Assembly: GCA_029940695.1 (NCBI GenBank)
Contig: JAPYUP010000005.1
Span: 1,120 to 65,119, forward strand
Reading direction: 5' to 3'
Source of the DNA: Candidatus Thalassarchaeaceae archaeon
GTDB taxonomy: Archaea; Thermoplasmatota; Poseidoniia; Poseidoniales; Thalassarchaeaceae
Length of the DNA stretch: 64,000 nt
Made by a program: the position numbers and the translations under genes. The notes under the pieces were generated by a model. That model was not told the DNA's origin. It did not search any database and worked only from the letters and a program-made list of their open reading frames with translations. Of this stretch, positions 1 to 64,000 are shown one piece after another. Within the stretch, counting starts at the first letter, position 1; the number at the start of each line of letters is the position of its first letter.

Positions 1-346
1 GTCCCTCCTTGACCAGTATCTCGAGGATTGTTCCCGGCATCGGCGCCGTTAGGCTGCCCTCATTGGCCGAGGGACCCGGGCTCCCCCTCTCGTGGTGGTG
101 GACTACGTGGGTGTGACCGTCCATATGGATCCACCAGGCATCCCCTGACTTGGCCACGTGGACGAGCCTCGGCCTGCCGTCCACCTCTACCCTAAGCCTG
201 CCCTGCTTCTCGTCCCGAACGACCACTACGTTGGGTGAATCCACATCGACCCCATCTTGTGAGAGCGTCGAAACCCTGACCCTGCCGTTCTCCTCACTAA
301 GGGCAGCGCTGTACCTGCTCGAGTCACCTCCGACGCTCCACTCCAT
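1..346 (-). CDS. Biotin carboxyl carrier / biotinyl-domain protein, partial (runs off the window start)
   Basis: Minus-strand frame continuing after the accC stop. ATG at 344-346 gives MEWSVGGDS...SLTAPMPGTILEILVKEG, where APMPGTI..VKEG is the start of a biotinyl attachment domain. It lies 9 nt downstream of the biotin carboxylase gene in the same operon. Confidence 0.6.
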   Translation of the reverse strand, partial: MEWSVGGDSSRYSAALSEENGRVRVSTLSQDGVDVDSPNVVVVRDEKQGRLRVEVDGRPRLVHVAKSGDAWWIHMDGHTHVVHHHERGSPGPSANEGSLTAPMPGTILEILVKEG

Positions 347-355
347 ACTATCACC

Positions 356-1915
356 TTAGGGGAAGGGCCTCCGCAGGGTCCTGAACGGGTCCCCCGGATG
401 GCCGGTGTGCTCGTCGACGGTACCAGCCGCGGGGTGGTCTGCTTGGGTACGGTCGAGGCCGAGCCTCTGTGCGGCTGCCGCAATCGCCACGAGGGTTCCT
501 TTGTCGGCATCCGGTCCCGAGAGCTCCTCAGGGGGCGTATTGGCAAGGAAGTCGGTGTCTGCGTCGCCGCTCTGGAAGGCATGGTGCGCAGCAAGGCTGC
601 GCAGGAAGCCAATGTTAGTCTGCACGCCTAGGGCCACGAAATCGGCCAAGGCGGTGTCGAGCCTTCGGATAGCGGCGTGACGGTCTGGGGCGTGGACGAT
701 GAGCTTGGCGAGCATCGGGTCAAAGTCGATGGTGACCTCGTCGCCCTGCCGGACCCCAGAGTCGACTCTGATTCCCGGCCCCATGGGGGCCTGCCACATC
801 ACGAGCCGTCCGGTCGATGGCAGGAACAATCCCCCTTGGGGGTCCTCGGCATAGATTCGCGCCTCGATGGCGTGGCCGCTCTGCTTGACCCCGGGCTGAT
901 CTATGCCCAACGGCAGGCCTGCGGCAACCTCGAACTGCTTCTGGACCAGATCAATGCCGGTGGTCATCTCTGTGACCGGGTGCTCGACCTGTAGGCGGGT
1001 GTTCATCTCCAAGAAGTGGAACTGCCCGTTGCCCGACAGTAGGAACTCCACTGTCCCAGCGCCGATGTAGCCGACAGACCTAGCTGCGGTGACGGCAGCC
1101 TCCCCCATGGCCCTGCGGATTTCTGGAGAGATGGCAGGCGAGGGAGCCTCCTCGATGACCTTCTGGAATCGTCGCTGTATGGAGCAGTCACGCTCGTTGA
1201 GGTGTATGGCACCACCGTGCCGGTCGCACAGCACCTGGATCTCGACGTGTCTCGCTCCAGTGAGTAGCCTCTCGATGTAGATGGTGCCGTCGCCGAAGGC
1301 CGCTGCGGCCTCTCTGGCGGCCGCTTCGTACTCCGCGCGCAGAGCCCTCGGCTCTCTGACCGAGCGCATGCCCTTCCCGCCGCCGCCCGCGCTCGCCTTG
1401 AGCAGCAGAGGGTATCCTACCCTCGCGGCAGCGGCAGCCAGCACCCCTAGGTGGTCGGCGTCCTCCTCCACGGCCATCTCCTCCCCCGGAATGACAGGAA
1501 TCCCGGAGTCAATCATCAGAAGCCGGGCTGACACCTTGTCGCCCATGGCCTCTATGGCATCCCCCGGAGGGCCAATCCAGACCAATCCCGCTGCCTCGAC
1601 GGCGCGTGCGAAGTCCGCCCGCTCGGAGAGGAAGCCGTAACCGGGGTGTATCGCTTCGGCCCCGCATCCCTTAGCAGCCTCGATGATGGCATCCCCGTTG
1701 AGATAGGTCTGGTCGAGCGTGTCCCCTAGCAGGTGGACGGCCTGGTCTGCGACCTCGACGTGGAGCGAGTTGGCGTCGGCATCGGAGAATACGGCTATGC
1801 CGCCCAGACCCGCCTCGCGGGCTGCCTGAAGCAGCCGAACGGCGATCTCACCGCGGTTTGCCACGAGGACCGTTGCGAACGGCCGTGGTGACTCCTCCAT
1901 CCAATTTGGAAGCAT
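356..1915 (-). CDS. accC: Biotin carboxylase subunit of acetyl/propionyl-CoA carboxylase (ATP-grasp)
   Basis: 519-aa ORF with VANRGEIAVR, the ATP-grasp region and the biotin carboxylase C-domain (EMNTRLQVEHPVTE). Alternative ATG at 1900. Confidence 0.9.
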   Translation of the reverse strand: MLPNWMEESPRPFATVLVANRGEIAVRLLQAAREAGLGGIAVFSDADANSLHVEVADQAVHLLGDTLDQTYLNGDAIIEAAKGCGAEAIHPGYGFLSERADFARAVEAAGLVWIGPPGDAIEAMGDKVSARLLMIDSGIPVIPGEEMAVEEDADHLGVLAAAAARVGYPLLLKASAGGGGKGMRSVREPRALRAEYEAAAREAAAAFGDGTIYIERLLTGARHVEIQVLCDRHGGAIHLNERDCSIQRRFQKVIEEAPSPAISPEIRRAMGEAAVTAARSVGYIGAGTVEFLLSGNGQFHFLEMNTRLQVEHPVTEMTTGIDLVQKQFEVAAGLPLGIDQPGVKQSGHAIEARIYAEDPQGGLFLPSTGRLVMWQAPMGPGIRVDSGVRQGDEVTIDFDPMLAKLIVHAPDRHAAIRRLDTALADFVALGVQTNIGFLRSLAAHHAFQSGDADTDFLANTPPEELSGPDADKGTLVAIAAAAQRLGLDRTQADHPAAGTVDEHTGHPGDPFRTLRRPFP

Positions 1916-1917
1916 GC

Positions 1918-2787
1918 TCAGCCGTCCTGATTCTCTGAAGACCAGGCAGGCTTCCTACCATCGAGAAACGCCGCAAGTCCCTCTTGGCCCTCAGCCGAGG
2001 CGCGCATCTCGCTGGTCTTGTCGAGCGCCCACTCACGCAGCTCCTCGTCCGTGCCCATCCAGCGATCGAAGGAATCTATCAGACTCTTGGCCTCCACAAC
2101 GGCCACCGGACCCGTGGTGAGCACTGTCGCGATGGCCTCGTCGACGAGTCGTGACGCCTCCTCGGCGTTCGCGGCAATCTGGTCAACCATGCCGATCATC
2201 AGTGCCTCATCTGGCTCGAAGGTGCCTGCAAGCGTAGCGAGCCGTCGAAACTGCGCGCTGCCGACTCTTCTGTAGACATAGGGTCCGATTACCGCTGGCA
2301 GTATCCCCAGCTTGGCCTCAGACAGGGCGATTCGGGTGCCTGATGCCGCGATGGCATGATCGCAGCAGGCGACCAGCCCGGCGCCCCCTCCCAGGGCGAC
2401 TCCGTGCACCGAAGCGATGGTGAAGCAAGGATGGGACCACAGCCCGTTGAACAGCTTGTCGAGCCGCTCGGCGTCAGCCCGATTCTCCTTCGTCCCCTTG
2501 GTGCCGCCCTCCCGCATCATGTTGATGTCGGCGCCGGCGCAGAAGTGCCTGCCATCGGATCCAATGACTAGGGCACGCAGGTGATTCGCGCCCTCCGAAT
2601 CCAGCAGCTCCCCGGTGGAGCCCACAGAGCGTTCGGCCGTCCATGCGAGCACGTCGGCAATCTCGGAGATGAGTTGCGCGTTGAGCGCGTTGTGGACCTC
2701 GCTTCGGGTTAGGGTGAGGCGGGCGACGGGTCCGTCGATGTCAAGCCTGCATAGTTTGGTGACCGGTCTGTCATCGCTCATGCCCAT
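1918..2787 (-). CDS. Enoyl-CoA hydratase/crotonase-family protein embedded in the carboxylase operon
   Basis: Crotonase-fold motifs FCAGADI and GVALGGGAGL. The listed ORF start at 2862 overlaps pccB; internal ATGs at 2787 or 2781 fit operon spacing. Confidence 0.75.
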   Translation of the reverse strand: MGMSDDRPVTKLCRLDIDGPVARLTLTRSEVHNALNAQLISEIADVLAWTAERSVGSTGELLDSEGANHLRALVIGSDGRHFCAGADINMMREGGTKGTKENRADAERLDKLFNGLWSHPCFTIASVHGVALGGGAGLVACCDHAIAASGTRIALSEAKLGILPAVIGPYVYRRVGSAQFRRLATLAGTFEPDEALMIGMVDQIAANAEEASRLVDEAIATVLTTGPVAVVEAKSLIDSFDRWMGTDEELREWALDKTSEMRASAEGQEGLAAFLDGRKPAWSSENQDG

Positions 2788-2791
2788 GTCA

Positions 2792-4351
2792 TCACATCCT
2801 GAAGACACCGTAGCCAGTGTCCGGCATGGAGGCGTTGAGACTGGCCGAGATACATAGTCCAAGCACGTCTCTGGTGTCCCTAGGGTCGATTACGCCGTCG
2901 TCCCACAAACGGGCCGTGGAGTAGTAGGGATTGCTCTCCTCCTCGTACTTGGACCTGATCTCGTCCGGGTCGGAATTGCCTACAGACGACAGTACGCTCG
3001 CGGCCTGCTCCCCCCCCATGACGCTGATTCTGGCATTGGGCCACATGAACAGGAACCGGGGGTCGTATGCCCGTCCGCACATGCCGTAGTTGCCTGCTCC
3101 GTGGGAGCCTCCGATGATGACGGTGAACTTGGGAACCGGGACGCATGAGACCGCAGTCACCAACTTGGCGCCGTCCTTGGCGATGCCGCCTGCCTCTGCG
3201 TCCCTCCCGACCATGAATCCGGTTATGTTCTGCAAGAAGATCAAGGGGATGCCTCTCTGGCCGCACAGCTCGACGAAGTGCGCTCCCTTCAACGAGGATT
3301 CCGAAAACAGGATACCGTTGTTCGCAAGGATACCCACAGGGTAGCCGTGAATCCTCGCGAAGCCGCAGACCAAGGTGGTACCGTAGCGTTGCTTGAACTC
3401 GTGGAAGCGCGAGCCATCGACGATCCTCGATATGATTTCACGCACGTCATAGGGCTTTCTGTTGTCACCGGGAACGATGCCCATGAGGTCCTCGACCTCG
3501 TGGGCTGGCTGCTCGGGCTGAGCGACGTCGAGCCTGTGCTTGGGGGCGATGTTGAGGTTCTCGACGATGCTTCGCACTATCCTCAGTGCCTCGGCCTCGT
3601 CCTCGGCGAAGTGGTCGGCGACCCCTGATTCGGAGGTGTGGACCTCCGCCCCACCCAAGTCCTGGGCAGTCACCTCCTCCCCGGTGGCCGCTTTGACTAG
3701 CGGAGGACCCGCTAGGAAGATCGTCCCGTTTCCCTTCACGATGATCGACTCATCCGACATCGCGGGAATGTAGGCGCCACCGGCGGTGCAGGACCCTAGG
3801 ACGGCTGCGACTTGCGGAATTCCCTTGCTCGATAGGATGGCTTGGTTTCGGAAGATGCGGCCGAAGTGCAGCTTGTCAGGGAACACCTCGTCCTGCAAGG
3901 GCAGGAAGGCGCCACCAGAGTCAACGAGGTAGATGCAAGGCAGGTTGTTCTCCTCTGCGATTTCCTGCGCCCTGATGTGCTTCTTGACGGTCATGGGATA
4001 ATACGAGCCTCCCTTGATGGTCGCATCGTTGGCAACGAACATGCACTCCTTTCCATGCACCACCCCAATCCCGGTGACTATGCCAGCAGAGTGCGCCTTG
4101 CCGTCGTAGAGCCCACCGGCAGCAAGCGATGACATCTCCAGGAACGGTGCCCCTTGGTCACAGACCTCGGTAATCCTTTCCCTCGGTAGGCGCTTGCCGC
4201 GCTCCCTGTGCCTCTCGACGTGGCGCTCCTCACCTCCCCGCCTTGCCGCGTCGAGCCTCTGTCTCAGATCCTCGGACAGCGCTAGGTTGCGCTCGCGGCG
4301 AGCCTCGAACTCGTCGCTACCACGGTCGATTCTGGTGGGCAGCCTGTCCAT
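2792..4351 (-). CDS. pccB: Propionyl-CoA carboxylase beta / acyl-CoA carboxyltransferase subunit
   Basis: 519 aa with typical carboxyltransferase N- and C-domains ([12 protein letters not shown]..., [18 protein letters not shown]). Confidence 0.9.
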
Positions 4352-4419
4352 GTCTCTCAGGTCCCTCAGACAGAGCGTGAGCCTTCAATTGAATGGGCTC
4401 GACATCGCAGATGTCGATT

Positions 4420-5724
<1,305 letters not shown>

Positions 5725-5745
5725 TTATGCGTGGCGGCTCTGGAG

Positions 5746-6465
5746 TCACTCATCATCGTAAGTGATGCTCTCGTCATCGGCCAGCTCTATGATTTCCGAG
5801 ACCTCGGTGTCGTCCATTGGTTCCTCCTGCGATTCAGCCAGCCTCCTCCTGCGGGCCTCGGTGAACCCGGGCACCATTATGTCGAACGAATCGGAGTCGG
5901 CGTCCCTTCGTTCCTCGAAGGTCTCCAGAGACTTGGAGCGGAGTCTCTGCCTCTTTCTGTCCTGCTCCAAGCCGAAGAGCACCGTGCTGTGCTCGGAGCC
6001 GCCGAGGATGCCTTCTATCGCAGGAGTGGAGAGTGCCAAGCCATCGTTGTCGCCCATTACGACAACGGTGGATCCGTAAATCGCAATCTCACAGTTCGAC
6101 ATCTCCTCAATTAGGCTGCGGATCCGACCGTTGGTGCCAATCAGTCTGCTTCTCATTCGGCGCGTCTGGTTCGGCTGACGCCCAACCCACTCTCGAATGT
6201 CGTAAATTCGCAGGAACATGTCATCCTCGATGAGCTGTATGGCACGCTTCGGTGCTAGGCCCCTGCCGATGGCCGTGACTACGTCAGGTATCTTCATCCT
6301 CTTGACGGGATCCGTGTCCTCGGACCACTGGATGGAGACGTCCCCAGTCTGCGAGTCCACGCTAATCTCACCCCCACATGCCTCCTCGATCATCCTGCGG
6401 GTCTGTCCGCCCTTGCCGATTAGCACGGCGATCCTATCCTTCGGCACTCGGCAGAGATGCTCCAC
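5746..6465 (-). CDS. KH-domain RNA-binding protein (Dim2/Pno1-like) with acidic C-terminal tail
   Basis: Two KH GXXG motifs (IGKGGQTRR, IGTNGRIR). GTG start. Sits in the conserved position between Rio1 and the upstream membrane protein. Confidence 0.75.
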   Translation of the reverse strand: MEHLCRVPKDRIAVLIGKGGQTRRMIEEACGGEISVDSQTGDVSIQWSEDTDPVKRMKIPDVVTAIGRGLAPKRAIQLIEDDMFLRIYDIREWVGRQPNQTRRMRSRLIGTNGRIRSLIEEMSNCEIAIYGSTVVVMGDNDGLALSTPAIEGILGGSEHSTVLFGLEQDRKRQRLRSKSLETFEERRDADSDSFDIMVPGFTEARRRRLAESQEEPMDDTEVSEIIELADDESITYDDE

Positions 6466-6491
6466 GACAGCGCTCGACCCGCCACCCTGCT

Positions 6492-7376
6492 TTAATCCCC
6501 GCTAGGAAGCGGGTCGAGCTTCGTAACCGGGTCGTCGAGGACCCTTACGAGACTCTCGGCCACCGATATCTCGTGTCCCTGCCTGCCAATCCACTCGGTC
6601 AGACGAGTCACGTCCCTGACTAGGAACTCCTTGGCGCTCGGGTGCCTTGTAGTGACGCTTTGGCCGACGTCGATTACCCAAGGCTGGCCATCATGCCAGA
6701 GGACATTATACTCACTGAAGTCAGCGTGCACGAGATCGCAGGTCTGCCAGATTATCGCCGCTATCTCCAGCAGGTCCTCGAAAACCCCCATGGGATCCTC
6801 AAGCTTGATATCCTTCAGCCTGGGGCTCGCCGCTTCCTCGGTGCCGATGAACTCCATTACGAGGATGTTTTTCAGGCTGGACTTCGGCTCCGGGACCCTG
6901 AGACCGTGCTTCCTCATCCTCTTGAGGTTCCTGGACTCCTTGCGGACCCAGATGTTAACGAGTTCCCGGTGGCGTCGAGATAGTCCCGAGAACCTGGGAT
7001 CGCCGTCGATGTACTTGGCGAGTCCCTTGAATACCGCATTGGTCGTGTGGAAGATCTTGACGGCAAGAGGGCCCTGTTTGGAGGTAGCTCGGAAGACGTG
7101 CGCCTCCTTGCCCCGTGCAATCGGGTAGTCGATGGTTTCGATGTTGCCCTGCTCCATCAACTTGTGCAGCGCCAGCAGCGTCGAACGGTCGAAGACTTGA
7201 TCGAAGACACGCCTGTCCACCCACTCGTACTTGCCCTTGCCCATGACTCCCTGGAGGGCGTCCTCTATGTCGGTAAACATCCGCTTGAACCTAGGATCGG
7301 AAATCCACTCGTGCTTCTTCTCGGCCCTGAGCAGGCTGTCGATGTCGTCCTCGTCCCAATCCTCTTCTCGAGGCAT
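6492..7376 (-). CDS. rio1: RIO-type serine/threonine protein kinase (Rio1)
   Basis: 294 aa with the RIO kinase core (HADFSEYNVLW, catalytic/metal-binding motifs). Forms the conserved archaeal neighbourhood with aIF1A and the KH protein. Confidence 0.85.
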   Translation of the reverse strand: MPREEDWDEDDIDSLLRAEKKHEWISDPRFKRMFTDIEDALQGVMGKGKYEWVDRRVFDQVFDRSTLLALHKLMEQGNIETIDYPIARGKEAHVFRATSKQGPLAVKIFHTTNAVFKGLAKYIDGDPRFSGLSRRHRELVNIWVRKESRNLKRMRKHGLRVPEPKSSLKNILVMEFIGTEEAASPRLKDIKLEDPMGVFEDLLEIAAIIWQTCDLVHADFSEYNVLWHDGQPWVIDVGQSVTTRHPSAKEFLVRDVTRLTEWIGRQGHEISVAESLVRVLDDPVTKLDPLPSGD

Positions 7377-7380
7377 TCAC

Positions 7381-7893
7381 TCACCCGAAGAACGAGTCGA
7401 TGTCGTCCTCGTCCCCATCATCCACAACCGTCTCTTCAGTCTCCTCGGTGGGCTCTTCCTCGTCCCCTTCGTGCACAACCTCAAGGTCGGGGGTCGGGGC
7501 TGCCTCGCCTAATTGTCCGACCTCGTCGTCCTTGGTCATACCGAACAGATCCACTATCTCTGGGAGGACGCCCTTTCGCGAGAGGTAGAGGGATTGAGTC
7601 TTGGTGTAGCGCATGCACACGTTCGCCTTCTCGTCCTGGAACTCCCATGGCTGGATGACAATCAGGTCGCCTTCGCGGACCCACTGCCGACGTCGCATTT
7701 TCCCTGGAATCCTTGCCAGACGGCTCTCACCATCTTCGCAGACCGACCTCACCCGGCGCCCGCCCAAAATCTGGTCGGCAATCGCGAACATCTCGTTGAC
7801 CTTGCGCTTTGGGAGGGGCACGCGAATGCGGTCGCCTCCTGACTCGAGCTGCGCGAGCAGTTCTGTGTCAACGGTTTCCTCTCTACGAGCCAT
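7381..7893 (-). CDS. eif1a: Translation initiation factor aIF-1A with an unusually long acidic C-terminal tail
   Basis: S1-like OB domain (RRVRSVCEDGESRLARIPGKMRRRQWVREGDLIVIQPWEF) followed by about 55 aa of D/E-rich tail ending DEDDIDSFFG. Confidence 0.85.
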   Translation of the reverse strand: MARREETVDTELLAQLESGGDRIRVPLPKRKVNEMFAIADQILGGRRVRSVCEDGESRLARIPGKMRRRQWVREGDLIVIQPWEFQDEKANVCMRYTKTQSLYLSRKGVLPEIVDLFGMTKDDEVGQLGEAAPTPDLEVVHEGDEEEPTEETEETVVDDGDEDDIDSFFG

Positions 7894-7937
7894 AGGGGGT
7901 GGGTTGAGCGGCCCCTATGTGAAGTTGAGCCTGTCAA

Positions 7938-9632
7938 TCAAAGGCCTAGGAAGGCATCTGCGGCGCCGCTGACTATGTCAAGGGCTGCCTCGCTGAGCAG
8001 GCCTATCCCGAATAGGATCGTCAGGATGGCACAGATTGCGATGGCTGCCCTAAGGGGAATGGCACCAACGATGGGAGTGGCGTCCTCGGGCGCCTCGTAG
8101 AACATGACCAGCCCTATCCTAAGGTAGTAGAACAGCGAGAGAGCGCTGTTGGCCACGATGGCTGCTGCTAGCCAAAAGACGGGGTCGACGCTCACGGCCC
8201 AAGGTAGCACAGCACTGCTAGTGAGGCTCCCCGTCCCCGCGGTTATATTTACGATACCGTTGATCATCAGCAGTTTCGAGAGGAAGCCCGAGAACGGTGG
8301 AACCCCGGCCAGCGAGAGCATGAACACGAACATCGAGGCCGCGATTATCGGGTCGCGACGAGCCAATCCATGGAGGCCCTCGAGGCGATGGCTGCCACCC
8401 CCGGTCTCAATCATCGAAAGTACGAGGAACGCGCCGAGCTTGAACAGGACGAGTATGGTAAGGTGGAACAGCACGGCGGTGACTACGAGCGCGTTGGCGG
8501 CGGCGTCGCCCAGACCAGTTCCGATGGCTGCGAGCGCGGCGAGCATGTAACCTGCATGGGCTACGCTCGAGTATGCGAGAATCCGCTTCGGGTTGTCGCT
8601 GGAAAGCGCTGCTAGATTGCCCCACGTCATGGTAATCACGGCGATAGCGGCAATAATCGCCATCCAGAATCCCTCTCCGGTCGAGGGCATCGTGACGATG
8701 ATGAGTACTCTCATCAGAGCTACGAATCCCATGGCCTTCGAGGCCGTTGCCAGCAATCCTGCGACTGGGGAAGAGGCGCCGGAGTAGGCATCTGGGATGG
8801 CGAGGTGGAAGGGAGCGGCGCCAACCTTGAATCCGAATGCCACGAGCATGAGGCCGACACCGATTACGGCTAACGGGTCGAGAGTTTCCATTGCACCCCA
8901 GGAGGAGGACAGTCCCGAAATGCTCAGGTCGCCGTTCCAAAGGTATAGCAGGGACATGCCGTAGATGCCAGCGGCCGAAGCCACCGAACCGACGATGAAG
9001 TACTTCGTTCCGGCCTCACCGCCCACGTCGGACTCCTTGTGGAAGCCGACGAGGACGTAGGACGAAAGCGAGGCTAGCTCCAAGCACACGAAGAGCATAA
9101 ACAGATGAGTGGACTTGGCCATCAGGGACATGCCAAGCCCGGCCATCAGCAGAAGGATGTGGAAGTCGGCCTGCCTTCTGTTGTTATACAGAGAGATGAT
9201 TTTGGCCGCTTCCGCCTCGGCGCTGTCTCGCCTCTTCGGGGTTGCTGCACTCGGGTCGGCGGGCAGCCTGTGGGTGGTCGCAATAGCGACGAGCAGGAGA
9301 GCGGAAGTGAAGATCACAGTGAGGAGACTGCTGAAGCGATCGATGTGCAGAACATTGCCGAAATCCCCGGACGTCTCGCCAAAGAGCATGGAGGCGGACA
9401 GCGCCACTGAGGAAGCCAGAAAAACCAGTGCTAGCGCATTCGGCAGCCGTGGGTCCCTAGTTAGGGTGAACCGGGTCCCGCCGAGGAGAATGGGGATGCG
9501 AACGCTCGTGAGAGGTATCCTCATCCTGGCATCGCCCAGATTGGGAATCAGTAATATCGCCAGCAAACCTGCAAGCATCACTAGCTCGGGAAGTATGAGG
9601 TCATAGGCCAATCCGTCCAACTCCGAGCTCAT
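7938..9632 (-). CDS. nuoN: NADH-quinone oxidoreductase subunit N
   Basis: 564-aa polytopic antiporter-like subunit. ATGA overlap with nuoM. Last gene of the nuo operon. Confidence 0.8.
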   Translation of the reverse strand: MSSELDGLAYDLILPELVMLAGLLAILLIPNLGDARMRIPLTSVRIPILLGGTRFTLTRDPRLPNALALVFLASSVALSASMLFGETSGDFGNVLHIDRFSSLLTVIFTSALLLVAIATTHRLPADPSAATPKRRDSAEAEAAKIISLYNNRRQADFHILLLMAGLGMSLMAKSTHLFMLFVCLELASLSSYVLVGFHKESDVGGEAGTKYFIVGSVASAAGIYGMSLLYLWNGDLSISGLSSSWGAMETLDPLAVIGVGLMLVAFGFKVGAAPFHLAIPDAYSGASSPVAGLLATASKAMGFVALMRVLIIVTMPSTGEGFWMAIIAAIAVITMTWGNLAALSSDNPKRILAYSSVAHAGYMLAALAAIGTGLGDAAANALVVTAVLFHLTILVLFKLGAFLVLSMIETGGGSHRLEGLHGLARRDPIIAASMFVFMLSLAGVPPFSGFLSKLLMINGIVNITAGTGSLTSSAVLPWAVSVDPVFWLAAAIVANSALSLFYYLRIGLVMFYEAPEDATPIVGAIPLRAAIAICAILTILFGIGLLSEAALDIVSGAADAFLGL

Positions 9633-11206
9633 GGCCTCACCCCCTTGGAAATCATGGCATCTTTGAGTACGCCGAGCACCATCTCACTGCTCCAGTCAGA
9701 CATCATGTCCCAGAAAATGAACGGCAGGATTCCAAACAGGACGGTGAAGGCTGCCAACACGAACATGCCGGCGTTCTCGTGCCAGGTGATATCGCGTGGG
9801 CTCTCATCGTGGAGGGTCTCGGGGAGGATTCCTTGATGGGGGTCGTTGGACTCAAAAATAGTCCTCTGCATCGAAGTGATGTAATACGCAGCAGTGATAA
9901 TGAGCGTCAGCGCGGGCAGCAGGACCAGCCATCCGAAAGTCATCCAGAAGGCGATTAGTATAGCCACCTCGGCGACGAAACCAGCGAGCAGGGGTAGCCC
10001 GAGGCTCGCCATCCACCCAATCATCATGTGGCCTGACAACCATGGGCTATGGTGTGCGATTCCGCGCATCGATCCGATCTCCAGTGTGTGATAATGGTGC
10101 TTGAAGGCGCCGGCCACCGCGAACAGCAGCGGGCTGATGATGCCATGTGCGAACATCATGTACAACGCACCAGCGATTCCCAGAGGCTGCATCGTCGCGA
10201 TACCGAGGAAAATCAGGCCCATGTGTGAGACCGACGAGTATGCCACCATTCGCTTGAGGTTGGTCTGGCCCAAGCAGACCCACGCCCCGTAGACCAGGCT
10301 CACCATTCCAAGCAGAATCAGCAGCGGCGTGAAGACGATAGTGGAACCGGGGAATGCCGTCACTGCAACCCTCAGGAAGCCGTACGCGCCCATCTTCAGC
10401 ATAACACCGGCCAGAATCATCGAGCCTGCAGTAGGTGCCTCGACGTGTGCATCCGGAAGCCAAGTGTGGACTGGGACGCTAGGCATCTTGGTCGCGAATC
10501 CAATCAGCAGAAGTAGCCAGACGAAGTGTCTGAGTCCCTCGCTCGGAATCAGATTGTCATTTGCGAGCATCGTCACGAGGTCGAATGTGTGACCGGTTGC
10601 CGTGTCGGCGCTGGTGTGGAAGTACATCACGAGGAACCCGAACAGCATGACGACGCTCGCCGTGAAAGTGTAGATGAAGAATTTCATCGCAGCATAGCGG
10701 CGATCCTCTCCGCCCCACATCAGTATCAGGAAGAACATGGGGATCAGCGTTAGTTCCCAGAACACATAGAAGACAAAGAGATCAAGAGCCACGAAGACGC
10801 CTAGCAGCGCACCCTCCATGACTAGCAAGAGAGGGTGGAAGACGTGCCCGTGCTTGGCATCCCACTCGACCAGCATTGACACAGGGATGAGCATGGCCGT
10901 TAGCCAAATCATCGGGAATGAGAGGGCATCGGCACCGACGTGCCAGGACACCCCGATGTAGGGAATGAGGTCCATGGGAGTGTTCTCGAGATGGTAGTCT
11001 CCCAACTGTATGTCCATCCAGTTGATGTCGCTGAGCGAGGCCATGGCCGCCCATGTCGATATGGCGAACAGGGCGAGGGCAACACCGAGGCTCACGTTCC
11101 GGCTGACCCTTTTGATGCTCTCAGCTGCTTGCCCGGGAAGGACTAGGGGCAGCAGGAGCAGAGTCAGTCCCACCGCAATCGGACTCAGTACTAGGATGGT
11201 CAGCAT
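9629..11206 (-). CDS. nuoM: NADH-quinone oxidoreductase subunit M
   Basis: Antiporter-like subunit. The ORF-track start at 11224 is TTG; the ATG at 11204-11206 forms an ATGA overlap with the nuoL stop. Confidence 0.8.
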   Translation of the reverse strand: MLTILVLSPIAVGLTLLLLPLVLPGQAAESIKRVSRNVSLGVALALFAISTWAAMASLSDINWMDIQLGDYHLENTPMDLIPYIGVSWHVGADALSFPMIWLTAMLIPVSMLVEWDAKHGHVFHPLLLVMEGALLGVFVALDLFVFYVFWELTLIPMFFLILMWGGEDRRYAAMKFFIYTFTASVVMLFGFLVMYFHTSADTATGHTFDLVTMLANDNLIPSEGLRHFVWLLLLIGFATKMPSVPVHTWLPDAHVEAPTAGSMILAGVMLKMGAYGFLRVAVTAFPGSTIVFTPLLILLGMVSLVYGAWVCLGQTNLKRMVAYSSVSHMGLIFLGIATMQPLGIAGALYMMFAHGIISPLLFAVAGAFKHHYHTLEIGSMRGIAHHSPWLSGHMMIGWMASLGLPLLAGFVAEVAILIAFWMTFGWLVLLPALTLIITAAYYITSMQRTIFESNDPHQGILPETLHDESPRDITWHENAGMFVLAAFTVLFGILPFIFWDMMSDWSSEMVLGVLKDAMISKGVRP

Positions 11207-13482
11207 CACCCGCTCACCCCCCAAGCCAGAGCGAAGATTGAGAGTGCACCGACCGCGGTCATCAGTATGTAGTCGCGGGCCCTTCCAGTTGTCACCTTGC
11301 GAATCTGGATGGATCCAAGCACGGAGTTGGACTCAACCTGCTTGACCAACCCGTCTACGACGTTCTTGTCGAACCAGGCGGCGAAGGCGGCGAAGGGGAT
11401 CGCTGTCTTGGCGAGAATCCATTCGTAGAGGTCGTCGAAGTAAAGCCGGTTCTGTAGCGCCTCCGATAGGCTGGACTCCGCTATCTCGGATACGTCCTGC
11501 GAGCCGAATTTGTCAGAGAGGGAGACCAGCCAAGCGACCATCGGGTTGGACTTCTCGCCCTCTGCGAGCCTGCCACCATGAATACGGGCAGCATAGATTG
11601 GTCCAATGACCAGTGAGAGGAAGATGGTGGTCCAGCCTACCAGCCTGAGGTTCGTGTCAGAAGGCAGGAATGCGTGCTCGAGCGTCTCGAGAACCCCATG
11701 TAGCGCCAAGTGGTCCTTCTCGGCCGAGAGGAAGTCGACGACGCCCATTACAGACAGAAGGAAGCCGCCTAGGGCGCTGATTACAGTCAGGATAATGAGT
11801 GGTTCCTTGATCCAGGGCGTGGCCTCGTGAACATGCTTTGCGGCCTCGTGCTTTGGCTTACCGGCGAAGGTCATGAACCACATCCGAGACATGTAGAAGC
11901 CAGTCATACCTGCTGTCAGTAGGATCAGTAGAGCAGGGCCGAACATCAGTGGCTCCGCCTCGAGGCAGGCCTTCCACGTCTCAGCGATGATACCCTCCTT
12001 CGACCAGAACCCGCCTATGAGCGGGATGCCGATTATCGACATGGACCCGAACATCATCGCAGTGGCCGTGACCGGCATCTTCGATGCGAGACCGCCCATG
12101 TTGCGCATATCCTGGTGGTCGAAGTCGTCGTGACCGCGGTCCGCCCCATGGTGCAGGTGCTCGTGCGCGTGGTGGACCTCGTGGATGACCGAGCCGCTGG
12201 CCATGAACAGCATCCCCTTGGCCATGGCGTGATTGAAAAGGTGGAACATCGATGCCCCGAACACGAAAGCAGCGGCGTGGTGATCGCCGTGGCTGTAGAA
12301 CCAGAGGGCGGAACCGAGACCGGTGAAGATGTAGGCAAGTTGGCTCATAGTTGAGTAGGCCAAGACCTTCTTGATGTCGTTCTGCACGAACGCTATCGAG
12401 GCCGCCATGAAGGCGGTGATGCCACCCACCCAGGCGACTATCAGCCCGAATTCCTCGAGTCCAGCAACGCCATGGTGGCTTACGTCGACGAAGGGCACCA
12501 TGCGGGCGACGAGATAGAGGCCGGCGTTCACCATGGTCGCCGCGTGAATGAGCGCGGACACGGGCGTAGGGCCCTCCATGGCGTCTGGCAGCCAGACGTG
12601 GAGCGGGAACTGGGCAGACTTGCCTATGGCACCGATGAATAGCATCATGAGAGCCCAGAATAGCTGTCCAGAGTCTACTACAGCGCCACCGACCCCAGTG
12701 GACGGGTCATCGAAGACCACGGAGAACTCGAGCGAGCCGTAGATGTCGTAGAGAATTAGCAGCCCGACCATCAGAAACACATCGCCAACACGGGTGGTCA
12801 GGAAGGCCTTCTTGGCGGCGTATGCCGCGCTCTCCTTCCAGAAGTAGAACCCTATCAGAAGGTAGGAGCATAGTCCCATGATCTCCCAGAAGACGAACAG
12901 CCACAGGAAGTTGTCAGCGAGCACCATCCCGAACATGCCTAGAGCGAACAACACGAACTCGCTGTAGAACCGGTGGTTTCGGTTCTCGTTGATCTGGTCG
13001 GTGTTCATGTAGCCCAAGCTGAACCAACAAATCAGGAAGCACAGAAAGGTGGCCACGAACAGCAGCATCAGGGTGACGGAGTCGATCCACACGCCCATCC
13101 CAAGCACCCTCGTCTCGGTCATGGTGTAGTCCGACTGCATGACCTCGAAGGAAATCCAATCGAACCAGGTCGCAACGCTGTCGTGCTCGAAGTGAGCGGC
13201 CTCGGTCAGGTAATCGAACATTATCCAGAGAGCCACAGTGAGGGAGATTAGCAGAGAGCCGAGCCCGATGATGCCTCCTTCCTTCAGATTATTCTTCCAA
13301 GTCTCGTTGCCGTTGTAGGCCTGCCCGACGATCAAGATTACTGGGAAGGCGAGGAAGGGGGCCAGCACAATCAGGAACGTCGCCTCGTGCGACTCCATCC
13401 CCAGTAGGGACAGCACTGGCACGACCAGAAGTGCTGGAACCATAGGTAGGAGAAGGTTGTACTCATTTCCAGACTCCGCCAT
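11206..13482 (-). CDS. nuoL: NADH-quinone oxidoreductase subunit L (long form, 758 aa)
   Basis: Antiporter-like core plus a long C-terminal region. ATG start at 13480-13482. Confidence 0.8.
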   Translation of the reverse strand: MAESGNEYNLLLPMVPALLVVPVLSLLGMESHEATFLIVLAPFLAFPVILIVGQAYNGNETWKNNLKEGGIIGLGSLLISLTVALWIMFDYLTEAAHFEHDSVATWFDWISFEVMQSDYTMTETRVLGMGVWIDSVTLMLLFVATFLCFLICWFSLGYMNTDQINENRNHRFYSEFVLFALGMFGMVLADNFLWLFVFWEIMGLCSYLLIGFYFWKESAAYAAKKAFLTTRVGDVFLMVGLLILYDIYGSLEFSVVFDDPSTGVGGAVVDSGQLFWALMMLFIGAIGKSAQFPLHVWLPDAMEGPTPVSALIHAATMVNAGLYLVARMVPFVDVSHHGVAGLEEFGLIVAWVGGITAFMAASIAFVQNDIKKVLAYSTMSQLAYIFTGLGSALWFYSHGDHHAAAFVFGASMFHLFNHAMAKGMLFMASGSVIHEVHHAHEHLHHGADRGHDDFDHQDMRNMGGLASKMPVTATAMMFGSMSIIGIPLIGGFWSKEGIIAETWKACLEAEPLMFGPALLILLTAGMTGFYMSRMWFMTFAGKPKHEAAKHVHEATPWIKEPLIILTVISALGGFLLSVMGVVDFLSAEKDHLALHGVLETLEHAFLPSDTNLRLVGWTTIFLSLVIGPIYAARIHGGRLAEGEKSNPMVAWLVSLSDKFGSQDVSEIAESSLSEALQNRLYFDDLYEWILAKTAIPFAAFAAWFDKNVVDGLVKQVESNSVLGSIQIRKVTTGRARDYILMTAVGALSIFALAWGVSG

Positions 13483-13490
13483 CCTACCAC

Positions 13491-13796
13491 CTAGTTCCTC
13501 AGTTTGCTCGCACGTTCATCGAGGAAGATTGTCTGCTGTGTGCTGTACATCGACAGTAGGATGGCCAGTCCGATGGCCACCTCTGCTGCAGCGATCGCGA
13601 TTGCAATGGCGGTGAAGACCCATCCGCTTACGTCACCGTAGTGGGCGGCGGCAGCCACGAAGTTCAGGTTGGCTGCATTGAGCATCAGCTCGATGCACAT
13701 CAGCACCACGATTGCGTTCTTGTGGTAGAAGGTCCCGAGGAGGCCTATGCCAAACAGAATGACGCCCAGTCCAGCTATCCAGCTGGGATCGATCAT
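13491..13796 (-). CDS. nuoK: NADH-quinone oxidoreductase subunit K
   Basis: 101 aa with three TM helices, as typical for NuoK. Confidence 0.8.
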   Translation of the reverse strand: MIDPSWIAGLGVILFGIGLLGTFYHKNAIVVLMCIELMLNAANLNFVAAAAHYGDVSGWVFTAIAIAIAAAEVAIGLAILLSMYSTQQTIFLDERASKLRN

Positions 13797-14059
13797 TCCT
13801 CCTCACCTCCGATGTCCCATAGCAGATTGGTCAGGCGCTCGTCGCGCACGAGGTAGGATGCGCCGATCATGGCCATGGCGAGTAGTCCGCCGAGAACCAC
13901 AGTTGCGACGGACCAGTCGTTGAAGAGGGCGTTCGCGAACTCTATGGTTGTAGGTGCCTCTCCGGTCTCGTCCCACATGGGATGCTCCATCACTTCCCTA
14001 AGCAGAATCAGGATGAAGGCGAAGATACCTATCCCGGCCATCGCCGAAAGCGCCCTCAT
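13793..14059 (-). CDS. nuoJ: NADH-quinone oxidoreductase subunit J, C-terminal half (split gene, J2)
   Basis: 88-aa membrane protein immediately after J1. The ATGA start/stop overlap at 14057-14061 indicates translational coupling rather than a frameshift. Confidence 0.65.
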   Translation of the reverse strand: MRALSAMAGIGIFAFILILLREVMEHPMWDETGEAPTTIEFANALFNDWSVATVVLGGLLAMAMIGASYLVRDERLTNLLWDIGGEEE

Positions 14060-14325
14060 CAGACCTCAACATCCTGTATTCTTCTACGAGTGAGCATGAC
14101 ACCGAACTGAACGACAATCATCACTGATCCTAGGTAAACGAGAATCTGAACAGCGGCCAACATCTCGGCACTGGCCATCAAGAAGACGGCAGCCACGGCA
14201 GTGAAGGTAAGCATTAGACATAGCAGCGAGTGCGCGACCCTTCTGGCAAACACACAGCCAATCGCGCCTGCAATCGCGGAGCCCGCGACGATGACGAATA
14301 CGACAGCCTCAAAGTCAATGGGCAC
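14059..14325 (-). CDS. nuoJ: NADH-quinone oxidoreductase subunit J, N-terminal half (J1)
   Basis: 88 aa with three TM helices (VFVIVAGSAIAGAIG...). Located between nuoI and nuoJ2. Confidence 0.65.
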   Translation of the reverse strand: MPIDFEAVVFVIVAGSAIAGAIGCVFARRVAHSLLCLMLTFTAVAAVFLMASAEMLAAVQILVYLGSVMIVVQFGVMLTRRRIQDVEV

Positions 14326-14329
14326 TGAA

Positions 14330-15292
14330 TCAAGCCCCCGTCCTAGCCGCCTTCTTGGCCCGCCTCTCCTTCTTCTCCTTCTCCTTCTGCGCGCGCTTGG
14401 CGAGCTCCATGTCCACCCTCTCTTGGTGGACGGCTGGCATCACCCTGGTTCTATCAGCATCCATCCAGAGTTCCTCTCTCGAGAAGCCCGACATGCCGTC
14501 GTACTCGTTGGTCATGAAGAAGGACTCGAACGGGCAGGCCTCCATGCAGAGGCCGCAGAACATGCATCTGCCCAAATCAATACGACCCGAGACGATGTCC
14601 TGCTCCGCGGGTTTCAACGAATCGAGGTCGACGTCCTCGATTCCGGATCCGTCCGACCAGCGCACGGTAGCGATGTCGCCGGTGATGTCTATGACTTCGG
14701 CGAAGTCGTACTGCTGCGGAGCGATGCCATGGTCTTTGACGAGATCGAAGCCATTTGCGATTTCGTCGAAATCTTCCTTCGTCCTGGCTGCGTAGGTCCC
14801 TGCCTCGACCTCGCTACCGTAACCGTGCCACTCGTGAGTGTCGTCCATGGTGTCGAGGACGTCAACTTTGACCTCAGAGGTCATGTGGAGGCAGTCGTTG
14901 GGGCATATCTTTACGCATGCCTTGCATGCGGTGCAGGTCTCCCAGATGATGCCTATCCTGCCGTTGTAGTTACCGGGCACGAACAGCCAGGGCTCGAGGT
15001 CCTCGAGCCTCTCGTAGGGATACATCACCGTGACTGGCCTCTCCATGAAGGGCATGATTTGGCTCGTCTCGCGGTCAGCCGAGAATTTCTGGTAGGCGCT
15101 GGGGTGTTCCTCGCCGACCCTTCTCCTAGTCTCTGGGTCGACCATCTGGGCAGTCTGTCCGTGGTAGTCGTTTTTCAGAATCCTGAGTTTCCCTAGGAAT
15201 GGAACGGTTCGCAGCGCCGTCTTCATCGTAATCCACATTGGTCGCACAACGAGGTTGCGGAAGCTCGGGGTTCCATGGGGGTGGTAGCTCAT
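14330..15292 (-). CDS. nuoI: NADH-quinone oxidoreductase subunit I (2x[4Fe-4S]) with large lineage-specific insertions
   Basis: Two CxxCxxCxxxCP motifs (CTACKACVKICP and CMFCGLCMEACP) separated by about 110 aa, against about 30 aa normally. About 120 aa precede the first motif, and the C-terminus carries a KEKEKKERRAKK tail. Confidence 0.8.
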   Translation of the reverse strand: MSYHPHGTPSFRNLVVRPMWITMKTALRTVPFLGKLRILKNDYHGQTAQMVDPETRRRVGEEHPSAYQKFSADRETSQIMPFMERPVTVMYPYERLEDLEPWLFVPGNYNGRIGIIWETCTACKACVKICPNDCLHMTSEVKVDVLDTMDDTHEWHGYGSEVEAGTYAARTKEDFDEIANGFDLVKDHGIAPQQYDFAEVIDITGDIATVRWSDGSGIEDVDLDSLKPAEQDIVSGRIDLGRCMFCGLCMEACPFESFFMTNEYDGMSGFSREELWMDADRTRVMPAVHQERVDMELAKRAQKEKEKKERRAKKAARTGA

Positions 15293-16920
15293 GAGCGCGC
15301 CTCCGAGTCCCTATGGCTTCCGGGTGAGGCCTTCACTGGGTCCCGCCCGGGGATGTAGGTGCTGTACGGTCGGCGCATGGTCTCTAGGGCCTCCTTGTCC
15401 TCGTCAAGGACGAGTATGGCAAAGCCTACCACGCCCATCAGCATCATTACAATCGGGGCGACGAGTCCCCAGCCGCTGTCCCAAATCCAAAAGAAGCCCC
15501 AGCCGCTGTCCCAAACCCAGACCCTGAGGAAGATGGCGAGGGCCAGATTGACGATTGAGAGAGGGAGGAGCCATCGCCATCCGAACTCCAGTATCTGGTC
15601 TGAGCGTACCCTGTGCAGGGAAGCGCGAATCCAGACGAAGACGGCGAACAACAGCCAAGCCTTCCCCAGCACCCACACGATTCCCGGGATGATTGAGAAT
15701 AGAGTCCCTAGGGCCCCGCCGACTAAGGGCATAGATTCCAGGCTGCCTTGGAATGGAGCCTCCCAGCCTCCTAGGAAGAACAGGGCGAAGAGGAGGCACG
15801 CTGCGAACGATCGCATGTACTCGGCCATGAACATGAAGCCCCAGCGTAGGCCGCCGTACTCGGTCCACCATCCCTCGACTAGCTCGGCCTCGGCCTCGGG
15901 CATGTCGAAGGGGATGCGTTCTACCTCAGCAATCATAGTGATTAGGAACAGTACAGCGCCCAGTGGCATCATGAATACGTTCCAGATATCGCCCTCGCTA
16001 ATCTGGAAGTCCACGATCTCGATGATGTTGAAGGAGCCACTGAGCACGCAGACGCCGAGCACGGTAATCAGCAGAGGGATCTCGTAGGCGGTGAGTTGGG
16101 CCGCGGAGCGCATTCCTCCGATGAGGGTGTACTTGTTGTTGGACGACCAGCCGGCGAAGAAGACCCCTAGAGGGGCAACCCCGAAGACAGCCATCATAAA
16201 GATCGTCGAGAGCTCGGGGCTGGCGATGTAGAAGTGAGGCCCGAAGGGGATGAAAGCGAACACCAAGACAGTCGTGGAGATGATAATCACGGGGGCTACT
16301 TCAAAGACGATCTTGTCGGCGTTCTTCGGTACGATGTGTTCCTTGCCTGCGAACTTCGTGAAGTCCGCGAAGGCCTGGAAGAATCCCGGGAGAAGGAACC
16401 AGTAGCCGTGGTAGCTCCGGTTGTTGACTCTGGAGACCGTCTCCAGAGGGTGGTCATTACCCCAAATCGAGTTGAGCAGCCTGTTGCCCCACCCTATGGG
16501 TGCGCCCATGCCGAACGGAAGCTGGTTCCACCACTCTCCGGCCGTCACGCCACTCTCACCGACCCATAGGCTGCGGAGGGTGGTCGTGGCACCGAGCCTG
16601 TCCATCAGGCGCCCGATGAACTTCCGCTCGATGTAGGGAATCGGCAGCATGGTCATCATGACCGTGGTGAACACGATTGTGCAGACGATTGTAGCGTTGA
16701 AGAACGCCTCCAAACCGGGCTGCATGGCTGCGAACTCCCTCTGGAGGTCGAAGATCGGACCGATGACGATGTCGTGTGGCCAAATTCCCCTTGGAAGTGA
16801 GATGGTCGCCTGCAAATCGATGTCCCCGGACGGCAGAGTGTCATGTAATCCATCCATCGACCAACCAACGAACCTCTCAACCCACCCCCTAAGGTCCAGC
16901 CAGTCGCTGCTCGGCATCAT
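15289..16920 (-). CDS. nuoH: NADH-quinone oxidoreductase subunit H (543 aa, with N- and C-terminal extensions)
   Basis: NuoH core (quinone-site loops, EYGGLRWGFMFMAEY). The extra C-terminal TM region contains the repeated WDSGWG motif. Confidence 0.8.
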   Translation of the reverse strand: MMPSSDWLDLRGWVERFVGWSMDGLHDTLPSGDIDLQATISLPRGIWPHDIVIGPIFDLQREFAAMQPGLEAFFNATIVCTIVFTTVMMTMLPIPYIERKFIGRLMDRLGATTTLRSLWVGESGVTAGEWWNQLPFGMGAPIGWGNRLLNSIWGNDHPLETVSRVNNRSYHGYWFLLPGFFQAFADFTKFAGKEHIVPKNADKIVFEVAPVIIISTTVLVFAFIPFGPHFYIASPELSTIFMMAVFGVAPLGVFFAGWSSNNKYTLIGGMRSAAQLTAYEIPLLITVLGVCVLSGSFNIIEIVDFQISEGDIWNVFMMPLGAVLFLITMIAEVERIPFDMPEAEAELVEGWWTEYGGLRWGFMFMAEYMRSFAACLLFALFFLGGWEAPFQGSLESMPLVGGALGTLFSIIPGIVWVLGKAWLLFAVFVWIRASLHRVRSDQILEFGWRWLLPLSIVNLALAIFLRVWVWDSGWGFFWIWDSGWGLVAPIVMMLMGVVGFAILVLDEDKEALETMRRPYSTYIPGRDPVKASPGSHRDSEARS

Positions 16921-16921
16921 A

Positions 16922-18058
16922 TCACCTATCCGTCTCCCCTATGCACGGGTCAAACGAGCCCATGATGGCCGGGATGTCTGCAACCTTGTAACCGATCATG
17001 CATTTGGATGCATATGGGATGGTCAGAAACATCGGCGAGCGGATGGATACGCGGTACGGCTGTTTGCCGCGAGCCTCACCGCCCCCTACAAGGTAGAACA
17101 TCGACTCGCCGCGGCTGTCCTCAAAGTGGTGGAAGCCAGAGGTGCCTTCGGGTGCCCTACTAGGTGCCTTCGCTAATATTGCGGGGTCGCCAGGCTCGTG
17201 GTAGGTGTCGGCACCACGAGGAATCTTTTCCAGTGCCTCGAGGACCATTAGGGCGCTGATGCGCATCTCCTCGACTCTGACTCTGTACCTGTCGTAGCAA
17301 TCAGCCCCCTTGATCGACGGCCGCTCGACAGGCGGCTCCCAGTCTAGCTCACTGTAGACTGAATAAGGGTGGGCTCGACGAACGTCGTAATTCACGCCTC
17401 CAGCGCGGAGGTTCGGGCCAGAGACTCCGTGGTTGGCCATCTCTTCGGGCTTGGCGTACCCCACGCCTTGGGTTCTGATGAGGAAGATGGTGCTCTCGTC
17501 GAACAGAGCCTCGTACTCCTGAATCCTATCTAGGAAAAGGCTGACCTTGGCCCTGGCCCGCTGGGCGAAGCCGTGTGGAAGGTCGCGCTTGACGCCCCCC
17601 ACTCTGGGGAAGTTGTAGTGCATCCTCGAGCCACCCAATTCTTGGAGCAGATCCATCATCATCTCTCTCTCGCGTAGGCACCAGACCATGATGGACAGGT
17701 TGCCGATGTCGGGACCATAGGCACCCAACCACATCAGGTGGGATGCGATCCTCTGCAGTTCCACAGCGATGAGTCGGATGTACTCGGCACGTTCGGGAAC
17801 CTCGACTTCCAGCAGGTCCTCGACCGCGTAGATATAGGAGTGCGACCAGGTGTTGGCGCTGGCGTAGCACAACCGGTCACAGTAGGTGGTGAACTGGGTG
17901 AAATCTCGCGCCTCGCCTATCTTCTCGACGCCTCGGTGGATGTAGCCGAGGTCGGGCTCGGTGTCAATCACAGTCTCTCCATCGACCTTGACCTTGAGGG
18001 TCCACAGTCCGTGAGTCATGGGGTGCTGGGGGCCCATAGAAATCCACATTTCCGCCAA
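16922..18058 (-). CDS. nuoD: NADH-quinone oxidoreductase subunit D (49 kDa)
   Basis: 378 aa with NiFe-hydrogenase-like large subunit fold motifs. Not fused to NuoC. Confidence 0.85.
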   Translation of the reverse strand: MAEMWISMGPQHPMTHGLWTLKVKVDGETVIDTEPDLGYIHRGVEKIGEARDFTQFTTYCDRLCYASANTWSHSYIYAVEDLLEVEVPERAEYIRLIAVELQRIASHLMWLGAYGPDIGNLSIMVWCLREREMMMDLLQELGGSRMHYNFPRVGGVKRDLPHGFAQRARAKVSLFLDRIQEYEALFDESTIFLIRTQGVGYAKPEEMANHGVSGPNLRAGGVNYDVRRAHPYSVYSELDWEPPVERPSIKGADCYDRYRVRVEEMRISALMVLEALEKIPRGADTYHEPGDPAILAKAPSRAPEGTSGFHHFEDSRGESMFYLVGGGEARGKQPYRVSIRSPMFLTIPYASKCMIGYKVADIPAIMGSFDPCIGETDR

Positions 18059-18070
18059 TCTAACACCTCC

Positions 18071-18730
18071 TCACTTGATTTTGCCAGCGTCGGACGGCTT
18101 GCGCAGGAAGCCCTGCGCATCGTCGTACATCTCCTCGAAGTCGTGGTATCGCAGCCTGTGCTGCTTCTGGAGCGGATGGAAGCCGGGCGGCGTCTCGTGC
18201 GGCTGAAGGACCCTGCGCATTCCTACGTGGCCCTCGAAGTCGATGCCGACCAAGTCCCAGGTCTCCTTCTCATTCCAATCGGCGCCGACCCATATGTCCT
18301 GGACCGATGCCACGCAAGGCTCTCTGGTCTCGGGTAGGTTGACACGTACCTCAATCTCCAGCGGCACCCCGTTGCCCTTGACCTTCGTGGGGTCGATGAC
18401 GATGGGTTCGACCATGCCATCGATCACAGGAGGGTTCGACACTGCCATTCGCAGAAAGTGGTAGACGACCTCCCAGTTCTTCTCGGGACCCCCCTCCGGC
18501 CAATGAATACCCGTGATCATTGAGCAATAGTCCACTCCGTGGGTATTTCTGAGGCTCTCGGCCAAGCCACGCCACCGCTCAGGGTCGCAGCTTACAATAA
18601 CCACGTTCCGCGGGCTCGTGCCACTGTTTCTCTCGGCCACCTCGGCCGTTATGCCGTCCATCTCGGACACCGCAGCAGCCAAGCTCTCGGCAGCTGACCT
18701 CTGTGTAGTAGTAGAAACGACTTTGCCCAC
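18071..18730 (-). CDS. nuoC: NADH-quinone oxidoreductase subunit C (30 kDa)
   Basis: 219 aa carrying the NuoC signature region (VVYHFLRMAV..., GIDFEGH). Confidence 0.85.
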   Translation of the reverse strand: MGKVVSTTTQRSAAESLAAAVSEMDGITAEVAERNSGTSPRNVVIVSCDPERWRGLAESLRNTHGVDYCSMITGIHWPEGGPEKNWEVVYHFLRMAVSNPPVIDGMVEPIVIDPTKVKGNGVPLEIEVRVNLPETREPCVASVQDIWVGADWNEKETWDLVGIDFEGHVGMRRVLQPHETPPGFHPLQKQHRLRYHDFEEMYDDAQGFLRKPSDAGKIK

Positions 18731-18741
18731 GCTTGGCCCCC

Positions 18742-19338
18742 CTAGTCATCTCCGATGATAATCGGGTTCAGTGAGTCTGGCCTACCGTCATCTGGAAGAG
18801 CGCCGATACGGATAATCTTCTGCCGGAGCTTGTCGAAGCCGTCAATCAGGGCCTCAGGACGCGGCGGGCAGCCCGGGATGTAGACGTCGACGGGGATTAC
18901 GGTGTCGACTCCTTCGAGGATGTTGTAGGACTGGAAGTACGGGCCACCGGAGATTGCGCACTCGCCCATGGCTATGCACCACTTGGGCTCGGGCATCTGC
19001 TCCCAGAGCCTGATTATGGGGTCGGCGAACTTCTTGCTTATCGGACCGTTTACCAGAAGCACATCGCACTGTCGGGGGCTGGAGCGGAAGAAGACGCCGA
19101 AGCGCTCGGCATCGAACCTACTAGCACCCGCCGCTGCCATCTCAAGAGCGCAGCACTTGATTCCCAAGTGTAGGGGGAACAAAGATTTCCTCTGACTCCA
19201 GTTGAATACTCTGCCAGCGAGGACGCCGATGACGTCCTTGATTCGGCTTGCCTTCATCGCCTCTTCGGTGACATCGCCCACTGTGTCGACCAGCATCCTG
19301 CTGTTGAAGACCGAGTAGTTGTGCCCATCGTCTGCCAT
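18742..19338 (-). CDS. nuoB: NADH-quinone oxidoreductase subunit B (N2 cluster)
   Basis: CCALEMAAAG...CIAMGECAISGGPY...GCPPRP are the typical NuoB cysteine motifs. Confidence 0.9.
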   Translation of the reverse strand: MADDGHNYSVFNSRMLVDTVGDVTEEAMKASRIKDVIGVLAGRVFNWSQRKSLFPLHLGIKCCALEMAAAGASRFDAERFGVFFRSSPRQCDVLLVNGPISKKFADPIIRLWEQMPEPKWCIAMGECAISGGPYFQSYNILEGVDTVIPVDVYIPGCPPRPEALIDGFDKLRQKIIRIGALPDDGRPDSLNPIIIGDD

Positions 19339-19347
19339 CGCTTCACC

Positions 19348-19860
19348 TCAGATGTATATTCTGCCTCGCTTGCGGAAGACGTGCCAGACACCCAGCCCCA
19401 TTAGGAAAATGAAGACAGTCATCGTCAGCAGCGCGTCGATGACCTCGCTGTCCTTGAGCACTCCTCCCCCCTTCTGTATGGCCATGACACCGCCAAAGGC
19501 GAGGAACATGAACGCGATATCGAAGACGAGGAACACAATTGCGTACCAGTAGTACTGGAAGTGGAAGTTGATATCGGCTTCCCCCATAGGATCAGAGCCG
19601 CACTCGTATGTGCTATCGCGACGCAGGTACAGGCTCTGGTCGGTCTCGTACCCGGGTAGAAGAATAGATCTCATCTTAGTGCCGTCGGACCCCTTCTTAG
19701 TCGGCCTCAGAAAACGGGTTGCGATGAAACTGATTACCGGGAATCCAACGCCGACGAGGGTCATGACGGCAACGGGGAGGTACATCTCGGCAACTGTAGT
19801 CATCATATCACCATCGGTCCCGTAGGGACCGTCATGGACCGCCACGAAAAAACCGGACAT
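19348..19860 (-). CDS. nuoA: NADH-quinone oxidoreductase subunit A (170 aa, with about 20-aa loop insertion)
   Basis: Three TM helices with the YECG motif. Immediately followed by nuoB; start possibly at an internal Met. Confidence 0.75.
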   Translation of the reverse strand: MSGFFVAVHDGPYGTDGDMMTTVAEMYLPVAVMTLVGVGFPVISFIATRFLRPTKKGSDGTKMRSILLPGYETDQSLYLRRDSTYECGSDPMGEADINFHFQYYWYAIVFLVFDIAFMFLAFGGVMAIQKGGGVLKDSEVIDALLTMTVFIFLMGLGVWHVFRKRGRIYI

Positions 19861-19892
19861 AAGCGTATCCGAAGGTGGGTCTAGGACTCTGC

Positions 19893-22583
19893 TCAGTCAT
19901 CGTACTCGTTGTTGAGCGACTCGACCATCAGACGGTTCTCGGAACGAGAGCGGGCAAACAAGTAGAGCACGAGGAGCGAACCCACCACTATGACCGCAAT
20001 GGCCAGGACATCCTGCATCTCGTCGGAGAGTGCACCAACCCCCAGAGTGGAAGTCATCGTCAAATCCACGGGTTGTCCTGCGACTGGTAGGTCCTTCGGC
20101 TGCACTGTGATTGTGAAAGTATAGTCGTCCTCAGCGATCATCTCGTTTGGGGGCGTCACCCTGACCTTGACCTCTCTGGTTTCACCCGGGTCTAGTTCGA
20201 ACTCGTCGCTAATCACATCGACCGTCCATCCCCTGAGCGAATCGCTGGACAGGACTTCGACGTCCTCCACCGTATTGCCATGGTTTGAGACATAGAGGGT
20301 GAATTCAGAGTGCTCTGGATATGGAGCCTCCTTCTCGTCAGAGGACTCCAGTGTGAAGCGAAGGTCGTGAATGGTCCTGATGTCCACTGCGATATCGACG
20401 AAGGAGGGAATCTGGGCCGTGTTCTTCTTCGAAGTGACGCCTATCCTCAAGACTCCCGAAGTTCCGCTCTCGATTCCCTCTAGGACTTCGAACTCTATCT
20501 CGACGAGAACCTGGTTATTCGCGGGGACCCTGACGTCTCCTTCGACCTCGGAACCATCTACGCTGACGGTCCGGAGAACCGATGAGTCCATTCCTGTAAT
20601 CGAAATCACGACGTCATCGGCGCCGCCGTCCCCGGTGTTGGAAATCCAGAGAGTCAGCGTGGTGGAACCTCCTGGGGGTAGGGCCATGTTCATCAATTTC
20701 GGATCGTCCCCTGGATTCTCGAAAGCCACGGCCATGCTGTAGTTGTAGATGGAGACGATGACAGACACCCTGTCAATCATCAGAACCTCCGTTCCGACGA
20801 TGCCGATTCTGACTTCGAACTCCTCCGACTTGTTATCGGCGTTGTCCGAGACTAGGACTTCCAAATAGATGCGTGCGGTCTGCTCGGAATCGAGGGTTAC
20901 CAGAGTGACGTTGTTGCCCTCGAAGTCTTTGAATCGGGTCGGCCACTTGGTCTGTTCGCAGGTGTCGTTGATGTCTGGGTCGCAGGAGCTTAGTCCATAC
21001 GAATCCTGAATGTTGCCAGTGTTGGTTAGATCGATGGGAAAGGCAACCCATTGCGTGAACCTGCCAGTCTGGGAGTCTGAGGGGAAGTCCATGCTCCCGC
21101 TGTGAACCGGCGCGACCGTCACTATGACAGAGACCTCGTCATGAGTGGTTCCGGATGAGCTCACTATGAAAGTAATCGGGAACTCGGTGCCTGCTTTGCC
21201 GCTGGATGGGACAGTGATTTGCGCTTGCACGTACACCCTGTCGCAGTTTGTCGATGTCGTGCAGTGCCTGCCATCCACGGTAACGGAGTTCGTCGAAAGG
21301 TCCACCTGCCAACCAGGAATGAGGTCCTTGACTCCTAGGGCGTAGGTGTCTTGGCCGTTCCCGGTGTTCGTGACTTGGATTGAGGTCGACTCGGTGGCGC
21401 CTGGTTGGACGTTGCTCAGCGTCGGTTGGGTGAGCGAGAGTGAGGCATCTCGGACCTGCCCGAGAGTCACCCTGAGGATGGATTCACACCCTACGCTGCT
21501 GCCGGCTCGACCCTGGATGTAGACGTCAATCGTGCCGGGCTCGACGGAGTCGTCGGGAACTATGACAAAGTCGAAGATGGTCGAGTCCTGAGAGCCACCC
21601 GGCTCGGATAGCAGCCTGCTGGTAGGGGTGTCGAACTCCACCCAATCACTAATGTCGTATCCCTCAGCCATAGCAATCGCACTGACTGTCCAAGCCGTGT
21701 TGCCAGTGTTCACCAAAGAGAAGGAATTGGTTGCCGATTCTCCAGGGTCCAGCGTGTGAGAGGAGGCTTGCAACGAGGAGTCGCAGGTCTTCACCTCGGG
21801 AATCTTCAGGGTCAGTGGGATGCTGTCGTTGGCCTGATCGAGCGTGTTTGGGTCACTGGTCATGGTCGCCTCCATGGTGAAGCAGTGGTTGCCGGAATCG
21901 GTGGAGCTGCCATCGGGCAGATTCACCATCACGGTGGCTTCCTCCGACTCGCCCTCGCTCAGGGACATTTGCTGCGGATCTACACTGGCATCGAGGCCGT
22001 CCGAGTCGCAGTCGCTGGATGAGGTCATGCTGAGCTGAATGGTCTGATCGCCATCGGCCTCACCAGTGTTCTCGACGTCGACTATCCACTCGACCTCGTC
22101 TTCCTCTCCGTCATAGTTGATGGCGCCATTGCTGGGATTGGAATAAGTGAGCGTGACGGAGTACTGGCCACCGCCTTCGGCGGACGTAGTCACCTTGATA
22201 TCCCCGTTGGCAGTTTCTATTCCTGCAACTCCAGTAGCAGTCACCGTAGTCTCGCATTCTCCTGATGCTTGGTCGTTGACGCTCACCGTTAGCGTCCTGG
22301 CCTCTGAATCGCCTTCGTTCAAGGAGAATGGGGTCCCTCCGTTCTCGATTGACGAGGTGAAGCCGTTGCAGTCCGAGTCCTGCGAAGTGCTCATGGTTAC
22401 AGTCAGGTCCTCATCACCATCGTTGGTGATTGTGATGGTGTACTCGGCCGGGTCGTCTGTGGTGGCCTCCTTGGCCATGGAGTCCGCCGTCAAGAACAGG
22501 GAGGCCGCAGCTAGCACCGTTGGCGCGAGCAGTGAAACGAGAAGGAGGGCAGTGAAAATGGTCGCTGAGTCAGGCCTTCTCAT
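19893..22583 (-). CDS. Large secreted CARDB-repeat cell-surface protein with C-terminal TM anchor
   Basis: 896 aa with an N-terminal signal peptide (LLLVSLLAPTVLAAAS). Repeated ~100-aa modules carry V/I-x-N-T/H-G-N CARDB-like signatures (ITITNDGDEDL, VDVENTGEADG, IQVTNTGNGQD, IDLTNTGNIQD, LWISNTGDGGA, LYVSNHGNTVE). C-terminal hydrophobic helix AIAVIVVGSLLVLYLF plus a short tail. Lower GC than flanks. Confidence 0.7.
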   Translation of the reverse strand: MRRPDSATIFTALLLVSLLAPTVLAAASLFLTADSMAKEATTDDPAEYTITITNDGDEDLTVTMSTSQDSDCNGFTSSIENGGTPFSLNEGDSEARTLTVSVNDQASGECETTVTATGVAGIETANGDIKVTTSAEGGGQYSVTLTYSNPSNGAINYDGEEDEVEWIVDVENTGEADGDQTIQLSMTSSSDCDSDGLDASVDPQQMSLSEGESEEATVMVNLPDGSSTDSGNHCFTMEATMTSDPNTLDQANDSIPLTLKIPEVKTCDSSLQASSHTLDPGESATNSFSLVNTGNTAWTVSAIAMAEGYDISDWVEFDTPTSRLLSEPGGSQDSTIFDFVIVPDDSVEPGTIDVYIQGRAGSSVGCESILRVTLGQVRDASLSLTQPTLSNVQPGATESTSIQVTNTGNGQDTYALGVKDLIPGWQVDLSTNSVTVDGRHCTTSTNCDRVYVQAQITVPSSGKAGTEFPITFIVSSSGTTHDEVSVIVTVAPVHSGSMDFPSDSQTGRFTQWVAFPIDLTNTGNIQDSYGLSSCDPDINDTCEQTKWPTRFKDFEGNNVTLVTLDSEQTARIYLEVLVSDNADNKSEEFEVRIGIVGTEVLMIDRVSVIVSIYNYSMAVAFENPGDDPKLMNMALPPGGSTTLTLWISNTGDGGADDVVISITGMDSSVLRTVSVDGSEVEGDVRVPANNQVLVEIEFEVLEGIESGTSGVLRIGVTSKKNTAQIPSFVDIAVDIRTIHDLRFTLESSDEKEAPYPEHSEFTLYVSNHGNTVEDVEVLSSDSLRGWTVDVISDEFELDPGETREVKVRVTPPNEMIAEDDYTFTITVQPKDLPVAGQPVDLTMTSTLGVGALSDEMQDVLAIAVIVVGSLLVLYLFARSRSENRLMVESLNNEYDD

Positions 22584-22682
22584 CGAATGACCGACTCAAT
22601 CGCCCCTCTAAGGGCTTCGGGCACTGCGTGCGCCAATTATCGCGGTTCTGATAGGTGTTGCAAGGTCGTTGGTTAGTCGAGT

Positions 22683-25600
22683 TCACTCTCCCTTGTGATC
22701 GGGGTCGGGCACCCATTCCTGTTTGCTCGGGTCCCATAGCCAGCCAGGGTACTCCGAGAAGCGCTCCAGGTTCGGTTCACTCTGCTCGGCCTCTAGCTCG
22801 GCTTCCTGTTCGGAATCCCACCACTTCTCGTCTTCGTCTGTAGGATATGCATCATACTCAGTCGACTCCCGCCGCTTCCCGACTGAAGGCATCCGGTCCA
22901 GTAGGACTTTGAGGTTGCCACCAGACTTCTGGTAGAGTATGGCTGCGGCGCCAGCGAGTGTCACAATGAGAAGGATTGCGAGTCCAAAGACCCAAATCGG
23001 TGTCCCATCGTCCGAATCATCAGGGATCACGTCGATTTGCAAGCTGATGCTATGGCCGGAAACGTGCTCGGCATCTGCGAGCATCAACACCACCTCCCCA
23101 TCGGATCCCGAATTTGGGATGAAGGAGATCTGCACCGATCTCGTCTCACCCGGCTGCATCGTGACTAGGATACCATCCAGAATCCTAATGTTCCAACCAG
23201 TGGGCCCTTCGGAAACTAGACGATTTGAGACTACGGAGTTGCCGGTGTTCTGCAGCTCGAAGTACAGAGTCGTAGAGTACCCCTCGTGAGCCTCGTTCAT
23301 GTTCTGGAGCGTCCACGTGACCTCGTTCACGATTTCAACCAGGAGGGAGACGGTGTATCTTGACTCGATTCCACCGTCCGAGAGGACGAGGGTGATTTCG
23401 GGTTCGGAGCCTGCTTTCTCGTAGACTGGGATAACTATGGTGCACCACACAGTGGCTGTTTGGCCGGGAGTAATCTTTGAGGGGTTGACTGAGCATGTGG
23501 AGGACCAATCTTCACCGGGTAGCTCCATGCTCGCATCTGGCTGCCAGCTCGACGAACCGTCATTGGTGACCTTCCACGCCATGTCGAAGCCTGGAGCCCC
23601 GACAGGATGAGCTCCAGACCCCAATGGGGTATCGGACGATGAGCCGTTGGTGAAAGAGACCTCGTAGAAGGATATCGTCGGAACGGCGCTGGAGATGACT
23701 TGGAGAGTCCTGTTCCAATCAACAGAGAAGCCGTCGTCCGTTAGGAACCGAATCTCCACTAGACCGCCGGAGGCCAATCCGTTGCCCTGAATCGAGAAGG
23801 ACCATTCAGTTGATGAGCCTCGCTGTATGGAAACGTTGTCCAAGCCACTAGGAATCGTCCATCCCCCAGGCAGCGCTCTGTCTATCGGTGTCAGCAGCAA
23901 CTCACGGTTCCCCTGATTGGCGATCTGGAGGGTTATCTCGTGCAGGGCATCAGCGGTCACCTCTGACTCGGTGCCACCAGAAGTCGGTGTGAACTGGATG
24001 GAATCATAGACATCGATGACCAGGGGCAAGTCATATGTCCACGTATCAGAACTGACTCTGGATTTGACTACCAACTGGGCGTTGAAAGTCGCACCTGCGT
24101 CGATTAAGACCCCCGGCGGCTCGATGCTGATTCCCACAGAAATCGAGCCTTCCTTGCTTAGCGTTCCAGTGGATCCCTCAGCGGAGCCTGGGAATGGGCC
24201 GATGTCGTCGAAGCCGAGATTCCATCCGGCGGGGGAGACCAGTTCGACATCGTAGGTCTGGGCACCGTTGCCTTGGTTCCGTATCTCTACCTCCAAGTTG
24301 GTGTTCTCAAAGGAGTTCGCTGTAATCGACTCTCCGGGCAGCGTGACATCGGGTTGGGCTAGCACGGGAACGTCGAAGAAAATCTCCAACTGCGACTCGA
24401 TGTCGTACTCCACGTCGGTTGCGGTAACGACTATCACGTAGGTGCCGGGTTCTGGAGAGGCTGGGTGAACCAGTGTGAGATTGACAGTAGTTGACTCCGC
24501 TGGTCCCAGGTTGATGTTGAATGCGTCAAACGCCTTGAACCAGTCGAATGAGGCCCCGTCCCTGGACCTCACCGGGTCAGATGCGTCGATGGTGGCGTTG
24601 GTCTCGAACAGAGCCAAGTTGGTCATCACAATGGCCCAAGTGGTCGTAGTGTCCGTTGCATCGCCTAGCGTACTCCAAGGTAAGTCGGACGAGGCCTGAA
24701 TCCCGGGTGCGCTGACGGGCACGATTCTCACGAGGATGTTGTTTTCCTCGGAGAGTTCCTCGAGCTGGTCATTGGGGTCTATCTCAATCCTGATCTCTGT
24801 TTCGACTGCGAAGAAAGGGGTCCAGTCCCATTCCAGAAGAGCGTCCTCACCAGGGGACATCCCCAGGGTCTTGGTTCCGATGTGATTGCTGTTCACATAA
24901 GCAGAAACATGAACTTCTGGGAAGGAGCCAGAGCCTTGGTTGACGATGGAGACCGAGAACTGAGCCTCCTCTCCGACTTGGGGTATCGGTGTGGATATTT
25001 CGAACGAGCTAGGGATTACTGCGGGATCAGGGATCAGGTCGTTGACGTTGACCCCCCTGACCGCTATCGCAAATGGTTGGTAGGTCCTGCTTCCACCATG
25101 TGAGAAGTCCTTGACCTTGACGTTCCAGACACCTGTAGCAGCGGAGTCGATGAGGACGACTTCGACGTTGTTTTTGTTGTCCTTGGTCCCCCCTGTGGTC
25201 GACTTACCGTTGCTGAAGTCATTGCCAAAGTATGTGACCTGCCCGTCTGGAGAGGTGACCTCCAGATTCAGGTCGTTCCTCAACTGGGTATTGGACCAAG
25301 TCGACCCCGGATAGTCCGACCATGTGAGTACCACCTTTAGAGGCTCACCAGCACGGGTGACATCGAAGTTGTACTGCGCCAGCTGTCCGCTGGATAGACG
25401 TGATCTGTCATCCACATACGTCCCAATGTCACCATCGGGAACCAAAGTGTTGACGAGGTTCAGCCTCCCCCATCCTTCGTCTTCGTTGGGGATGTCACGG
25501 GTGCCCATGTCTACAGCACCGAGAATGAGCATAGCCTTCACCAGAGCTCCTTGAGGAGCCGGTCTCTCGGCAATCTCCATCAGGTACTCCCTGACTATTA

Positions 25601-27149
25601 CCGAGGCTCCGGCAGCAGCCGGCGTTGCCATCGAAGTTCCGCTATATTCCACATACCACTGATTGTTGAGATTGTTGGGTGCGTCCTCGGCCTCCTGTGC
25701 CCTGCAGGATCTCACATAGTCCCCAGGGGCAACTAGATCAGGCTTGATCCTGCCATCATCCGTGGGGCCTCTGCTGCTCCAGTAGTACATCTCGTCGGGT
25801 GAGTCATACCTGTTTACGTGAGCACCCACGGTAATCACGTTCTTCGCCGTCCCAGGAGGTGAGATCCCGTCATCCCTCTCGTTGCCCGCCGCGAACAGAA
25901 CCGTCATCCCCTGATAGGCCCAGTACTGATCCCAAGTGGAAGTACGATCGTCAGCGTCCTCCGCTTGGGTGGTGTAGTCGCCACCGGAGCCTAAACTCCC
26001 CCAACTGTTTGCGTGAAACCTAGCTCCACCCGAGTTGTAGGCGGTGCTTAGCAGCGTGTAGACCCCAGGTCCACCCAAAGTGCCCGTATCATCATCCTCC
26101 ATGGCCTGCAAGTAGAGTTCCGCCTCTGGGGCCACGCCCTCGTAGGTACCGGTTCGGAAGCCTGAGCCAAGGACCGTACAGGATACGTGGGTACCATGTC
26201 CATCGTTCGTGTCGGCTGTCGAACCATCGCCCGAGACGTCGATTCGCTGCACAATCCTATTGCCGAAGTCTCCATGGTCATGATCGATGCCGGTGTCCGC
26301 CACAGCAATCCTCTGACCGCTGCCGTTTAGGCCTGTGATGAATGTCGTCTCCGCTACGTCGACGCCCATGTGGGAACGGACTTGGTCGTTGAATATTGAG
26401 AGAGTGGGGGTGGGGGCGAGAAACGCGGTTTGCGGATGCATGGCGATGTCTATGGCTTCGGATGTCGACAGCAACCCGAAGTGGATGCCGCCCCCGGGGG
26501 ACCAAGGCTCTTCCAATGATAGGTGTGCCAAGTCGTTCAATGACCCCCCCAGTCCGAGTCCAGGAGTATCTAGTCGGTTGAGTTCCGCATCCTTCCAGCC
26601 TAGCAATTCGACCTCTGTGGAAGCATCAGGAGCGCGGTCCCATAGCAGGCTGTGGAGAAGCAGTGCGACAGGCACCTCGTGGCTCGAAGTAACGATGGAC
26701 AGGCCGCTAACGATCTCTAACTCCGCCCCAGTTCCCTGCACGAGGAAGCCAGAGGGCGGAATCGTCGATCGGATCGCCACATCGGCCGAGTCGGAAATCT
26801 CAATACGAGCGTCCCACAGACCGACCTCAGAGTCAATGAGGACGATTATGAGGTCGGGTCGAGGTGCCTTGAGACGGTCTGGAAGTTCAGTGCTCAGAAA
26901 GAGGCCCGAATCGGTGTAGATTCCGATTGAAGAATCGGCTTGAATTGGCCGTGAGGTCTCGGAACCAGACTGTATCGTCGGAGCACCGAGGTTCCTGATG
27001 CTGTTGGGATCCGGGGAGATTTCGATTCTAGTGACCTGCGGCTCAAGGGGGCTTGCTTCGTCAGAGTCGATATTCGCGTCATGGCTTGTTATCGGAGTGT
27101 AAGAGGCGAGCAGCAGGACTAGAATGAGTACCGAGACTTGCTTTTTCAT
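22683..27149 (-). CDS. Giant membrane-anchored subtilisin-like serine protease (peptidase S8) with CARDB-like repeat domains and an acidic Trp-containing cytoplasmic tail
   Basis: 1488 aa with signal peptide, then the S8 triad motifs DTGIDHDHGDF, HGTHVSC and GTSMATPAAAGASVIV. A long post-catalytic region carries repeated x-N-Q/T-G-N/S modules. TM helix (IWVFGLAILLIVTLAGAAAILY) precedes an ~85-aa cytoplasmic tail ...EDEKWWDSEQEAELEAEQSEPNLERFSEYPGWLWDPSKQEWVPDPDHKGE. Confidence 0.85.
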   Translation of the reverse strand: MKKQVSVLILVLLLASYTPITSHDANIDSDEASPLEPQVTRIEISPDPNSIRNLGAPTIQSGSETSRPIQADSSIGIYTDSGLFLSTELPDRLKAPRPDLIIVLIDSEVGLWDARIEISDSADVAIRSTIPPSGFLVQGTGAELEIVSGLSIVTSSHEVPVALLLHSLLWDRAPDASTEVELLGWKDAELNRLDTPGLGLGGSLNDLAHLSLEEPWSPGGGIHFGLLSTSEAIDIAMHPQTAFLAPTPTLSIFNDQVRSHMGVDVAETTFITGLNGSGQRIAVADTGIDHDHGDFGNRIVQRIDVSGDGSTADTNDGHGTHVSCTVLGSGFRTGTYEGVAPEAELYLQAMEDDDTGTLGGPGVYTLLSTAYNSGGARFHANSWGSLGSGGDYTTQAEDADDRTSTWDQYWAYQGMTVLFAAGNERDDGISPPGTAKNVITVGAHVNRYDSPDEMYYWSSRGPTDDGRIKPDLVAPGDYVRSCRAQEAEDAPNNLNNQWYVEYSGTSMATPAAAGASVIVREYLMEIAERPAPQGALVKAMLILGAVDMGTRDIPNEDEGWGRLNLVNTLVPDGDIGTYVDDRSRLSSGQLAQYNFDVTRAGEPLKVVLTWSDYPGSTWSNTQLRNDLNLEVTSPDGQVTYFGNDFSNGKSTTGGTKDNKNNVEVVLIDSAATGVWNVKVKDFSHGGSRTYQPFAIAVRGVNVNDLIPDPAVIPSSFEISTPIPQVGEEAQFSVSIVNQGSGSFPEVHVSAYVNSNHIGTKTLGMSPGEDALLEWDWTPFFAVETEIRIEIDPNDQLEELSEENNILVRIVPVSAPGIQASSDLPWSTLGDATDTTTTWAIVMTNLALFETNATIDASDPVRSRDGASFDWFKAFDAFNINLGPAESTTVNLTLVHPASPEPGTYVIVVTATDVEYDIESQLEIFFDVPVLAQPDVTLPGESITANSFENTNLEVEIRNQGNGAQTYDVELVSPAGWNLGFDDIGPFPGSAEGSTGTLSKEGSISVGISIEPPGVLIDAGATFNAQLVVKSRVSSDTWTYDLPLVIDVYDSIQFTPTSGGTESEVTADALHEITLQIANQGNRELLLTPIDRALPGGWTIPSGLDNVSIQRGSSTEWSFSIQGNGLASGGLVEIRFLTDDGFSVDWNRTLQVISSAVPTISFYEVSFTNGSSSDTPLGSGAHPVGAPGFDMAWKVTNDGSSSWQPDASMELPGEDWSSTCSVNPSKITPGQTATVWCTIVIPVYEKAGSEPEITLVLSDGGIESRYTVSLLVEIVNEVTWTLQNMNEAHEGYSTTLYFELQNTGNSVVSNRLVSEGPTGWNIRILDGILVTMQPGETRSVQISFIPNSGSDGEVVLMLADAEHVSGHSISLQIDVIPDDSDDGTPIWVFGLAILLIVTLAGAAAILYQKSGGNLKVLLDRMPSVGKRRESTEYDAYPTDEDEKWWDSEQEAELEAEQSEPNLERFSEYPGWLWDPSKQEWVPDPDHKGE

Positions 27150-27230
27150 CTGAGTACTCCCCTATTCAGATTCAATTTGAGGCTATGGGTTCCACGGTAA
27201 TCCTGCCGTGTGATTGGTTGGTTGGTTGGA

Positions 27231-27791
27231 CTAGAAGACTCTGAACGGAGCCTCGTCCACGAACACCTCCCTAGTCCAATCGCCGACCTTGTGAGTCCAT
27301 CTCTCCGAGCCATCGCCACCATAGTATTGGTAGTTCAGGATGATTTCGATCGTGTATTGCTCCCATACCGATTGGCCGACGACAATCATCTCTAGATTGT
27401 CTCCAGCGATGGAGGTGTGGGCGGCGATTTCGTCTATAGCGAAGTCAGAACGGCCTTTTTCAATCCCGTCTGCATCGAGGAACCTCATTGTCAGGATGAC
27501 ATCTTCTAGGGTCCTGCTGCCCTTGTTGTCCAATTCAGCGAGTACGACATGGCCGGAACCTGCCTGCATGTAGGCGACATCCACATCGACATTGTCATAG
27601 GGGACAACCCATATTAGGACGAACAAAGAAGCTGAGAGGATTAGGAACGCGGTAATCGAGGCGAAGACCACGCGAGTTGGAGTGATGACTGCGGCAGCGC
27701 GCTCCCCGATCTTCTCGAGAATGACGTGGGCGGCCTCGGAGTCCTGGTCCTCACCAGTTTGGGTACCCACCTTCTCCAACAGGCCCATCAT
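27231..27791 (-). CDS. Small single-pass membrane protein (type II topology) of unknown function
   Basis: 186 aa with one TM helix (VVFASITAFLILSASLFVLIWVV) after an acidic N-terminus. Start ATGATG overlaps the stop of the upstream giant gene (operon). Confidence 0.55.
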   Translation of the reverse strand: MMGLLEKVGTQTGEDQDSEAAHVILEKIGERAAAVITPTRVVFASITAFLILSASLFVLIWVVPYDNVDVDVAYMQAGSGHVVLAELDNKGSRTLEDVILTMRFLDADGIEKGRSDFAIDEIAAHTSIAGDNLEMIVVGQSVWEQYTIEIILNYQYYGGDGSERWTHKVGDWTREVFVDEAPFRVF

Positions 27792-30700
27792 CCATCACCC
27801 CATAACGTCGCAACCAAAGTGAAGATGCCAGAAGAAAGCGGCTCTGGGGCCATGATGTGACTTGTGGTTCCAGAGAAACCGGGAACCATGTTGAGCAGAG
27901 ATAGGTCGGATGCCAGGCCGTTGACACCCAAAGTCGTACCAGAGGGTACTCCACCCGTCGTCTGTGCATCGAGCAAGACACCTCTGAGGTCGAAGTCCCT
28001 GTTGTTGAAAGTCGCGGAAGCCCTCGCAGACACGATGATGCGCCCGCCCTGAACCTCCTCGATCTCTATGACGCTGTAGGCCCCAATAATCTCCCTAACA
28101 TGAATCGTCGCGCTCTTCAGATTCTCTCCTAAAGCCTCCATCTCTTCGAGGACGATCGGCGGCATGGTTGGGACGTTCGTTGCGCGCATGTACAACCTGT
28201 CGACACCATCTCCTCCCGACCTGACGTTCAGGCCATACGACGTAGTGGGCTTGATGACCAGCCTGTCCGACATGCCCTCGGCCAGCAGAACGATGTCCCC
28301 CCTGCTGTTGATAGCCCTGCCGAGCGCCTCAATGTACAACGACATCCCCTCACGAGAGGCAGAGAAGTCGAGGATTGGCATTCCTTGGAAGGCTATGTTT
28401 TGGGTGATGTCGAAGTTCAGGTCCGGTTCGGTCGTCAGATTCATCGAACCCGGAACTTCGGTCAGGAACATGGTTGCCGGCCACCACGATCCATCCATCC
28501 ACTGCATTTGCTGGAGCATGATTGAGCCTACACCAAAGCCGTCGGTCCTGTACTGCTCCGGAACCGTCATGTCAATCGAGAGCGCTGTGCCTAAACTAGC
28601 TTGGATCTCGACTGACTCCGGGATGTCCTGAACCATCATCTCAGTCCGACTGCCTGCCTCCCTGTCAATGAGCAGGGCGTGGAACCAATCAAGTCTGGTG
28701 GACATCCTGTACAACGTAGAGGTGGAGACCTCGGTGATGCCTCCCACTGTATCGATATTGAAGACCGAGTCGAGTAAGAGCGAGGTCGAAACACCTGGCT
28801 CAAGGCCTTCGAGAGTAACGAAGAGGTCTTGCCCGTTGATGTCCTTGTAAACAAAGATGAACTCGGAATGCTGCGGTTTCCATCCATCGAGGCCGAGGCT
28901 GACAGCCCAGCTCTGGCCATTAGTCGTAGCCGTTCTTGAGATGGACAGGTCGATGGTGGGGGGTAGATTGGGTATCCAAGTCCTGAAGTGGAATCCATCG
29001 GCTATTCCCGAAGGAGCGGAGTTTAGGGACATCCCATGTACCCAATCGGGGTCTTCAACCACTTGCTCTCCCATTGAAGAATCCACCACTAGGTCGAACT
29101 CGGTGTCAGCCTCCATTCCGAGTCCGAAAGAGAATCCGTCCTCCCCCGATACCGATCCGGTCGATATGTCAGTGGTTATGCCTGCGAGAACGCTATTGAC
29201 CGAACGTCCTAGGTCGGCAAAGCCGCCGATGAAGAAGGCTATTCCCGACAGGCCGCTCGAGGAATTTAACTGCGGGATTACCAACGATGGCCCAGATTGT
29301 GAGCCGGTGGGGATCTGCAGTGACACCGTCGATGGTAGGGGATCAATCTCAGCGAGGACCGTTAGGGGTGACCTTTCGCTGGTAGGAGCGTTTCCAACGT
29401 TTATCATAAACGGGTTCGAGGTCCCGAAGGTCGCATAGGCACTACCCATACCGGCTGAGCCAGAGGCCCCCTCTACCTGAGGTGGAATCCAACCTACTTC
29501 ACTTAGACCGGAGATCCTCGAAGAGAGGGTGGAGGCATCGGTAGAAGGGTCGTGATGGAATAGGAAATGGTCTCCGGACATCGACAGTGGTGATGACGAA
29601 TTGCTCAACTGGACCTCTATCTCAGTGATTTCAGACGGGGAAGACCAGGAGAAGGCATTCCCTGAGGTGGTTGTGAACGCAGCTGGGAACCCCGAGATCC
29701 TCGCAGCTTGACTTTGCTTCCCATCCATCCCGGTGTACACTATTGAGGCGATTGGGGTAGAAGCACTATACTCCATCCCATTTGGGGTGATTCTGACTGA
29801 GATATTGTCAGGGAGGTCTGATAGCATGATTGATTGGTAGGACGATCCGTTAATTTGACCGGTATCGTGATTGATGAAGGTTACAGACAGAGACTTGTTC
29901 GACTGAGTATCAAGACTGATTGATTGTTCGTCAGAGTTGTCTGAATCTACAAAGGAGAAGGCCTGAAGCATGCTCAATCGGATGCTAGCGGCGACTGGTA
30001 CCAGTGGGTCTACGGGACCGTGGTCGGTTTGTATGGTATTCAGACCGCGATCTTGGGCAAGAATAACATGATCACCCGGTACAATTGGGTGTTTGGAGGA
30101 CCCTATCTGCATACTTAAAGATTGGATGGGATAAAAGGACCTGCTTTCTCTCCAGTTGTCTGTGAGCAAGAGGTGGAAGGACCGGCCGTCAAGTCCGTCT
30201 CCACCACCCACCCCTCCACCAATAACCTCGACCATCGAAGAGGGGATTTCATTGAGGACGTTGCCAACGTCGAGGAACAAATCGACTATGTTGAGGATTA
30301 CTGAGTCCATAATCTTGGAAAAGAAATCGAGGTTTTCCGTAGAATCGAGTGAGGTGTCGGGGTCTTCTGATCCCCCTAGGCCGAATGAGCCGAACACAGC
30401 AATTGCAGTTGGTATGGAACTAGCAGTGATTTTTATTCTCCTGTGGTCCTCCTCCAGTCCACCCCTAGTAAACCAAGACGTGTAATCCACTGACTCTAGA
30501 GACTGCTCTGAGCGCAAGACGACTAGGCTATTGGGAGGGTATGCTGGATTGATGGGCAGGGTAGGGTCGTCGACGTTCTGACTCGTGTCCCTAGTGAAGT
30601 TCTTGATGCCGATGATCAGACCGAGTTTCTCAGGTAGACCCCCGGGCAACTCGGGGCTGTCTGCTGAGCCGAGCATTCTGAAAATCCTGCTGATCTCGTT

Positions 30701-32167
30701 ATTGGACAACGAGCCTGCCGGCATGCCTCTGAACCAACCCTTTGTGTCGGTAACGTTGCCAAAGTTCCCGTCTGACTCAGATGGGGGTAGATTCGATCTG
30801 TTCTCATGGAAGTGGATGTGCAAGTCAGCCCTCTCATCGGCCCAGTACTCGATTGTGGTGAGGCTGCGCTCGCCCTCCATGCCCGTCGAGGTAGGGAGCA
30901 CGCTGTCGGTTCGGATGACGACCTCGGCCGAGTTTGGGATTACGACCGAATCGCGATGTGGATGAAGCCTAGCCTCTATGTAGGCAAGTTCCCAAATTTC
31001 CCTGTTCCCATTCTCGTTAGGTGGTGAAAAGTGCAGGTAGCCGAATCCTGCAGACACACCGCATGATATCTCTATCGAAGGCTTGGAATGGAGTTCGGAA
31101 GAGTTGTAGCGATTCGGGCAGTCGGACTGGCCGGAGTTTTCCAATCTCAGGGCAAATGGTGACGATATTGCCGCGAATGCGATGCCAGACTCAATGATAT
31201 CCTCCGTTCCGGTATTGAGAAGGCCCAAAGTCAGAATGGTAATCAAATCGATACCTGCGGATGAGGTGTCAAAGTAGAAACGCTCGATTCCAACCTCGAA
31301 CTCAAAGTCGTACGGTGCCGTGGTAAATCTCGAGTCAATCACCCAGATGTAGCTCTCACCATCCCCAAGAGCCAGGATTGAATCCGAACCCGAGTATGAC
31401 ATGGCCTTGATGATTGAGACCTGCAGCGAATCAAGGTCATCCCAGTCTGGGTCGTTCCGACTGTCCTCCAGAACCTGCACCGAGAACACAATGCCCGGTT
31501 CGATCCAAAGCGTGTCGCCCACAAGTCCCCAGCCTCCAATAAACTCCCACGAAATCTTCAGGCCGACCTGGATGTCGTCGTCACCGTCATCATCGATGTC
31601 GATTGCGTGGAGTAGCGGCTCCGTTTGCAGGTCGAACAAGGAAAGCAGGGATGCACTGAATGTTACCACCTCAACCTGTTCGGTGACGTTGCCGCTGCTG
31701 TTAGTATACTGTGTCCAAATCACGTAGTCCGTGATATTAAACAGCGTCTGCCATATGTTGTCGACGAAGCCGGGGGGTCTGCTACTGGAATCAATCAGCA
31801 GTTCGTACGGTGCTGGATGTATGGGAGTTGGGGGTGAGGTCTCGAGCATGGCAGCTCCCTCAACCGCTAATCCGACCAAGGATAGGGGGTCCGAGGAGTC
31901 GGACGGCCCCACAGCTTCACGAACAGCATCGATTCTCGGCTGAGCGAGGGTAGAGACCGAGTTTGAGTTCAGGATCTCCTGTCGCTCAGAGAGCATGTCA
32001 GTCAGTTCTTCAAGAATCTCGAAGTCTTGGGATTCTATCCTAACCTCGCCATTGACGCTGGAGAGAGGGGAAAACAGGGTAAGAACTAGCATTGCGGTCA
32101 GTAGTAGGGTGAGGTGGGTGGGACCACGAGGTACCCGAGAGTCGCCTTCAACATCGCTCATATCCAA
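27788..32167 (-). CDS. Giant (about 1459 aa) secreted/N-terminally anchored protein with no recognisable domains
   Basis: Start is TTG at 32167 or ATG at 32161. N-terminal hydrophobic segment LTLLLTAMLVLTLFSPLSS, then a Ser/Thr/Asn/Asp-rich sequence without catalytic motifs. GGAGGTG Shine-Dalgarno lies inside a perfect hairpin just upstream. Lowest GC of the window (about 40% in spot checks). Confidence 0.7.
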   Translation of the reverse strand: MDMSDVEGDSRVPRGPTHLTLLLTAMLVLTLFSPLSSVNGEVRIESQDFEILEELTDMLSERQEILNSNSVSTLAQPRIDAVREAVGPSDSSDPLSLVGLAVEGAAMLETSPPTPIHPAPYELLIDSSSRPPGFVDNIWQTLFNITDYVIWTQYTNSSGNVTEQVEVVTFSASLLSLFDLQTEPLLHAIDIDDDGDDDIQVGLKISWEFIGGWGLVGDTLWIEPGIVFSVQVLEDSRNDPDWDDLDSLQVSIIKAMSYSGSDSILALGDGESYIWVIDSRFTTAPYDFEFEVGIERFYFDTSSAGIDLITILTLGLLNTGTEDIIESGIAFAAISSPFALRLENSGQSDCPNRYNSSELHSKPSIEISCGVSAGFGYLHFSPPNENGNREIWELAYIEARLHPHRDSVVIPNSAEVVIRTDSVLPTSTGMEGERSLTTIEYWADERADLHIHFHENRSNLPPSESDGNFGNVTDTKGWFRGMPAGSLSNNEISRIFRMLGSADSPELPGGLPEKLGLIIGIKNFTRDTSQNVDDPTLPINPAYPPNSLVVLRSEQSLESVDYTSWFTRGGLEEDHRRIKITASSIPTAIAVFGSFGLGGSEDPDTSLDSTENLDFFSKIMDSVILNIVDLFLDVGNVLNEIPSSMVEVIGGGVGGGDGLDGRSFHLLLTDNWRESRSFYPIQSLSMQIGSSKHPIVPGDHVILAQDRGLNTIQTDHGPVDPLVPVAASIRLSMLQAFSFVDSDNSDEQSISLDTQSNKSLSVTFINHDTGQINGSSYQSIMLSDLPDNISVRITPNGMEYSASTPIASIVYTGMDGKQSQAARISGFPAAFTTTSGNAFSWSSPSEITEIEVQLSNSSSPLSMSGDHFLFHHDPSTDASTLSSRISGLSEVGWIPPQVEGASGSAGMGSAYATFGTSNPFMINVGNAPTSERSPLTVLAEIDPLPSTVSLQIPTGSQSGPSLVIPQLNSSSGLSGIAFFIGGFADLGRSVNSVLAGITTDISTGSVSGEDGFSFGLGMEADTEFDLVVDSSMGEQVVEDPDWVHGMSLNSAPSGIADGFHFRTWIPNLPPTIDLSISRTATTNGQSWAVSLGLDGWKPQHSEFIFVYKDINGQDLFVTLEGLEPGVSTSLLLDSVFNIDTVGGITEVSTSTLYRMSTRLDWFHALLIDREAGSRTEMMVQDIPESVEIQASLGTALSIDMTVPEQYRTDGFGVGSIMLQQMQWMDGSWWPATMFLTEVPGSMNLTTEPDLNFDITQNIAFQGMPILDFSASREGMSLYIEALGRAINSRGDIVLLAEGMSDRLVIKPTTSYGLNVRSGGDGVDRLYMRATNVPTMPPIVLEEMEALGENLKSATIHVREIIGAYSVIEIEEVQGGRIIVSARASATFNNRDFDLRGVLLDAQTTGGVPSGTTLGVNGLASDLSLLNMVPGFSGTTSHIMAPEPLSSGIFTLVATLWGDG

Positions 32168-32252
32168 GTCGCACCTCCTAGAGGTGCGCTATATGGTATT
32201 GCCCTGCCCGTACTCGGGACTATCGGAGTTTGAACCGAATACCGGAACGCGG

Positions 32253-34460
32253 TCATCCAAGGCTCACGAGCTCCTCGGAACCACAGTAAGGACAGTTAGT
32301 GTAGGCAGAGTCTATGCCTTCAGGAAGCTCTAGGTCAAACGGTCGACTGCATGACGAACACTCCCTCCTGACCTTCCTGTCGACAATTGTCTCAGGCTCG
32401 GAATCTTCTGGCTCCTCAGTAAGACCGGTCAGTACATCGTCCTCGGTCGGCGACAAGCCCGCTCGCTCGAGGGGGTATTGAACTGAAATCTGATCTGCCG
32501 TATCCATGTCAATCGGCGATACCATGTCAATCGTCTGTCGGGACGGGGGTTGGAAGGGAGACTCATCGGAACCCCCCCACATTGCAACTTGGGCCCCCTT
32601 CAACGATGATTCTGAACTAGGATCATCAGCCCCCTCGTCTTCAGAGATGTTCGAAACCCTACGCTTGACTGCTAGGTTGAATGCCACGAAACCGCCAAGG
32701 GACAGAAGCAGGAGTACAATGACTGCGATTAGAGCGATCGAAAACGGACCCAGCCCCCCCTGGCCATCCCCCTCACTCTCGACAATTACCAGCATCTCAG
32801 CCACGGACACCAGTCCCGCTTCGTTCTCCACCTGGCAGACGACGTATTGCGGACCTACGGTCGCGAAGATGTAAATGACTTGAGGGCCGCTGAATTGTAC
32901 CTCATTAGCTGTTCCCTGTTCAAAGATCCACGTGTACTCGAGCCTTTCGGACTCCGAGTCCTCGGCCATTAGATGAAACTCTGTTGGAACTCCGACTTTG
33001 ACCTTCAACTCTTCTTGTAATGTGCCGATAGCTGGGGGGGTAACGTCGATGATGGTGATGGTAACATCGTCCTGCGAGCTCCTGCCGGCCCTGTCGTTCA
33101 CACGCAGGGAGATGACATGATTACCGGCAGCATAATCTGTGGAGATGTCGAAACTCAGGGTCGAACTGGGTTCAGTGACGCTGTAGTTCGATTCGATTAC
33201 CACGTCGTCGAGTAGCCAGTCAAGACTATCGACACCCCAATTGTCAGTGAACGTGCCACTTAGGACGATGTTCTCGCCGAATCCCTTGAGGATCTGTCCC
33301 CCTGCTCCAATCGTCACAATTGGGTCGGAGATATCCTGAACCTGAATTTCTCTGGTTGAACTAGCGCTTCTGGAGTCTACTGACATCACGGATAGCCTGA
33401 TTGTATAGTTTCCTGGACTGTCCCATGAATGGGAAGTGGTCGGCCCTGTAGCATCTGCTAAACCATCCCCGTCGATATCCCATGAGAATCCAGATTCAGG
33501 GATCTGGTTGGACTTGTTTGGAGTATCTAGTGCTGAGAGGGTGATGGTTGCACCGACGTCAACCGAATCCAATGAAGGCTCGCTGGAGATCGTTGGGTCA
33601 AGTACGGGGGTGAGGGTGATGGTTACCGTCACACCCGCAGGTGCGGTGCCCGCACCTCCCCCACCTGGTCCTGGACGATTGTCTACAATGACATAGATAT
33701 CCTCGCCATTCGTATTGGTGGCCTCCCACGGAAGGTACCTCTCGTTGGTCACGAGGAGCATATCAGCGGAAACTATCCTCGAGGCAGCGGACCAGTTGAC
33801 GCTGGGGGAGTAGAGAGAGTAGGCAGATTCGGTCATCACGAAGATATCGGGATAGCCCTCCATCGTCCTCGCGTGAATCTCAACGAACGTTCCGTCGTCC
33901 ACGGAGAACGGGCCGTACGCTATCGCGTAGCCACCCACCCCTACCCGATGGATTGAATCCGAGAGAGTGTACTGCTGGGGGAAGACCGTCCCGCCATCGA
34001 GGGAGACTTCCGCGGATTGGCCGCCTTGTGCTCCTTCTCCTCCGTCTTGGGGATGTTCGCGGTTGTCCAGAACCAGATACCATCTCGTCTCCTCTCTATC
34101 GCTGGGAACCGTCCAATGCCATTCGCCCGAGCCGCTGAATAACTCGAATACCGATTCGCTCTGCCAAATGGAAGTCGAGCGGTATGACTGCTCGTTCTGG
34201 TATACTGAAACGCTGTTCGCTGAGAACATCAGGATGTCAATCTCCCGATTAGTCGACACTTCAAAGAACAGGGTTGTGCCGGGCTTCTGGATTCCAAGAT
34301 CGACCCTGACGCAAGTCTGGTCTGCCATGCTCCAATTGTCAGGAAGCGAGGCAAGTTCGGAGTTGGCGCACGAGATGACTCCCTTCGGACTGGCGTTAAC
34401 TGTCGAAGCCAATGAGCTCAGGACAAGGATGCCCACAACGACGACGTATGCCCAACGCAT
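32253..34460 (-). CDS. Surface protein with PKD domains, single TM helix and a cytoplasmic C-terminal C4 zinc ribbon
   Basis: 735 aa with signal peptide. PKD-type motif FSWDIDGDGLADATGPTTSHSWDSPGNYTIRLSV plus a second Ig-like repeat. TM helix FSIALIAVIVLLLLSLGGFVAF, an acidic cytoplasmic linker, then terminal CSSCSRPF...x14...CPYCGSEEL. Confidence 0.75.
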   Translation of the reverse strand: MRWAYVVVVGILVLSSLASTVNASPKGVISCANSELASLPDNWSMADQTCVRVDLGIQKPGTTLFFEVSTNREIDILMFSANSVSVYQNEQSYRSTSIWQSESVFELFSGSGEWHWTVPSDREETRWYLVLDNREHPQDGGEGAQGGQSAEVSLDGGTVFPQQYTLSDSIHRVGVGGYAIAYGPFSVDDGTFVEIHARTMEGYPDIFVMTESAYSLYSPSVNWSAASRIVSADMLLVTNERYLPWEATNTNGEDIYVIVDNRPGPGGGGAGTAPAGVTVTITLTPVLDPTISSEPSLDSVDVGATITLSALDTPNKSNQIPESGFSWDIDGDGLADATGPTTSHSWDSPGNYTIRLSVMSVDSRSASSTREIQVQDISDPIVTIGAGGQILKGFGENIVLSGTFTDNWGVDSLDWLLDDVVIESNYSVTEPSSTLSFDISTDYAAGNHVISLRVNDRAGRSSQDDVTITIIDVTPPAIGTLQEELKVKVGVPTEFHLMAEDSESERLEYTWIFEQGTANEVQFSGPQVIYIFATVGPQYVVCQVENEAGLVSVAEMLVIVESEGDGQGGLGPFSIALIAVIVLLLLSLGGFVAFNLAVKRRVSNISEDEGADDPSSESSLKGAQVAMWGGSDESPFQPPSRQTIDMVSPIDMDTADQISVQYPLERAGLSPTEDDVLTGLTEEPEDSEPETIVDRKVRRECSSCSRPFDLELPEGIDSAYTNCPYCGSEELVSLG

Positions 34461-34500
34461 CGAGCGACCGTTCGCCCTTGCCTTATGAACGGTATCGCAG
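34461..34500 (-). promoter_or_regulatory. Putative promoter of the surface-protein operon: TATA-like TTCATAAGG centred about 25 nt upstream of the ATG, enclosed by a 7-bp inverted repeat
   Basis: Minus-strand sense reads ACCGTTC-ATAAGGCAAGGGC-GAACGGT. The perfect 7-bp inverted repeat lies at 34468-34474 and 34488-34494. Spacing to the ATG at 34460 fits a leaderless archaeal transcript. Confidence 0.3.
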
Positions 34501-34535
34501 TCGCGTTCGGCTCCTGATTGTGCCGGACAAGCGAA

Positions 34536-34817
34536 TCAGAGGTTTCGAGGGATTGGGGTTGGTGGGAACCAACGCAGGACGACCACGTCGCCGATAGAGC
34601 GCACCCAGTTCCATGGAATTGCCACATGAGTCCGCCCTTCCACGAGACCTTCTGGGGGGTCCGAGACGAAGATGTGCGTGCACGACCACTCGTTGACGTC
34701 AATCACGGTGTCGTGCACCGTACCAAGCAACCTGCCATCGGGGATTATCACGGGTAGTCCCCTTATGTCGGAGGCGTGACGGTCTGCCATCGGTGGCTGC
34801 CGCTCAGCATCGCGCAT
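34536..34817 (-). CDS. PRC-barrel domain protein
   Basis: PRC-barrel-like sequence IIPDGRLLGTVHDTVIDVNEW...VAIPWNWVRSIGDVVVL. The listed ORF (to 34934) overlaps L15e, so internal Met starts at 34817 or 34790 are preferred. Confidence 0.5.
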   Translation of the reverse strand: MRDAERQPPMADRHASDIRGLPVIIPDGRLLGTVHDTVIDVNEWSCTHIFVSDPPEGLVEGRTHVAIPWNWVRSIGDVVVLRWFPPTPIPRNL

Positions 34818-34839
34818 CAATATGACGGCCGTAGCGGGC

Positions 34840-35427
34840 TCACTTGCCCCTGTTCTTGTTCGCCTTGAGGCTCGGTCGGAGCTTCTCCGCACCCTTGCCC
34901 TTGTTATGCAGTCCTCGCCCTCTCTTTCCGGCACTCGTCTTGCCTCTGTGGGCCCGACCGCGGTGGCTGGAGCCTTTTGCTACCCAGCCCAAGTCCTTGT
35001 CGGACTTGATTGCTGGGTGAGAAGGATCAACGAGAATAACCTCGTAGAACTTGTTCTTTCCGTCCTCTCCAACCCAGTAAGAGTTGAGGACTTCGAGGTT
35101 TGGGTAGCGCGTGCTGGTTCGCTCCTCGGCTATTCTCTGAATTGACTTGGCCATCGTGATTTTCTTGACACCCGCCTTGGATGGCTTCCTCTTCATGTGG
35201 ACCTTTCCCTTGCGCAGACCTCCGCGACGCACTCTGGTGCGAACTAGGACGATGCCTTGCTTGGCCTTGTAGCCGACTCTGCGGGCGGCATCCAACCGTG
35301 TCGGTCGCTCGATGCGCTGGAACACGGGTTCCTTGCGCCATCCCGCCATCCTAGCAGTGCGGTATCGAGGAGGAAGGTTCGCCTTCGGTTGTTTCCAGAC
35401 ATTGCGAATGTGTTGATGCAGACCCAT
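34840..35427 (-). CDS. rpl15e: 50S ribosomal protein L15e
   Basis: 195 aa with MGLHQHIRNVWKQP... and the basic C-terminal tail, clear L15e family. Confidence 0.9.
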   Translation of the reverse strand: MGLHQHIRNVWKQPKANLPPRYRTARMAGWRKEPVFQRIERPTRLDAARRVGYKAKQGIVLVRTRVRRGGLRKGKVHMKRKPSKAGVKKITMAKSIQRIAEERTSTRYPNLEVLNSYWVGEDGKNKFYEVILVDPSHPAIKSDKDLGWVAKGSSHRGRAHRGKTSAGKRGRGLHNKGKGAEKLRPSLKANKNRGK

Positions 35428-35466
35428 AGGCTCACCTCTAGCGGCTCGCCGACCTTAATCGCCTTT

Positions 35467-35904
35467 ATGAGCCTGCTTGCATATGCGGATGCGGTGATTG
35501 AACAGCACGTCGATATCGACCTCGTTGAGCACGACTCGCTGCGAGGTCACGAAGAAATTATTCCGGCTAACCTGGACGAGAGAATAAAGAAAATTCTGAA
35601 CATGGGATTCTACAAGCCCATCATCGTCGATACGACGACCATGGTGATTCTCGACGGTCACCACAAATGGGCCGCTGCAAGGGTGCTGGAACTAGACAAG
35701 GTGCCCGTGGTGAGTGTCGACTATCTGGGAAACACCTCTATTATTGTGGATGTCTGGCCTGACTGCGGAAAGGATTCCATCACCAAGCAAGAGGTAATCG
35801 AAATGGGTCTGTCCGAGGGTGTCTTCCCACCTAAGACTAGTCGGCACAGCTTCGCCTTTGAAATTCCGGTAATCCAAATCCCCCTCGCTACGCTGAAGTC
35901 ATAG
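35467..35904 (+). CDS. ParB/sulfiredoxin-like domain protein
   Basis: ILDGHHKWAAARVLELDKVPVV resembles the ParB-like nuclease/Srx fold core. Listed ORF starts at 35257 and overlaps L15e on the other strand; first non-overlapping ATG is 35467 (alternative 35416). Confidence 0.4.
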   Translation: MSLLAYADAVIEQHVDIDLVEHDSLRGHEEIIPANLDERIKKILNMGFYKPIIVDTTTMVILDGHHKWAAARVLELDKVPVVSVDYLGNTSIIVDVWPDCGKDSITKQEVIEMGLSEGVFPPKTSRHSFAFEIPVIQIPLATLKS

Positions 35905-36008
35905 TGGTCCGCGCTCCCGGACTTGAACCGGGGACCCCCTGATGGCTGCCTACAACCAAGTGTTTCCAGTCTACAGTCAGGTGCTCTAGCCAACTGAGCT
36001 AAGCGCGG
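35905..36008 (-). tRNA. tRNA-Tyr (anticodon GUA) with a ~27-nt intron at the canonical 37/38 position; CCA encoded
   Basis: Reverse complement folds as acceptor CCGCGCU/AGCGCGG, D-arm GCUC-AGUUGGCUA-GAGC, anticodon stem CCUGA/UCAGG, loop CUGUAG^A interrupted by ACUGGAAACACUUGGUUGUAGGCAGCC, T-arm CCCGG-UUCAAGU-CCGGG, discriminator A, CCA. Confidence 0.7.
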
Positions 36009-36164
36009 TCCAACCAGTGGAGCGACTTCCTCCTTATCTCGCTTTCCGGAGACCCTTGCATAATCGACTCGGTGACTCCCCCCCATCCCTCAAGGTTAAG
36101 AAGTCCAAGAAAGGCACTTCGTGACCGTAGGCAGCGATGCCGGGGATGCACTGGGGTAAGACGG

Positions 36165-37280
36165 ATGGTAGAGACGCCGGCGTCAGCGATAGACCAGATT
36201 CCAGACGGCAGGATTCCGACCGCTCTCGTCGACCAGGAGCTCGAGTCTTTCGGGACCCCCGACCCACGTATTCTGGTCTGCGGTTGCGGCGGCTCTGGCA
36301 ACAACACGATGAATCGGATCACGCACATCGGAGTGGAGGGTGCCGTCACCGTCGCCATCAACACCGACAAGCAGCACCTCGACCACACCAGAGCGATGCA
36401 GAAGCTGCTGGTGGGCAGGCACATCACGAGGGGGCTCGGAGCCGGCGGTGACCCCGTCACCGGACGGCGCTGCGCCGAGGCCGGTCGAGACGTCATCTCC
36501 AAGATAGTCGGCGGTGCCGACCTCGTCTTCGTCACCGCCGGTCTGGGCGGTGGAACCGGAACCGGCATCGCGCCGATAGTCGCAGAGGAGGCCAAGCGCT
36601 CCGGAGCCCTGGTCGTAGCAGTCGTCACAACCCCATTCACGGTCGAGCGACGACAGCGTATGCAGCGGGCGCTCGAGGGTCTCGATCTGCTCAGGAAGGC
36701 CGCGGACGCAGTGCTCGTACTCGATAACAACAGGCTGCTGCACTTCGTCCCGAACCTGCCTCTGGAGGAGGCCTTCAGCATCATGGACCAGCTCATCGCG
36801 GAGATAGTCAAGGGAGTGGTCGAGACCATCACCCTGCCGAGCCTGATCAACCTCGACTTCGCCGACGTACGCTCGATCATGAAGGGTGGTGGTGTGACCA
36901 TGATGCTCTATGGAGAGAGCGATCAGGGGCCCGAGGAGGTCGTGCACGAGTCATTGAATCACCCGTTGCTCGATATCGAGATTGATGGCGCCACAGGGGC
37001 ACTGATTCACGTCACTGGCGGCCCCTACATGACCCTAGAGCAGGCCAATCAGGTCTGCGACCTGATGACGGCTAGGTTGTCCCCGAACGCCAATGTCATC
37101 TTCGGTGCCAGGCAGGACCCTGCCTTCGGAGACACAATCAAGGTCATGTCAATCATCACTGGAGTGGCCCACGAGCGGCTCGATAGAGAGATGATGAACG
37201 CCGACATGCTCGGTGATGCGCTCAACATCGCTAGAAGGACGCGAGAGCGGCCCGGCAGCGGTTTCCAGAGGTTCGATTAG
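36165..37280 (+). CDS. ftsZ: Cell division GTPase FtsZ
   Basis: GCGGSGNN, NTDKQHL, GGDPVTG, GLGGGTGTG and DNNRLL motifs. Listed ORF starts at GTG 36072; first ATG (MVETPAS...) is at 36165. Confidence 0.85.
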   Translation: MVETPASAIDQIPDGRIPTALVDQELESFGTPDPRILVCGCGGSGNNTMNRITHIGVEGAVTVAINTDKQHLDHTRAMQKLLVGRHITRGLGAGGDPVTGRRCAEAGRDVISKIVGGADLVFVTAGLGGGTGTGIAPIVAEEAKRSGALVVAVVTTPFTVERRQRMQRALEGLDLLRKAADAVLVLDNNRLLHFVPNLPLEEAFSIMDQLIAEIVKGVVETITLPSLINLDFADVRSIMKGGGVTMMLYGESDQGPEEVVHESLNHPLLDIEIDGATGALIHVTGGPYMTLEQANQVCDLMTARLSPNANVIFGARQDPAFGDTIKVMSIITGVAHERLDREMMNADMLGDALNIARRTRERPGSGFQRFD

Positions 37281-37290
37281 GAGCACGAGG

Positions 37291-37309
37291 GGGGATAAGC
37301 CTCAAACGG
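37291..37309 (+). promoter_or_regulatory. Conserved upstream element GGGATAAsCCTCAAACG shared by the two PGF-CTERM paralogues (copy 1)
   Basis: GATTaggagCACGAGggGGGATAAgCCTCAAACG at 37275-37308 versus GATTcgactcaCACGAGatGGGATAAcCTCAAACG at 38166-38189. Each lies 14-24 nt upstream of the respective ATG. Confidence 0.4.
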
Positions 37310-37321
37310 GTGTCTCTAGGG

Positions 37322-38140
37322 ATGATTGCCATGGAAAGAGGAATAATTGCCTTCAGTGTCGCGATTCTTTTTCTCTCTTCCACCTCCATCGTGCCCGCCT
37401 CTGCCCAGGCTGCTGAGGACCCCAAGCAGCCTTCCGTGGACAACCCCCACATGCACTTGTGGGGCACAGACGACCTGTCATCATGCTGGACCCACTTCGA
37501 CAGTAACGATTCTTCAGGCTCGGCAGAGAGCGGCTACGGGGAGCAGATATTCGGTGATGGCCAGCAAGTCTCCGTCGACTACACATGCTCGATGCAGGAC
37601 ACTTTCCTTCAGGACATGTACCTGAATTCCAATGGCACTATTGAGGTCGACTTAGTCGTCAACATTTGGTCGGGAGATTGCGACCAAGGCTCGGAGTGCA
37701 AGAACCTGACCCTGACGCTATACCAAGGAAACATCCAGGTAGCTCAGAAGGAGTTCCAAGCGGTTGACAACAACGGCAACGATGAGATGATTTCCTGGGA
37801 CATTCCGGTTGACCAGAATACCACGAGGTGGAACAAGAGCAGCGAGGAACCTCGGTTACAAGTCGAGTTCTCGTGGCCAGGTTACAATGGCATTGATTGC
37901 ATCCTCCCATTCGTTGACTGCTCTGGTTCGTTCAGGATGTACTACGAGAACAACGAGGACGGGAACGATGCGACTGTCAATTTCCCAGTGGTGAATATGA
38001 CCGAGGCTGGTCCGAACGGAGAGGGTCCTGTGGATGGTGAAGATGACGAAGGATTCCTGCCTGGATTCGGCCTTCTTGCCGGCCTTGGCACGCTTGCCCT
38101 AGCGTCAGTGACTAGTCGATCAAGGACCGAAGAACATTAG
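37322..38140 (+). CDS. Secreted Cys-containing glycoprotein-like protein with PGF-CTERM archaeosortase sorting signal (paralogue 1)
   Basis: Signal peptide (AILFLSSTSIVPASAQA), several NxS/T sequons, conserved Cys pairs, then C-terminal LPGFGLLAGLGTLALASVTSRSRTEEH, which is PGF motif plus TM plus basic tail. Confidence 0.8.
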   Translation: MIAMERGIIAFSVAILFLSSTSIVPASAQAAEDPKQPSVDNPHMHLWGTDDLSSCWTHFDSNDSSGSAESGYGEQIFGDGQQVSVDYTCSMQDTFLQDMYLNSNGTIEVDLVVNIWSGDCDQGSECKNLTLTLYQGNIQVAQKEFQAVDNNGNDEMISWDIPVDQNTTRWNKSSEEPRLQVEFSWPGYNGIDCILPFVDCSGSFRMYYENNEDGNDATVNFPVVNMTEAGPNGEGPVDGEDDEGFLPGFGLLAGLGTLALASVTSRSRTEEH

Positions 38141-38173
38141 TCAGCCCCCCTACGGATTCGACTCACACGAGAT

Positions 38174-38190
38174 GGGATAACCTCAAACGA
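38174..38190 (+). promoter_or_regulatory. Conserved upstream element, copy 2
   Basis: See copy 1; GGGATAACCTCAAACG at 38174-38189. Confidence 0.4.
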
Positions 38191-38212
38191 AGCGTTTCTC
38201 GTGCGGTTTCCG

Positions 38213-39031
38213 ATGACTAGCAGAGTCGTAGCGGTGCTTCTCATCATGCTGCTGGGATCTTCGACGGCAGTTGCTCCGGCATCGGCCCAGACCGTGGACC
38301 CCGAGCAACCCTCTCCGAGCAATACAGTGTTGTACTTCTGGGGGAATGACGACATTTCCGACTGCTGGGGGAATTTCGATGCCGAAGGCTCAGCAGGTTC
38401 TGCAGATAACGGGTATGGGGATGAGGTTGACGGAAGTGACAACCAGCGTCTGGAGGTCGACATCACCTGCCAGCTGAAGTACAACTTCGATGAGGACGTG
38501 TTCCTGAACCCGACTGGTAAGATATCGATCGAATTCGGCATCAGACTGGATCACGCGGAAGCTGAGTCGGACGAGGACGAGGACCTGAACATCACCCTGA
38601 TGAAGGGCAATCTGGAAGTTGCCAGCAAGTCATTCCCCGACCTCGCGATAGATGAGGACATACAGATCACCTGGGATCTCGATGTCGAAGAGAACACGAC
38701 TAGGTGGAACCTAAGCGGCGATGAGCCACGAATCAGGTTCACTATTTCCAAGGTGGGTTGGGATTCTTCGGGAACTCCCTGCGAGGGTGTTTTGCAGGTG
38801 CTGAAATGCGGAGGTTCGTTCCGGCTGTACTACGCGAACAATCAAGATGGGATGCGTTCCCAGATTCAGTTCCCAATCGTGGATGCTCCCGAAATCGTCG
38901 AAGATGAGGAGCCTGAGGAAGACGGGATGATTCCCGGGGTGGGGTCGCTACCGGGATTCGGACTATTTTCTGGGTTGGGTGCTCTGGCACTGGCATCTGC
39001 GGCCAGGCGCACTAGGTTATCTGGCCATTAA
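38213..39031 (+). CDS. PGF-CTERM secreted protein (paralogue 2, tandem duplicate)
   Basis: Same length and architecture as paralogue 1, with alignable blocks (QPS..N..FWGNDD.S.CW..FD, CGGSFRLYYANNQDG). Ends IPGVGSLPGFGLFSGLGALALASAARRTRLSGH. Confidence 0.8.
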   Translation: MTSRVVAVLLIMLLGSSTAVAPASAQTVDPEQPSPSNTVLYFWGNDDISDCWGNFDAEGSAGSADNGYGDEVDGSDNQRLEVDITCQLKYNFDEDVFLNPTGKISIEFGIRLDHAEAESDEDEDLNITLMKGNLEVASKSFPDLAIDEDIQITWDLDVEENTTRWNLSGDEPRIRFTISKVGWDSSGTPCEGVLQVLKCGGSFRLYYANNQDGMRSQIQFPIVDAPEIVEDEEPEEDGMIPGVGSLPGFGLFSGLGALALASAARRTRLSGH

Positions 39032-40288
39032 TCACAGGCCATCGAAGCTGACGTCGGTCTCCTCGCCGCTACCAAGGTCCTTGATCCTGACATTTCCCTC
39101 TCCCCACTCCTTTGGCATTACCATGACAAGGCGCTCGGCGCCCGTCCTCTTTGCGTGCTTGAACGCCCACTTCAGCCGTTTGTCCTCGAGGACTAAGTCC
39201 ACTGCTCGCCCACTCGCCCTCAGGCGCTGCGCAACTGACATGGCTGCGGGTCGGAGGCTCTCGTCACTGCAAACGACGAGGTCATGGTTGCCGGTCGAGA
39301 GTTCTGGCACGAGGCCTTTTGTTGCAAGGAGTTCCATGATGACCATGTCACCAAAGCCGAATCCTGTGGCGGGCATGTCCTTGCCCCCAAGGGCCGAGAG
39401 CAGCCCGTCGTAACGGCCTCCGCCAACAATCGCCCGCAACTCACCGGCGCGGTCATGCGCCTCGAAGACCGGGCCCGTGTAGTATGCGAGGCCACGGACC
39501 ACTGAGGCATCGAATGCGACCCACTCCGAGATCCCATATGCGTCAATCATAGAGAAGAGCGTTATTAGTTCGGACATCGCAGTGCTGTCCCCGCCCAAGG
39601 CAGATTCGAGAGCGTCGAGGTCCTGTAACCCCAGTGTGGAGCGAATCTTCGAGATGGCATCAGCACCCAATCCCTGCTCAGCGAGTTGTGCGCTCATTAC
39701 CTCCTCCGAGATCTTGCCCATCTTGTCCACGATTACGCAGACCGCAGGGAAGTCCTCCCCGGACACACCCGCCGAATTCAGTACCTCCTCGAGCACCTTG
39801 CGGCTGCTGATGCGAATTACCAGATCCCCGGGACCTAGGCCGACGGAGCGGAAGAAGGCTGCCAGAACCGACAGCAACTCGACGTCCGCCTCGATGCCTT
39901 CCGCACCCCAGATGTCCACGTTCCACTGGTAGTGCTCCCTACCCCGGCCGCGCTGGGTCCTCTCGTATCGCCAGCACTGAGGAATGGAGAACCATTTGAT
40001 CGGGGTTGGTAGGGCCCCAGCCTTGGCCATCACCATCCTCGCAAGGGAGGGGGTCATCTCCGGGCGCAGGGAGACCCTGCGCCCGCCCTTGTCCTCGAAA
40101 CCGTAGAGTTGCTGCGTTATCTCCTCCCCCTGCTTGCGAGTGTAGAGTTCCTCGTGCTCCAGCATTGGCGCGTCATATTCCTCGAAGCCGTGGCTTCGAG
40201 CGGCCTCCCTGAAGCGCTCGAACAGCCAATTGCGCACGCGCATGTCCTCTGGGTAGAAGTCACGGGTGCCACGAACGCCCTGCGTCAC
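39032..40288 (-). CDS. hisS: Histidyl-tRNA synthetase
   Basis: Class II aaRS motifs with the HisRS N-terminus (RGTRDFYPEDM, GGRYDGL). GTG start. Confidence 0.9.
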   Translation of the reverse strand: MTQGVRGTRDFYPEDMRVRNWLFERFREAARSHGFEEYDAPMLEHEELYTRKQGEEITQQLYGFEDKGGRRVSLRPEMTPSLARMVMAKAGALPTPIKWFSIPQCWRYERTQRGRGREHYQWNVDIWGAEGIEADVELLSVLAAFFRSVGLGPGDLVIRISSRKVLEEVLNSAGVSGEDFPAVCVIVDKMGKISEEVMSAQLAEQGLGADAISKIRSTLGLQDLDALESALGGDSTAMSELITLFSMIDAYGISEWVAFDASVVRGLAYYTGPVFEAHDRAGELRAIVGGGRYDGLLSALGGKDMPATGFGFGDMVIMELLATKGLVPELSTGNHDLVVCSDESLRPAAMSVAQRLRASGRAVDLVLEDKRLKWAFKHAKRTGAERLVMVMPKEWGEGNVRIKDLGSGEETDVSFDGL

Positions 40289-40312
40289 GGTCCCGCCAAG
40301 AACGGAGTCACT

Positions 40313-40789
40313 TCAAGCCCTACGCCGATTTCGGAACTCCTCAACGCGTTCTTGCCGTGTGATGCGCCCATCGGAAAGAGGGAATGCGAACATCCGCAGA
40401 GCGAGGAAGGCGAGTAAGCCGAAGGCAGCAGTGTTAGCTGCCCACGAATATAGGTGATTGACGCCAAGGATATCAGCGAAGTAAGCGGTCGAAGCCGTCG
40501 AGACCACCAATAGAATGGCGTATATCGCCATCATCACAACTAGGCTCTTGGTGTACTTAGTTGGGGACTCGAAGGTCAGCCAGCGATGGAGGTAATGGGC
40601 CTGCCAAGAGCTGAGGAAGTAGGAAATCGCCCAAGCAGTGGCCGCTGGATATCCCTCCGATAGTCGCATTTCGTACAGCAAGACGTACAGAATGAAGAGG
40701 ACGATGACGTTGATGCAACCGACAGCGCAGTAGGTCGCATACTCCCTCAGCAGCTTGCCCCAGGGGTACTCCTCGCTCACCAGCATCAC
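40313..40789 (-). CDS. GtrA-family small membrane protein
   Basis: 158 aa with four TM helices, typical GtrA-like size and topology. Confidence 0.5.
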   Translation of the reverse strand: MMLVSEEYPWGKLLREYATYCAVGCINVIVLFILYVLLYEMRLSEGYPAATAWAISYFLSSWQAHYLHRWLTFESPTKYTKSLVVMMAIYAILLVVSTASTAYFADILGVNHLYSWAANTAAFGLLAFLALRMFAFPLSDGRITRQERVEEFRNRRRA

Positions 40790-42246
40790 TGGTCACCCAG
40801 CCAACTCGCCAGTGCCTCGGCTATGTGGATCGGCACGTCCTCTGCTAGGAGTCCGGGTCCGGTGCCAGCCGCAGCTCGGCTTCCCGCCTCTCGCAGTAGC
40901 GCGCACCCTAGCCTTGCCGCCGGCCATGCACTCATTCCCTGCGCAAGCAGACCCCCGATAGTGCCGGCTAGGAGATCTCCGGTCCCCCCCACAGCCATCC
41001 TAGGATGGCCGCCAGTAGCGAAGCATCGTCTTCCCTCTGGGCCAGTCAGATTGTCCTCGGAGCCAGTGATGACGATGGCCGCGTCCTCTCCCGAAGTGCG
41101 GGAGAGCGCACGTTCTGGAGATTCGTTTCTCAACCAGCGCTTGGCTTCGCCGGCGTGCGGGGTGGCTACGCCCTTGAGTCCGTCTGGCCAAGAGTCCTCT
41201 GGCAGAGCAGGGATGCCGTCAGCGTCAATCACCAGGGGGATTCCCTTCGCAGCTGCTTTGCCAATTAGCGAAGCCGTAGCCTCCATGGTGTCCTCGTGTC
41301 GGCCCAGGCCCGGACCAATTACAACTGCCTGAGGTGCCTTCGATGACTCCAGAGCGTGGGAAATCGTCTCTATCGAGGCCATAGTGAGCACTTCTCTATC
41401 AGGAAGACTCTCTGGAATCAAGGTTGCGGGCCACTCGGCGCGCTCGACAGCGGCAGATGGCATGGCCACGTGAACCAAGTCGCACCCGCTCCTTGCGGCC
41501 GCCATTCCCGCAAGAATCGGTGCACCGTGATAGGGCCCGCCCCCGATTACCCAGAGGCGCCCGCGATCACCCTTCCTCGCTTGGTCGAGTATTGGGGGAT
41601 ACCTCGCAGCATCCCCTCTCCCACAATCCTCTACCTCCTTTGGCCACGGCAGGGGGATGACAGTGACATTGCCGGTCTCCTCTGAGGGCATGCCGCGCTT
41701 TCGGCTGTGGAAGGTGATGGTCGCATCGGCAGTCAGCGCATCGCTGCCGCCTAGACCCGTGGGGATGTCACAAGCGAGCACTGGTCGGCCCAAGCCCCTC
41801 GCCCATCCCACGATCTCGTCAATCGGGGGCCTGAGGCTCGCCCCCGGTCCGACAGCACCGGCACCTAGGAGGCAGTCAACGACCAAGCCCCATGATTCGC
41901 CCTCGGGGCGCGTCGGCCATACATCGATTCGAATACCCAGTTCAGAAGTCGCTCGCCGAGCCTCGCTTGACGTTTCGTCCTTCGAAGCGGGGTGGCTGGC
42001 GAGCACGTGGGCATCGCACCCTGACTGGCTGGCGATAGCGGCCGCCACGAAGCCATCCCCACCGTTGTTTCCCGGGCCGCACAGAAAGAGGACGGGGTCA
42101 CCATCCGACATCTCCATGGCGCGCTCTGCTAGCGCCTCGCCGGCGGCACGCATGAGTTGCGAGGCCTTGATGCCCAAGGCTGAGGCATTGCGATCCAGAA
42201 CAACGACCTCGGCCCACTCTAGTTCCCAGCAGGCGGATTCGGTCAT
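40786..42246 (-). CDS. nnr: Bifunctional NAD(P)H-hydrate repair enzyme Nnr (YjeF-N epimerase + ADP-dependent dehydratase)
   Basis: N-terminal GPGNNGGDGFVAA (YjeF_N) and C-terminal carbohydrate-kinase-like GGHPRMAVGGTGDLLAG. ATGA overlap with the gtrA-like gene. Confidence 0.85.
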   Translation of the reverse strand: MTESACWELEWAEVVVLDRNASALGIKASQLMRAAGEALAERAMEMSDGDPVLFLCGPGNNGGDGFVAAAIASQSGCDAHVLASHPASKDETSSEARRATSELGIRIDVWPTRPEGESWGLVVDCLLGAGAVGPGASLRPPIDEIVGWARGLGRPVLACDIPTGLGGSDALTADATITFHSRKRGMPSEETGNVTVIPLPWPKEVEDCGRGDAARYPPILDQARKGDRGRLWVIGGGPYHGAPILAGMAAARSGCDLVHVAMPSAAVERAEWPATLIPESLPDREVLTMASIETISHALESSKAPQAVVIGPGLGRHEDTMEATASLIGKAAAKGIPLVIDADGIPALPEDSWPDGLKGVATPHAGEAKRWLRNESPERALSRTSGEDAAIVITGSEDNLTGPEGRRCFATGGHPRMAVGGTGDLLAGTIGGLLAQGMSAWPAARLGCALLREAGSRAAAGTGPGLLAEDVPIHIAEALASWLGDQ

Positions 42247-42261
42247 GCTAACCTCGGCATT

Positions 42262-44100
42262 CTAAGCGAGTTCGGCCTCAATAGTCGATCTCGAATGGGG
42301 TCTCCTCTCTCCATGCTGATCTACAAATGAATCGGGTAACTTCTCCCCCACCTGAACGACGAATGGGTCATCCCCCCCGGGCAGCATGTGAATGGGTGCG
42401 TCCGCACCCTTGGGAACGTTCCTGTAAAGTGGGCGTGGCTCAAGCTCGAAGTTTCCAGATAGTATGGCCCGTACGAATACAAAAAATCGACCGGTTCTAG
42501 AGAGATGGGTTTCTGTTGGGACTATCCTATTGAGAAGAACATACTTGTTGAGCGAGATGAAGAGGATTGCGGTGACCCCCCAAAACAGGAGGATTATCGA
42601 TATGCCATGGGGGTTCGATGGGTTCCACGGGTCATGCACGTTGGCGAGGAGGTCGCCGAAGTAGGAGAGCATGAGCACGGAGAACATCAGCGGGAATCCG
42701 AGGTACATTATGACGTCCCACCAGCGTCCTATCCACCAGTCGTTATCGCCAGTGTTGATGAAATCGTCACGGAAGGCTGAGACGCCGTGGTCGATGTACT
42801 CCCTGAGATCGAAGCCATCGACGCCGCTCTTCTCCTGCCAAGCCTTGTACCTAGACCAGCCGTAGCTCCAGATGCTGTATGCGATGAACAGCCCGCTGAA
42901 CATCAGTCCGTAGCCCCAGATGTGGTCCTGGACCTCTAGGAACTGCGGGAAGGCGACTCCCGTGGATTCGTCTATGAGAATCCAGGTCATCGCGCTGGGT
43001 AGCCCGAACAGAAAGATGGTCAAGCTGGTGAAGCCGACCGCTTGTGAGCGGTCGAAGCCATGGTCGACGAAGTTTCGCACGCAGAGCTCGACCGTCGAGA
43101 TCATCGAGGTCAGCGCGGCGAACGAAAGGGCGAGGAAGAAGACGGTGACCATGAGGAGTTGGATTATCGGGCCGCCGGGGGCTTGTGCAAAGACCTCGGG
43201 GAGGACGAGGAATGTGATGGCGGAGCTGCCCCCGGAGACTGCGCTCAGAGGATCTGCGACCACGGCGAACACGGCCATCATGACCGTGAGTCCGGCGATG
43301 ATGCTGATGCTGTTGTTGGCCAAGCACATCGTTGCTGCGTTCAGCGTGGTGTCCTCGTCCTTGCGCATGTAGACGGAGTAGGTGATAGCCATGCCCATTC
43401 CCGCGGAGCAGGACCACGCGGACTGCGAGAGTCCGTTTATCCAAGTCTCGGGCTGCATCAGATACTCCGGTTGAATGCTGAACATGTAGATGAAGCCGTC
43501 GAGGCTGCCGTCGCGCACGTCCATGACGAAGGATAGGAATAGCGCGACGAAGAGCAAGACGAAAAGAGAGATCATCAGCGTGACGTTTGCCTTCTCAATC
43601 GCCTTGGCCCCCCTCCAAATCGCCGCCATGGTGATTGCTACCGCCACCGCTTGGAAGAACACCACCTGCCCGGGGGACTGAAGGAAATTGTTCCAGACCT
43701 CGATTGTGTCGACTTCCTGGCCTAGCCCCCCTCTGACCGCGGTCAGGAAGTAGTTGACGCACCATCCTGTGACGACGGCGTAGTAGAAGCCGATTGCAGT
43801 GGAGATCCAAGCGGTCCACAGCCCCATCCATGCAAACCTCCTTCCAGCGAAGATGCGGAAAGTCCCCACCGTGCCGGTCCTGCTTCGCTTGCCCAGAGCG
43901 AACTCAGCGATGATCAGGGGTATCGACCAGACGAATAGGAAGATGAGCCATGGGATGAGGAAGGAGCCCCCCCCGTTGGCACCCACCATGCGTGGGAACC
44001 TCCAGATGTTACCGGTACCGATTGCAGCGCCGATGGTGGCGAAAATAAGCCCCAGCCTGCCGCTGAATTCGTCACTCGAGGTCTCAGTCTGCGGATTCAT
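42262..44100 (-). CDS. Sodium:neurotransmitter symporter family (SNF/NSS) transporter
   Basis: GTGNIWRFPRMVGANGGGSFLIPW signature with 12 TM segments. Confidence 0.85.
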   Translation of the reverse strand: MNPQTETSSDEFSGRLGLIFATIGAAIGTGNIWRFPRMVGANGGGSFLIPWLIFLFVWSIPLIIAEFALGKRSRTGTVGTFRIFAGRRFAWMGLWTAWISTAIGFYYAVVTGWCVNYFLTAVRGGLGQEVDTIEVWNNFLQSPGQVVFFQAVAVAITMAAIWRGAKAIEKANVTLMISLFVLLFVALFLSFVMDVRDGSLDGFIYMFSIQPEYLMQPETWINGLSQSAWSCSAGMGMAITYSVYMRKDEDTTLNAATMCLANNSISIIAGLTVMMAVFAVVADPLSAVSGGSSAITFLVLPEVFAQAPGGPIIQLLMVTVFFLALSFAALTSMISTVELCVRNFVDHGFDRSQAVGFTSLTIFLFGLPSAMTWILIDESTGVAFPQFLEVQDHIWGYGLMFSGLFIAYSIWSYGWSRYKAWQEKSGVDGFDLREYIDHGVSAFRDDFINTGDNDWWIGRWWDVIMYLGFPLMFSVLMLSYFGDLLANVHDPWNPSNPHGISIILLFWGVTAILFISLNKYVLLNRIVPTETHLSRTGRFFVFVRAILSGNFELEPRPLYRNVPKGADAPIHMLPGGDDPFVVQVGEKLPDSFVDQHGERRPHSRSTIEAELA

Positions 44101-44111
44101 CTCGATTCCCG

Positions 44112-46283
44112 TTACGTCGCCACATCGGCGTGGTCCCTGGGCAGTCCCAACACACGCCCTTCCTCCGAAAACATCGCTCGCAGGGTGTACCCAAGTCCTC
44201 CCCAGACGAAGCTGGCGATTACGAGGAACATCAGGATACTAAGGACCGCGGAGCCGAATCCCGCTCGGTAGGGAACGGCAAGATCGTAGTAGTCCTCCCC
44301 CTCTTCCACCCCGGGGTAGATGAACGGGAATGCCCCGTTAGTAGTACCCAGCATCGCTTTGTAGTGAACCCTCCCAACGGAGGTTGGGGGCAAAGGAACG
44401 TCTGCTTCGAGCATGGTTCCGTTGGAGCCGTCACGCAGGATGCACGGCCCACCGGTTTCGTTGAATGCTGACCTTGACCATGGTTCTTCGACCCAGTATG
44501 CCGGACCGTAATCGCTCTGCTGCCTCTTCGGCTCTACGAAGCGCCACATCAGATGCGTCAGATTGATGTTCGTTGAGTAGGGGAATGTGACATCGAGGCA
44601 GAATCCTATTGGGATGTCGCCGCTCTCAGGAATTGTCACGTTTTCCGGGCCGGCAAGCCACTGACGCGCAGTAGTGTTCTCGATGCCCACTATGGCCCTG
44701 TAACGGGGATCGTCGGCTATCTCGGTCATGTAAAACGCGATTCCGACATTCCTGACCGCTATGTGAGCGATGTCTTCGGGGTACTCGTGGAAGGCGTTGC
44801 CAATCTCGATGGTGTAGCAGTACGAGTTGTGAACGCCATAGTGCCAGTCACAGAAGTCACCGGTAGTGGGGTACAAATCTGAGGATTGCATCGGTTCGTA
44901 ATCGGTCATCTGTCCCATCACCTGGCCGTGGTAGACGAGATATTCGTCATCAGGGCTGTAGCAGTTGGTGCAGTGGCCCCATGGCCAGAGAACCAGCTCC
45001 GAGAAGGAGTGCCAAGTCAGGGTCGTCTTGAACTCCGAGGCCCCGTCACCGTCATCGTCGTTCATCTCCGTGATGTCTTGTATGAACTTGGTCTCTGGCT
45101 CAGTGTTTCCCCCCATCCAGTCCTCGTCGACCTGCCCGTCCGCATCATCGTCCTTGCCGTCGACGTGATCCTCGTTGACGAGCCCGTCGCCATCGTTGTC
45201 CTCGTAGTTCACAGGGCCGTTGTAGACGTCGTTGTTGGCACCGTCAACATAGCACATGCCAGGGAATAGCGGGCCGGTCGCGCCGAGCGGTGCGCCCCAT
45301 TCGAACTGGTAATTACGATTCAGGTCGACGCCGTCGCATCCCTCGTCGACCGATTCGTCAATATCCGGTAGCGGAGTGAACCCTGTGACGGTGTTGTCGC
45401 GCAGGTTCTTCCTCCAGCCGGACGTGCGACAGTTCTCCCAAGCCGTGGGACCACAGAATTCCTCACGGTCGTAGCGGTTCCCATCGACGTTCAACATTGG
45501 AATGAGGTATATCTCACGGGTGTTCACCATGTCGGTGATGAACTGCTCAGAGAAGTCCTCGTCGACCCCGAGATCGCCTGGGCCGCACGGCGTACCGTCG
45601 CCATTGCTGTCCTGGTTCGACTCGTTGAGCAAACCACAGTCACCGTCGTCGTCGAGGCCATTCCAGGGGTCCTCGTCGATTAACCCGTCGCCATCGTTGT
45701 CGATTCCGGCCATTCCATAGTAGTAGGCCACGGTCTCGAGGAAAAACATCGGGACCTCGTATGACATCCACTCACGGGCGTGGTGATTGCCAACGAGCAT
45801 AACGTCGGGCCTGTCATCGTAGTTGCCGCAGTCGCCGACGAAGACGTTGCAGTCGCCTCCCGCAGCGTCCAGGGTCAGCTTAATCCAAGGACTGGGGTGA
45901 TTGTAGTACCATCCCTCGTAGTCGGTGGAAATCATCTCGTCCCCACGGGCGTTTACCCCGCCGATGAGGCCCTCGTGAAAACTCATTATCTCTGGGTTGC
46001 GATCCGCGAGGAACAGCATCCTGTTCTTCATCGAGAAGTAATCGTGGTACTCGCGAAACTGGGCCTTGCTGTCACCACCCCAGGGGAATATCTGGGATAC
46101 GTACTCGTCTGACCAAATGTCCTCGGGTGCAGTTTCCGAGCCGACTTCCTGGGCGGAGGAGTGCGGTGCCATCGCTACCGGTGAGACGAGGGAGAGCAGC
46201 AGGGGCAGCAGCATCGCAGCCACCGGGACGCGCCCACCTAGAGGGTTTGAGAGCCCCAGCGTCCCGATTCCCTCATTCTGCAT
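44112..46283 (-). CDS. Membrane-anchored M14 zinc carboxypeptidase with thrombospondin-type-3-like calcium-binding Asp repeats
   Basis: Signal peptide. HHAREWMSYE (M14 Zn-binding HxxE). Multiple DxDxDGxxDxxD repeats (DNDGDGLIDEDP, DDDGDCGLLNE, EDNDGDGLVNEDHVDGKDDDADGQVDED). C-terminal TM helix. Confidence 0.8.
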   Translation of the reverse strand: MQNEGIGTLGLSNPLGGRVPVAAMLLPLLLSLVSPVAMAPHSSAQEVGSETAPEDIWSDEYVSQIFPWGGDSKAQFREYHDYFSMKNRMLFLADRNPEIMSFHEGLIGGVNARGDEMISTDYEGWYYNHPSPWIKLTLDAAGGDCNVFVGDCGNYDDRPDVMLVGNHHAREWMSYEVPMFFLETVAYYYGMAGIDNDGDGLIDEDPWNGLDDDGDCGLLNESNQDSNGDGTPCGPGDLGVDEDFSEQFITDMVNTREIYLIPMLNVDGNRYDREEFCGPTAWENCRTSGWRKNLRDNTVTGFTPLPDIDESVDEGCDGVDLNRNYQFEWGAPLGATGPLFPGMCYVDGANNDVYNGPVNYEDNDGDGLVNEDHVDGKDDDADGQVDEDWMGGNTEPETKFIQDITEMNDDDGDGASEFKTTLTWHSFSELVLWPWGHCTNCYSPDDEYLVYHGQVMGQMTDYEPMQSSDLYPTTGDFCDWHYGVHNSYCYTIEIGNAFHEYPEDIAHIAVRNVGIAFYMTEIADDPRYRAIVGIENTTARQWLAGPENVTIPESGDIPIGFCLDVTFPYSTNINLTHLMWRFVEPKRQQSDYGPAYWVEEPWSRSAFNETGGPCILRDGSNGTMLEADVPLPPTSVGRVHYKAMLGTTNGAFPFIYPGVEEGEDYYDLAVPYRAGFGSAVLSILMFLVIASFVWGGLGYTLRAMFSEEGRVLGLPRDHADVAT

Positions 46284-46381
46284 CCTATCAGTTGGCCGAG
46301 TCGCCAGTCGGTATTGAATCGCACGGAGTGCGGTCCGCGTATACGGACTGACTTTATCAAGGGGCGTTCAACGGACCGGAC

Positions 46382-47461
46382 ATGGAACTATTGGACGAGA
46401 TCATGGCTGGCGAACCGAGCATCATGGATTTCTCGGGTGGCACGCTTTCAGTTTTCGTAGCGGTAATATTGCTGAGCGGATTGGCGGGCGTGCTCGCGCG
46501 GCGCCTCATTTTCCCCCTGCTAATGGACGTCCTCTCAAAGACCGATCGAATCGATGGCAAGACACTGTTCGCGCCCAAGTCGCTTGGCTGGATGATTGGA
46601 TTCCTCGTCATGCACTTGGCAATTGACTGGATTGCAACCAATTCCGAGCCCGTTTGGGACGAAGAGCTGATGAGCACTGTTTCGAGAGCTAGCTGGGCAG
46701 CCTTCGTCGTGCTCATGCTGATTGCGGCATACAGGCTCGTCGACTACCTCGATGCCTTCATTGTCGTCGAGGGCGACGACATGGCGGCCCGACGCTCGCT
46801 GGCGAGCGTCGCAGAGTCCGTAGGCAGGCTCGCCGTCGTCGTAGTTGGTGTCTTCATCCTCGCTGGCCTTGCGGGCATGGATCTCAATGGCCTCATCGCC
46901 GGGCTAGGAATCACCGGTCTCGCTCTCGCGCTCGCAGCCAAGGACTCAGTGGCCAACGTCTTCGGCGCGATCTCGATTCTGATTGACAAGCCGTTCAACG
47001 TGGGCGACTGGATTGTCGTCGAGGACGTCGAGGGCGAGGTCGTTACAATCGGTCTGAGGACTACGCTGATTCGAACCTCTGCCGATACCATGGTCTCTAT
47101 CCCCAATTCGAACATCACCAACTCGCCTGTGGAGAACTTCAGCCAGCGCCGCTTCCGCAGGATTCGGCCCAAGCTCGAGTTCGAGGCGGATAGCGACCAA
47201 GCCTCGTTGCGCAAGTTCTGCGACTCTCTGTGCAGTCAGATTCTGGATGACCCACGGGCTACTAAGCCCGAGGACTCTTGGGCCCGTGTCCAGTCCTTCG
47301 CCCCTTCCAAGGTGACTGTGGCCACCAATTTTTACTGCCTCTCCTCCGGAAAGACCCAGAGGGAACTAACTGAGGACATTCTGATGATGGCTAGGGCGAG
47401 GGCCTCCGAGTACGAACTGAAGTTCCATGAGCCCCGTCGCAGGGAGCACCAGTCACTGTGA
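46382..47461 (+). CDS. Small-conductance mechanosensitive channel (MscS family)
   Basis: Three N-terminal TMs followed by the MscS beta-domain (KPFNVGDWIVVEDVEGEVVTIGLRTTLIRT). Confidence 0.85.
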   Translation: MELLDEIMAGEPSIMDFSGGTLSVFVAVILLSGLAGVLARRLIFPLLMDVLSKTDRIDGKTLFAPKSLGWMIGFLVMHLAIDWIATNSEPVWDEELMSTVSRASWAAFVVLMLIAAYRLVDYLDAFIVVEGDDMAARRSLASVAESVGRLAVVVVGVFILAGLAGMDLNGLIAGLGITGLALALAAKDSVANVFGAISILIDKPFNVGDWIVVEDVEGEVVTIGLRTTLIRTSADTMVSIPNSNITNSPVENFSQRRFRRIRPKLEFEADSDQASLRKFCDSLCSQILDDPRATKPEDSWARVQSFAPSKVTVATNFYCLSSGKTQRELTEDILMMARARASEYELKFHEPRRREHQSL

Positions 47462-47473
47462 GGGTGCTGGTTC

Positions 47474-48073
47474 ATGAGCAGCCTGATTCTCATTCGGCAC
47501 GGCCAGTCTTTGTGGAATGCTGCCAACCGCTTCACTGGATGGATTGACATCGACCTCTCTTCGAAGGGTGAGGAGGAAGCTGTCGAGGCCGGCATGAAAC
47601 TGGCTGAAAATCTCATAGACAGAGTTCACACTAGCGATTTGATTCGTGCTCAGAGGACTGCTGAAATAATACTCAAACTCAATGAGGCCTCAGACGATGT
47701 CCCTACTAGGTACGACGAACGCCTGAACGAGCGTCACTACGGCTCTCTCCAAGGTTTGAACAAAGCCGAGACCGCCGAGAAGCATGGAGTTGAGCAGGTC
47801 AGGATCTGGCGACGTTCCTTTGACGTGGCTCCACCGGGCGGAGAGAGCCTCGAGATGACCGCTGCGAGGACCATTCCCTACTTCGTGGAGGAAATCGTTC
47901 CGGATCTCGAGCAGGGGCTGAACGTCCTGGTCTCGGCGCACGGTAACTCGTTGCGCTCAATCGTAATGCACATCGAGGCCATCACTCCTGAGGAAATCGT
48001 CTCGCTCGAAATACCGACTGGTGTCCCGCTGTTTTACACGTACGCTGAGGGATCCATCACACGGAATGAGTAA
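47474..48073 (+). CDS. gpmA: Phosphoglycerate mutase-family protein (histidine phosphatase; 2,3-BPG-dependent type)
   Basis: LIRHGQSLWN...RHYGSLQG...SAHGNSLR, the catalytic His motifs. Confidence 0.85.
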   Translation: MSSLILIRHGQSLWNAANRFTGWIDIDLSSKGEEEAVEAGMKLAENLIDRVHTSDLIRAQRTAEIILKLNEASDDVPTRYDERLNERHYGSLQGLNKAETAEKHGVEQVRIWRRSFDVAPPGGESLEMTAARTIPYFVEEIVPDLEQGLNVLVSAHGNSLRSIVMHIEAITPEEIVSLEIPTGVPLFYTYAEGSITRNE

Positions 48074-49304
48074 TCGGCCTCTCAGGAGGCGGGGACGATG
48101 ATCTGTAGCTCAAGAAGAGGCCAACACTGGCGATAAAGAACAGAATTGGTATGGACAACTCGTCGATCGAAGGGGGGAACTGATTGATGATGCTGCTAAT
48201 TCCGAAGAAGGCTGCCATGATGGACAGGGCGCCCAACGTGCGGTTGTTGAACATCTTCTTCTGGAAGCCTCGCACGTGCCTTAGGATAGTCATCGCAGGC
48301 TCGGGCGCGCCAGACTGATTGGACACAGCCTCGATCACATCGAGCATGCATTGCTCGTACTCCCATATCGCCAACCCTCCACGATGGGCGTAGAATGCAT
48401 CTGTAGAGCACCAGTCCTCTGGCGCAGTCGATCTCCATCCATCTATCAGGGACGAGCGGAGCTCGACGATATCCAACTCGCTCCCGTAATTATGATGAAT
48501 CCTCGACAGGTCGTGGACTAGTGAAGCGAGGTCCCTGATAGCCGGGAACTCGCAATTAGGTTCGTTCAGGCAGTCCGCCATCCTCGGTCTACCTATCCTG
48601 ACAGTCTGTCCGACGGTGTCGGACAGCCTCACGTCTCCTAAGCTCAGCATGCAGGGGACGTCCCTGGTGAACGGAGCACGCCAGATCAAGTCAGCCCGGA
48701 GGCTCTCCTCCAAGGATGCGAAGTGGGCGTTCCAGCGTCGTGGGTCGGGAGGAGTGGTTCTGACGTCCTCGACCTCTGTGTGATAGTTTCCCAACACGGC
48801 GCCACACCTGTGTAGCACCTCCTTTGCCTGCGACGCGTCCCCGGATTCCAGAGAATCGATTAGTTCGGAACCAGCGTCGGGTCCCCCATCCTTGGCAAAT
48901 CGAACAAGGATGACGTCATCCCCGTTCCAAGTGTATCCCCCGCATGGAGCATCTGTGACCGATTGAGCCGAAGTGCAACGCCTCTTGAGGCGGCCATCGG
49001 AGCCCCAAGGAAGGAACTCGGCGAGCCACTTTGAGTCGGAGAACAGCGTGACTATGGGTCCGCGATTCGATGCCCCGGGCAACAGAGATTCGATTGCCCC
49101 CGGTTCTGGCACCTCGCCCCACGGCTCCAACTCTGATACGACTAGTTCCCAGTCCTCTGGACTGGCTAACTGCACTGGCTCGAGCATCTCGCATGTTAGG
49201 CCAATACCTGCGAATGCCACCGATTCGAATCCCGCTGGCGCCGATGCCTCGGTCTCGACCTCCGCCATCGCCACAGGCCTCCACACTCGAGTCCACTCGG
49301 CCAC
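48057..49304 (-). CDS. Hypothetical protein with C-terminal pair of TM helices
   Basis: 415 aa. GTG start (ATG alternative at 49268). No confident family assignment. Overlaps the gpmA 3' end by 17 nt in convergent orientation. Confidence 0.45.
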   Translation of the reverse strand: MAEWTRVWRPVAMAEVETEASAPAGFESVAFAGIGLTCEMLEPVQLASPEDWELVVSELEPWGEVPEPGAIESLLPGASNRGPIVTLFSDSKWLAEFLPWGSDGRLKRRCTSAQSVTDAPCGGYTWNGDDVILVRFAKDGGPDAGSELIDSLESGDASQAKEVLHRCGAVLGNYHTEVEDVRTTPPDPRRWNAHFASLEESLRADLIWRAPFTRDVPCMLSLGDVRLSDTVGQTVRIGRPRMADCLNEPNCEFPAIRDLASLVHDLSRIHHNYGSELDIVELRSSLIDGWRSTAPEDWCSTDAFYAHRGGLAIWEYEQCMLDVIEAVSNQSGAPEPAMTILRHVRGFQKKMFNNRTLGALSIMAAFFGISSIINQFPPSIDELSIPILFFIASVGLFLSYRSSSPPPERPITHSV

Positions 49305-49390
49305 CTCGACGCCCCTATGTCACGACAAGGTCCCGGGCTTCATTGAATCGGTCAGCGAAGGCTTGAATCACAGGGGCCCAAGGGAGCGAC

Positions 49391-49936
49391 ATGGAGGGGG
49401 TGGATTCAGGTATCCCTCTCGCAGTCGACATGGACGGCACGCTGATTCTCACCGACATGAGTTGGGTGAGCTTCTCGAAGGTGATTGTGAGGAGGCCGTG
49501 GATTCTACCGGGAATGCTGCTCAAGGAACTGACTGGACAGAGGGCGAAGTGGAAGCGCGACCTAGCCGAGCGGCTTGTCTTCGATCCCTCCGAGCTCGAT
49601 TATCATAGGGAGTTTCTGGACTGGTTGACCGGTGAACATGCGAAGGGCAGACACATAGTCTTGGCTACAGCATCCGATAGGATAGTCGCCGAACAGGTCG
49701 CCGGTCACGTCGGTCTGTTCTCCGATGTGATGGCATCGGACGTATCCTTCAACCTCCGTGGACAGCGCAAGGCAGAGTCATTGGTCGCTCGCTTCGGGGA
49801 GCATGGCTTCGGCTACGCTGGCAATAGCAAGCACGATTTGGTAGTCTGGAAGCACGCTGGCCAGGTAATAGTAGTGAACCCAGAAAAGGGGCTTCTAGAC
49901 AGTCTCGGAGACGATGCCGACATCATCTTCGAGTAG
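49391..49936 (+). CDS. HAD-superfamily hydrolase (phosphoserine phosphatase-like)
   Basis: Motif I AVDMDGTLI, then the downstream HAD motifs. Confidence 0.7.
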   Translation: MEGVDSGIPLAVDMDGTLILTDMSWVSFSKVIVRRPWILPGMLLKELTGQRAKWKRDLAERLVFDPSELDYHREFLDWLTGEHAKGRHIVLATASDRIVAEQVAGHVGLFSDVMASDVSFNLRGQRKAESLVARFGEHGFGYAGNSKHDLVVWKHAGQVIVVNPEKGLLDSLGDDADIIFE

Positions 49937-50158
49937 GGCTCGTAGGGGCACAGTTGGGCTTAACCGTTAGATGCGTCGGGCGGATGCATGGGTCGACGTC
50001 GTAAAGGTATAGGGCGTCGGATTGACAATCTAGCAAAGTGGTTGTTGGGATTCAGGGTCATCGCTGCACCCGCTAAGCTCTTCTCGAACTCAAGGATGGC
50101 TTGGAGCTTCGTTTCGAGGCTAGATAGGGTTCGCGTCAATCGCCAGCGAGACAGAATC

Positions 50159-50869
50159 ATGACGGAAGATTTGCCTCAGCACGTTTCGATAATCATGGAC
50201 GGCAACAGGAGGTTCGCTTGGAACCTTAGCCTAGGGAGGGAAATCGGACACAGGCACGGCAAGGAGAAGCTCAAGGAGGTGATGGACTGGATACTGGAGC
50301 TTGGCATACCATACTTGACCGTCTACGCTCTGTCAACTGAGAACATCAAGAGTCGGGACCCCGAGGAGCTAGAGTCTCTCTACGACCTCTATGTTACGGG
50401 TCTGCGGGAAATAGCCGAAGATCCGAGAATACACTCCAAGAAAGTTAGGGTTGGTGCTGCTGGACGAATCGAGAGCCTACCAGACAGGGTAAAGGAAGCG
50501 ATTTCCTACGCCGAGGAAAGGACGGCTACCTACTCTGATTTTACCTTCACGGTCTGCTTGGCCTATGGTGGCAGGGAGGAGATTGTCGATGCGGTCAAGA
50601 GGGTAGCAGCCGACCACGCCTCTGGCGATTTGGACCTCGAGGCAATCGATACCGCGGAGATCTCGAATCGCCTTTACGACGCACATATCCCCGACCCTGA
50701 CTTAGTAATCAGAACCAGTGGGGAGGAGCGCGTCTCGAACTTCCTGCTCTGGCAGATTGCGTACGCTGAGCTCTACTTCACCGATGTTCACTGGCCGTCG
50801 TTCTCCATGGGAGACCTGTACGACGCCGTCGAGACCTACCAAATCAGGAGGCGTAGATATGGCGGATGA
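50159..50869 (+). CDS. uppS: Undecaprenyl/di-trans,poly-cis-prenyl diphosphate synthase (cis-prenyltransferase)
   Basis: HVSIIMDGNRRFA, RTSGEERVSNFLLWQIAYAELYF. ORF track starts at 49988; ATG alternatives are 50096 and 50159. Confidence 0.85.
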   Translation: MTEDLPQHVSIIMDGNRRFAWNLSLGREIGHRHGKEKLKEVMDWILELGIPYLTVYALSTENIKSRDPEELESLYDLYVTGLREIAEDPRIHSKKVRVGAAGRIESLPDRVKEAISYAEERTATYSDFTFTVCLAYGGREEIVDAVKRVAADHASGDLDLEAIDTAEISNRLYDAHIPDPDLVIRTSGEERVSNFLLWQIAYAELYFTDVHWPSFSMGDLYDAVETYQIRRRRYGG

Positions 50870-51281
50870 GGCATACCTGAATCCAGCCGTCACTGTCGAT
50901 GCGATTGCTCTCCGCGAGGGTGTTGCCGGCACCGAGGCGCTTCTCATTAGAAGGGGGGAGCAGCCATGGAAGGGCAGGCTGGCGTTTCCTGGCGGCTTCG
51001 TCGACCGTGGAGAGGACCCGGAACACGCGGTGCTGCGAGAGTTGACCGAAGAGACCGGAGTAACGGGTTTTGAACCCGCGCTGTTCGCGGTCCACGGTGA
51101 CCCTCACCGCGATCCTAGGCAGCACATTGTCACCATATTCTACAAAGTATCAGTGAACTCAGATGCAGTGCCGCTTGCAGGAGACGATGCTATGCACGCC
51201 GAGTGGGTCTCTATCGAGGGACTACAGGCCAATCAGATGGCTGGAGACCATATCCGAATCATAGAGCGTCTCCGTGAGTAA
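50859..51281 (+). CDS. NUDIX hydrolase
   Basis: Nudix box GGFVDRGEDPEHAVLRELTEETGV. Overlaps the uppS stop by 11 nt. Confidence 0.85.
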   Translation: MADEAYLNPAVTVDAIALREGVAGTEALLIRRGEQPWKGRLAFPGGFVDRGEDPEHAVLRELTEETGVTGFEPALFAVHGDPHRDPRQHIVTIFYKVSVNSDAVPLAGDDAMHAEWVSIEGLQANQMAGDHIRIIERLRE

Positions 51282-51311
51282 TCCTATGACCTTGAAGCCT
51301 CTCGGGCGGTC

Positions 51312-51728
51312 ATGAGTCGAAAGTTGAAAATCGATACTGGCGAAACCAAGTTCGGGCCCTACAGCCCCGGAATCAACGTGAAGGACCACATCTGGCTGTC
51401 CGGGCAGGTCGACGTGGATGCCGGTGACGACATAGAGTCGCAGACACGTGGCACTCTAGACAAAATCGACGATTTGCTAGCAGCCGCCAACAGCTCCAAG
51501 GCCGACCTCGTCAAGGTCACGGTCCTGATGTCAGACATCGAAGATTACGCCAAAATCAATGATATCTATGGCGAGTGGCTCGGTGACACTATTCCTCCAG
51601 CGAGAGCGGCCTACGGAATTGGTAAGTTGCCGATGGGTGCTCTCGTCGAGATAGTCGGCGAGGCGTTCAGGTACTCAGGAGAATATCGTAATACTGAAAA
51701 TTCAGAAGAGTTAGTTAGTGACAATTAG
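51312..51728 (+). CDS. ridA: RidA/YjgF-family reactive-intermediate deaminase
   Basis: 138 aa with a characteristic YjgF/RidA sequence. Confidence 0.75.
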   Translation: MSRKLKIDTGETKFGPYSPGINVKDHIWLSGQVDVDAGDDIESQTRGTLDKIDDLLAAANSSKADLVKVTVLMSDIEDYAKINDIYGEWLGDTIPPARAAYGIGKLPMGALVEIVGEAFRYSGEYRNTENSEELVSDN

Positions 51729-51739
51729 GCGGCGAGAGT

Positions 51740-53125
51740 ATGAGCGTGTTCAAGGCCTACGACATCAGGGGCATCGCGGGCACGGAGTTGGACTCGGAGT
51801 TCGCCGAGCGTCTGGGGAGAGCCCTCGCTACGCACCTTGAAGCGAAGTGCGTGGCCGTCGTTAGAGACATTCGTGACTCGGGGCCGGAGTACCACGCGGC
51901 CTTCGTGAAGGGACTGAATGCGGCAGGCGCCGACGTCGTAGACATAGGGATCTCTACCACGGGGGTGCTCTATCGCTCGACTGTAGACCTCCCTGTTGAC
52001 GTGGCAGTCGCCATTACCGCTAGCCACAACCCACCTGAGTACAACGGTTACAAGATTTGCCACGGTACCATGCCGCTGGGTGGAGAAGAGTTGCAAGACA
52101 TCCGGAGGACGTTCGAGGCAGGAAATTTCCGTAAGGGAGAGGGATCGTACAATGCGGCCGAGGACTACGAGGAGAGTTACATCGATGCGGTCATCGGGAG
52201 CACCGGCAAGCCCGCACGCGATATCAGAGTAGCTCTAGATTGTGGAAACGCTGTTCCCGGGCCCCTCGCCGTTAGACTCCTAGAGCGCCTTGGTGTCGAT
52301 GTGATTCCAATCTACTGCGATTGGGATAATTCGTTCCCAAACCACCCCCCAGATCCCACGCGACCCGAGAACATGATCGATCTGGGACAAGCGGTAATCG
52401 AACACGGAGCTGAGTTCGGAATCGGGATGGACGGGGATGGGGATCGTTTGGCAGTGGTCGACGAGCAGGGGCGATTCATTCACCCTGATAGGCTGATGGG
52501 GATTTTCGCGAAGGATGTGCTGTCTAATTTGCCACAGGACGCTAGCGAGGAGCAGCGTACTATCTTCTACGACGTCAAGTGCAGCATGGCTCTCGAGGAG
52601 GCCATCGAGGGACTTGGCGGAGTTCCGCGCATGGTCCGCACTGGTCACACTTTCATGAAGCTCGAACTCAGGAATCATCCCACTGCGCCTATGGCTGGGG
52701 AAATGTCGGGCCACTTCTTCATGAACGATGACTGGCACGGCTTCGACGATGCACTGTACAACAGCGCACGGCTTCTCGAGATAGTCGGAAGAGACCAATC
52801 TCCCGAACAAGGGGGGCCCAAATTCTCTGAGCGATTCTCCTTCATGCCTGAGTACCCGACGACCAACGAGGGCAAGGTTCCGCTGTTAGGTGAGCGCGAG
52901 GAGGTCATGGCCGCAGTCATGGAAGCCTTCTCGGACATGGAGTGCTCCACAGTTGACGGAATCCGAGTGCGCTACGAGAACGGATGGTACCTTTGCCGCC
53001 CAAGCAACACCGAGCCAATCCTAGTAATGCGTGCAGAGGGACGCAGTCAGGAAGCTCTGGAGTCGATACTGGGCGATGTCGAGTCACGAATCGGTCACTT
53101 GGTTGAACTCGCGGAATTGCGCTGA
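51740..53125 (+). CDS. Phosphohexomutase (phosphoglucomutase/phosphomannomutase family)
   Basis: Active-site TASHNPPEYNGYK, metal-binding DGDGDR and sugar-binding loops. Confidence 0.85.
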   Translation: MSVFKAYDIRGIAGTELDSEFAERLGRALATHLEAKCVAVVRDIRDSGPEYHAAFVKGLNAAGADVVDIGISTTGVLYRSTVDLPVDVAVAITASHNPPEYNGYKICHGTMPLGGEELQDIRRTFEAGNFRKGEGSYNAAEDYEESYIDAVIGSTGKPARDIRVALDCGNAVPGPLAVRLLERLGVDVIPIYCDWDNSFPNHPPDPTRPENMIDLGQAVIEHGAEFGIGMDGDGDRLAVVDEQGRFIHPDRLMGIFAKDVLSNLPQDASEEQRTIFYDVKCSMALEEAIEGLGGVPRMVRTGHTFMKLELRNHPTAPMAGEMSGHFFMNDDWHGFDDALYNSARLLEIVGRDQSPEQGGPKFSERFSFMPEYPTTNEGKVPLLGEREEVMAAVMEAFSDMECSTVDGIRVRYENGWYLCRPSNTEPILVMRAEGRSQEALESILGDVESRIGHLVELAELR

Positions 53126-53171
53126 TTTCAACCGATTCGCTTATTCAGAATTTCATTGTGGTCGCCACGCT

Positions 53172-53248
53172 GCCACTGTAGCTTAGCCTGGTAGAGCGTC
53201 TGATTCGTAATCAGAAGGCCGGGAGTTCGAATCTCCCCAGTGGCTCCA
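53172..53248 (+). tRNA. tRNA-Thr (anticodon CGU), CCA encoded
   Basis: GCCACTG-TA-GCTT-AGCCTGGTA-GAGC-G-TCTGA-TTCGTAA-TCAGA-AGGCC-GGGAG-TTCGAAT-CTCCC-CAGTGGC-T-CCA. Perfect cloverleaf, 74 nt plus CCA. Confidence 0.85.
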
Positions 53249-54604
53249 TCAAGCACTCAGGCCAAACTCATCGAGCCTGTCGGAGAACTTCCGGCAAGAC
53301 TCCTTTAGCGCCCCGATTACAGGTAAAGAGTCGCCAGAGAGGAAGCACATGGTTGCACCGCCCCCGGTGCTGTTGTGGGTAATCTCGTGAGCAACGCCTC
53401 TCTGGTTGACGAGGGCGCTCGTGTGCCCCCCGCCGATGATAGTCATGGCTGAGGCCTCGGCACACATGTTGAGGATCTCTATGGTACCGAAGGCGAACCC
53501 AGGCAGTTCGAAGTAGGATGCCGGTCCGTTCCAGAGGATGCACCCCGCTTCCTTGACCAGTGGTCGGAGATTCATCAGAGTCTGGATGCCGATGTCGTAG
53601 ATTGGGTGCTCGGTAGGGAGGTCCCCCAAAGAGAGAGGATGTCGTTCACCCTCAATCTCGACGGCGAGATCTCGGGGCAGGAAGAGGAGTTCAGCGTAAT
53701 CGGAAGTTAGCTTCTCAGCCATTCCCCACGTCTCATCGAAGTCCTGGCCCATCATGTTCCTGATGAACTGCTTATTGCGCTCTCCTATATCGTTGCCATC
53801 GGCCCAGAGAATCAGATTTCCGGAGACGCCCACGAAGGCAATTCGGTCCACGTGTCCTCTGTCAATCAAGTTGAGAGCGACTTTCAGTGAGTCGTCGCAC
53901 TTGGCTCCACCGAGGATTGCCAAGTAGGGGTTTGGGGGGTCACGGATAGCGATGCGCAGACTCTCGATTTCCTCCTCCATCAGAGAACCGGCGATGCAAG
54001 GCAGGGTGTTCGCGAATCCAGTTAGTGTCGGTGACCTCCTGTGAGCGGTTGCGAAGGCGTCAGTCACGTAGACGTCTGCCACAGAGGCTAATCTCGCCAC
54101 AATGCCAGTCGACTCTGTGTCCTCGTTGGCGTCGTACTTAACGCCGTACTCCTCTTCGTGCTTCCGCACGTTGTCGAGGAAGATGATGTCACCATCGACC
54201 ATGCCCTCAATCGCCTCGATTGCCTCGTCGCCGCACACGTCGGGAACGAACCTGATGGGCTGACCCAATATCTTCGAGAGGCGCTCGCAGTGTCTGGCCA
54301 TGTCTGTGAAGTCCGTCCTGCCCGGTCTGGACTGGTGCGATAGGAGAGCAATCTTCGACCGTGAGAGTGATTGGAGGGTCGGGACGATGGCATGCAGTCT
54401 ACTGTCATCCAGCAAAATTCCTGTTGCTGGTTCCAACGGCGAATTGACGTCCACACGGTACAGTATGGTGCGTCCCTCAAGGCGAACGTCGTCCAGCGAC
54501 AGCACGCCTTCCACGACGCTCCCACCAACAGCCCGCCTTTGGCCGTTGTGGATACTGAAGAGGGTCAATTGCACCCAAAACGCCTTTCGTCTATGGCGGA
54601 GCAA
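53249..54604 (-). CDS. pgk: Phosphoglycerate kinase
   Basis: RVDVNSP and STGGGA motifs. The ORF track start at 54604 is TTG; the true start is probably about 100 nt downstream. Confidence 0.8.
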   Translation of the reverse strand: MLRHRRKAFWVQLTLFSIHNGQRRAVGGSVVEGVLSLDDVRLEGRTILYRVDVNSPLEPATGILLDDSRLHAIVPTLQSLSRSKIALLSHQSRPGRTDFTDMARHCERLSKILGQPIRFVPDVCGDEAIEAIEGMVDGDIIFLDNVRKHEEEYGVKYDANEDTESTGIVARLASVADVYVTDAFATAHRRSPTLTGFANTLPCIAGSLMEEEIESLRIAIRDPPNPYLAILGGAKCDDSLKVALNLIDRGHVDRIAFVGVSGNLILWADGNDIGERNKQFIRNMMGQDFDETWGMAEKLTSDYAELLFLPRDLAVEIEGERHPLSLGDLPTEHPIYDIGIQTLMNLRPLVKEAGCILWNGPASYFELPGFAFGTIEILNMCAEASAMTIIGGGHTSALVNQRGVAHEITHNSTGGGATMCFLSGDSLPVIGALKESCRKFSDRLDEFGLSA

Positions 54605-54606
54605 GC

Positions 54607-55866
54607 GTGAATGTGGTATGGGACCCCTCCAATCTCACCGGACCCGGCGGGCAAGACTGGCGTGTGCCTGTCTCAGAGCTCGAATCCAGACAGTCCAAAC
54701 TATCCATCAGCCTTGCAGAGGCAGGGATTGAGTCGGTATACATCGACGACCCCGTCGAACTCTACTGGTTGACCGGAGGACGTCAAAACTCCGCTATCCT
54801 GATTGGTGCCGACGGCTCTGGCATCGAGACACGGCACTGGGTCCGGCGATCGCTCGAGAGGGCGGAGTATGAGGCCGGTGGAGGCAACTGCCCCCACATC
54901 GTCGAGTCGCACCCCCGGATGGACGAACTCGAAGCATCGCTACTAGCGGCCGGATGCACGCGCGGTCCCGGACTCCTAGAGGGAAAGATTCCTTACGAAC
55001 ACTGGAGTTATTTCGACTCGAAACTCGGCGGACTCCGCGGAAATAGCGATGACTGTACCAAACTGCTCTTCGCATTGAGGGAGATCAAGTCCGATTGGGA
55101 GATTTCGATGGTTCGCGAGAGCGGCGATGTCAATCGATCGATGTTCGAGGCGATTCGGGATTGCGGCGGCTTGGGCAAGACCGAGCTCGAGATGGCTGGC
55201 GTCGCCGACGAAGTCAGCAGGTCAGCTGGATTTGGAGGCAGAATCCGCATGCGCAAATGGCCGATGGACTGCGATAGAGTAGTCATCGCCGCGGGTCACT
55301 CAGGAGCGGTACCCTCGTATTTCGACTCGGCTGTGGGGGGGCTCGGTGCCAGTCCGATATCCTCACTTGGCGCCGGTTTCGCCAAGGTCAAGAGAAATGA
55401 GCCTGTCCTCGTTGACATAGTGCACGTCCACAGAGGCTACGTCTCCGACTGCACGCGAATGTTCAGCGCAGGCTCGCTCTCCGGGGATTGGACCAGCAGG
55501 CTGGATGACATGATGGAAATCGGGGCTTCCGTGGTGGAGAGCTTGGGCAAGGGGGATGACTGCTCATCCGCATGGGACAGGGGCAGCAGCCAGGCAGCCG
55601 AGTTAGGTCATGCGGAACACCTCATGGGCATGGCCCCGGACCAGGCGAGTTTTCTAGGGCACTCGATTGGCCTCGAGTTAGATGAGACTCCGGTCGTGGC
55701 CCGTGGCTTCGATCGCCCTCTCGCCATCGGAGGCACCATGGCTATCGAACCCAAGGTCATCCACTCCGATGGTGCCATTGGAACCGAGGACACCTGGGTG
55801 AGGACGGATGATGGCATGGAGTGCCTAACTTCTGGTGCGGACTTCCCCCTGATTACGGAGTGGTGA
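54607..55866 (+). CDS. M24-family metallopeptidase (Xaa-Pro aminopeptidase/prolidase-like)
   Basis: Pita-bread fold metal ligands HSIGLELDE...E. GTG start. Confidence 0.75.
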   Translation: MNVVWDPSNLTGPGGQDWRVPVSELESRQSKLSISLAEAGIESVYIDDPVELYWLTGGRQNSAILIGADGSGIETRHWVRRSLERAEYEAGGGNCPHIVESHPRMDELEASLLAAGCTRGPGLLEGKIPYEHWSYFDSKLGGLRGNSDDCTKLLFALREIKSDWEISMVRESGDVNRSMFEAIRDCGGLGKTELEMAGVADEVSRSAGFGGRIRMRKWPMDCDRVVIAAGHSGAVPSYFDSAVGGLGASPISSLGAGFAKVKRNEPVLVDIVHVHRGYVSDCTRMFSAGSLSGDWTSRLDDMMEIGASVVESLGKGDDCSSAWDRGSSQAAELGHAEHLMGMAPDQASFLGHSIGLELDETPVVARGFDRPLAIGGTMAIEPKVIHSDGAIGTEDTWVRTDDGMECLTSGADFPLITEW

Positions 55867-55867
55867 C

Positions 55868-56389
55868 ATGCGCGAGAGGCCGGTAGTCTCGGTGTTCGGC
55901 TCGAACGACCTCTCTGACGCCCCTGAGACTGAAGTCATTTGCGAAGAACTCGGCAAAGCCATAGTTGATCTTGGATGCAAGGTTGCCTGTGGTGGTCTAG
56001 GGGGATCGATGACTGCCGTGTGCAGAGGGGCTCGGTCTAGCGATGGCTACCAGAGTGGGGACACTATTGGAATCCTGCCCATGGACGATGCAGACGCGGC
56101 AAACCCCTACGTCGACGTGGTAATCCCTACTGACCTTGGACTATTCCGCAACATGCTAGTCGCACGTGCCGGGGATGCGTGCATAGCTATCCGAGGTGGC
56201 TCGGGCACTCTCTCTGAGATAGCCTTCGCATGGCAGATCAACAAGCCTGTGGCCGCCATGTCCTCTACTGGAGGATGGTCGGGCGAGTTAGCCGGAAGTG
56301 CACTTGATCACCGAAGGAAGGACGTCGTCGCTGACCTGGCAAACGTAGACGATGCGGTGACTTGGCTCAAGGACGTCCTCGGCCTGTGA
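55868..56389 (+). CDS. LOG/TIGR00725-family Rossmann-fold protein
   Basis: ACGGLGGSMTAVCRGA...IAIRGGSGTLSEIAFA pattern. Confidence 0.55.
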   Translation: MRERPVVSVFGSNDLSDAPETEVICEELGKAIVDLGCKVACGGLGGSMTAVCRGARSSDGYQSGDTIGILPMDDADAANPYVDVVIPTDLGLFRNMLVARAGDACIAIRGGSGTLSEIAFAWQINKPVAAMSSTGGWSGELAGSALDHRRKDVVADLANVDDAVTWLKDVLGL

Positions 56390-56426
56390 GGATTAGTCCT
56401 ATGTCCGACGTCGTCCGCGACAACTC

Positions 56427-56720
56427 GTGAGTCGTACCAAGGTGGACGTTCAAAGGCGCCTCGCCCGCATCCTCAGGCACCGTCATGAACCTCATGGCAA
56501 ACCAATCATCGACCCCTCAATTCTCAAAGGCGTACAGATCGATGACGCTGGCATTGTGGAACTCTGGATACGGCCCCCACACCCACATTGCCCCTGCTGC
56601 CTAGATGACTTGATTGATCTCAGGAGGGCGGTAAAGGAGCAGAAGAACGTGCTTGCATGTCACGTAGAGGTGGTCGGGGTTCCCCAATCCGACCGTTGGA
56701 CTGCCGCTGTGAACGAGTAG
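56427..56720 (+). CDS. DUF59/MIP18-like Fe-S assembly domain protein
   Basis: 97 aa. GTG start. Weak similarity pattern only. Confidence 0.4.
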   Translation: MSRTKVDVQRRLARILRHRHEPHGKPIIDPSILKGVQIDDAGIVELWIRPPHPHCPCCLDDLIDLRRAVKEQKNVLACHVEVVGVPQSDRWTAAVNE

Positions 56721-56726
56721 AAGTAG

Positions 56727-56897
56727 CTACTCGTCGGGATTAGTGTCCGCAGAATCGTCCCAGCTCCTACTCTGTCGCTCCTCGACCTCCTTGAGTTTCG
56801 AGCGGATTCTGCTTGAGATCCACCACAATCCCACGCCGAGGCCGATAATCGAAATTGCGAGTGCTTTCAGCAGCTCCGGGTCGCTCCAGTCAGCCAT
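56727..56897 (-). CDS. Unannotated 56-aa single-TM micro-protein (below the ORF-track cutoff)
   Basis: ATG at 56895-56897 gives MADWSDPELLKALAISIIGLGVGLWWISSRIRSKLKEVEERQSRSWDDSADTNPDE. One hydrophobic helix. Fills the 185-bp convergent gap. Confidence 0.3.
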   Translation of the reverse strand: MADWSDPELLKALAISIIGLGVGLWWISSRIRSKLKEVEERQSRSWDDSADTNPDE

Positions 56898-56905
56898 GGT
56901 CTCGC

Positions 56906-57205
56906 CTACAGTGGGGGAATGACGTCAATGTCACAGGAACCCGATGTGTAAAGGCAGCATGTTAGGATGCCGCCATCAGCTACCAGATCCTCGTCCAAGC
57001 CCGGGGGAAGCTCCTCTGGAAGCTCAACCGTGCCTCGAACCAGCCTAACCAAGCAGGTTCCGCAGTTGCCAGAAGTGCAACTGGTTGGAATCGTGACGCC
57101 GGCGTGTTCGGCAATCTCCACCAAAGGAGTCTCAGGATCTGCGGGAGCGGTTCCGATAATCGCCGAGCCGCGATAGAACCGAATGATTGGAGAGCCCTCC
57201 GACAT
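56906..57205 (-). CDS. [2Fe-2S] plant-type ferredoxin
   Basis: CTSGNCGTC...LTCC cysteine pattern. The ORF track start at 57385 overlaps the upstream gene; internal ATG at 57203-57205 gives about 100 aa. Confidence 0.65.
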   Translation of the reverse strand: MSEGSPIIRFYRGSAIIGTAPADPETPLVEIAEHAGVTIPTSCTSGNCGTCLVRLVRGTVELPEELPPGLDEDLVADGGILTCCLYTSGSCDIDVIPPL

Positions 57206-57213
57206 CGGAGTCC

Positions 57214-58302
57214 TCACCGGTCTTCCCAGCGAGTCCAACGTCCAGTTTGCTTGTTGAAGCGCAGTCCGGCCTTCTTCATCCACTTGTTGAACTTCGTGGC
57301 GCCGGCCCCGGTAGCGATGATGAATTCCTCCCTGTCCTCCTGGGCTTGTATGTAGCCCTTGGCGGCGATGGTCTGGTCGATCCACTCATCGATGCTCATC
57401 AGGATTCCCGTGAGGGTGCTCGCCTGGAGAGCGGCCTCCAACTCCTCCGTCGTGGCGCCTGCTGACTCGAGGTCTCTCTTCATAAGGTCGGCAATCGACC
57501 TCGACTTGTCCTTCTGGGGGGGTTTTACCACAGGCATCCGAGGCTTGATGTTAGGGTCTATCTTGATTCTCGACCCATTGTCCAGACGTCTCCCGACGAC
57601 ATGGGCCATGGATGCGTGGAACTCTTCCTCACAATCCCAGCAGATGAACGAGAAATCGGACGAGTTGTCCATGACATTACTACCTCGAGGATCAATTTCC
57701 TCGCCGCAGTGCGGGCAGGCATGGAGGCAGAGCGATGGGGCAATCTTCCTACGGAAGTCGACGATGTCCTGAGGGGTCCCGACCAAGTCGAGCATCTCGT
57801 GGTCCCTCGCAGCCTCAAGTCCCCTGGTCTCCAACTGGTCCCTAATCTTGGACCGCTGCTCGTCCTTGGACTCGTCATCGAGGTTATTCTCGAGCTTAAC
57901 GATTAACTCGATGGTCTTCCCGAGCCTGTTCATGACCAGCTTCTTGTTCCTGAAGGACTCTACTCTAACAAGCCTGAGTTGCTCCTTCTTCTCCTGCAGC
58001 TCGGCGTAGATGTCCTTCTGCTCTCGCTTGAACCGCTGTTCCTCAATCTTGTCTACCTTCTTATGATCATCAGACAGAACATCAGCTAGGAAGCGCTGTC
58101 TGCTGGAGTGCCGGGGTCCAGATATGACGGCATCGATAACTGATTTTGCGACCTCTTTCTTGAGGCCGTAGTTGTTGACCAGAGTCTCGGCATCGAGCTT
58201 CTTGAGATCTCCGATTTTTATGCCGCCATCAGAGAGAATCTGGGCAGTCGTCTCATCGATGCCCCTTCGCAGAAGGGCGAGATAGGTATCCTTCTTTGCC
58301 AT
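57214..58302 (-). CDS. Hypothetical nucleic-acid-binding protein: tandem helix-hairpin-helix N-terminus + central C4 zinc ribbon
   Basis: HhH-like GIKIGDLKKL / GLKKEVAKSVIDAV, then CPHCGEE...CWDCEEEF. Confidence 0.4.
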   Translation of the reverse strand: MAKKDTYLALLRRGIDETTAQILSDGGIKIGDLKKLDAETLVNNYGLKKEVAKSVIDAVISGPRHSSRQRFLADVLSDDHKKVDKIEEQRFKREQKDIYAELQEKKEQLRLVRVESFRNKKLVMNRLGKTIELIVKLENNLDDESKDEQRSKIRDQLETRGLEAARDHEMLDLVGTPQDIVDFRRKIAPSLCLHACPHCGEEIDPRGSNVMDNSSDFSFICWDCEEEFHASMAHVVGRRLDNGSRIKIDPNIKPRMPVVKPPQKDKSRSIADLMKRDLESAGATTEELEAALQASTLTGILMSIDEWIDQTIAAKGYIQAQEDREEFIIATGAGATKFNKWMKKAGLRFNKQTGRWTRWEDR

Positions 58303-58403
58303 TCAACCCCTTCCATGGACCTAGGACTCTCGCACGCCCCCGGCCTTGCAGTGCCGAAGAGGGGGCCCTCTATCAAGTCGCTGTCACTTTTCTGGATAAT
58401 TGG

Positions 58404-59312
58404 CTACATTGACGAAAGTCGGCGTATGAGAGTCACCCAGTCGAGAGCCTCTAGGTTCTCAGGTCTCATGTTTAACCAGCCGCTGGGTAGTCCCTCGATC
58501 TCGGTGTCTTGCATAGCCGCTATAGCTGCACCCCAGCGCTCCTTGTGCCAACCGCTCACGCGGGAAAGCCTGAGGGGGGACTCGGAGAGCAGGGTCCTGA
58601 GCTTTCTCCTACGATAGGCGAAGCAGTGCTTGGTAGTGATCCTGAACAATGCCTTGTCTAACTCCTCCACCTCTGGGCGGATTACAGGTCGGAGAGTCAC
58701 GAGCCTTGAGTGTACGCGTGGTGAGGGGATGAACGAGCTCGGAGCAAGTCTCCTGTCCAAATTGATCTCGAAATCGAGCCACAGGTTCAGGCCTAGGGGC
58801 CCCATGTCATAGGGCGCTGTGGACATTGCCATCCTAGCAGCGAACTCGTCCTGTACGAGCAGTATCACCAGTTCTAGGGAATTCTTGGCATGGTGCACTC
58901 GAATTCTCTCTAGCACAGGGCTGGAGATCTGGTAGGGGAGATTCGATATCACGTGCGTAATTTCTGTGGGCCAAGCGGCAGAAACCGCGTCCACCTCACG
59001 AACTTCAATCTCACATTCGGTACGACCGAATACCCGTTGAAGGTGAGAGACTGACTCGGGGTCAATTTCTAGGGCGGTGACGCGGGCACTGGATCGCAGT
59101 AGCGCGAGAGTGAGCGATCCTGGTCCCGGCCCAATCTCGAGAACGTGGGAGTTCTCGTTCAATGGGCAATCAGATTCCATTGCAAGTTCGATGGTTCGCT
59201 CGATGGCATCGTCGTCGATGAGAAAGTGCTGACCGAGCGACTTCCGCGGGCGGGACCGATCACGAAGAAGGTCCACCAACAGGCGGGTGTCGAGGTCATC
59301 CAATGTCTGCAC
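58404..59312 (-). CDS. ksgA: 16S rRNA (adenine1518/1519-N6)-dimethyltransferase KsgA/Dim1
   Basis: LGQHFLIDD and VLEIGPGPGSLT SAM-binding motifs. Confidence 0.9.
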   Translation of the reverse strand: MQTLDDLDTRLLVDLLRDRSRPRKSLGQHFLIDDDAIERTIELAMESDCPLNENSHVLEIGPGPGSLTLALLRSSARVTALEIDPESVSHLQRVFGRTECEIEVREVDAVSAAWPTEITHVISNLPYQISSPVLERIRVHHAKNSLELVILLVQDEFAARMAMSTAPYDMGPLGLNLWLDFEINLDRRLAPSSFIPSPRVHSRLVTLRPVIRPEVEELDKALFRITTKHCFAYRRRKLRTLLSESPLRLSRVSGWHKERWGAAIAAMQDTEIEGLPSGWLNMRPENLEALDWVTLIRRLSSM

Positions 59313-59315
59313 GTG

Positions 59316-59897
59316 TCACAGCTCTGAGCGTACCAGCAAATCAAGTAAGCGGGGAGTCTGAGCGACATCCTGCATCTCCTTGAGATATCGCTCAGCGAGT
59401 AGTCTAACGGAGTCGATTCCGCAGGCCTCGTCTATTTCCTCGAACGAGCTCCATCCAGCCAACCCCCTGGCTTGTACCATCTGGATGGCCTTCGAGTTGC
59501 CTATTCCAGGAAGCAGTTGGAAGGAATGGAACTTCAGCGATAGGTTGTTGGCGCGATTGTAGAAACCTAGGTGACGGTCTGAGTCGGCTTTGACGGACGC
59601 GCTCAACGCACCGACAATCTCCTGCTGCGCGGAGCCGCTCAAATCCTTTAGGCGGACCTCGGAGAGCGGGCCCAGGTGGTCCGACGGCAGGGTGATTGCC
59701 TTCCCAATCTCCATGCCTTTGACGTCAGTCACTCTAGACCTGACGATGTGAAGCGAGGGTTCGGTGATACATTGAATCTCATGTCCCATGGGCCTCCTCT
59801 CCTGAATACCCAAGACACGGAGATTCGTCTCGTCGTCGAAGGGGCCCTTCGGCTCCTCGTCGGCTTCTTGCCCATCTGTCGGCTGCATGACCCTCAT
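59316..59897 (-). CDS. DUF655/COG1491-type predicted RNA-binding protein (OB-fold + C-terminal HhH)
   Basis: C-terminal LLPGIGNSKAIQMVQAR HhH. Sits in the canonical position between rpoF and ksgA. Confidence 0.55.
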   Translation of the reverse strand: MRVMQPTDGQEADEEPKGPFDDETNLRVLGIQERRPMGHEIQCITEPSLHIVRSRVTDVKGMEIGKAITLPSDHLGPLSEVRLKDLSGSAQQEIVGALSASVKADSDRHLGFYNRANNLSLKFHSFQLLPGIGNSKAIQMVQARGLAGWSSFEEIDEACGIDSVRLLAERYLKEMQDVAQTPRLLDLLVRSEL

Positions 59898-59959
59898 GTC
59901 CTTCAGACAAGTTCCCCCTCATGAAATGAGTTGTTAGGTATTTGCTCAGAAAATCAGCG

Positions 59960-60331
59960 TCAGAGGACATGCTGGCGAATAATCGTGATGACTTCCTCGA
60001 TTTCGGTGGTGTCCATTGCTATCCTCTTGCTGGCGATGATGACCCTCATATCAGCCACTATCAGCGGTGAGAGTTCTGCAATTTTCGAGCAAATGTCAGG
60101 ATGCTGATTTAGCTTCTCGTTCTCCATCAGTGCGTCAAAGAGGTTGTTGAAGACCTTGGGGTCGGTCTTGAGGTCCCCGGTCGGATGCCCTGCGGCACTT
60201 GCCTTCCACTCTGCATGTTGGAGCGCCATGGTCTGTTCGTAGGAGATGTCGCCCCTGCGTACCCTCGCATCCATCAATAAATCCCGGACGGATGCGTAGT
60301 CGATGAATTCCCTATCTGCCCTATCTGCCAT
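59960..60331 (-). CDS. rpoF: DNA-directed RNA polymerase subunit F (Rpo4/RpoF)
   Basis: 123 aa. Recognisable by the conserved L21e-RpoF-DUF655-KsgA neighbourhood and sequence. Confidence 0.7.
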   Translation of the reverse strand: MADRADREFIDYASVRDLLMDARVRRGDISYEQTMALQHAEWKASAAGHPTGDLKTDPKVFNNLFDALMENEKLNQHPDICSKIAELSPLIVADMRVIIASKRIAMDTTEIEEVITIIRQHVL

Positions 60332-60339
60332 AGTTTCAC

Positions 60340-60633
60340 CTATTCTATTGGTTTCAGGTGCTCTGGTCTGGCGACGACGGTCTTCTCCATGTTGCCGTCT
60401 GAGACCTTGATGACGTAAGCTCTCCCCTGGGTTCCGGTGATGATACCTGTACGACCTTGGAAACGTCGGTGTGGCATACCCTTGTGCTGGGCACCGTCAA
60501 GCACAATTGCAACCTTGTCACCATCTTCGTAAGCGTGCATGACGCGGCCTATGAAGAGCCTCCTGCGGTCCCTCTTACCCTTTCGCAGAATACTGCGAGT
60601 ACCCTGACGTAATCCTTTAGTTCGAGTGACCAT
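60340..60633 (-). CDS. rpl21e: 50S ribosomal protein L21e
   Basis: MVTRTKGLRQGTRSILRKGKRDRR..., a typical L21e. Confidence 0.9.
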   Translation of the reverse strand: MVTRTKGLRQGTRSILRKGKRDRRRLFIGRVMHAYEDGDKVAIVLDGAQHKGMPHRRFQGRTGIITGTQGRAYVIKVSDGNMEKTVVARPEHLKPIE

Positions 60634-60709
60634 GTTCTCATCGGTCCTTTACTTGCGAAACCGGGCGACCTGTCGGGCGTTCTTAAGGACTCGGATGCCT
60701 GCACGGCCC

Positions 60710-62143
60710 TCAGTCATCAGCGTGTATCTCCTCGACGTCGAGCCATAGAACCTCGCACTCGCGGTCGATTGCACTTTGCACGGAGGGCACCGTGCGCCCT
60801 TCGTCGGAGTGCACGAGCTCCTTAACGTACGTCCCCGCTTCACAACGGGCGGAGAACTGGACCTCGTCTCCTTCAACCAGAATGCTGCCAACGGAGATGA
60901 CTTTTCGCCTCCTAGTCTTGGCTGCTCTCCTGTGGGAGACGCGTTTCGGAGTCTCTTGGTCGATAACGACTCCGGAGAGGCTGGAGATTGCGCTGGTGAC
61001 CGTTTCCTCGTCAGCGAGGTCATCGGCCCTGAAACGAATTGTGTATGTCTTCTCAGACCTAGACTCTTTCACCTTGCGGACCTTAGAGCGGTCGCACCAA
61101 CTCAAACCATCGACCTCGACCTTGCCTGAAGAATTCTCGTTGACTCTGGCGACTAAGTCATCTAGGGAGTGGTCTCGCTTGGACGGTCGCTTGACTTCGA
61201 GAACGAATGGTCGTCCAGAACCCAAGCACCTAACGTCGATGTCCTCCCGACCCATTCCATGGAATGACGTGTCGTCAGCATCGAGAGCCTCTTTGATAGG
61301 TTCGCCGATGAGGTCCTGAACCGAGTCGGGGTACTGCAGCCCCGTCCCACCACAAGACTCGCAGCCCTCCGCCCTTCCTCTGCAGGCTCTACACGGCCAA
61401 CGGGTCTGCGGAAGGTCGCGTACCAACTTCCTGTACCTCCCATAGAGGAAGAGGGGTCTGACGTCTACGTCTATTCGGAGCGTCAGCCCATCGACGAGGA
61501 CCATGATGTCAGGCTTCTCTTTGACGAAGTCCACTCGATTGTTGACAGATCTGATTCGATGGTGAATCGCCTCTACGAGCGCGCTTTTCAGAGGATAAGA
61601 TCCGGGGGCTCCGTACTTGCTGCGAATCCTGTCTTCCTCTTGAATGAGGTCCTTGGGCAGGTGGATGCCGAACTGGATGGTCGAGTAATCTGTGCCAGAC
61701 AGGGACTCGGAAACCCGCTCCACGATATTTCCGATGTCCTCGAAAAGGTTCTCGCAAAGCGGGCAGAAGTCCTGAGTCACCTTGGATGGCAACTCCTTGT
61801 CGCGCACGTAGGCCTCTCCCCTGAGTACTGCGCCTGCCTCAGCTCCACGCTCGTCGCTCCTGCGTCCGCCGATACGATGCAGGCAGAAATCGCAGACTCC
61901 GATCTTGATTAGGTGAGCGATGCCAAGAGGGGCCGGGCATGGTGGCGCATCCCAGTTGACCGTGTTACCCTCGAAGTCGGAGTCATCGCCGTCGAACCAG
62001 ACATCGTCAGGCTGCTTGTCCTCAATTTCCTCCGTTTCATCAAGTATGAAACCTGTCGAGGCGTATCCCGCGGATGCGTAAAGCTGCCACTCGTCTTCCT
62101 CGTCGAGCTCGGGCTCGACAGCCTTCGGTTCGTCCTCATCCAT
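60710..62143 (-). CDS. pus10: tRNA pseudouridine synthase Pus10 with acidic N-terminal extension
   Basis: CxxC...CxxC zinc finger (CDFCLHR...CPLCENL), THUMP-like region and catalytic HGMGREDIDVR motif. Listed ORF extends to 62395, but its first 84 codons overlap the DUF971 gene; ATG at 62141-62143 (MDEDEPK...) is the likely start. Confidence 0.7.
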   Translation of the reverse strand: MDEDEPKAVEPELDEEDEWQLYASAGYASTGFILDETEEIEDKQPDDVWFDGDDSDFEGNTVNWDAPPCPAPLGIAHLIKIGVCDFCLHRIGGRRSDERGAEAGAVLRGEAYVRDKELPSKVTQDFCPLCENLFEDIGNIVERVSESLSGTDYSTIQFGIHLPKDLIQEEDRIRSKYGAPGSYPLKSALVEAIHHRIRSVNNRVDFVKEKPDIMVLVDGLTLRIDVDVRPLFLYGRYRKLVRDLPQTRWPCRACRGRAEGCESCGGTGLQYPDSVQDLIGEPIKEALDADDTSFHGMGREDIDVRCLGSGRPFVLEVKRPSKRDHSLDDLVARVNENSSGKVEVDGLSWCDRSKVRKVKESRSEKTYTIRFRADDLADEETVTSAISSLSGVVIDQETPKRVSHRRAAKTRRRKVISVGSILVEGDEVQFSARCEAGTYVKELVHSDEGRTVPSVQSAIDRECEVLWLDVEEIHADD

Positions 62144-62237
62144 TCCATCGCCACCGCAACAACGGGGGGTACCCACTGCCTCGATAGCTGGGGGACCGGC
62201 ACACTGCCTTTGACACCTTCGGCAGGGTCGCTCGGAG

Positions 62238-62579
62238 TCAGACGGGGGTGCCGAACTCCTCGGCGACCTTGCGTAGGTGACTGAATGAATGGATGCCCAT
62301 AGAGCACCCAGTTGGCCACTCGAACTGGATGCCGTAGCGGCCCACGGGCTGGACTCTGGGCTTCTCCATCCGGAGTCGGGCGACCTCCTCTTCAAGCTCC
62401 AGGCGACGTTGTTCGTTCTCCTGACGGGGTTTGCAGTTAGCGCACTGGCAGTGCGAGCGGATCAAGAGGTAACTGACTCGGAAAGCAGATCCATCGGCGA
62501 ACCTCAGAACACAGTCCTCGTTTCCTCGCTCAAGGTCGGTCAGCGAGTCTCTCCCCCCATGCCTAGGCTTGCGTCTCAA
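62238..62579 (-). CDS. DUF971 (GBBH-like N-terminal domain) family small protein, hidden inside a longer artefactual ORF
   Basis: C-terminal 113 aa of ORF 62238..62888: CVLRFADGSAFRVSYLLIRSHCQCANC...VQPVGRYGIQFEWPTGCSMGIHSFSHLRKVAEEFG. Has the DUF971 pattern DG..f.v.s..LR..C.CA.C / G.YG..f.W.dGh.sGIy.f. The upstream half of the ORF is antisense to bcp. Start probably TTG at 62577-62579. Confidence 0.55.
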   Translation of the reverse strand: MRRKPRHGGRDSLTDLERGNEDCVLRFADGSAFRVSYLLIRSHCQCANCKPRQENEQRRLELEEEVARLRMEKPRVQPVGRYGIQFEWPTGCSMGIHSFSHLRKVAEEFGTPV

Positions 62580-62624
62580 GTGGTTATAACTGTGGTTTTC
62601 TTGGTTCACAAGCGAGAGAGGGCG

Positions 62625-63083
62625 ATGGCAGACGCGTACGCTCACTTGGTTGGGACGGAGTTCCCTGAGTTCTCGCTGAACAATGACGAAGATAGGACTG
62701 TCGACAGAGACTCGATCCTCGGTAGTTGGACTGTGATATTCTTCTACCCCAAGGACGGCTCTCCGGGATGCACTGTGGAGTCGTGTGGCTTCCGTGACAA
62801 CTACAATCACTTTGAGCGGGCCGGGGTGACCGTCTACGGTGTTTCCTCTGACACCATCGAATCGCACCGTGACTTTCGCTCCAAGCACGGCCTTCAGTAC
62901 AACCTGCTGAGCGATTGTGGTGGGGCCCTAGTCAAGGCTCTGGGGCTGAAGAAGAGTCTGGGCTTCCTCCGAACCCGTGTTACCTTCGTAATCGATGGAA
63001 AAGGCATAGTGCGGAGCACCTACACAAGCCAAATCAACATGAAGGGGCACGTAACCGAGGCTCTCAGGGCAATCGAATCCTAG
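62625..63083 (+). CDS. bcp: Peroxiredoxin (Bcp/PrxQ-type, thioredoxin fold)
   Basis: FPEFSL...WTVIFFYPKDGSPGCTVESCGF with the peroxidatic Cys in PGCT. ORF track starts at 62289; ATG at 62625. Confidence 0.8.
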   Translation: MADAYAHLVGTEFPEFSLNNDEDRTVDRDSILGSWTVIFFYPKDGSPGCTVESCGFRDNYNHFERAGVTVYGVSSDTIESHRDFRSKHGLQYNLLSDCGGALVKALGLKKSLGFLRTRVTFVIDGKGIVRSTYTSQINMKGHVTEALRAIES

Positions 63084-63214
63084 GGTTCGGACTCACGAGG
63101 GTCCAAACCGAATCAGAGGGGCCTCAGTGGGTAGGGAATACACTGCCTAGCAGTCAGCTAGGGCTCTCACAAAACAGAGGAAATGTGAAGAAGAATATCC
63201 ATAATAAGGAAGGT

Positions 63215-64000
63215 ATGGGAAAGAGTGTCCTCCTAATATCGATTCTCTTATTTTCACTGCTACTGCCATTTGGTATTATCTCCCCCACTGAGGCACAGGA
63301 AACTTCTGACTCGCCGGTTGAACCCATTTGTAATGCCAATCGAAATGCCACATGGACAGTTGGGCTCATCTATTGCGATAATCGTGTGAATGAGGATTAC
63401 ACACTCTTCGCTCCGATGACATCCGAGAGCACATACCTCATTGACGCACATGGGCGAATGGTTCACTCGTGGACATCTCCTAGTGGACTGCCCCCCGGTA
63501 TGGCGGTCTACATGCTCGAGGATGGAGATCTGCTGCGAACGACCGACCTTGGTACCAATTTTGATCCTGATGGCAACGGGGTTTCTGGTAAGATTGAGCG
63601 CCTGTCTTGGGACAGCCAAATGGAATGGGAATGGTATTTCCCCGGAGATACCAAGCGTAGCCATCACGATATCGAGCCGTTACCCAATGGGAATTTCCTG
63701 ATGATCGCATGGGAGTTCAAAAACGAATCAGAATCCTACCAAGCAGGACGCGATCCCAACAAGATGGCTCATCACACCAAGCATTCGTCAGAGCTCTGGC
63801 CCGACCACATCGTAGAGGTTCAACCCGTCGGAACCGACCAAGCCAATATCGTCTGGGAGTGGCACATCTGGGATCATCTGATACAGGATTATAATTCCAC
63901 CAAGGACAACTATGGCGTGGTCGCAGATCATCCCGAACTTCTCGACATCAACTTCGCGGATGCTCCGGGCCCGAACAAGTACAAGACCGATTGGATGCAT
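63215..64000 (+). CDS. Secreted arylsulfotransferase (ASST)-like beta-propeller protein, 5' partial (runs off the window end)
   Basis: Not in the ORF track because it has no stop. ATG at 63215 gives a signal peptide MGKSVLLISILLFSLLLPFGIISPTEAQE, then HHDIEPLPNGNFLM and WEWHIWDHLIQD motifs reminiscent of the ASST family. Confidence 0.5.
   Translation, partial: MGKSVLLISILLFSLLLPFGIISPTEAQETSDSPVEPICNANRNATWTVGLIYCDNRVNEDYTLFAPMTSESTYLIDAHGRMVHSWTSPSGLPPGMAVYMLEDGDLLRTTDLGTNFDPDGNGVSGKIERLSWDSQMEWEWYFPGDTKRSHHDIEPLPNGNFLMIAWEFKNESESYQAGRDPNKMAHHTKHSSELWPDHIVEVQPVGTDQANIVWEWHIWDHLIQDYNSTKDNYGVVADHPELLDINFADAPGPNKYKTDWMH

Follow-up and report, generated by a model that had tools for sequence, protein, structure and literature searches.

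Five envelope genes upstream of nuo

The window analyzed here, a stretch of 64,000 nt, comes from a MAG of Thalassarchaeaceae (Marine Group IIb, hereafter MGIIb). It carries a block of five co-directional genes, called E, B, C, D and A in their order towards nuo, which were recovered as open reading frames with exactly the coordinates and lengths that a first-pass annotation of this DNA had given them:

32253..34460, minus strand: gene E, 735 aa; signal peptide, PKD, TM helix, zinc ribbon
27788..32167, minus strand: gene B, 1459 aa; signal peptide, predicted all-beta
27231..27791, minus strand: gene C, 186 aa; one TM helix
22683..27149, minus strand: gene D, 1488 aa; S8 subtilase, six Ig-like domains, TM helix
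19893..22583, minus strand: gene A, 896 aa; seven Ig-like repeats, TM helix

The domains proposed earlier were borne out as well (S8, P-domain and CARDB in D, PKD in E, B and C being blank). A signal peptide or TM segment, claimed for every product, is seen in five out of five, and all five proteins are predicted to be exported or membrane-anchored. The two cytoplasmic tails that had been described correspond to the long ones of D and E, the latter ending in CxxC...CPxC, and cytoplasmic tails are conserved in three of the five proteins.

Protein D begins with a signal peptide and an N-terminal region of ~270 residues, followed by an S8 subtilase domain (aa 276-561), a P-domain, a stalk of six CARDB-type Ig-like domains (aa ~718-1361), a TM helix (aa 1387-1405) and an acidic cytoplasmic tail, which is Trp-rich in the window copy and contains a C4HC3 zinc finger in other genera. 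Its match to PF00082 covers profile positions 1-288 (E value 3.6e-42, 145 bits against a cut-off of 21.8) and is continuous over aa 276-561, with no PA domain found in D; the triad and oxyanion residues (D285, H318, S506 and N423) are all present and invariant in 11 orthologues. D is confidently predicted to be an S8 subtilase with all its active-site residues in place, which six Ig-like domains carry as a stalk and which has a TM helix as anchor and a cytoplasmic tail.

In the acidic protein A, the signal peptide is followed by seven Ig-like repeats, recognizable by an NxGN motif (domain matches to Ig-like, NPCBM_assoc and FixG_C), a TM helix at aa 859-877 and a short conserved RSRxENR tail. 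It matches the NCBIfam model NF041740 'choice-of-anchor T' in three stretches (77.2 bits against a cut-off of 70, E value 1.1e-21), and its residues 161-811 are collinear with the stalk of D (hhalign probability 96.3%, 572 collinear columns), a profile relationship that marks A as a predicted paralogue of this stalk without the protease. In protein E, the signal peptide precedes a duplicated N-terminal domain of ~110 residues (aa 24-290; nt 33591-34391), three PKD/Ig domains (aa ~299-565), a TM helix (aa 575-593), a variable acidic cytoplasmic linker and an invariant C-terminal zinc ribbon (aa 698-735; nt 32256-32369). The cysteines of the latter (C701, C704, C723 and C726) do not vary among 12 orthologues, nine of which are matched by Zn_ribbon_8 (best E value 4.6e-6; the window copy alone falls below the gathering threshold). 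E is assigned from these conserved elements as a PKD protein with the invariant zinc ribbon at the end of its predicted cytoplasmic tail.

Protein B is large, acidic and predicted to be all-beta, with a signal peptide, no full TM helix, two conserved hydrophobic helices (aa 615-650 and 974-1003) and a conserved C-terminal tail, H-x3-PEP-x-SS...TL (nt 27791-27859). No relative of B was found in Pfam, NCBIfam or PDB, and the domain search gave no match for C, which has a cytoplasmic N-terminus, a TM helix at aa 42-60 and a beta-rich ectodomain of ~125 residues. The label of orphan previously attached to B does not hold, as B is encoded by 183 species-level genomes and has matches in more than 200 protein clusters; its family is tiny. 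Conservation differs widely among the five genes, from a lowest value of 43% for E to a median identity of 60% for B, which is the best conserved; since B is more conserved than D, its sequence suggests a constrained function of its own and not that of a mere accessory to the protease.

The C-terminal tail of B recalls PEP-CTERM/exosortase and archaeosortase signals in its invariant PEP, its Ser-Ser and its short hydrophobic stretch. It was rejected as a sorting signal of this type because the stretch is short (~11-13 hydrophobic residues, against a TM helix of ~20 aa in the signature) and the terminal basic cluster (Arg/Lys) is absent; in the remote lineage considered below the stretch is not hydrophobic. 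The window genes that were scanned include none for a sortase.

The start of C overlaps the stop of B by 4 nt in the ATGATG that had been pointed out earlier (27791-27786), or by 1 nt should translation begin at the second ATG, and nearly all species show an overlap or a gap of 0-2 nt at this junction. A B-like gene with an overlapping C homologue (hhalign 94.9%) is also present in a remote archaeal lineage, in which only B and C stay paired; there the pair adjoins ftsZ, and E, D and A do not lie next to it. We consider B and C to be, by prediction, coupled in translation and older as a pair than the other genes of the block.

Junctions within the block and the start of nuoA

Apart from the B/C overlap, the intergenic gaps in the block measure ~81-99 nt. 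The junctions contain the following elements, in which promoters were assigned by conservation and position only:

34481..34498, minus strand: conserved promoter-like motif GCGATACCGTTCATAAGG, ~20 nt upstream of the E start
32170..32203, minus strand: motif GGCAATACCATATAGCG, then perfect palindrome CGCACCTC-N3-GAGGTGCG, conserved, before B
27176..27210, minus strand: hairpin CACGG-N8-CCGTG after the C stop, then conserved motif AACCCATAGCCTCAAA upstream of D
22603..22634, minus strand: imperfect inverted repeat GGCGCACGCAGTGCC after the D stop, then conserved motif CGAAGCCCTTAGAGGGG upstream of A
19803..19892, minus strand: true A-nuoA spacer, with conserved motif, palindrome and revised nuoA start
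19859-19871, minus strand: conserved GGATACGCTTAT motif in the A-nuoA spacer
19815-19831, minus strand: conserved palindrome CGGTCCC-N3-GGGACCG in the A-nuoA spacer

The motifs lie ~20-38 nt upstream of the starts of E, B, D and A, and ~52 nt before the revised start in the case of nuoA. They are gene-specific: in 3.2 Mb of loci, 45-60 of the ~50-63 matches of each fall at the expected junction, the motif upstream of A having 60 of its 63 matches at the D-A junction. The right arm of the palindrome before B contains a Shine-Dalgarno-like sequence, GAGGTG, directly before the B start, and orthologues show clearer hairpins at the place of the inverted repeat that follows the D stop.

The proposal of a single operon was right in that the genes are co-directional, the gaps short and B and C overlapping. 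It is not supported, however, since a conserved and highly specific motif marks each junction, in many cases with a hairpin in front of it, and since overlap within the block is limited to B-C. We infer instead separate transcription units, namely E, B-C, D, A and nuo, each with its own promoter-like element.

The block had also been said to end 33 bp before nuoA, with no evident promoter in between. The conserved N-terminus of NuoA begins at codon 19/20 (ATG 19806 or 19803), and therefore the real spacer is ~86-89 nt long; the ATG at 19860 falls inside a conserved non-coding motif. The 33-bp gap is an artefact of calling the longest ORF, the real nuoA start being probably ATG 19806 or 19803, and the spacer in which no promoter had been seen carries both the GGATACGCTTAT motif and the palindrome listed above. 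The start corrected here is likely a recurrent annotation error.

Synteny and base composition

Synteny was surveyed in 80 species-level MGIIb loci and in loci of MGIIa (Poseidoniaceae). All 80 of the MGIIb species loci share one gene order, L15e-PRC-E-B-C-D-A-nuoABCD, and the MGIIa loci keep the order E-B-C-D-A-nuoABCD, with a B identity of ~34% and a GC content of 35-48%; overall, the hosts carrying the block range from 35 to 58% GC. Insertions are found in MGIIa between PRC and E, none being present within E-B-C-D-A. The first-pass annotation had staked its reading on the five genes being conserved together, and they are so in all 80 MGIIb loci as well as in those of MGIIa. The block is a vertically inherited core neighbourhood of cell-envelope genes that extends throughout Poseidoniales. 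(An M14 carboxypeptidase and an SNF-type transporter are encoded within the window, 10 kb from the block.)

The description of the block as a lower-GC island is not supported. Its GC is 0.551 compared with 0.581 for the remainder, and no gene of the block departs in GC or GC3 by more than 1.7 SD from 44 backbone genes (z-scores of -0.3 to -1.7); the 60-nt spot values quoted before, 0.40 and 0.475, are numerically correct but unrepresentative of the block. The codon-usage distance of the block, 0.54, exceeds that of all 500 random backbone subsets, and B and E have GC3 at the low-bias end. Neither an integrase nor a transposase was detected by Pfam in the five genes or in ten genes that flank them; an intron-containing tRNA lies 1.4 kb from the block, in a universally syntenic region. 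The patchy presence among relatives by which an island may be recognized is not seen, the same locus being found in all those examined. Order-wide universality and a GC close to that of the backbone speak against the island idea; codon usage stands apart.

Possible roles of the block

Joint conservation, the envelope nature of all the products, the paralogy of A and D and the coupling of B with C render a coherent surface module reasonable, although the term trans-envelope apparatus used in the first-pass annotation exceeds the evidence. Our preferred reading, to which we give a probability of about 0.55, is that this vertically inherited neighbourhood of envelope genes, arranged in separate transcription units, builds a sparse-to-moderate surface assembly for the capture and cutting of extracellular protein. 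The five proteins would form this assembly together, with D as its putative catalytic element. A and E, anchored alongside and of matching height, would serve for binding or spacing; B, large, secreted and rich in beta structure, would be a scaffold that C retains at the membrane, perhaps by way of the conserved C-terminal PEP tail of B. Through their zinc-finger or Trp-rich cytoplasmic tails, the surface proteins would be connected with a partner inside the cell so as to be positioned or regulated. No fold or family is recognizable in B, in C or in the N-terminal domain of E, and the roles assigned to them here are guesses. Capture and cutting of extracellular protein is the accepted lifestyle of MGII, which relies on extracellular S8 and M14 peptidases (PMC6864105, PMC6336850).

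Cell-envelope-anchored subtilases such as lactococcal PrtP/lactocepin, streptococcal C5a peptidase and archaeal pyrolysin share with D the signal peptide, an S8 domain with intact triad, a P-type beta domain, an Ig-like spacer and a C-terminal anchor, and D conforms to the lactocepin/C5a-type layout of signal peptide, S8 domain, long Ig/Fn-like spacer and anchor. By analogy, D may follow the lactocepin-type logic of an endopeptidase placed at a set distance from the cell and feeding on external protein. In contrast with lactocepin and C5a peptidase, D has no detected PA domain or large insert in the catalytic domain, and its anchor combines a TM helix with a conserved cytoplasmic tail, unlike that of LPXTG/wall-anchored subtilases. 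It differs from lactocepin also in that a PrtM-like maturase gene is not adjacent, and from the lactocepin group in having a stalk that is of CARDB type and duplicated as the separate gene A.

A different possibility, which we regard as unlikely, is that the block encodes a structural cell wall (S-layer), in which A and the stalk of D would make up an Ig lattice, B and C a canopy with its anchor like SlaA/SlaB, and the protease would ride on it as STABLE does on tetrabrachion. The block is universal in the order and other envelope candidates for these uncultured cells are not known. Protein A, moreover, resembles the S-layer glycoprotein of Haloferax volcanii (csg) in size (896 vs ~830 aa), acidity, signal peptide, tandem Ig-like domains over the whole ectodomain and C-terminal anchor, a combination typical of archaeal S-layer glycoproteins; yet it has no detectable sequence relation with csg in a PDB profile search, ends with a plain TM helix and basic tail instead of a PGF-CTERM/archaeosortase signal and has a modest transcript level. 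Similarly, B and C recall SlaA/SlaB of Sulfolobales as adjacent genes, one for a beta-rich exported protein of ~1400 aa that lacks a full TM helix, the other for a smaller partner with a membrane anchor. Against this likeness, no sequence or fold similarity with SlaA/SlaB was found for B and C, C is anchored by an N-terminal helix without a coiled-coil stalk, B has its two buried hydrophobic helices and PEP tail, and expression is not S-layer-like. The tetrabrachion-STABLE pair of Staphylothermus marinus likewise combines a giant envelope scaffold with a surface-displayed subtilase, but D has its own membrane anchor, B lacks a predicted coiled-coil stalk and the association of B with a protease is known here from gene neighbourhood alone.

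More generally, no sequence or fold relation of the block proteins to a known S-layer protein was found. S-layer genes normally rank among the most highly expressed, and S-layer proteins are usually much less conserved than B. The median identity of B and the GC3 of B and E, at the low-bias end, count against the S-layer reading, as does expression. In published data, in which coverage is per gene, length-normalised and similar for all block genes without resolving transcripts, the five genes have values of 0.13-0.20, equal to those of nuoABC and compared with 1.2-6.8 for ribosomal protein genes (SIMO Bin 19-2, an MGIIb-O1 MAG, in situ, single dataset; PMC9723583 suppl. 4). The block genes of this other MGIIb genome are transcribed in situ at approximately the level of nuo, and this speaks against a hyper-abundant S-layer.

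It is also doubtful that the five genes are functionally unrelated, B-C excepted, and stay together only because the region from ftsZ to nuo is rarely rearranged. The flanking L15e, PRC, ftsZ and nuo genes are as strictly syntenic as those of the block; gene order alone is therefore no proof of joint function and may reflect low rearrangement. The conserved upstream element that each gene possesses, the uneven conservation and the remote lineage, in which B-C lies apart from the PKD and S8 genes, point in the same direction. Conversely, A and D are paralogues with a collinear stalk of six domains, all five products are envelope proteins, three of them with conserved cytoplasmic tails, MGIIa insertions spare the interior of the block and transcript levels are similar across the five genes. 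Finally, it is very improbable that the block is an island of lower GC, gained by horizontal transfer, which makes up a single operon running on into nuo and builds a trans-envelope apparatus, despite the co-directional genes, the GC lower by 3 points, the distinct codon usage, the B/C overlap and the existence of TM anchors and cytoplasmic tails, given that the same locus occurs in every Poseidoniales genome examined whatever the host GC within 35-58%, per-gene GC falls in the backbone range, mobility genes are absent in or beside the block in the Pfam scans, and promoter-like motifs and hairpins accompany the junctions, with the nuoA start miscalled.

Beyond the preferred reading of a surface assembly for protein capture and cutting, we advance a further idea with little confidence: B-C could be the founding pair of an unrecognised archaeal envelope complex, older than Poseidoniales and ancestrally linked to ftsZ. 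Within it, a secreted B of ~1450-1800 aa would dock via its PEP peptide onto the small, N-in anchored partner, the pair having later recruited, in Poseidoniales, the stalked protease, its headless paralogue and the PKD protein, with zinc-finger tails coupling the outer assembly to the cytoplasm. B may then fold as stacked, long-strand meander sheets around its two buried hydrophobic helices.

To our knowledge, MGII archaea have never been cultured and their cell envelope is known from gene lists alone; the existing annotation of the four conserved partners of D is 'hypothetical'. Newly defined here are the five-gene block, the paralogy of A and D and an ancient B-C pair without known fold. The block is a fixed, order-wide trait carrying one cell-anchored extracellular protease of MGII, and it bears on the capture and degradation of marine protein by these cells, as well as on what viruses or partners see on their surface. 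If the idea of a complex founded by B-C were true, this complex would be a defining surface machine of the most abundant planktonic euryarchaea of the ocean.

Gene inventory, composition and synteny

The five minus-strand reading frames of the first-pass annotation were found at exactly the coordinates it had claimed; they form a block of surface-protein genes transcribed in the order E-B-C-D-A, followed by nuoABCD.

32253-34460, minus: E, 735 aa
27788-32167, minus: B, 1459 aa, TTG start
27231-27791, minus: C, 186 aa
22683-27149, minus: D, 1488 aa
19893-22583, minus: A, 896 aa

By hydropathy scan, A, B, D and E have a signal-like N-terminal segment, A, D and E a C-terminal transmembrane (TM) helix and C a single internal TM helix, and the signal peptide or TM anchor previously proposed for every product is thus seen in all five; the products are also strongly acidic (pI 4.05-4.37). 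Pfam matches are S8 subtilase, P-domain and CARDB in D, the Ig-like models FixG_C and NPCBM_assoc in A, and PKD in E, confirming the earlier domain calls (PKD in E, S8 in D); B and C have no match in Pfam. The window carries further archaeal-type features, namely FtsZ, ribosomal protein L15e and the nuo operon. An archaeal hallmark of the window is an intron-containing tRNA gene, missed by ARAGORN, between the ParB-N-like ORF and ftsZ.

35908-36008, minus: tRNA gene with intron, 101 nt (Rfam, 56 bits)

In a scan of species-representative genomes, relatives of B are present in 183 genomes, and database annotation assigns B homologues to Candidatus Thalassarchaeaceae or Thermoplasmatota. Exact protein matches occur on MAG contigs, GCA_029936035.1 among them, and the source organism belongs to Marine Group IIb of the order Poseidoniales. 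The five genes are conserved together in relatives, the order ftsZ/ParB-N-like/L15e/PRC/E/B/C/D/A/nuoA/nuoB/nuoC/nuoD being the same in 80/80 retrieved loci as far as each contig reaches, with lengths of 1455-1470 aa for B, 185-197 aa for C, 1480-1510 aa for D and 886-904 aa for A. Distant relatives of B (~34% identity, 1550-1594 aa) share the arrangement E-B-C-D-A-nuoABC at host GC values of 0.35-0.58; in their loci PRC and E are separated by an inserted metallo-beta-lactamase gene, in some cases accompanied by an S9 peptidase gene, and no gene is inserted within E-B-C-D-A. One of these loci belongs to MGIIa (Poseidoniaceae) within the Marine Group II archaea (MGII), since the 90% cluster that contains its NuoB bears the name Candidatus Poseidoniaceae; conservation is order-wide. 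The eggNOG seeds of a published table (L15e = MG2_0423, D = MG2_0429, nuoB = MG2_0433) are compatible with this neighbourhood also existing in the first MG-II genome. Over ~70 species, median identity to the window protein is 60% for B, the best conserved of the five, 55% for D, 54% for C, 49% for A and 43% for E, as compared with 67% for nuoC.

GC is 0.551 in the block versus 0.581 in the remaining window, and the GC and GC3 of each block gene deviate by no more than 1.7 SD from the 44 backbone genes, GC3 declining from A (0.71), at the backbone mean, to B and E at the low end (E, 0.61). The spot values of 0.40 and 0.475, on which a lower-GC island had been proposed, are right for the two 60-nt windows chosen, and only there. 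The block is not an island, synteny being the decisive evidence. Its codon usage is measurably distinct from that of the rest of the window although the block is native and ancient (RSCU distance 0.54, against a maximum of 0.40 in 500 random backbone subsets), a deviation that fits weaker bias in long secreted acidic proteins, not foreign origin.

Architecture of the five products

The S8 signature of the subtilase D is complete, with D285, H318 and S506 as the triad and N423 as the oxyanion residue, each invariant among orthologues, and the protease appears intact; C-terminal to the catalytic domain come the P-domain, CARDB-type repeats, a TM helix and a cytoplasmic tail. Residues 161-811 of A are collinear with 739-1361 of D (hhalign probability 96.3%, 572 columns), and A is therefore a paralogue of the six-domain stalk of D without the protease; it also clears the NCBIfam 'choice-of-anchor T' cut-off. 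The D tail (window 22686-22934, minus) takes two forms among genera: Trp-rich and acidic in the window's clade (YPGWLWDP..EWVPDP), and, in Thalassarchaeum, O1 and others (e.g. L034:19300-19467), a Cys-rich zinc finger of the C4HC3 type, CWIC...CxxCGARYH...GC...CLHC, with a weakly RING-like spacing in other genera of C-x2-C-x11-C-x2-C-x4-H-x7-C-x9-C-x2-C.

E consists of a conserved N-terminal region, three PKD/Ig domains, a TM helix and a variable acidic linker that ends with an invariant CxxC-x18-CPxC zinc ribbon, matched by Zn_ribbon_8 in 9/12 orthologues. The very conserved N-terminal region (33591-34391, minus) has no relative in Pfam or PDB and is internally duplicated, its two related ~110-aa subdomains sharing DI(L/F)(M/V)..., Y(L/V)(V/I)(L/V)DNR and a Gly-rich loop; by eye, these subdomains recall pre-peptidase C-terminal (PPC) jelly-roll domains. 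C spans the membrane once, with its N-terminus inside, and its ~125-aa ectodomain has no detectable relationship to the A/D repeats.

The B family is small and uncharacterised: phmmer, run exhaustively against 1.84 billion representative proteins, returned only 145 matches, mostly fragments. A few relatives of 30-39% identity are full-length and a remote set has 23-25%; none carries a Pfam domain, and profile searches against PDB sequences found nothing. Its C-terminus, H-x3-PEP-x-SS-x3-T-L..., is kept even in a remote archaeal lineage, where the tail is non-hydrophobic; compared with sortase-type signals the tail is too short and lacks a basic cluster, and it would more likely be a docking peptide. 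In that remote lineage (contigs of 62-64% GC), the gene for the B-like protein (1779-1782 aa) is divergent from the adjoining ftsZ-secE-nusG-L11 (L094:8841-15798, L095, L096) and is followed by an overlapping ORF of 141-150 aa that is a C homologue (hhalign 94.9%, E 4.5e-8, 139 columns). Neither E, D, A nor nuo adjoins the pair there; B-C thus constitutes the ancient core, which E, D and A joined in Poseidoniales. In the window, too, ftsZ has a divergent orientation and lies just 4 kb upstream of B, and the pairing of ftsZ with B-C may therefore be ancestral.

Junctions and probable transcription units

Every junction carries a separate non-coding motif conserved across species, ~20-38 nt from the start codon for E, B, D and A and ~52 nt from the revised nuoA start.

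Upstream of E: GCGATAC(C/G)RTTCAWAAGG
Upstream of B: GGCAATACCHTWTAGCG
Upstream of D: AACCCATA..CTCAAA
Upstream of A: CGAAGYCCTTAGAGGGG
Upstream of nuoA: GGATASGCTTAT

The motifs are all but confined to their junctions, matches lying at the expected site in 60/63, 52/57, 45/49 and 48/52 cases (3.2 Mb of loci). Elements resembling ..ATA(A/G)G.. also occur ~15-35 nt upstream of the starts of unrelated window genes, an arrangement known from archaeal TATA/BRE promoters whose leaders are short or absent. From this geometry and the junction-specific motifs we infer that E, B-C, D, A and nuo are probably separate transcription units with their own promoters. These motifs, together with hairpins of differing sequence after the C and D stops, argue against the single operon proposed earlier. 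The B/C stop-start overlap then noted does exist (ATGA), and tight coupling is confined to B and C, which overlap or lie 0-2 nt apart in almost all species.

The reported 33-bp gap before nuoA, with no evident promoter, arose because the longest-ORF start (ATG 19860) falls inside a conserved motif (GGATACGCTTATG). No ATG is present at the equivalent position in other species, the conserved NuoA N-terminus (M-T/S-T/S-V-x-E-x-Y-L-x-V-A-V-M) starts at window codon 19/20 (19806 or 19803), and the longest-ORF start is probably wrong. Two palindromes with arms fixed and spacers free across species resemble, on that account, operators or sequence-specific hairpins; the right arm of the one before B is the Shine-Dalgarno-like GAGGTG, and this palindrome may act as an operator or form a hairpin that hides the ribosome-binding site.

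19803-19892, minus: A-nuoA spacer, ~87 nt with the revised nuoA start
19815-19831, minus: CGGTCCC-N3-GGGACCG, nuoA leader, ~40/48 species
32170-32188, minus: perfect palindrome CGCACCTC-N3-GAGGTGCG, abutting the B start

Two adjoining ORFs of equal length, neither with a Pfam match, have upstream motifs that resemble each other (GGGGATAAGCCTCAAACGG and GGGATAACCTCAAACG) and may be tandem paralogues.

37310-38140, plus: ORF, 276 aa
38201-39031, plus: ORF, 276 aa

A probable role in surface proteolysis, and its alternatives

Our main reading, with a probability of roughly 0.55, is of a set of envelope proteins, specific to the lineage and inherited vertically, with proteolysis at the cell surface as its centre. 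D would be an endopeptidase anchored to the cell on a long stalk, A a headless stalk matching that of D, E a partner bearing PKD, and B-C a coupled pair of scaffold and anchor; the five may physically associate. The reading agrees with the accepted view that MGII live by degrading protein, extracellular peptidases of the S8 and M14 families being already recognised in them (PMC6864105, PMC6336850). Also in keeping with it, an M14 carboxypeptidase and a SNF-type transporter lie 10 kb from the block, plausibly an exopeptidase-plus-uptake pair complementing the surface endopeptidase D.

42262-46283, minus: M14 zinc carboxypeptidase (723 aa) directly upstream of SNF-family sodium symporter (612 aa)

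In the MGIIb-O1 MAG SIMO Bin 19-2, the block corresponds to genes 394-398, flanked by nuoA (393) and PRC/L15e (399/400), and, in the two samples that gave a signal, its transcript coverage, normalised to length, is 0.17/0.20 for A, 0.13/0.04 for D, 0/0.08 for C, 0.13/0.10 for B and 0.17/0.11 for E, as compared with 0.15-0.26 / 0.06-0.20 for nuoA/B/C and, in the first sample, 1.2-6.8 for ribosomal protein genes (Damashek et al. 2021, PMC9723583, supplementary table). All five genes are transcribed at sea at an ordinary housekeeping level, below that expected of a lattice-forming S-layer protein. This expression level and the conservation of B both weaken the alternative that the block is a structural S-layer, which we consider unlikely; it is equally doubtful that the five genes are neighbours through synteny alone. 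The original island/operon model is hardly credible given the gene-by-gene composition, the order-wide synteny and the junction motifs.

The MGII literature searched makes no mention of a fixed five-gene neighbourhood, a separate stalk paralogue, zinc-finger-tailed surface proteins or a B-C family without known fold. That B-C represents a genuinely new archaeal envelope complex is a tentative and rather improbable proposition; D adds a member to the known cell-envelope subtilases.

Follow-up and report, generated by a model that had tools for sequence, protein, structure and literature searches.

Why a protein built for the archaeal cell surface should end, on the inner side of the membrane, in a zinc-ribbon-like module is the question raised by a complete gene at 32253..34460 on the (-) strand of the window, by which we mean the whole 64,000-nucleotide stretch of DNA that was analysed. 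The coding sequence (stop codon at 32253-32255) specifies a PKD / zinc-ribbon envelope protein of 735 aa whose domain order is a signal peptide, two jelly-roll beta-sandwiches, three PKD domains, one transmembrane (TM) helix, an acidic linker and a four-Cys C-terminus. A previous reading of this DNA, made from the letters alone, had proposed an architecture of signal peptide, PKD ectodomain, TM helix, acidic linker and C4 ribbon, and the open reading frame, Pfam matches and hydropathy confirmed it. Literature searches returned no paper on the family or on the gene cluster in which it lies.

Architecture, distribution and membrane topology

The host order of the gene is Poseidoniales, the marine group II archaea (MGII). 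More than 650 homologues of the protein were found, and the 118 GTDB species genomes that encode relatives of it all belong to Poseidoniales. The gene is a core gene of this order, present in single copy and encoding a type-I envelope glycoprotein.

Hydropathy identifies a signal peptide at residues 1-24 (34389..34460, (-) strand), with cleavage expected between MRWAYVVVVGILVLSSLASTVNA and the S that follows it (VNA/S); the AlphaFold model has an N-terminal helix at this position at low confidence. The extracellular head, delimited by AlphaFold and by conservation, consists of two tandem jelly-roll beta-sandwich domains (residues ~28-285; 33606..34379, (-) strand) and is the best-conserved part of the protein, with a top-residue frequency of 0.74-0.77 and with C31/C50, WHW114-116 and DN..HP invariant. 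No match to the head was found in Pfam, and its model (pLDDT 79, pTM 0.76) gave by Foldseek weak tandem-sandwich matches to the SIDT1/2 ectodomain, botulinum HA70 and ColG collagen-binding domains, with TM scores of 0.2-0.37. The stalk that follows is made of three PKD/Ig-like domains recognized by Pfam and AlphaFold (residues ~290-562; 32775..33593, (-) strand; pLDDT 85-95). PKD_4 (PF18911) matched residues 299-373 at 50.6 bits against a gathering cutoff of 27 and PKD (PF00801) residues 487-552 at 61.3 bits against 23.5, while a third Ig-like unit, K319L-like_PKD at 396-470, stayed below threshold (25.5 against 27). Sequence matches of the stalk in the PDB were the ColH PKD domain and KIAA0319L, and a Foldseek search of the full-length model against the PDB retrieved generic Ig-domain arrays only. 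The sequon N315-K-S is present in 110/110 orthologues.

Besides the signal peptide, the only hydrophobic segment is the single TM helix at residues 572-598 (32667..32747, (-) strand; Kyte-Doolittle maximum 2.9), which is followed by KRR and modelled by AlphaFold as a helix at 572-602. Flanking K+R averaged 0.6 on the N-side vs 2.5 on the C-side among the orthologues, with more K/R on the C-side in 106/110 of them, and glycosylation sequons are conserved in the N-terminal part only. Because of this positive-inside bias and the conserved ectodomain sequons, topology rules place the C-terminus, including the ribbon, in the cytoplasm, and the cytoplasmic location proposed earlier was borne out to that extent. 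No PGF-CTERM / archaeosortase signal was recognized, as the protein is without a PGF motif and 137 residues follow its TM helix; in contrast, two 276-aa proteins at 37310-39031 end in PGFGLLAGLG...R-rich. Likewise, the features of a zinc-binding anti-sigma (ZAS) protein were not found: the N-terminus is a signal peptide, H-x3-C-x2-C is lacking and the zinc module sits at the C-terminus.

Between the TM helix and the ribbon lies a cytoplasmic leash (residues 599-694; 32379..32666, (-) strand) that, by AlphaFold and charge, begins with the basic juxtamembrane KRR and continues as an acidic disordered linker (pLDDT ~30). Segment 607-694 contains 23 D+E vs 3 K+R, for a net charge of -20. The acidity of the linker had been noticed before, and its length corrected here from ~110 aa to ~95 aa. 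Across lineages this length varies freely from ~95 to 220 aa, and two short conserved motifs, Q..MWG...FQPP and D.LL..L, persist despite the change, with Q624, M627, W628 and L677 at least 90% conserved and with AAIYG, NAGFRP and AALAAF as the MGIIa forms.

The C-terminal four-Cys ribbon

The ribbon comprises residues 695-735 (32256..32378, (-) strand), with Cys codons at 32358-32360, 32349-32351, 32292-32294 and 32283-32285. Its pattern is C701-x2-C704-x18-C723-x2-C726, that is, CSSC-x18-CPYC or CSSCS-x17-CPYCG; the sequence-only reading had correctly recognized a four-Cys ribbon at the C-terminus and miscounted its spacing, given as CSSCS-x14-CPYCG. Residues 701, 704, 723 and 726 are four of the 7 Cys in the protein, and the chance of at least four of seven falling within the last 35 residues is 1.6e-4. 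CxxC-x18-CxxC is kept in 116/116 full-length matches, and four Cys with this spacing occur in 81/81 complete genes of the fetched loci, with one further gene having N at a Cys codon. Every complete MGIIb orthologue, to ~40% identity, has the four Cys at fixed spacing, and the MGIIa relatives, at 28-36% identity, retain the ribbon in 91/119 cases. C701, C704, F708, P713, T721, C723, P724 and C726 are invariant among 110 aligned MGIIb orthologues, and the mean top-residue frequency is 0.70 in the ribbon vs 0.45 in the linker. This conservation of the four Cys and of the distances between them is the decisive evidence that the ribbon is under strong purifying selection and not a product of chance; the Cys conservation on which the earlier proposal depended holds in MGIIb and in most of MGIIa.

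One abundant MGIIa clade (27 clusters, 723 aa) is without the ribbon and has kept the remaining protein and tail. In this clade a stop stands at the first Cys codon and a decayed relic remains, so the ribbon is dispensable there.

AlphaFold, whose models contain no zinc and provide the ribbon fold as a prediction only, places short strands at 696-700, 707-711, 718-722 and 729-733 (pLDDT 75-90); in the model, the disordered linker covers 601-691 and the ribbon 692-735. The two CxxC knuckles have the separation of ~15-20 residues that characterizes zinc ribbons, and the four Cys probably bind zinc. Most of the invariant residues are needed by the fold itself, and conservation therefore does not reveal a binding face. 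For the window copy, Zn_ribbon_8 (PF09723) scored 22 bits against a cutoff of 34.4 and FmdB TIGR02605 17.3 against 31.3. Zn_ribbon_8 was matched by 34/34 diverse orthologue ribbons (best E 4.4e-7), and three orthologue clusters (P0103, P0113 and P0322) carry a precomputed PF09723 match. The ribbon is a generic, Zn_ribbon_8-like one: Pfam and NCBIfam returned sub-threshold generic ribbons only, and the best match of the ribbon profile to PDB sequences had an E of 0.039. With Zn_ribbon_8, TIGR02605 (FmdB CxxC_CxxC_SSSS) and archaeal small CPxCG proteins it shares two CxxC knuckles, the second of them CPxCG, and a short beta-ribbon. Generic zinc ribbons are, however, mostly free-standing small cytoplasmic proteins, whereas this one ends a 735-aa type-I membrane protein.

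A search of the ribbon profile against 1.84 billion representative proteins gave full-length ribbon matches to orthologues and their fragments only, and all matches with a single C-terminal CxxC-x18-CxxC stretch were of the same kind. Multi-stretch matches, which resemble C2H2-type arrays fitting 'CxxCxKxF', were treated as spurious, a judgement made without inspection of their sequences. As the database matches were confined to orthologues and fragments, the same ribbon is not shared with other envelope proteins, where the sequence-only reading had suggested looking for it; the ribbon family is confined to this architecture. Within the window, a scan of the open reading frames for CxxC..CxxC yielded no more than two: one for a 362-aa protein of the cytoplasm (57214-58302), and an antisense frame that is spurious.

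Net charge averages -2.1 for the ribbon and -22 for the whole tail, and this acidity favours protein binding over nucleic-acid binding. A nucleic-acid partner, one of the possibilities raised earlier, is accordingly unlikely, and the other, a protein-docking or anchoring role, is kept as the best reading of a conserved module on an acidic tail. To the explanation as a whole, in which the ribbon on its acidic leash would be a protein-docking knob linking a surface assembly to a cytoplasmic partner, we give roughly even chances; both the docking and the identity of the partner are putative.

The same module could instead serve transmembrane signalling, with the ectodomain sensing a ligand or being clipped by the S8 protease encoded nearby, intramembrane proteolysis following, and the ribbon acting on RNA polymerase or nucleic acid. 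The best ribbon matches, weak as they are, are to transcription-type ribbons (RpoP/Rpo12, Brz, NrdR, TFIIB and Elf1), one JGI record names an orthologue RpoP, and the protease in the same gene block is a membrane protein. However, none of these matches reaches its threshold and all are of a kind that zinc ribbons give in general, the acidity of ribbon and tail is strong, the conserved block contains no site-2 protease or regulator, and the genes for the PKD/ribbon protein, the 1459-aa protein and the protease each have their own constitutive-looking conserved promoter-like element. We consider signalling very improbable. The RpoP/Rpo12 name itself was rejected, with NF001607 at 17.8 bits against a cutoff of 89 and PDB Rpo12 at an E of 0.13; RpoP/Rpo12 is a small free-standing protein of ~45-50 aa, and the ribbon here forms the end of a membrane protein of 735 aa.

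A conserved block of envelope genes

The PKD / zinc-ribbon gene belongs to a block of five, together with the genes for a 1459-aa protein, a 186-aa protein, an S8 protease and an Ig-like protein, and the syntenic order is L15e, PRC barrel, PKD/ribbon gene, 1459-aa, 186-aa, S8 protease and Ig-like. Synteny of the block was observed in both Poseidoniales families, down to 28% identity, and throughout the order the block is a conserved core locus. It is thus not the island that the sequence-only reading had described, and nothing was found in favour of the PKD/ribbon gene as organiser of the cluster. That the protein is one of the usual variable adhesins, encoded in an island gained by horizontal transfer, its terminal Cys being chance or a lineage-specific oddity, is a prospect we put close to nil: PKD proteins are common adhesins and GC at 28-34 kb (0.53-0.54) is slightly below that of the flanks (0.56-0.60), but the order-wide synteny, a head that is highly conserved and not diversifying, and Cys of invariant spacing whose clustering has the low chance given above refute it.

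The 1459-aa protein (27788..32167, (-) strand), whose gene always follows the PKD/ribbon gene, is secreted or N-anchored and has no recognizable domain, with no match in Pfam, NCBIfam or the PDB. Its gene overlaps by 4 nt that of a 186-aa type-II membrane protein (27231..27791, (-) strand), which is also conserved in MGIIa and shows a weak FxLYD-domain match. The block ends with an 896-aa Ig-like / choice-of-anchor-T protein that has a signal peptide, a TM helix and a short tail (19893..22583, (-) strand).

This neighbourhood suggests another use of the PKD/ribbon protein, namely that it is mainly an anchor or stalk of a surface layer made by the 1459-aa protein, in the manner of SlaB and SlaA. 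The ribbon would then play a minor part, for instance as a cap, stabilised by zinc, that protects the tails or brings them together by homo-oligomerisation, and would have no specific cytoplasmic partner. SlaB of Sulfolobales is an S-layer stalk and anchor composed of a beta-sandwich stalk, a C-terminal TM helix and a coiled coil, with essentially no cytoplasmic domain. The likeness lies in the beta-sandwich stalk with a C-terminal TM helix and in a gene that adjoins, here in all lineages, one for a giant domain-less secreted protein (~1400 aa for the SlaB neighbour); the differences are the coiled coil and near-absence of a cytoplasmic domain in SlaB, the lack of any sequence relationship, and a lattice that is only hypothetical for the proteins studied here. 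A core, single-copy gene is also what would be expected of an envelope building block, and one clade lost the ribbon and retained the protein. On the other hand, the 186-aa membrane protein, with its 4-nt overlap, is a more obvious anchor, lattice formation by the 1459-aa protein finds no support (no PDB match), and a passive cap does not account for a spacing that never varies and a column identity of 70% across hundreds of lineages, nor for the linker motifs or for a second zinc module, that of the protease tail. We regard the surface-layer explanation as unlikely, though the most serious of the competitors to docking.

The second zinc module is found on the 1488-aa S8 subtilase (22683..27149, (-) strand), to which Pfam and topology assign a proprotein-convertase P domain, CARDB, a TM helix at residues 1381-1409 and a cytoplasmic tail of ~80 aa in a type-I orientation. 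Depending on lineage, this tail is of one of two types, ending in a Trp-rich motif or in a C4HC3 zinc finger, CxxC..CxxCGARYH..C..CxxC. The lineage of the window has the former (EYPGWLWDPSKQEWVPDP, about 22686-22760), and the finger occurs in MGIIa and in Thalassarchaeum-type MGIIb. Furin/kexin and PA-TM-RING proteins provide established, eukaryotic layouts of a similar kind. The protease resembles furin/kexin in its S8 catalytic domain and P domain, TM helix and (as in furin) acidic cytoplasmic tail, and PA-TM-RING proteins in the order ectodomain, TM helix and cytosolic cross-brace zinc finger; it differs from both in being archaeal, and its finger, which matched Prok-RING_1, C1 and PHD below threshold only, implies no ubiquitin-type system. 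Profile-profile comparison found the ribbon and the S8-tail finger to be unrelated (probability 6%), and a word-indexed search with the finger profile returned only 12 short proteins (53-104 aa), probably fragments. Ribbon and Trp motif were combined in 30 loci and ribbon and finger in 24, including MGIIa locus L089, whereas the L088 clade has the finger and no ribbon; among the lineages sampled, none was without both zinc modules.

Each of three genes in the block has a promoter-like element, at variance with the claim that the PKD/ribbon gene sits behind the only one. Alignment of orthologue upstream regions defined the first at 34461..34515 ((-) strand), where TATA-like TTCATAAG occupies 34482-34489 (22-29 nt ahead of the ATG) between the arms of an inverted repeat, CCGTTC...GAACGG; farther upstream GAACG occurs a third time. 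The pattern GAACG-N6-GCGATAC[CG][GA]TTCA[AT]AAGG..GGGCGAACGG is near-invariant over ~55 aligned regions, even at a protein identity of ~41%, and occurs once in the window; it probably acts as a promoter and gives a leaderless mRNA. The second, before the 1459-aa gene (32168..32206, (-) strand), is conserved across ~25 loci and consists of CAGGGCAATACCATATAGC and then the palindrome GCACCTC-TAG-GAGGTGC, which holds a Shine-Dalgarno-like GGAGGTG. The S8 gene has its own strongly conserved TATA-like upstream element.

A PRC-barrel gene lies upstream of the PKD/ribbon gene in every lineage, either next to it or next but one; in the window it encodes an 84-aa protein (34536-34790). PRC-barrel genes often lie beside translation genes (bioRxiv 10.1101/2023.03.28.534520), and a separate conserved promoter-like element stands between the two genes here, so this adjacency may mean nothing. 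In the window, ftsZ (36072-37280) lies 1.6 kb from the PKD/ribbon gene; L084 and L085, which diverge most among the loci, do not have it adjacent.

Precedents for the proposed docking and implications for marine group II archaea

In the docking explanation, the two jelly-roll sandwiches would form a binding head on a three-PKD stalk outside the cell, and inside it a basic juxtamembrane patch would lead into an acidic disordered leash with short motifs and the folded four-Cys ribbon at its end. The ribbon and the linker motifs would tie the surface assembly encoded by the five-gene block to a cytoplasmic partner, and this tie would couple placement or assembly of the surface complex to intracellular events. 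The most concrete candidate partner, by analogy with CdpC of Haloferax, is the division or cytoskeletal machinery.

CdpC of Haloferax volcanii (HVO_0399, DUF7093) is the membrane anchor of FtsZ1; it was discovered as an interactor of the PRC-barrel protein CdpB1 and has its membrane-binding part at the N-terminus and, after 243 aa of disordered linker, a C-terminal C4 ribbon of 43 aa by which it binds FtsZ1; the remote relatives reported for it in Thermoplasmatota are multi-ribbon proteins without a linker (bioRxiv 10.64898/2026.07.16.738847). CdpC and the 735-aa protein are alike in membrane attachment, in a long disordered linker with a conserved stretch and in a C-terminal C4 ribbon of ~43 aa. 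In CdpC too, sequence evolves fast around a fixed domain plan, with the C-terminal ribbon as its most conserved part, and its link to PRC-barrel CdpB1 may be set against the PRC-barrel gene upstream here. [quoted passage not shown] CdpC binds FtsZ1, whereas FtsZ is only a candidate ligand for the 735-aa protein. No similarity to CdpC/DUF7093 appeared among the Pfam matches of the ribbon or of the whole tail at E up to 10, and DUF7093 was absent from the matches of the window ribbon and from the 25 most-matched families listed for 34 ribbons. CdpC is taken as an architectural precedent only.

Two further layouts are comparable in part. Bacterial ZipA crosses the membrane once and carries, on a long flexible linker that is charged or P/Q-rich, a small globular domain at its C-terminus for docking FtsZ. 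The single TM helix, flexible linker and small C-terminal domain recur here; the docking of a cytoplasmic polymer is ZipA's, and ZipA differs in being bacterial, in having its N-terminus outside with almost no ectodomain, and in a C-terminal domain that is not a zinc ribbon. Prokaryotic zinc_ribbon_2 / DZR proteins, whose function is mostly unknown, have an N-terminal cytoplasmic ribbon, a TM helix and an extracellular domain. They likewise join a cytoplasmic ribbon through one TM helix to an extracellular domain, but are type II, with the ribbon N-terminal beside the membrane and no long disordered leash.

A more specific form of the docking explanation is that Poseidoniales possess a system dedicated to coupling across the envelope, in which the C4 ribbon and the C4HC3 finger of the S8 protease are interchangeable and hook the surface assembly onto FtsZ / PRC-barrel division machinery. 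We judge this improbable; if true, it would give haloarchaeal CdpC a transmembrane counterpart and, for the first time, connect the surface layer of an archaeon physically with its division ring. The ribbon-less clade and the lineages in which the protease has exchanged its zinc finger for a Trp motif offer comparison material for phylogenetic profiling toward a partner.

MGII are among the most abundant planktonic archaea; they have no cultured member, and all that is known of their envelope and cell biology comes from genomes. The locus described here groups giant surface proteins that lack a functional annotation in a core block found throughout the order, and two of them extend into the cytoplasm by long tails that bear conserved zinc modules. 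Should the ribbon prove to dock a cytoplasmic machine, it would reveal a way in which an archaeon, wall-less or S-layered, links the assembly of its surface to events within the cell, and would add to the very recent evidence that zinc ribbons of small size can anchor the archaeal cytoskeleton.

Architecture and topology of the PKD-domain protein

The open reading frame at 32253-34460 (-) encodes a 735-aa protein; its orthologues carry no annotation beyond "PKD domain-containing protein" or "hypothetical". It starts with a typical signal peptide (residues 1-24, MRWAYVVVVGILVLSSLASTVNA then S), matches Pfam PKD (61 bits) and PKD_4 (51 bits), with a third Ig-like unit scoring slightly under the Pfam threshold, and has one other hydrophobic stretch, a transmembrane (TM) helix at residues 572-598 followed by KRR. 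The linker (residues 607-694) carries 23 acidic versus 3 basic residues, and four of the seven Cys are found at 701, 704, 723 and 726; the chance that at least four fall within the last 35 residues is 1.6e-4. Pfam, hydrophobicity and Cys positions thus bear out the sequence-only reading of a signal peptide, a PKD/Ig-like ectodomain, one TM helix, an acidic linker and four C-terminal Cys. That reading had put the linker at about 110 aa, which is nearer 95 aa, and had undercounted the Cys spacing by three (CSSCS-x14-CPYCG for CSSC-x18-CPYC).

An AlphaFold model built on a 110-sequence alignment, in which zinc is not placed, predicted a confident ectodomain up to about residue 562 (pLDDT mostly 80-95), a TM helix at 572-602, an unstructured linker at 601-691 (pLDDT about 30) and a four-stranded mini-domain, the ribbon, at 692-735 (pLDDT 75-90). 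The best-conserved part of the protein is the head at residues 28-285 (top-residue frequency 0.74-0.77), with invariant residues that include C31/C50, W114-H-W116 and D132-N..H136-P. Modeled separately, the head formed two beta-sandwiches (pLDDT 79, pTM 0.76). The Pfam search of this region gave no match, and Foldseek returned only weak tandem-sandwich analogues (SIDT1/2 ectodomains, botulinum HA70 and ColG collagen-binding domains, TM 0.2-0.37), so that neither indicated a catalytic family. From the model, we read the head as a probable ligand- or partner-binding unit atop a three-PKD stalk.

Within 15 residues of the TM helix, Lys and Arg averaged 0.6 on the N-terminal side versus 2.5 on the C-terminal side, the latter being higher in 106 of 110 orthologues. 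Conserved N-x-S/T sequons were confined to the N-terminal part, where N315-K-S was kept in 110/110 orthologues and four others in 74-92; the single tail sequon was kept in 4/110. Together with the PKD domains and signal peptide, these observations point to an extracellular N-terminal part, and by every available rule the ribbon is predicted to be cytoplasmic, as the sequence-only reading had proposed.

Linker length varied by lineage from about 95 to about 220 aa. Despite this variation, short motifs were kept across both families of Poseidoniales (marine group II archaea), MGIIb, to which the window belongs, and MGIIa (Poseidoniaceae). These are an aromatic-Gly motif (Q..MWG in MGIIb, AAIYG in MGIIa), an F[QR]P motif (FQPP and NAGFRP, respectively), a Leu-rich motif (D.LL..L and AALAAF) and, in long-linker forms of both, G[IV]S[LI]P.

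Conservation, kind and natural loss of the ribbon

The full-length homologue search yielded more than 650 matches. Of the top 120, 116 extend to the C-terminus, and every one of these contained CxxC-x18-CxxC with fixed spacing, at identities of 42-99%. When one genome was scanned for each GTDB species, the gene turned up in 118 genomes, all Poseidoniales, and 81 of 81 complete genes in the fetched loci carried the motif, one further gene having an ambiguous base at a Cys codon. C701, C704, F708, P713, T721, C723, P724 and C726 were invariant in the 110-sequence alignment, and mean top-residue frequency was 0.70 in the ribbon, compared with 0.45 in the linker and 0.49 in the TM segment. With its Cys conserved in orthologues, the ribbon is real and under selection.

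The window's ribbon scored below cutoff against Pfam Zn_ribbon_8 (22 bits, cutoff 34.4) and TIGR02605 FmdB (17.3 bits, cutoff 31.3); Zn_ribbon_8 was matched by 34/34 diverse orthologue ribbons (best E 4.4e-7), and the best PDB sequence match had an E of 0.039. The name RpoP, given to an orthologue in one JGI record, is not tenable (17.8 bits versus a cutoff of 89). Such generic sub-threshold matches are the sole support for signalling through tail release and transcription control, against which the acidity of both tail and ribbon speaks, and we consider this explanation very unlikely. Mean net charge was -22 for the whole cytoplasmic tail (linker plus ribbon) and -2 for the ribbon alone, and this layout does not fit the nucleic-acid binder that had been offered as one possibility. 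An acidic, disordered leash that carries several motifs and terminates in a folded knob is instead what characterises a tail that docks or tethers; the other part of that proposal, binding of the ribbon to a cytoplasmic partner or anchor, is the best-supported reading, with about even chances of being correct.

A ribbon profile search, run without a word index over 1.84 billion representative proteins, found C-terminal CxxC-x18-CxxC matches only in full-length orthologues (736-869 aa, built on the same plan of signal peptide, TM and ribbon) or obvious fragments of such. Multi-stretch matches covered only 'CxxCxKxF' and resembled C2H2-type arrays. The ribbon family therefore appears private to this protein, and a scan of the window's ORFs found it on no other. 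A 362-aa cytoplasmic Lys/Glu-rich protein at 57214-58302 (-) has a central CPHC-x21-CWDC (57631-57717) that is unrelated to the ribbon; its matches, to haloarchaeal DUF7575 and TRASH, were faint.

The suggested check for the same ribbon on other envelope proteins was thus negative if taken literally, yet its underlying idea held, since in some lineages the neighbouring envelope protein, an S8 protease, has a different zinc module at its cytoplasmic end. In this protease (22683-27149 (-)), an S8 catalytic domain is joined to a proprotein-convertase P domain (27 bits, cutoff 21), a CARDB domain, a type-I TM helix (1381-1409) and, on the cytoplasmic side, an acidic tail of about 80 aa. By its domains, this would be a furin/kexin-like layout in an archaeon. 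Across loci L032-L089 the tail (22686-22922 (-)) takes two lineage-dependent forms. The window's lineage and relatives (30 loci) have a Trp-rich end, [FY]x[DE][YH]PGWLWDxxxExWVxDP (EYPGWLWDPxxEEWVPDP in the window), and Thalassarchaeum-type MGIIb and MGIIa have a C4HC3 finger, C-x2-C-x10/11-C-x2-C-G-A-R-Y-H-x2/7-C-x4/9-C-x2-C, with CGARYH invariant. The finger matched Prok-RING_1 (E 0.003), the C1 domain (E 0.0035) and PHD fingers, all below threshold, and was unrelated to the ribbon (hhalign probability 6%). It looks ancestral, with the Trp motif a replacement.

Among 119 MGIIa relatives, 27 clusters (P0361-P0387) have lost the ribbon naturally, their 723-aa proteins stopping immediately ahead of it. 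They represent an abundant Poseidoniaceae clade (loci L086-L088, about 10170-10320 / 12170-12320) in which the first Cys codon has become TGA. Past the TGA a decayed, frameshifted relic, identical in two independent assemblies, is readable as GKPFSVN in frame and, in a different frame, AIPPYSS...FFER*, where intact relatives have CGKPFSVN...ACPSCGS..LFER*; all four Cys codons are gone. This loss shows that the ribbon is not indispensable. The clade retains the linker motifs, and its S8 protease has the C4HC3 finger. Among the sampled loci, the ribbon occurred with the S8 Trp motif in 30 and with the S8 finger in 24, including MGIIa locus L089; the finger occurred without the ribbon in the L088 clade, and no locus lacked both. 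In this small sample, the combinations are compatible with partial redundancy of the two zinc modules. The loss also fits an S-layer stalk with a passive zinc cap, as does the adjoining gene for a giant protein; the invariant ribbon, the linker motifs and the second zinc module would be left unexplained by such a stalk, which we regard as rather unlikely.

A core locus with several promoter-like elements

The sequence-only reading had placed the gene in an island. The gene order was instead common to MGIIb loci (43-57% identity) and MGIIa loci (28-29%), as expected of a core locus: ribosomal protein L15e, an 84-86-aa PRC-barrel protein, sometimes an MBL-fold gene, the PKD-protein gene, and genes for proteins of about 1459 aa, about 186 aa, about 1490 aa (S8) and about 900 aa (Ig-like). 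In the window the nuo operon comes after the block. Since the divergent branch is Poseidoniaceae, the block is order-wide. An ordinary adhesin with a chance motif is refuted by the invariant ribbon, this order-wide block and the improbable Cys clustering. The slightly lower GC around 28-34 kb (0.53-0.54, flanks 0.56-0.60) does not indicate recent transfer. The five envelope proteins (19893-34460) are all extremely acidic (D+E 13-16%, K+R about 5%).

The 1459-aa protein (27788-32167 (-)) has no recognisable domain and no relative detected in Pfam, NCBIfam or PDB sequences; in locus L085 its counterpart is called as three pieces. Its gene overlaps by 4 nt, likely with translational coupling, that of a 186-aa type-II membrane protein (27231-27791 (-)), and the pair may consist of a giant secreted protein and its anchor.

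The PKD-protein gene had been taken to lie behind the only promoter-like element and to be a possible organiser of the cluster. A 55-nt element upstream of it (34461-34515 (-)) indeed hardly varies among about 55 Poseidoniales loci and is much better conserved than the protein; its pattern is GAACG-N6-GCGATAC[CG][GA]TTCA[AT]AAGG-N3-GGGCGAACGG. Its TATA-like TTCA[AT]AAG box, 22-29 nt ahead of the ATG, fits a leaderless mRNA. The box is flanked by the inverted repeat CCGTTC/GAACGG, GAACG occurs a third time farther upstream, and this arrangement may represent an operator that overlaps the promoter. An equally conserved element (32168-32206 (-)) lies in the 85-nt gap ahead of the 1459-aa gene, where CAATACCATATAGC is followed by a perfect palindrome, GCACCTC-TAG-GAGGTGC, containing a Shine-Dalgarno-like GGAGGTG. 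In some lineages the palindrome is preserved although its bases differ (e.g., ACCTA..TAGGT in L039), which points to a hairpin in the RNA or to a site for protein binding where translation starts. Additionally, AACCCATAGCCTCAAAT / GAACCCATAGCCTCAAAT (27175-27192 (-)) is conserved about 26-43 nt ahead of the S8 gene start, and a G-rich Shine-Dalgarno-like run comes after it. The large genes of the block each seem to have a promoter of their own, and the organiser role is not supported.

Docking of the tail and a possible precedent

In Haloferax CdpC, which offers a precedent, a membrane-binding N-terminus is connected through a 243-aa disordered linker to a 43-aa C-terminal C4 ribbon that binds FtsZ1 (KD about 0.1 uM); CdpC came to light through its interaction with the PRC-barrel protein CdpB1 (bioRxiv 10.64898/2026.07.16.738847, July 2026). 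The PKD protein shares the membrane attachment, long disordered linker and C-terminal C4 ribbon. Its gene also lies near that of an 84-aa PRC-barrel protein of a CdpB-like family (34536-34790 (-)), located between it and ribosomal protein L15e (34840-35427 (-)), and a bona fide ftsZ (TIGR00065, 378 bits; 36072-37280 (+)) is divergent and 1.6 kb away. The L15e, PRC-barrel and PKD-gene linkage is kept in MGIIa and MGIIb, with the PRC-barrel gene the upstream neighbour in every lineage, sometimes with an MBL-fold gene between. However, Pfam gave no sequence link between the CdpC family, DUF7093, and the ribbon or tail, PRC-barrel genes are often beside translation genes (bioRxiv 10.1101/2023.03.28.534520), a separate promoter-like element lies between the PRC-barrel and PKD-protein genes, and ftsZ is not adjacent in the most divergent loci. 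Due to these factors, the CdpC parallel amounts to an analogy in architecture supplemented by weak guilt by association, and a division anchor docking on FtsZ or the PRC-barrel protein is an improbable version of docking.

Downstream of ftsZ are two paralogous 276-aa secreted proteins (37310-38140 (+) and 38201-39031 (+)) with no match in Pfam or NCBIfam. Both end in PGFGL[LF][AS]GLG[AT]LALAS plus an Arg-rich end, a PGF-CTERM-like archaeosortase signal, which suggests that the organism's usual surface anchor differs from the TM-plus-tail of the block proteins.

Cytoplasmic zinc ribbons on one TM helix are known in general, and are mostly N-terminal and of unknown function. No paper on this protein family or gene cluster was found in the literature, and a type-I envelope protein whose long disordered leash ends in a ribbon, paired with a zinc-finger-tailed protease in a core locus, is a new form of this arrangement. 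Altogether, the PKD protein would be a constitutive envelope component whose flexible, multi-motif leash presents the zinc-ribbon knob to a cytoplasmic partner; this putative docking, which we hold at even odds, would couple surface assembly to the cell interior.
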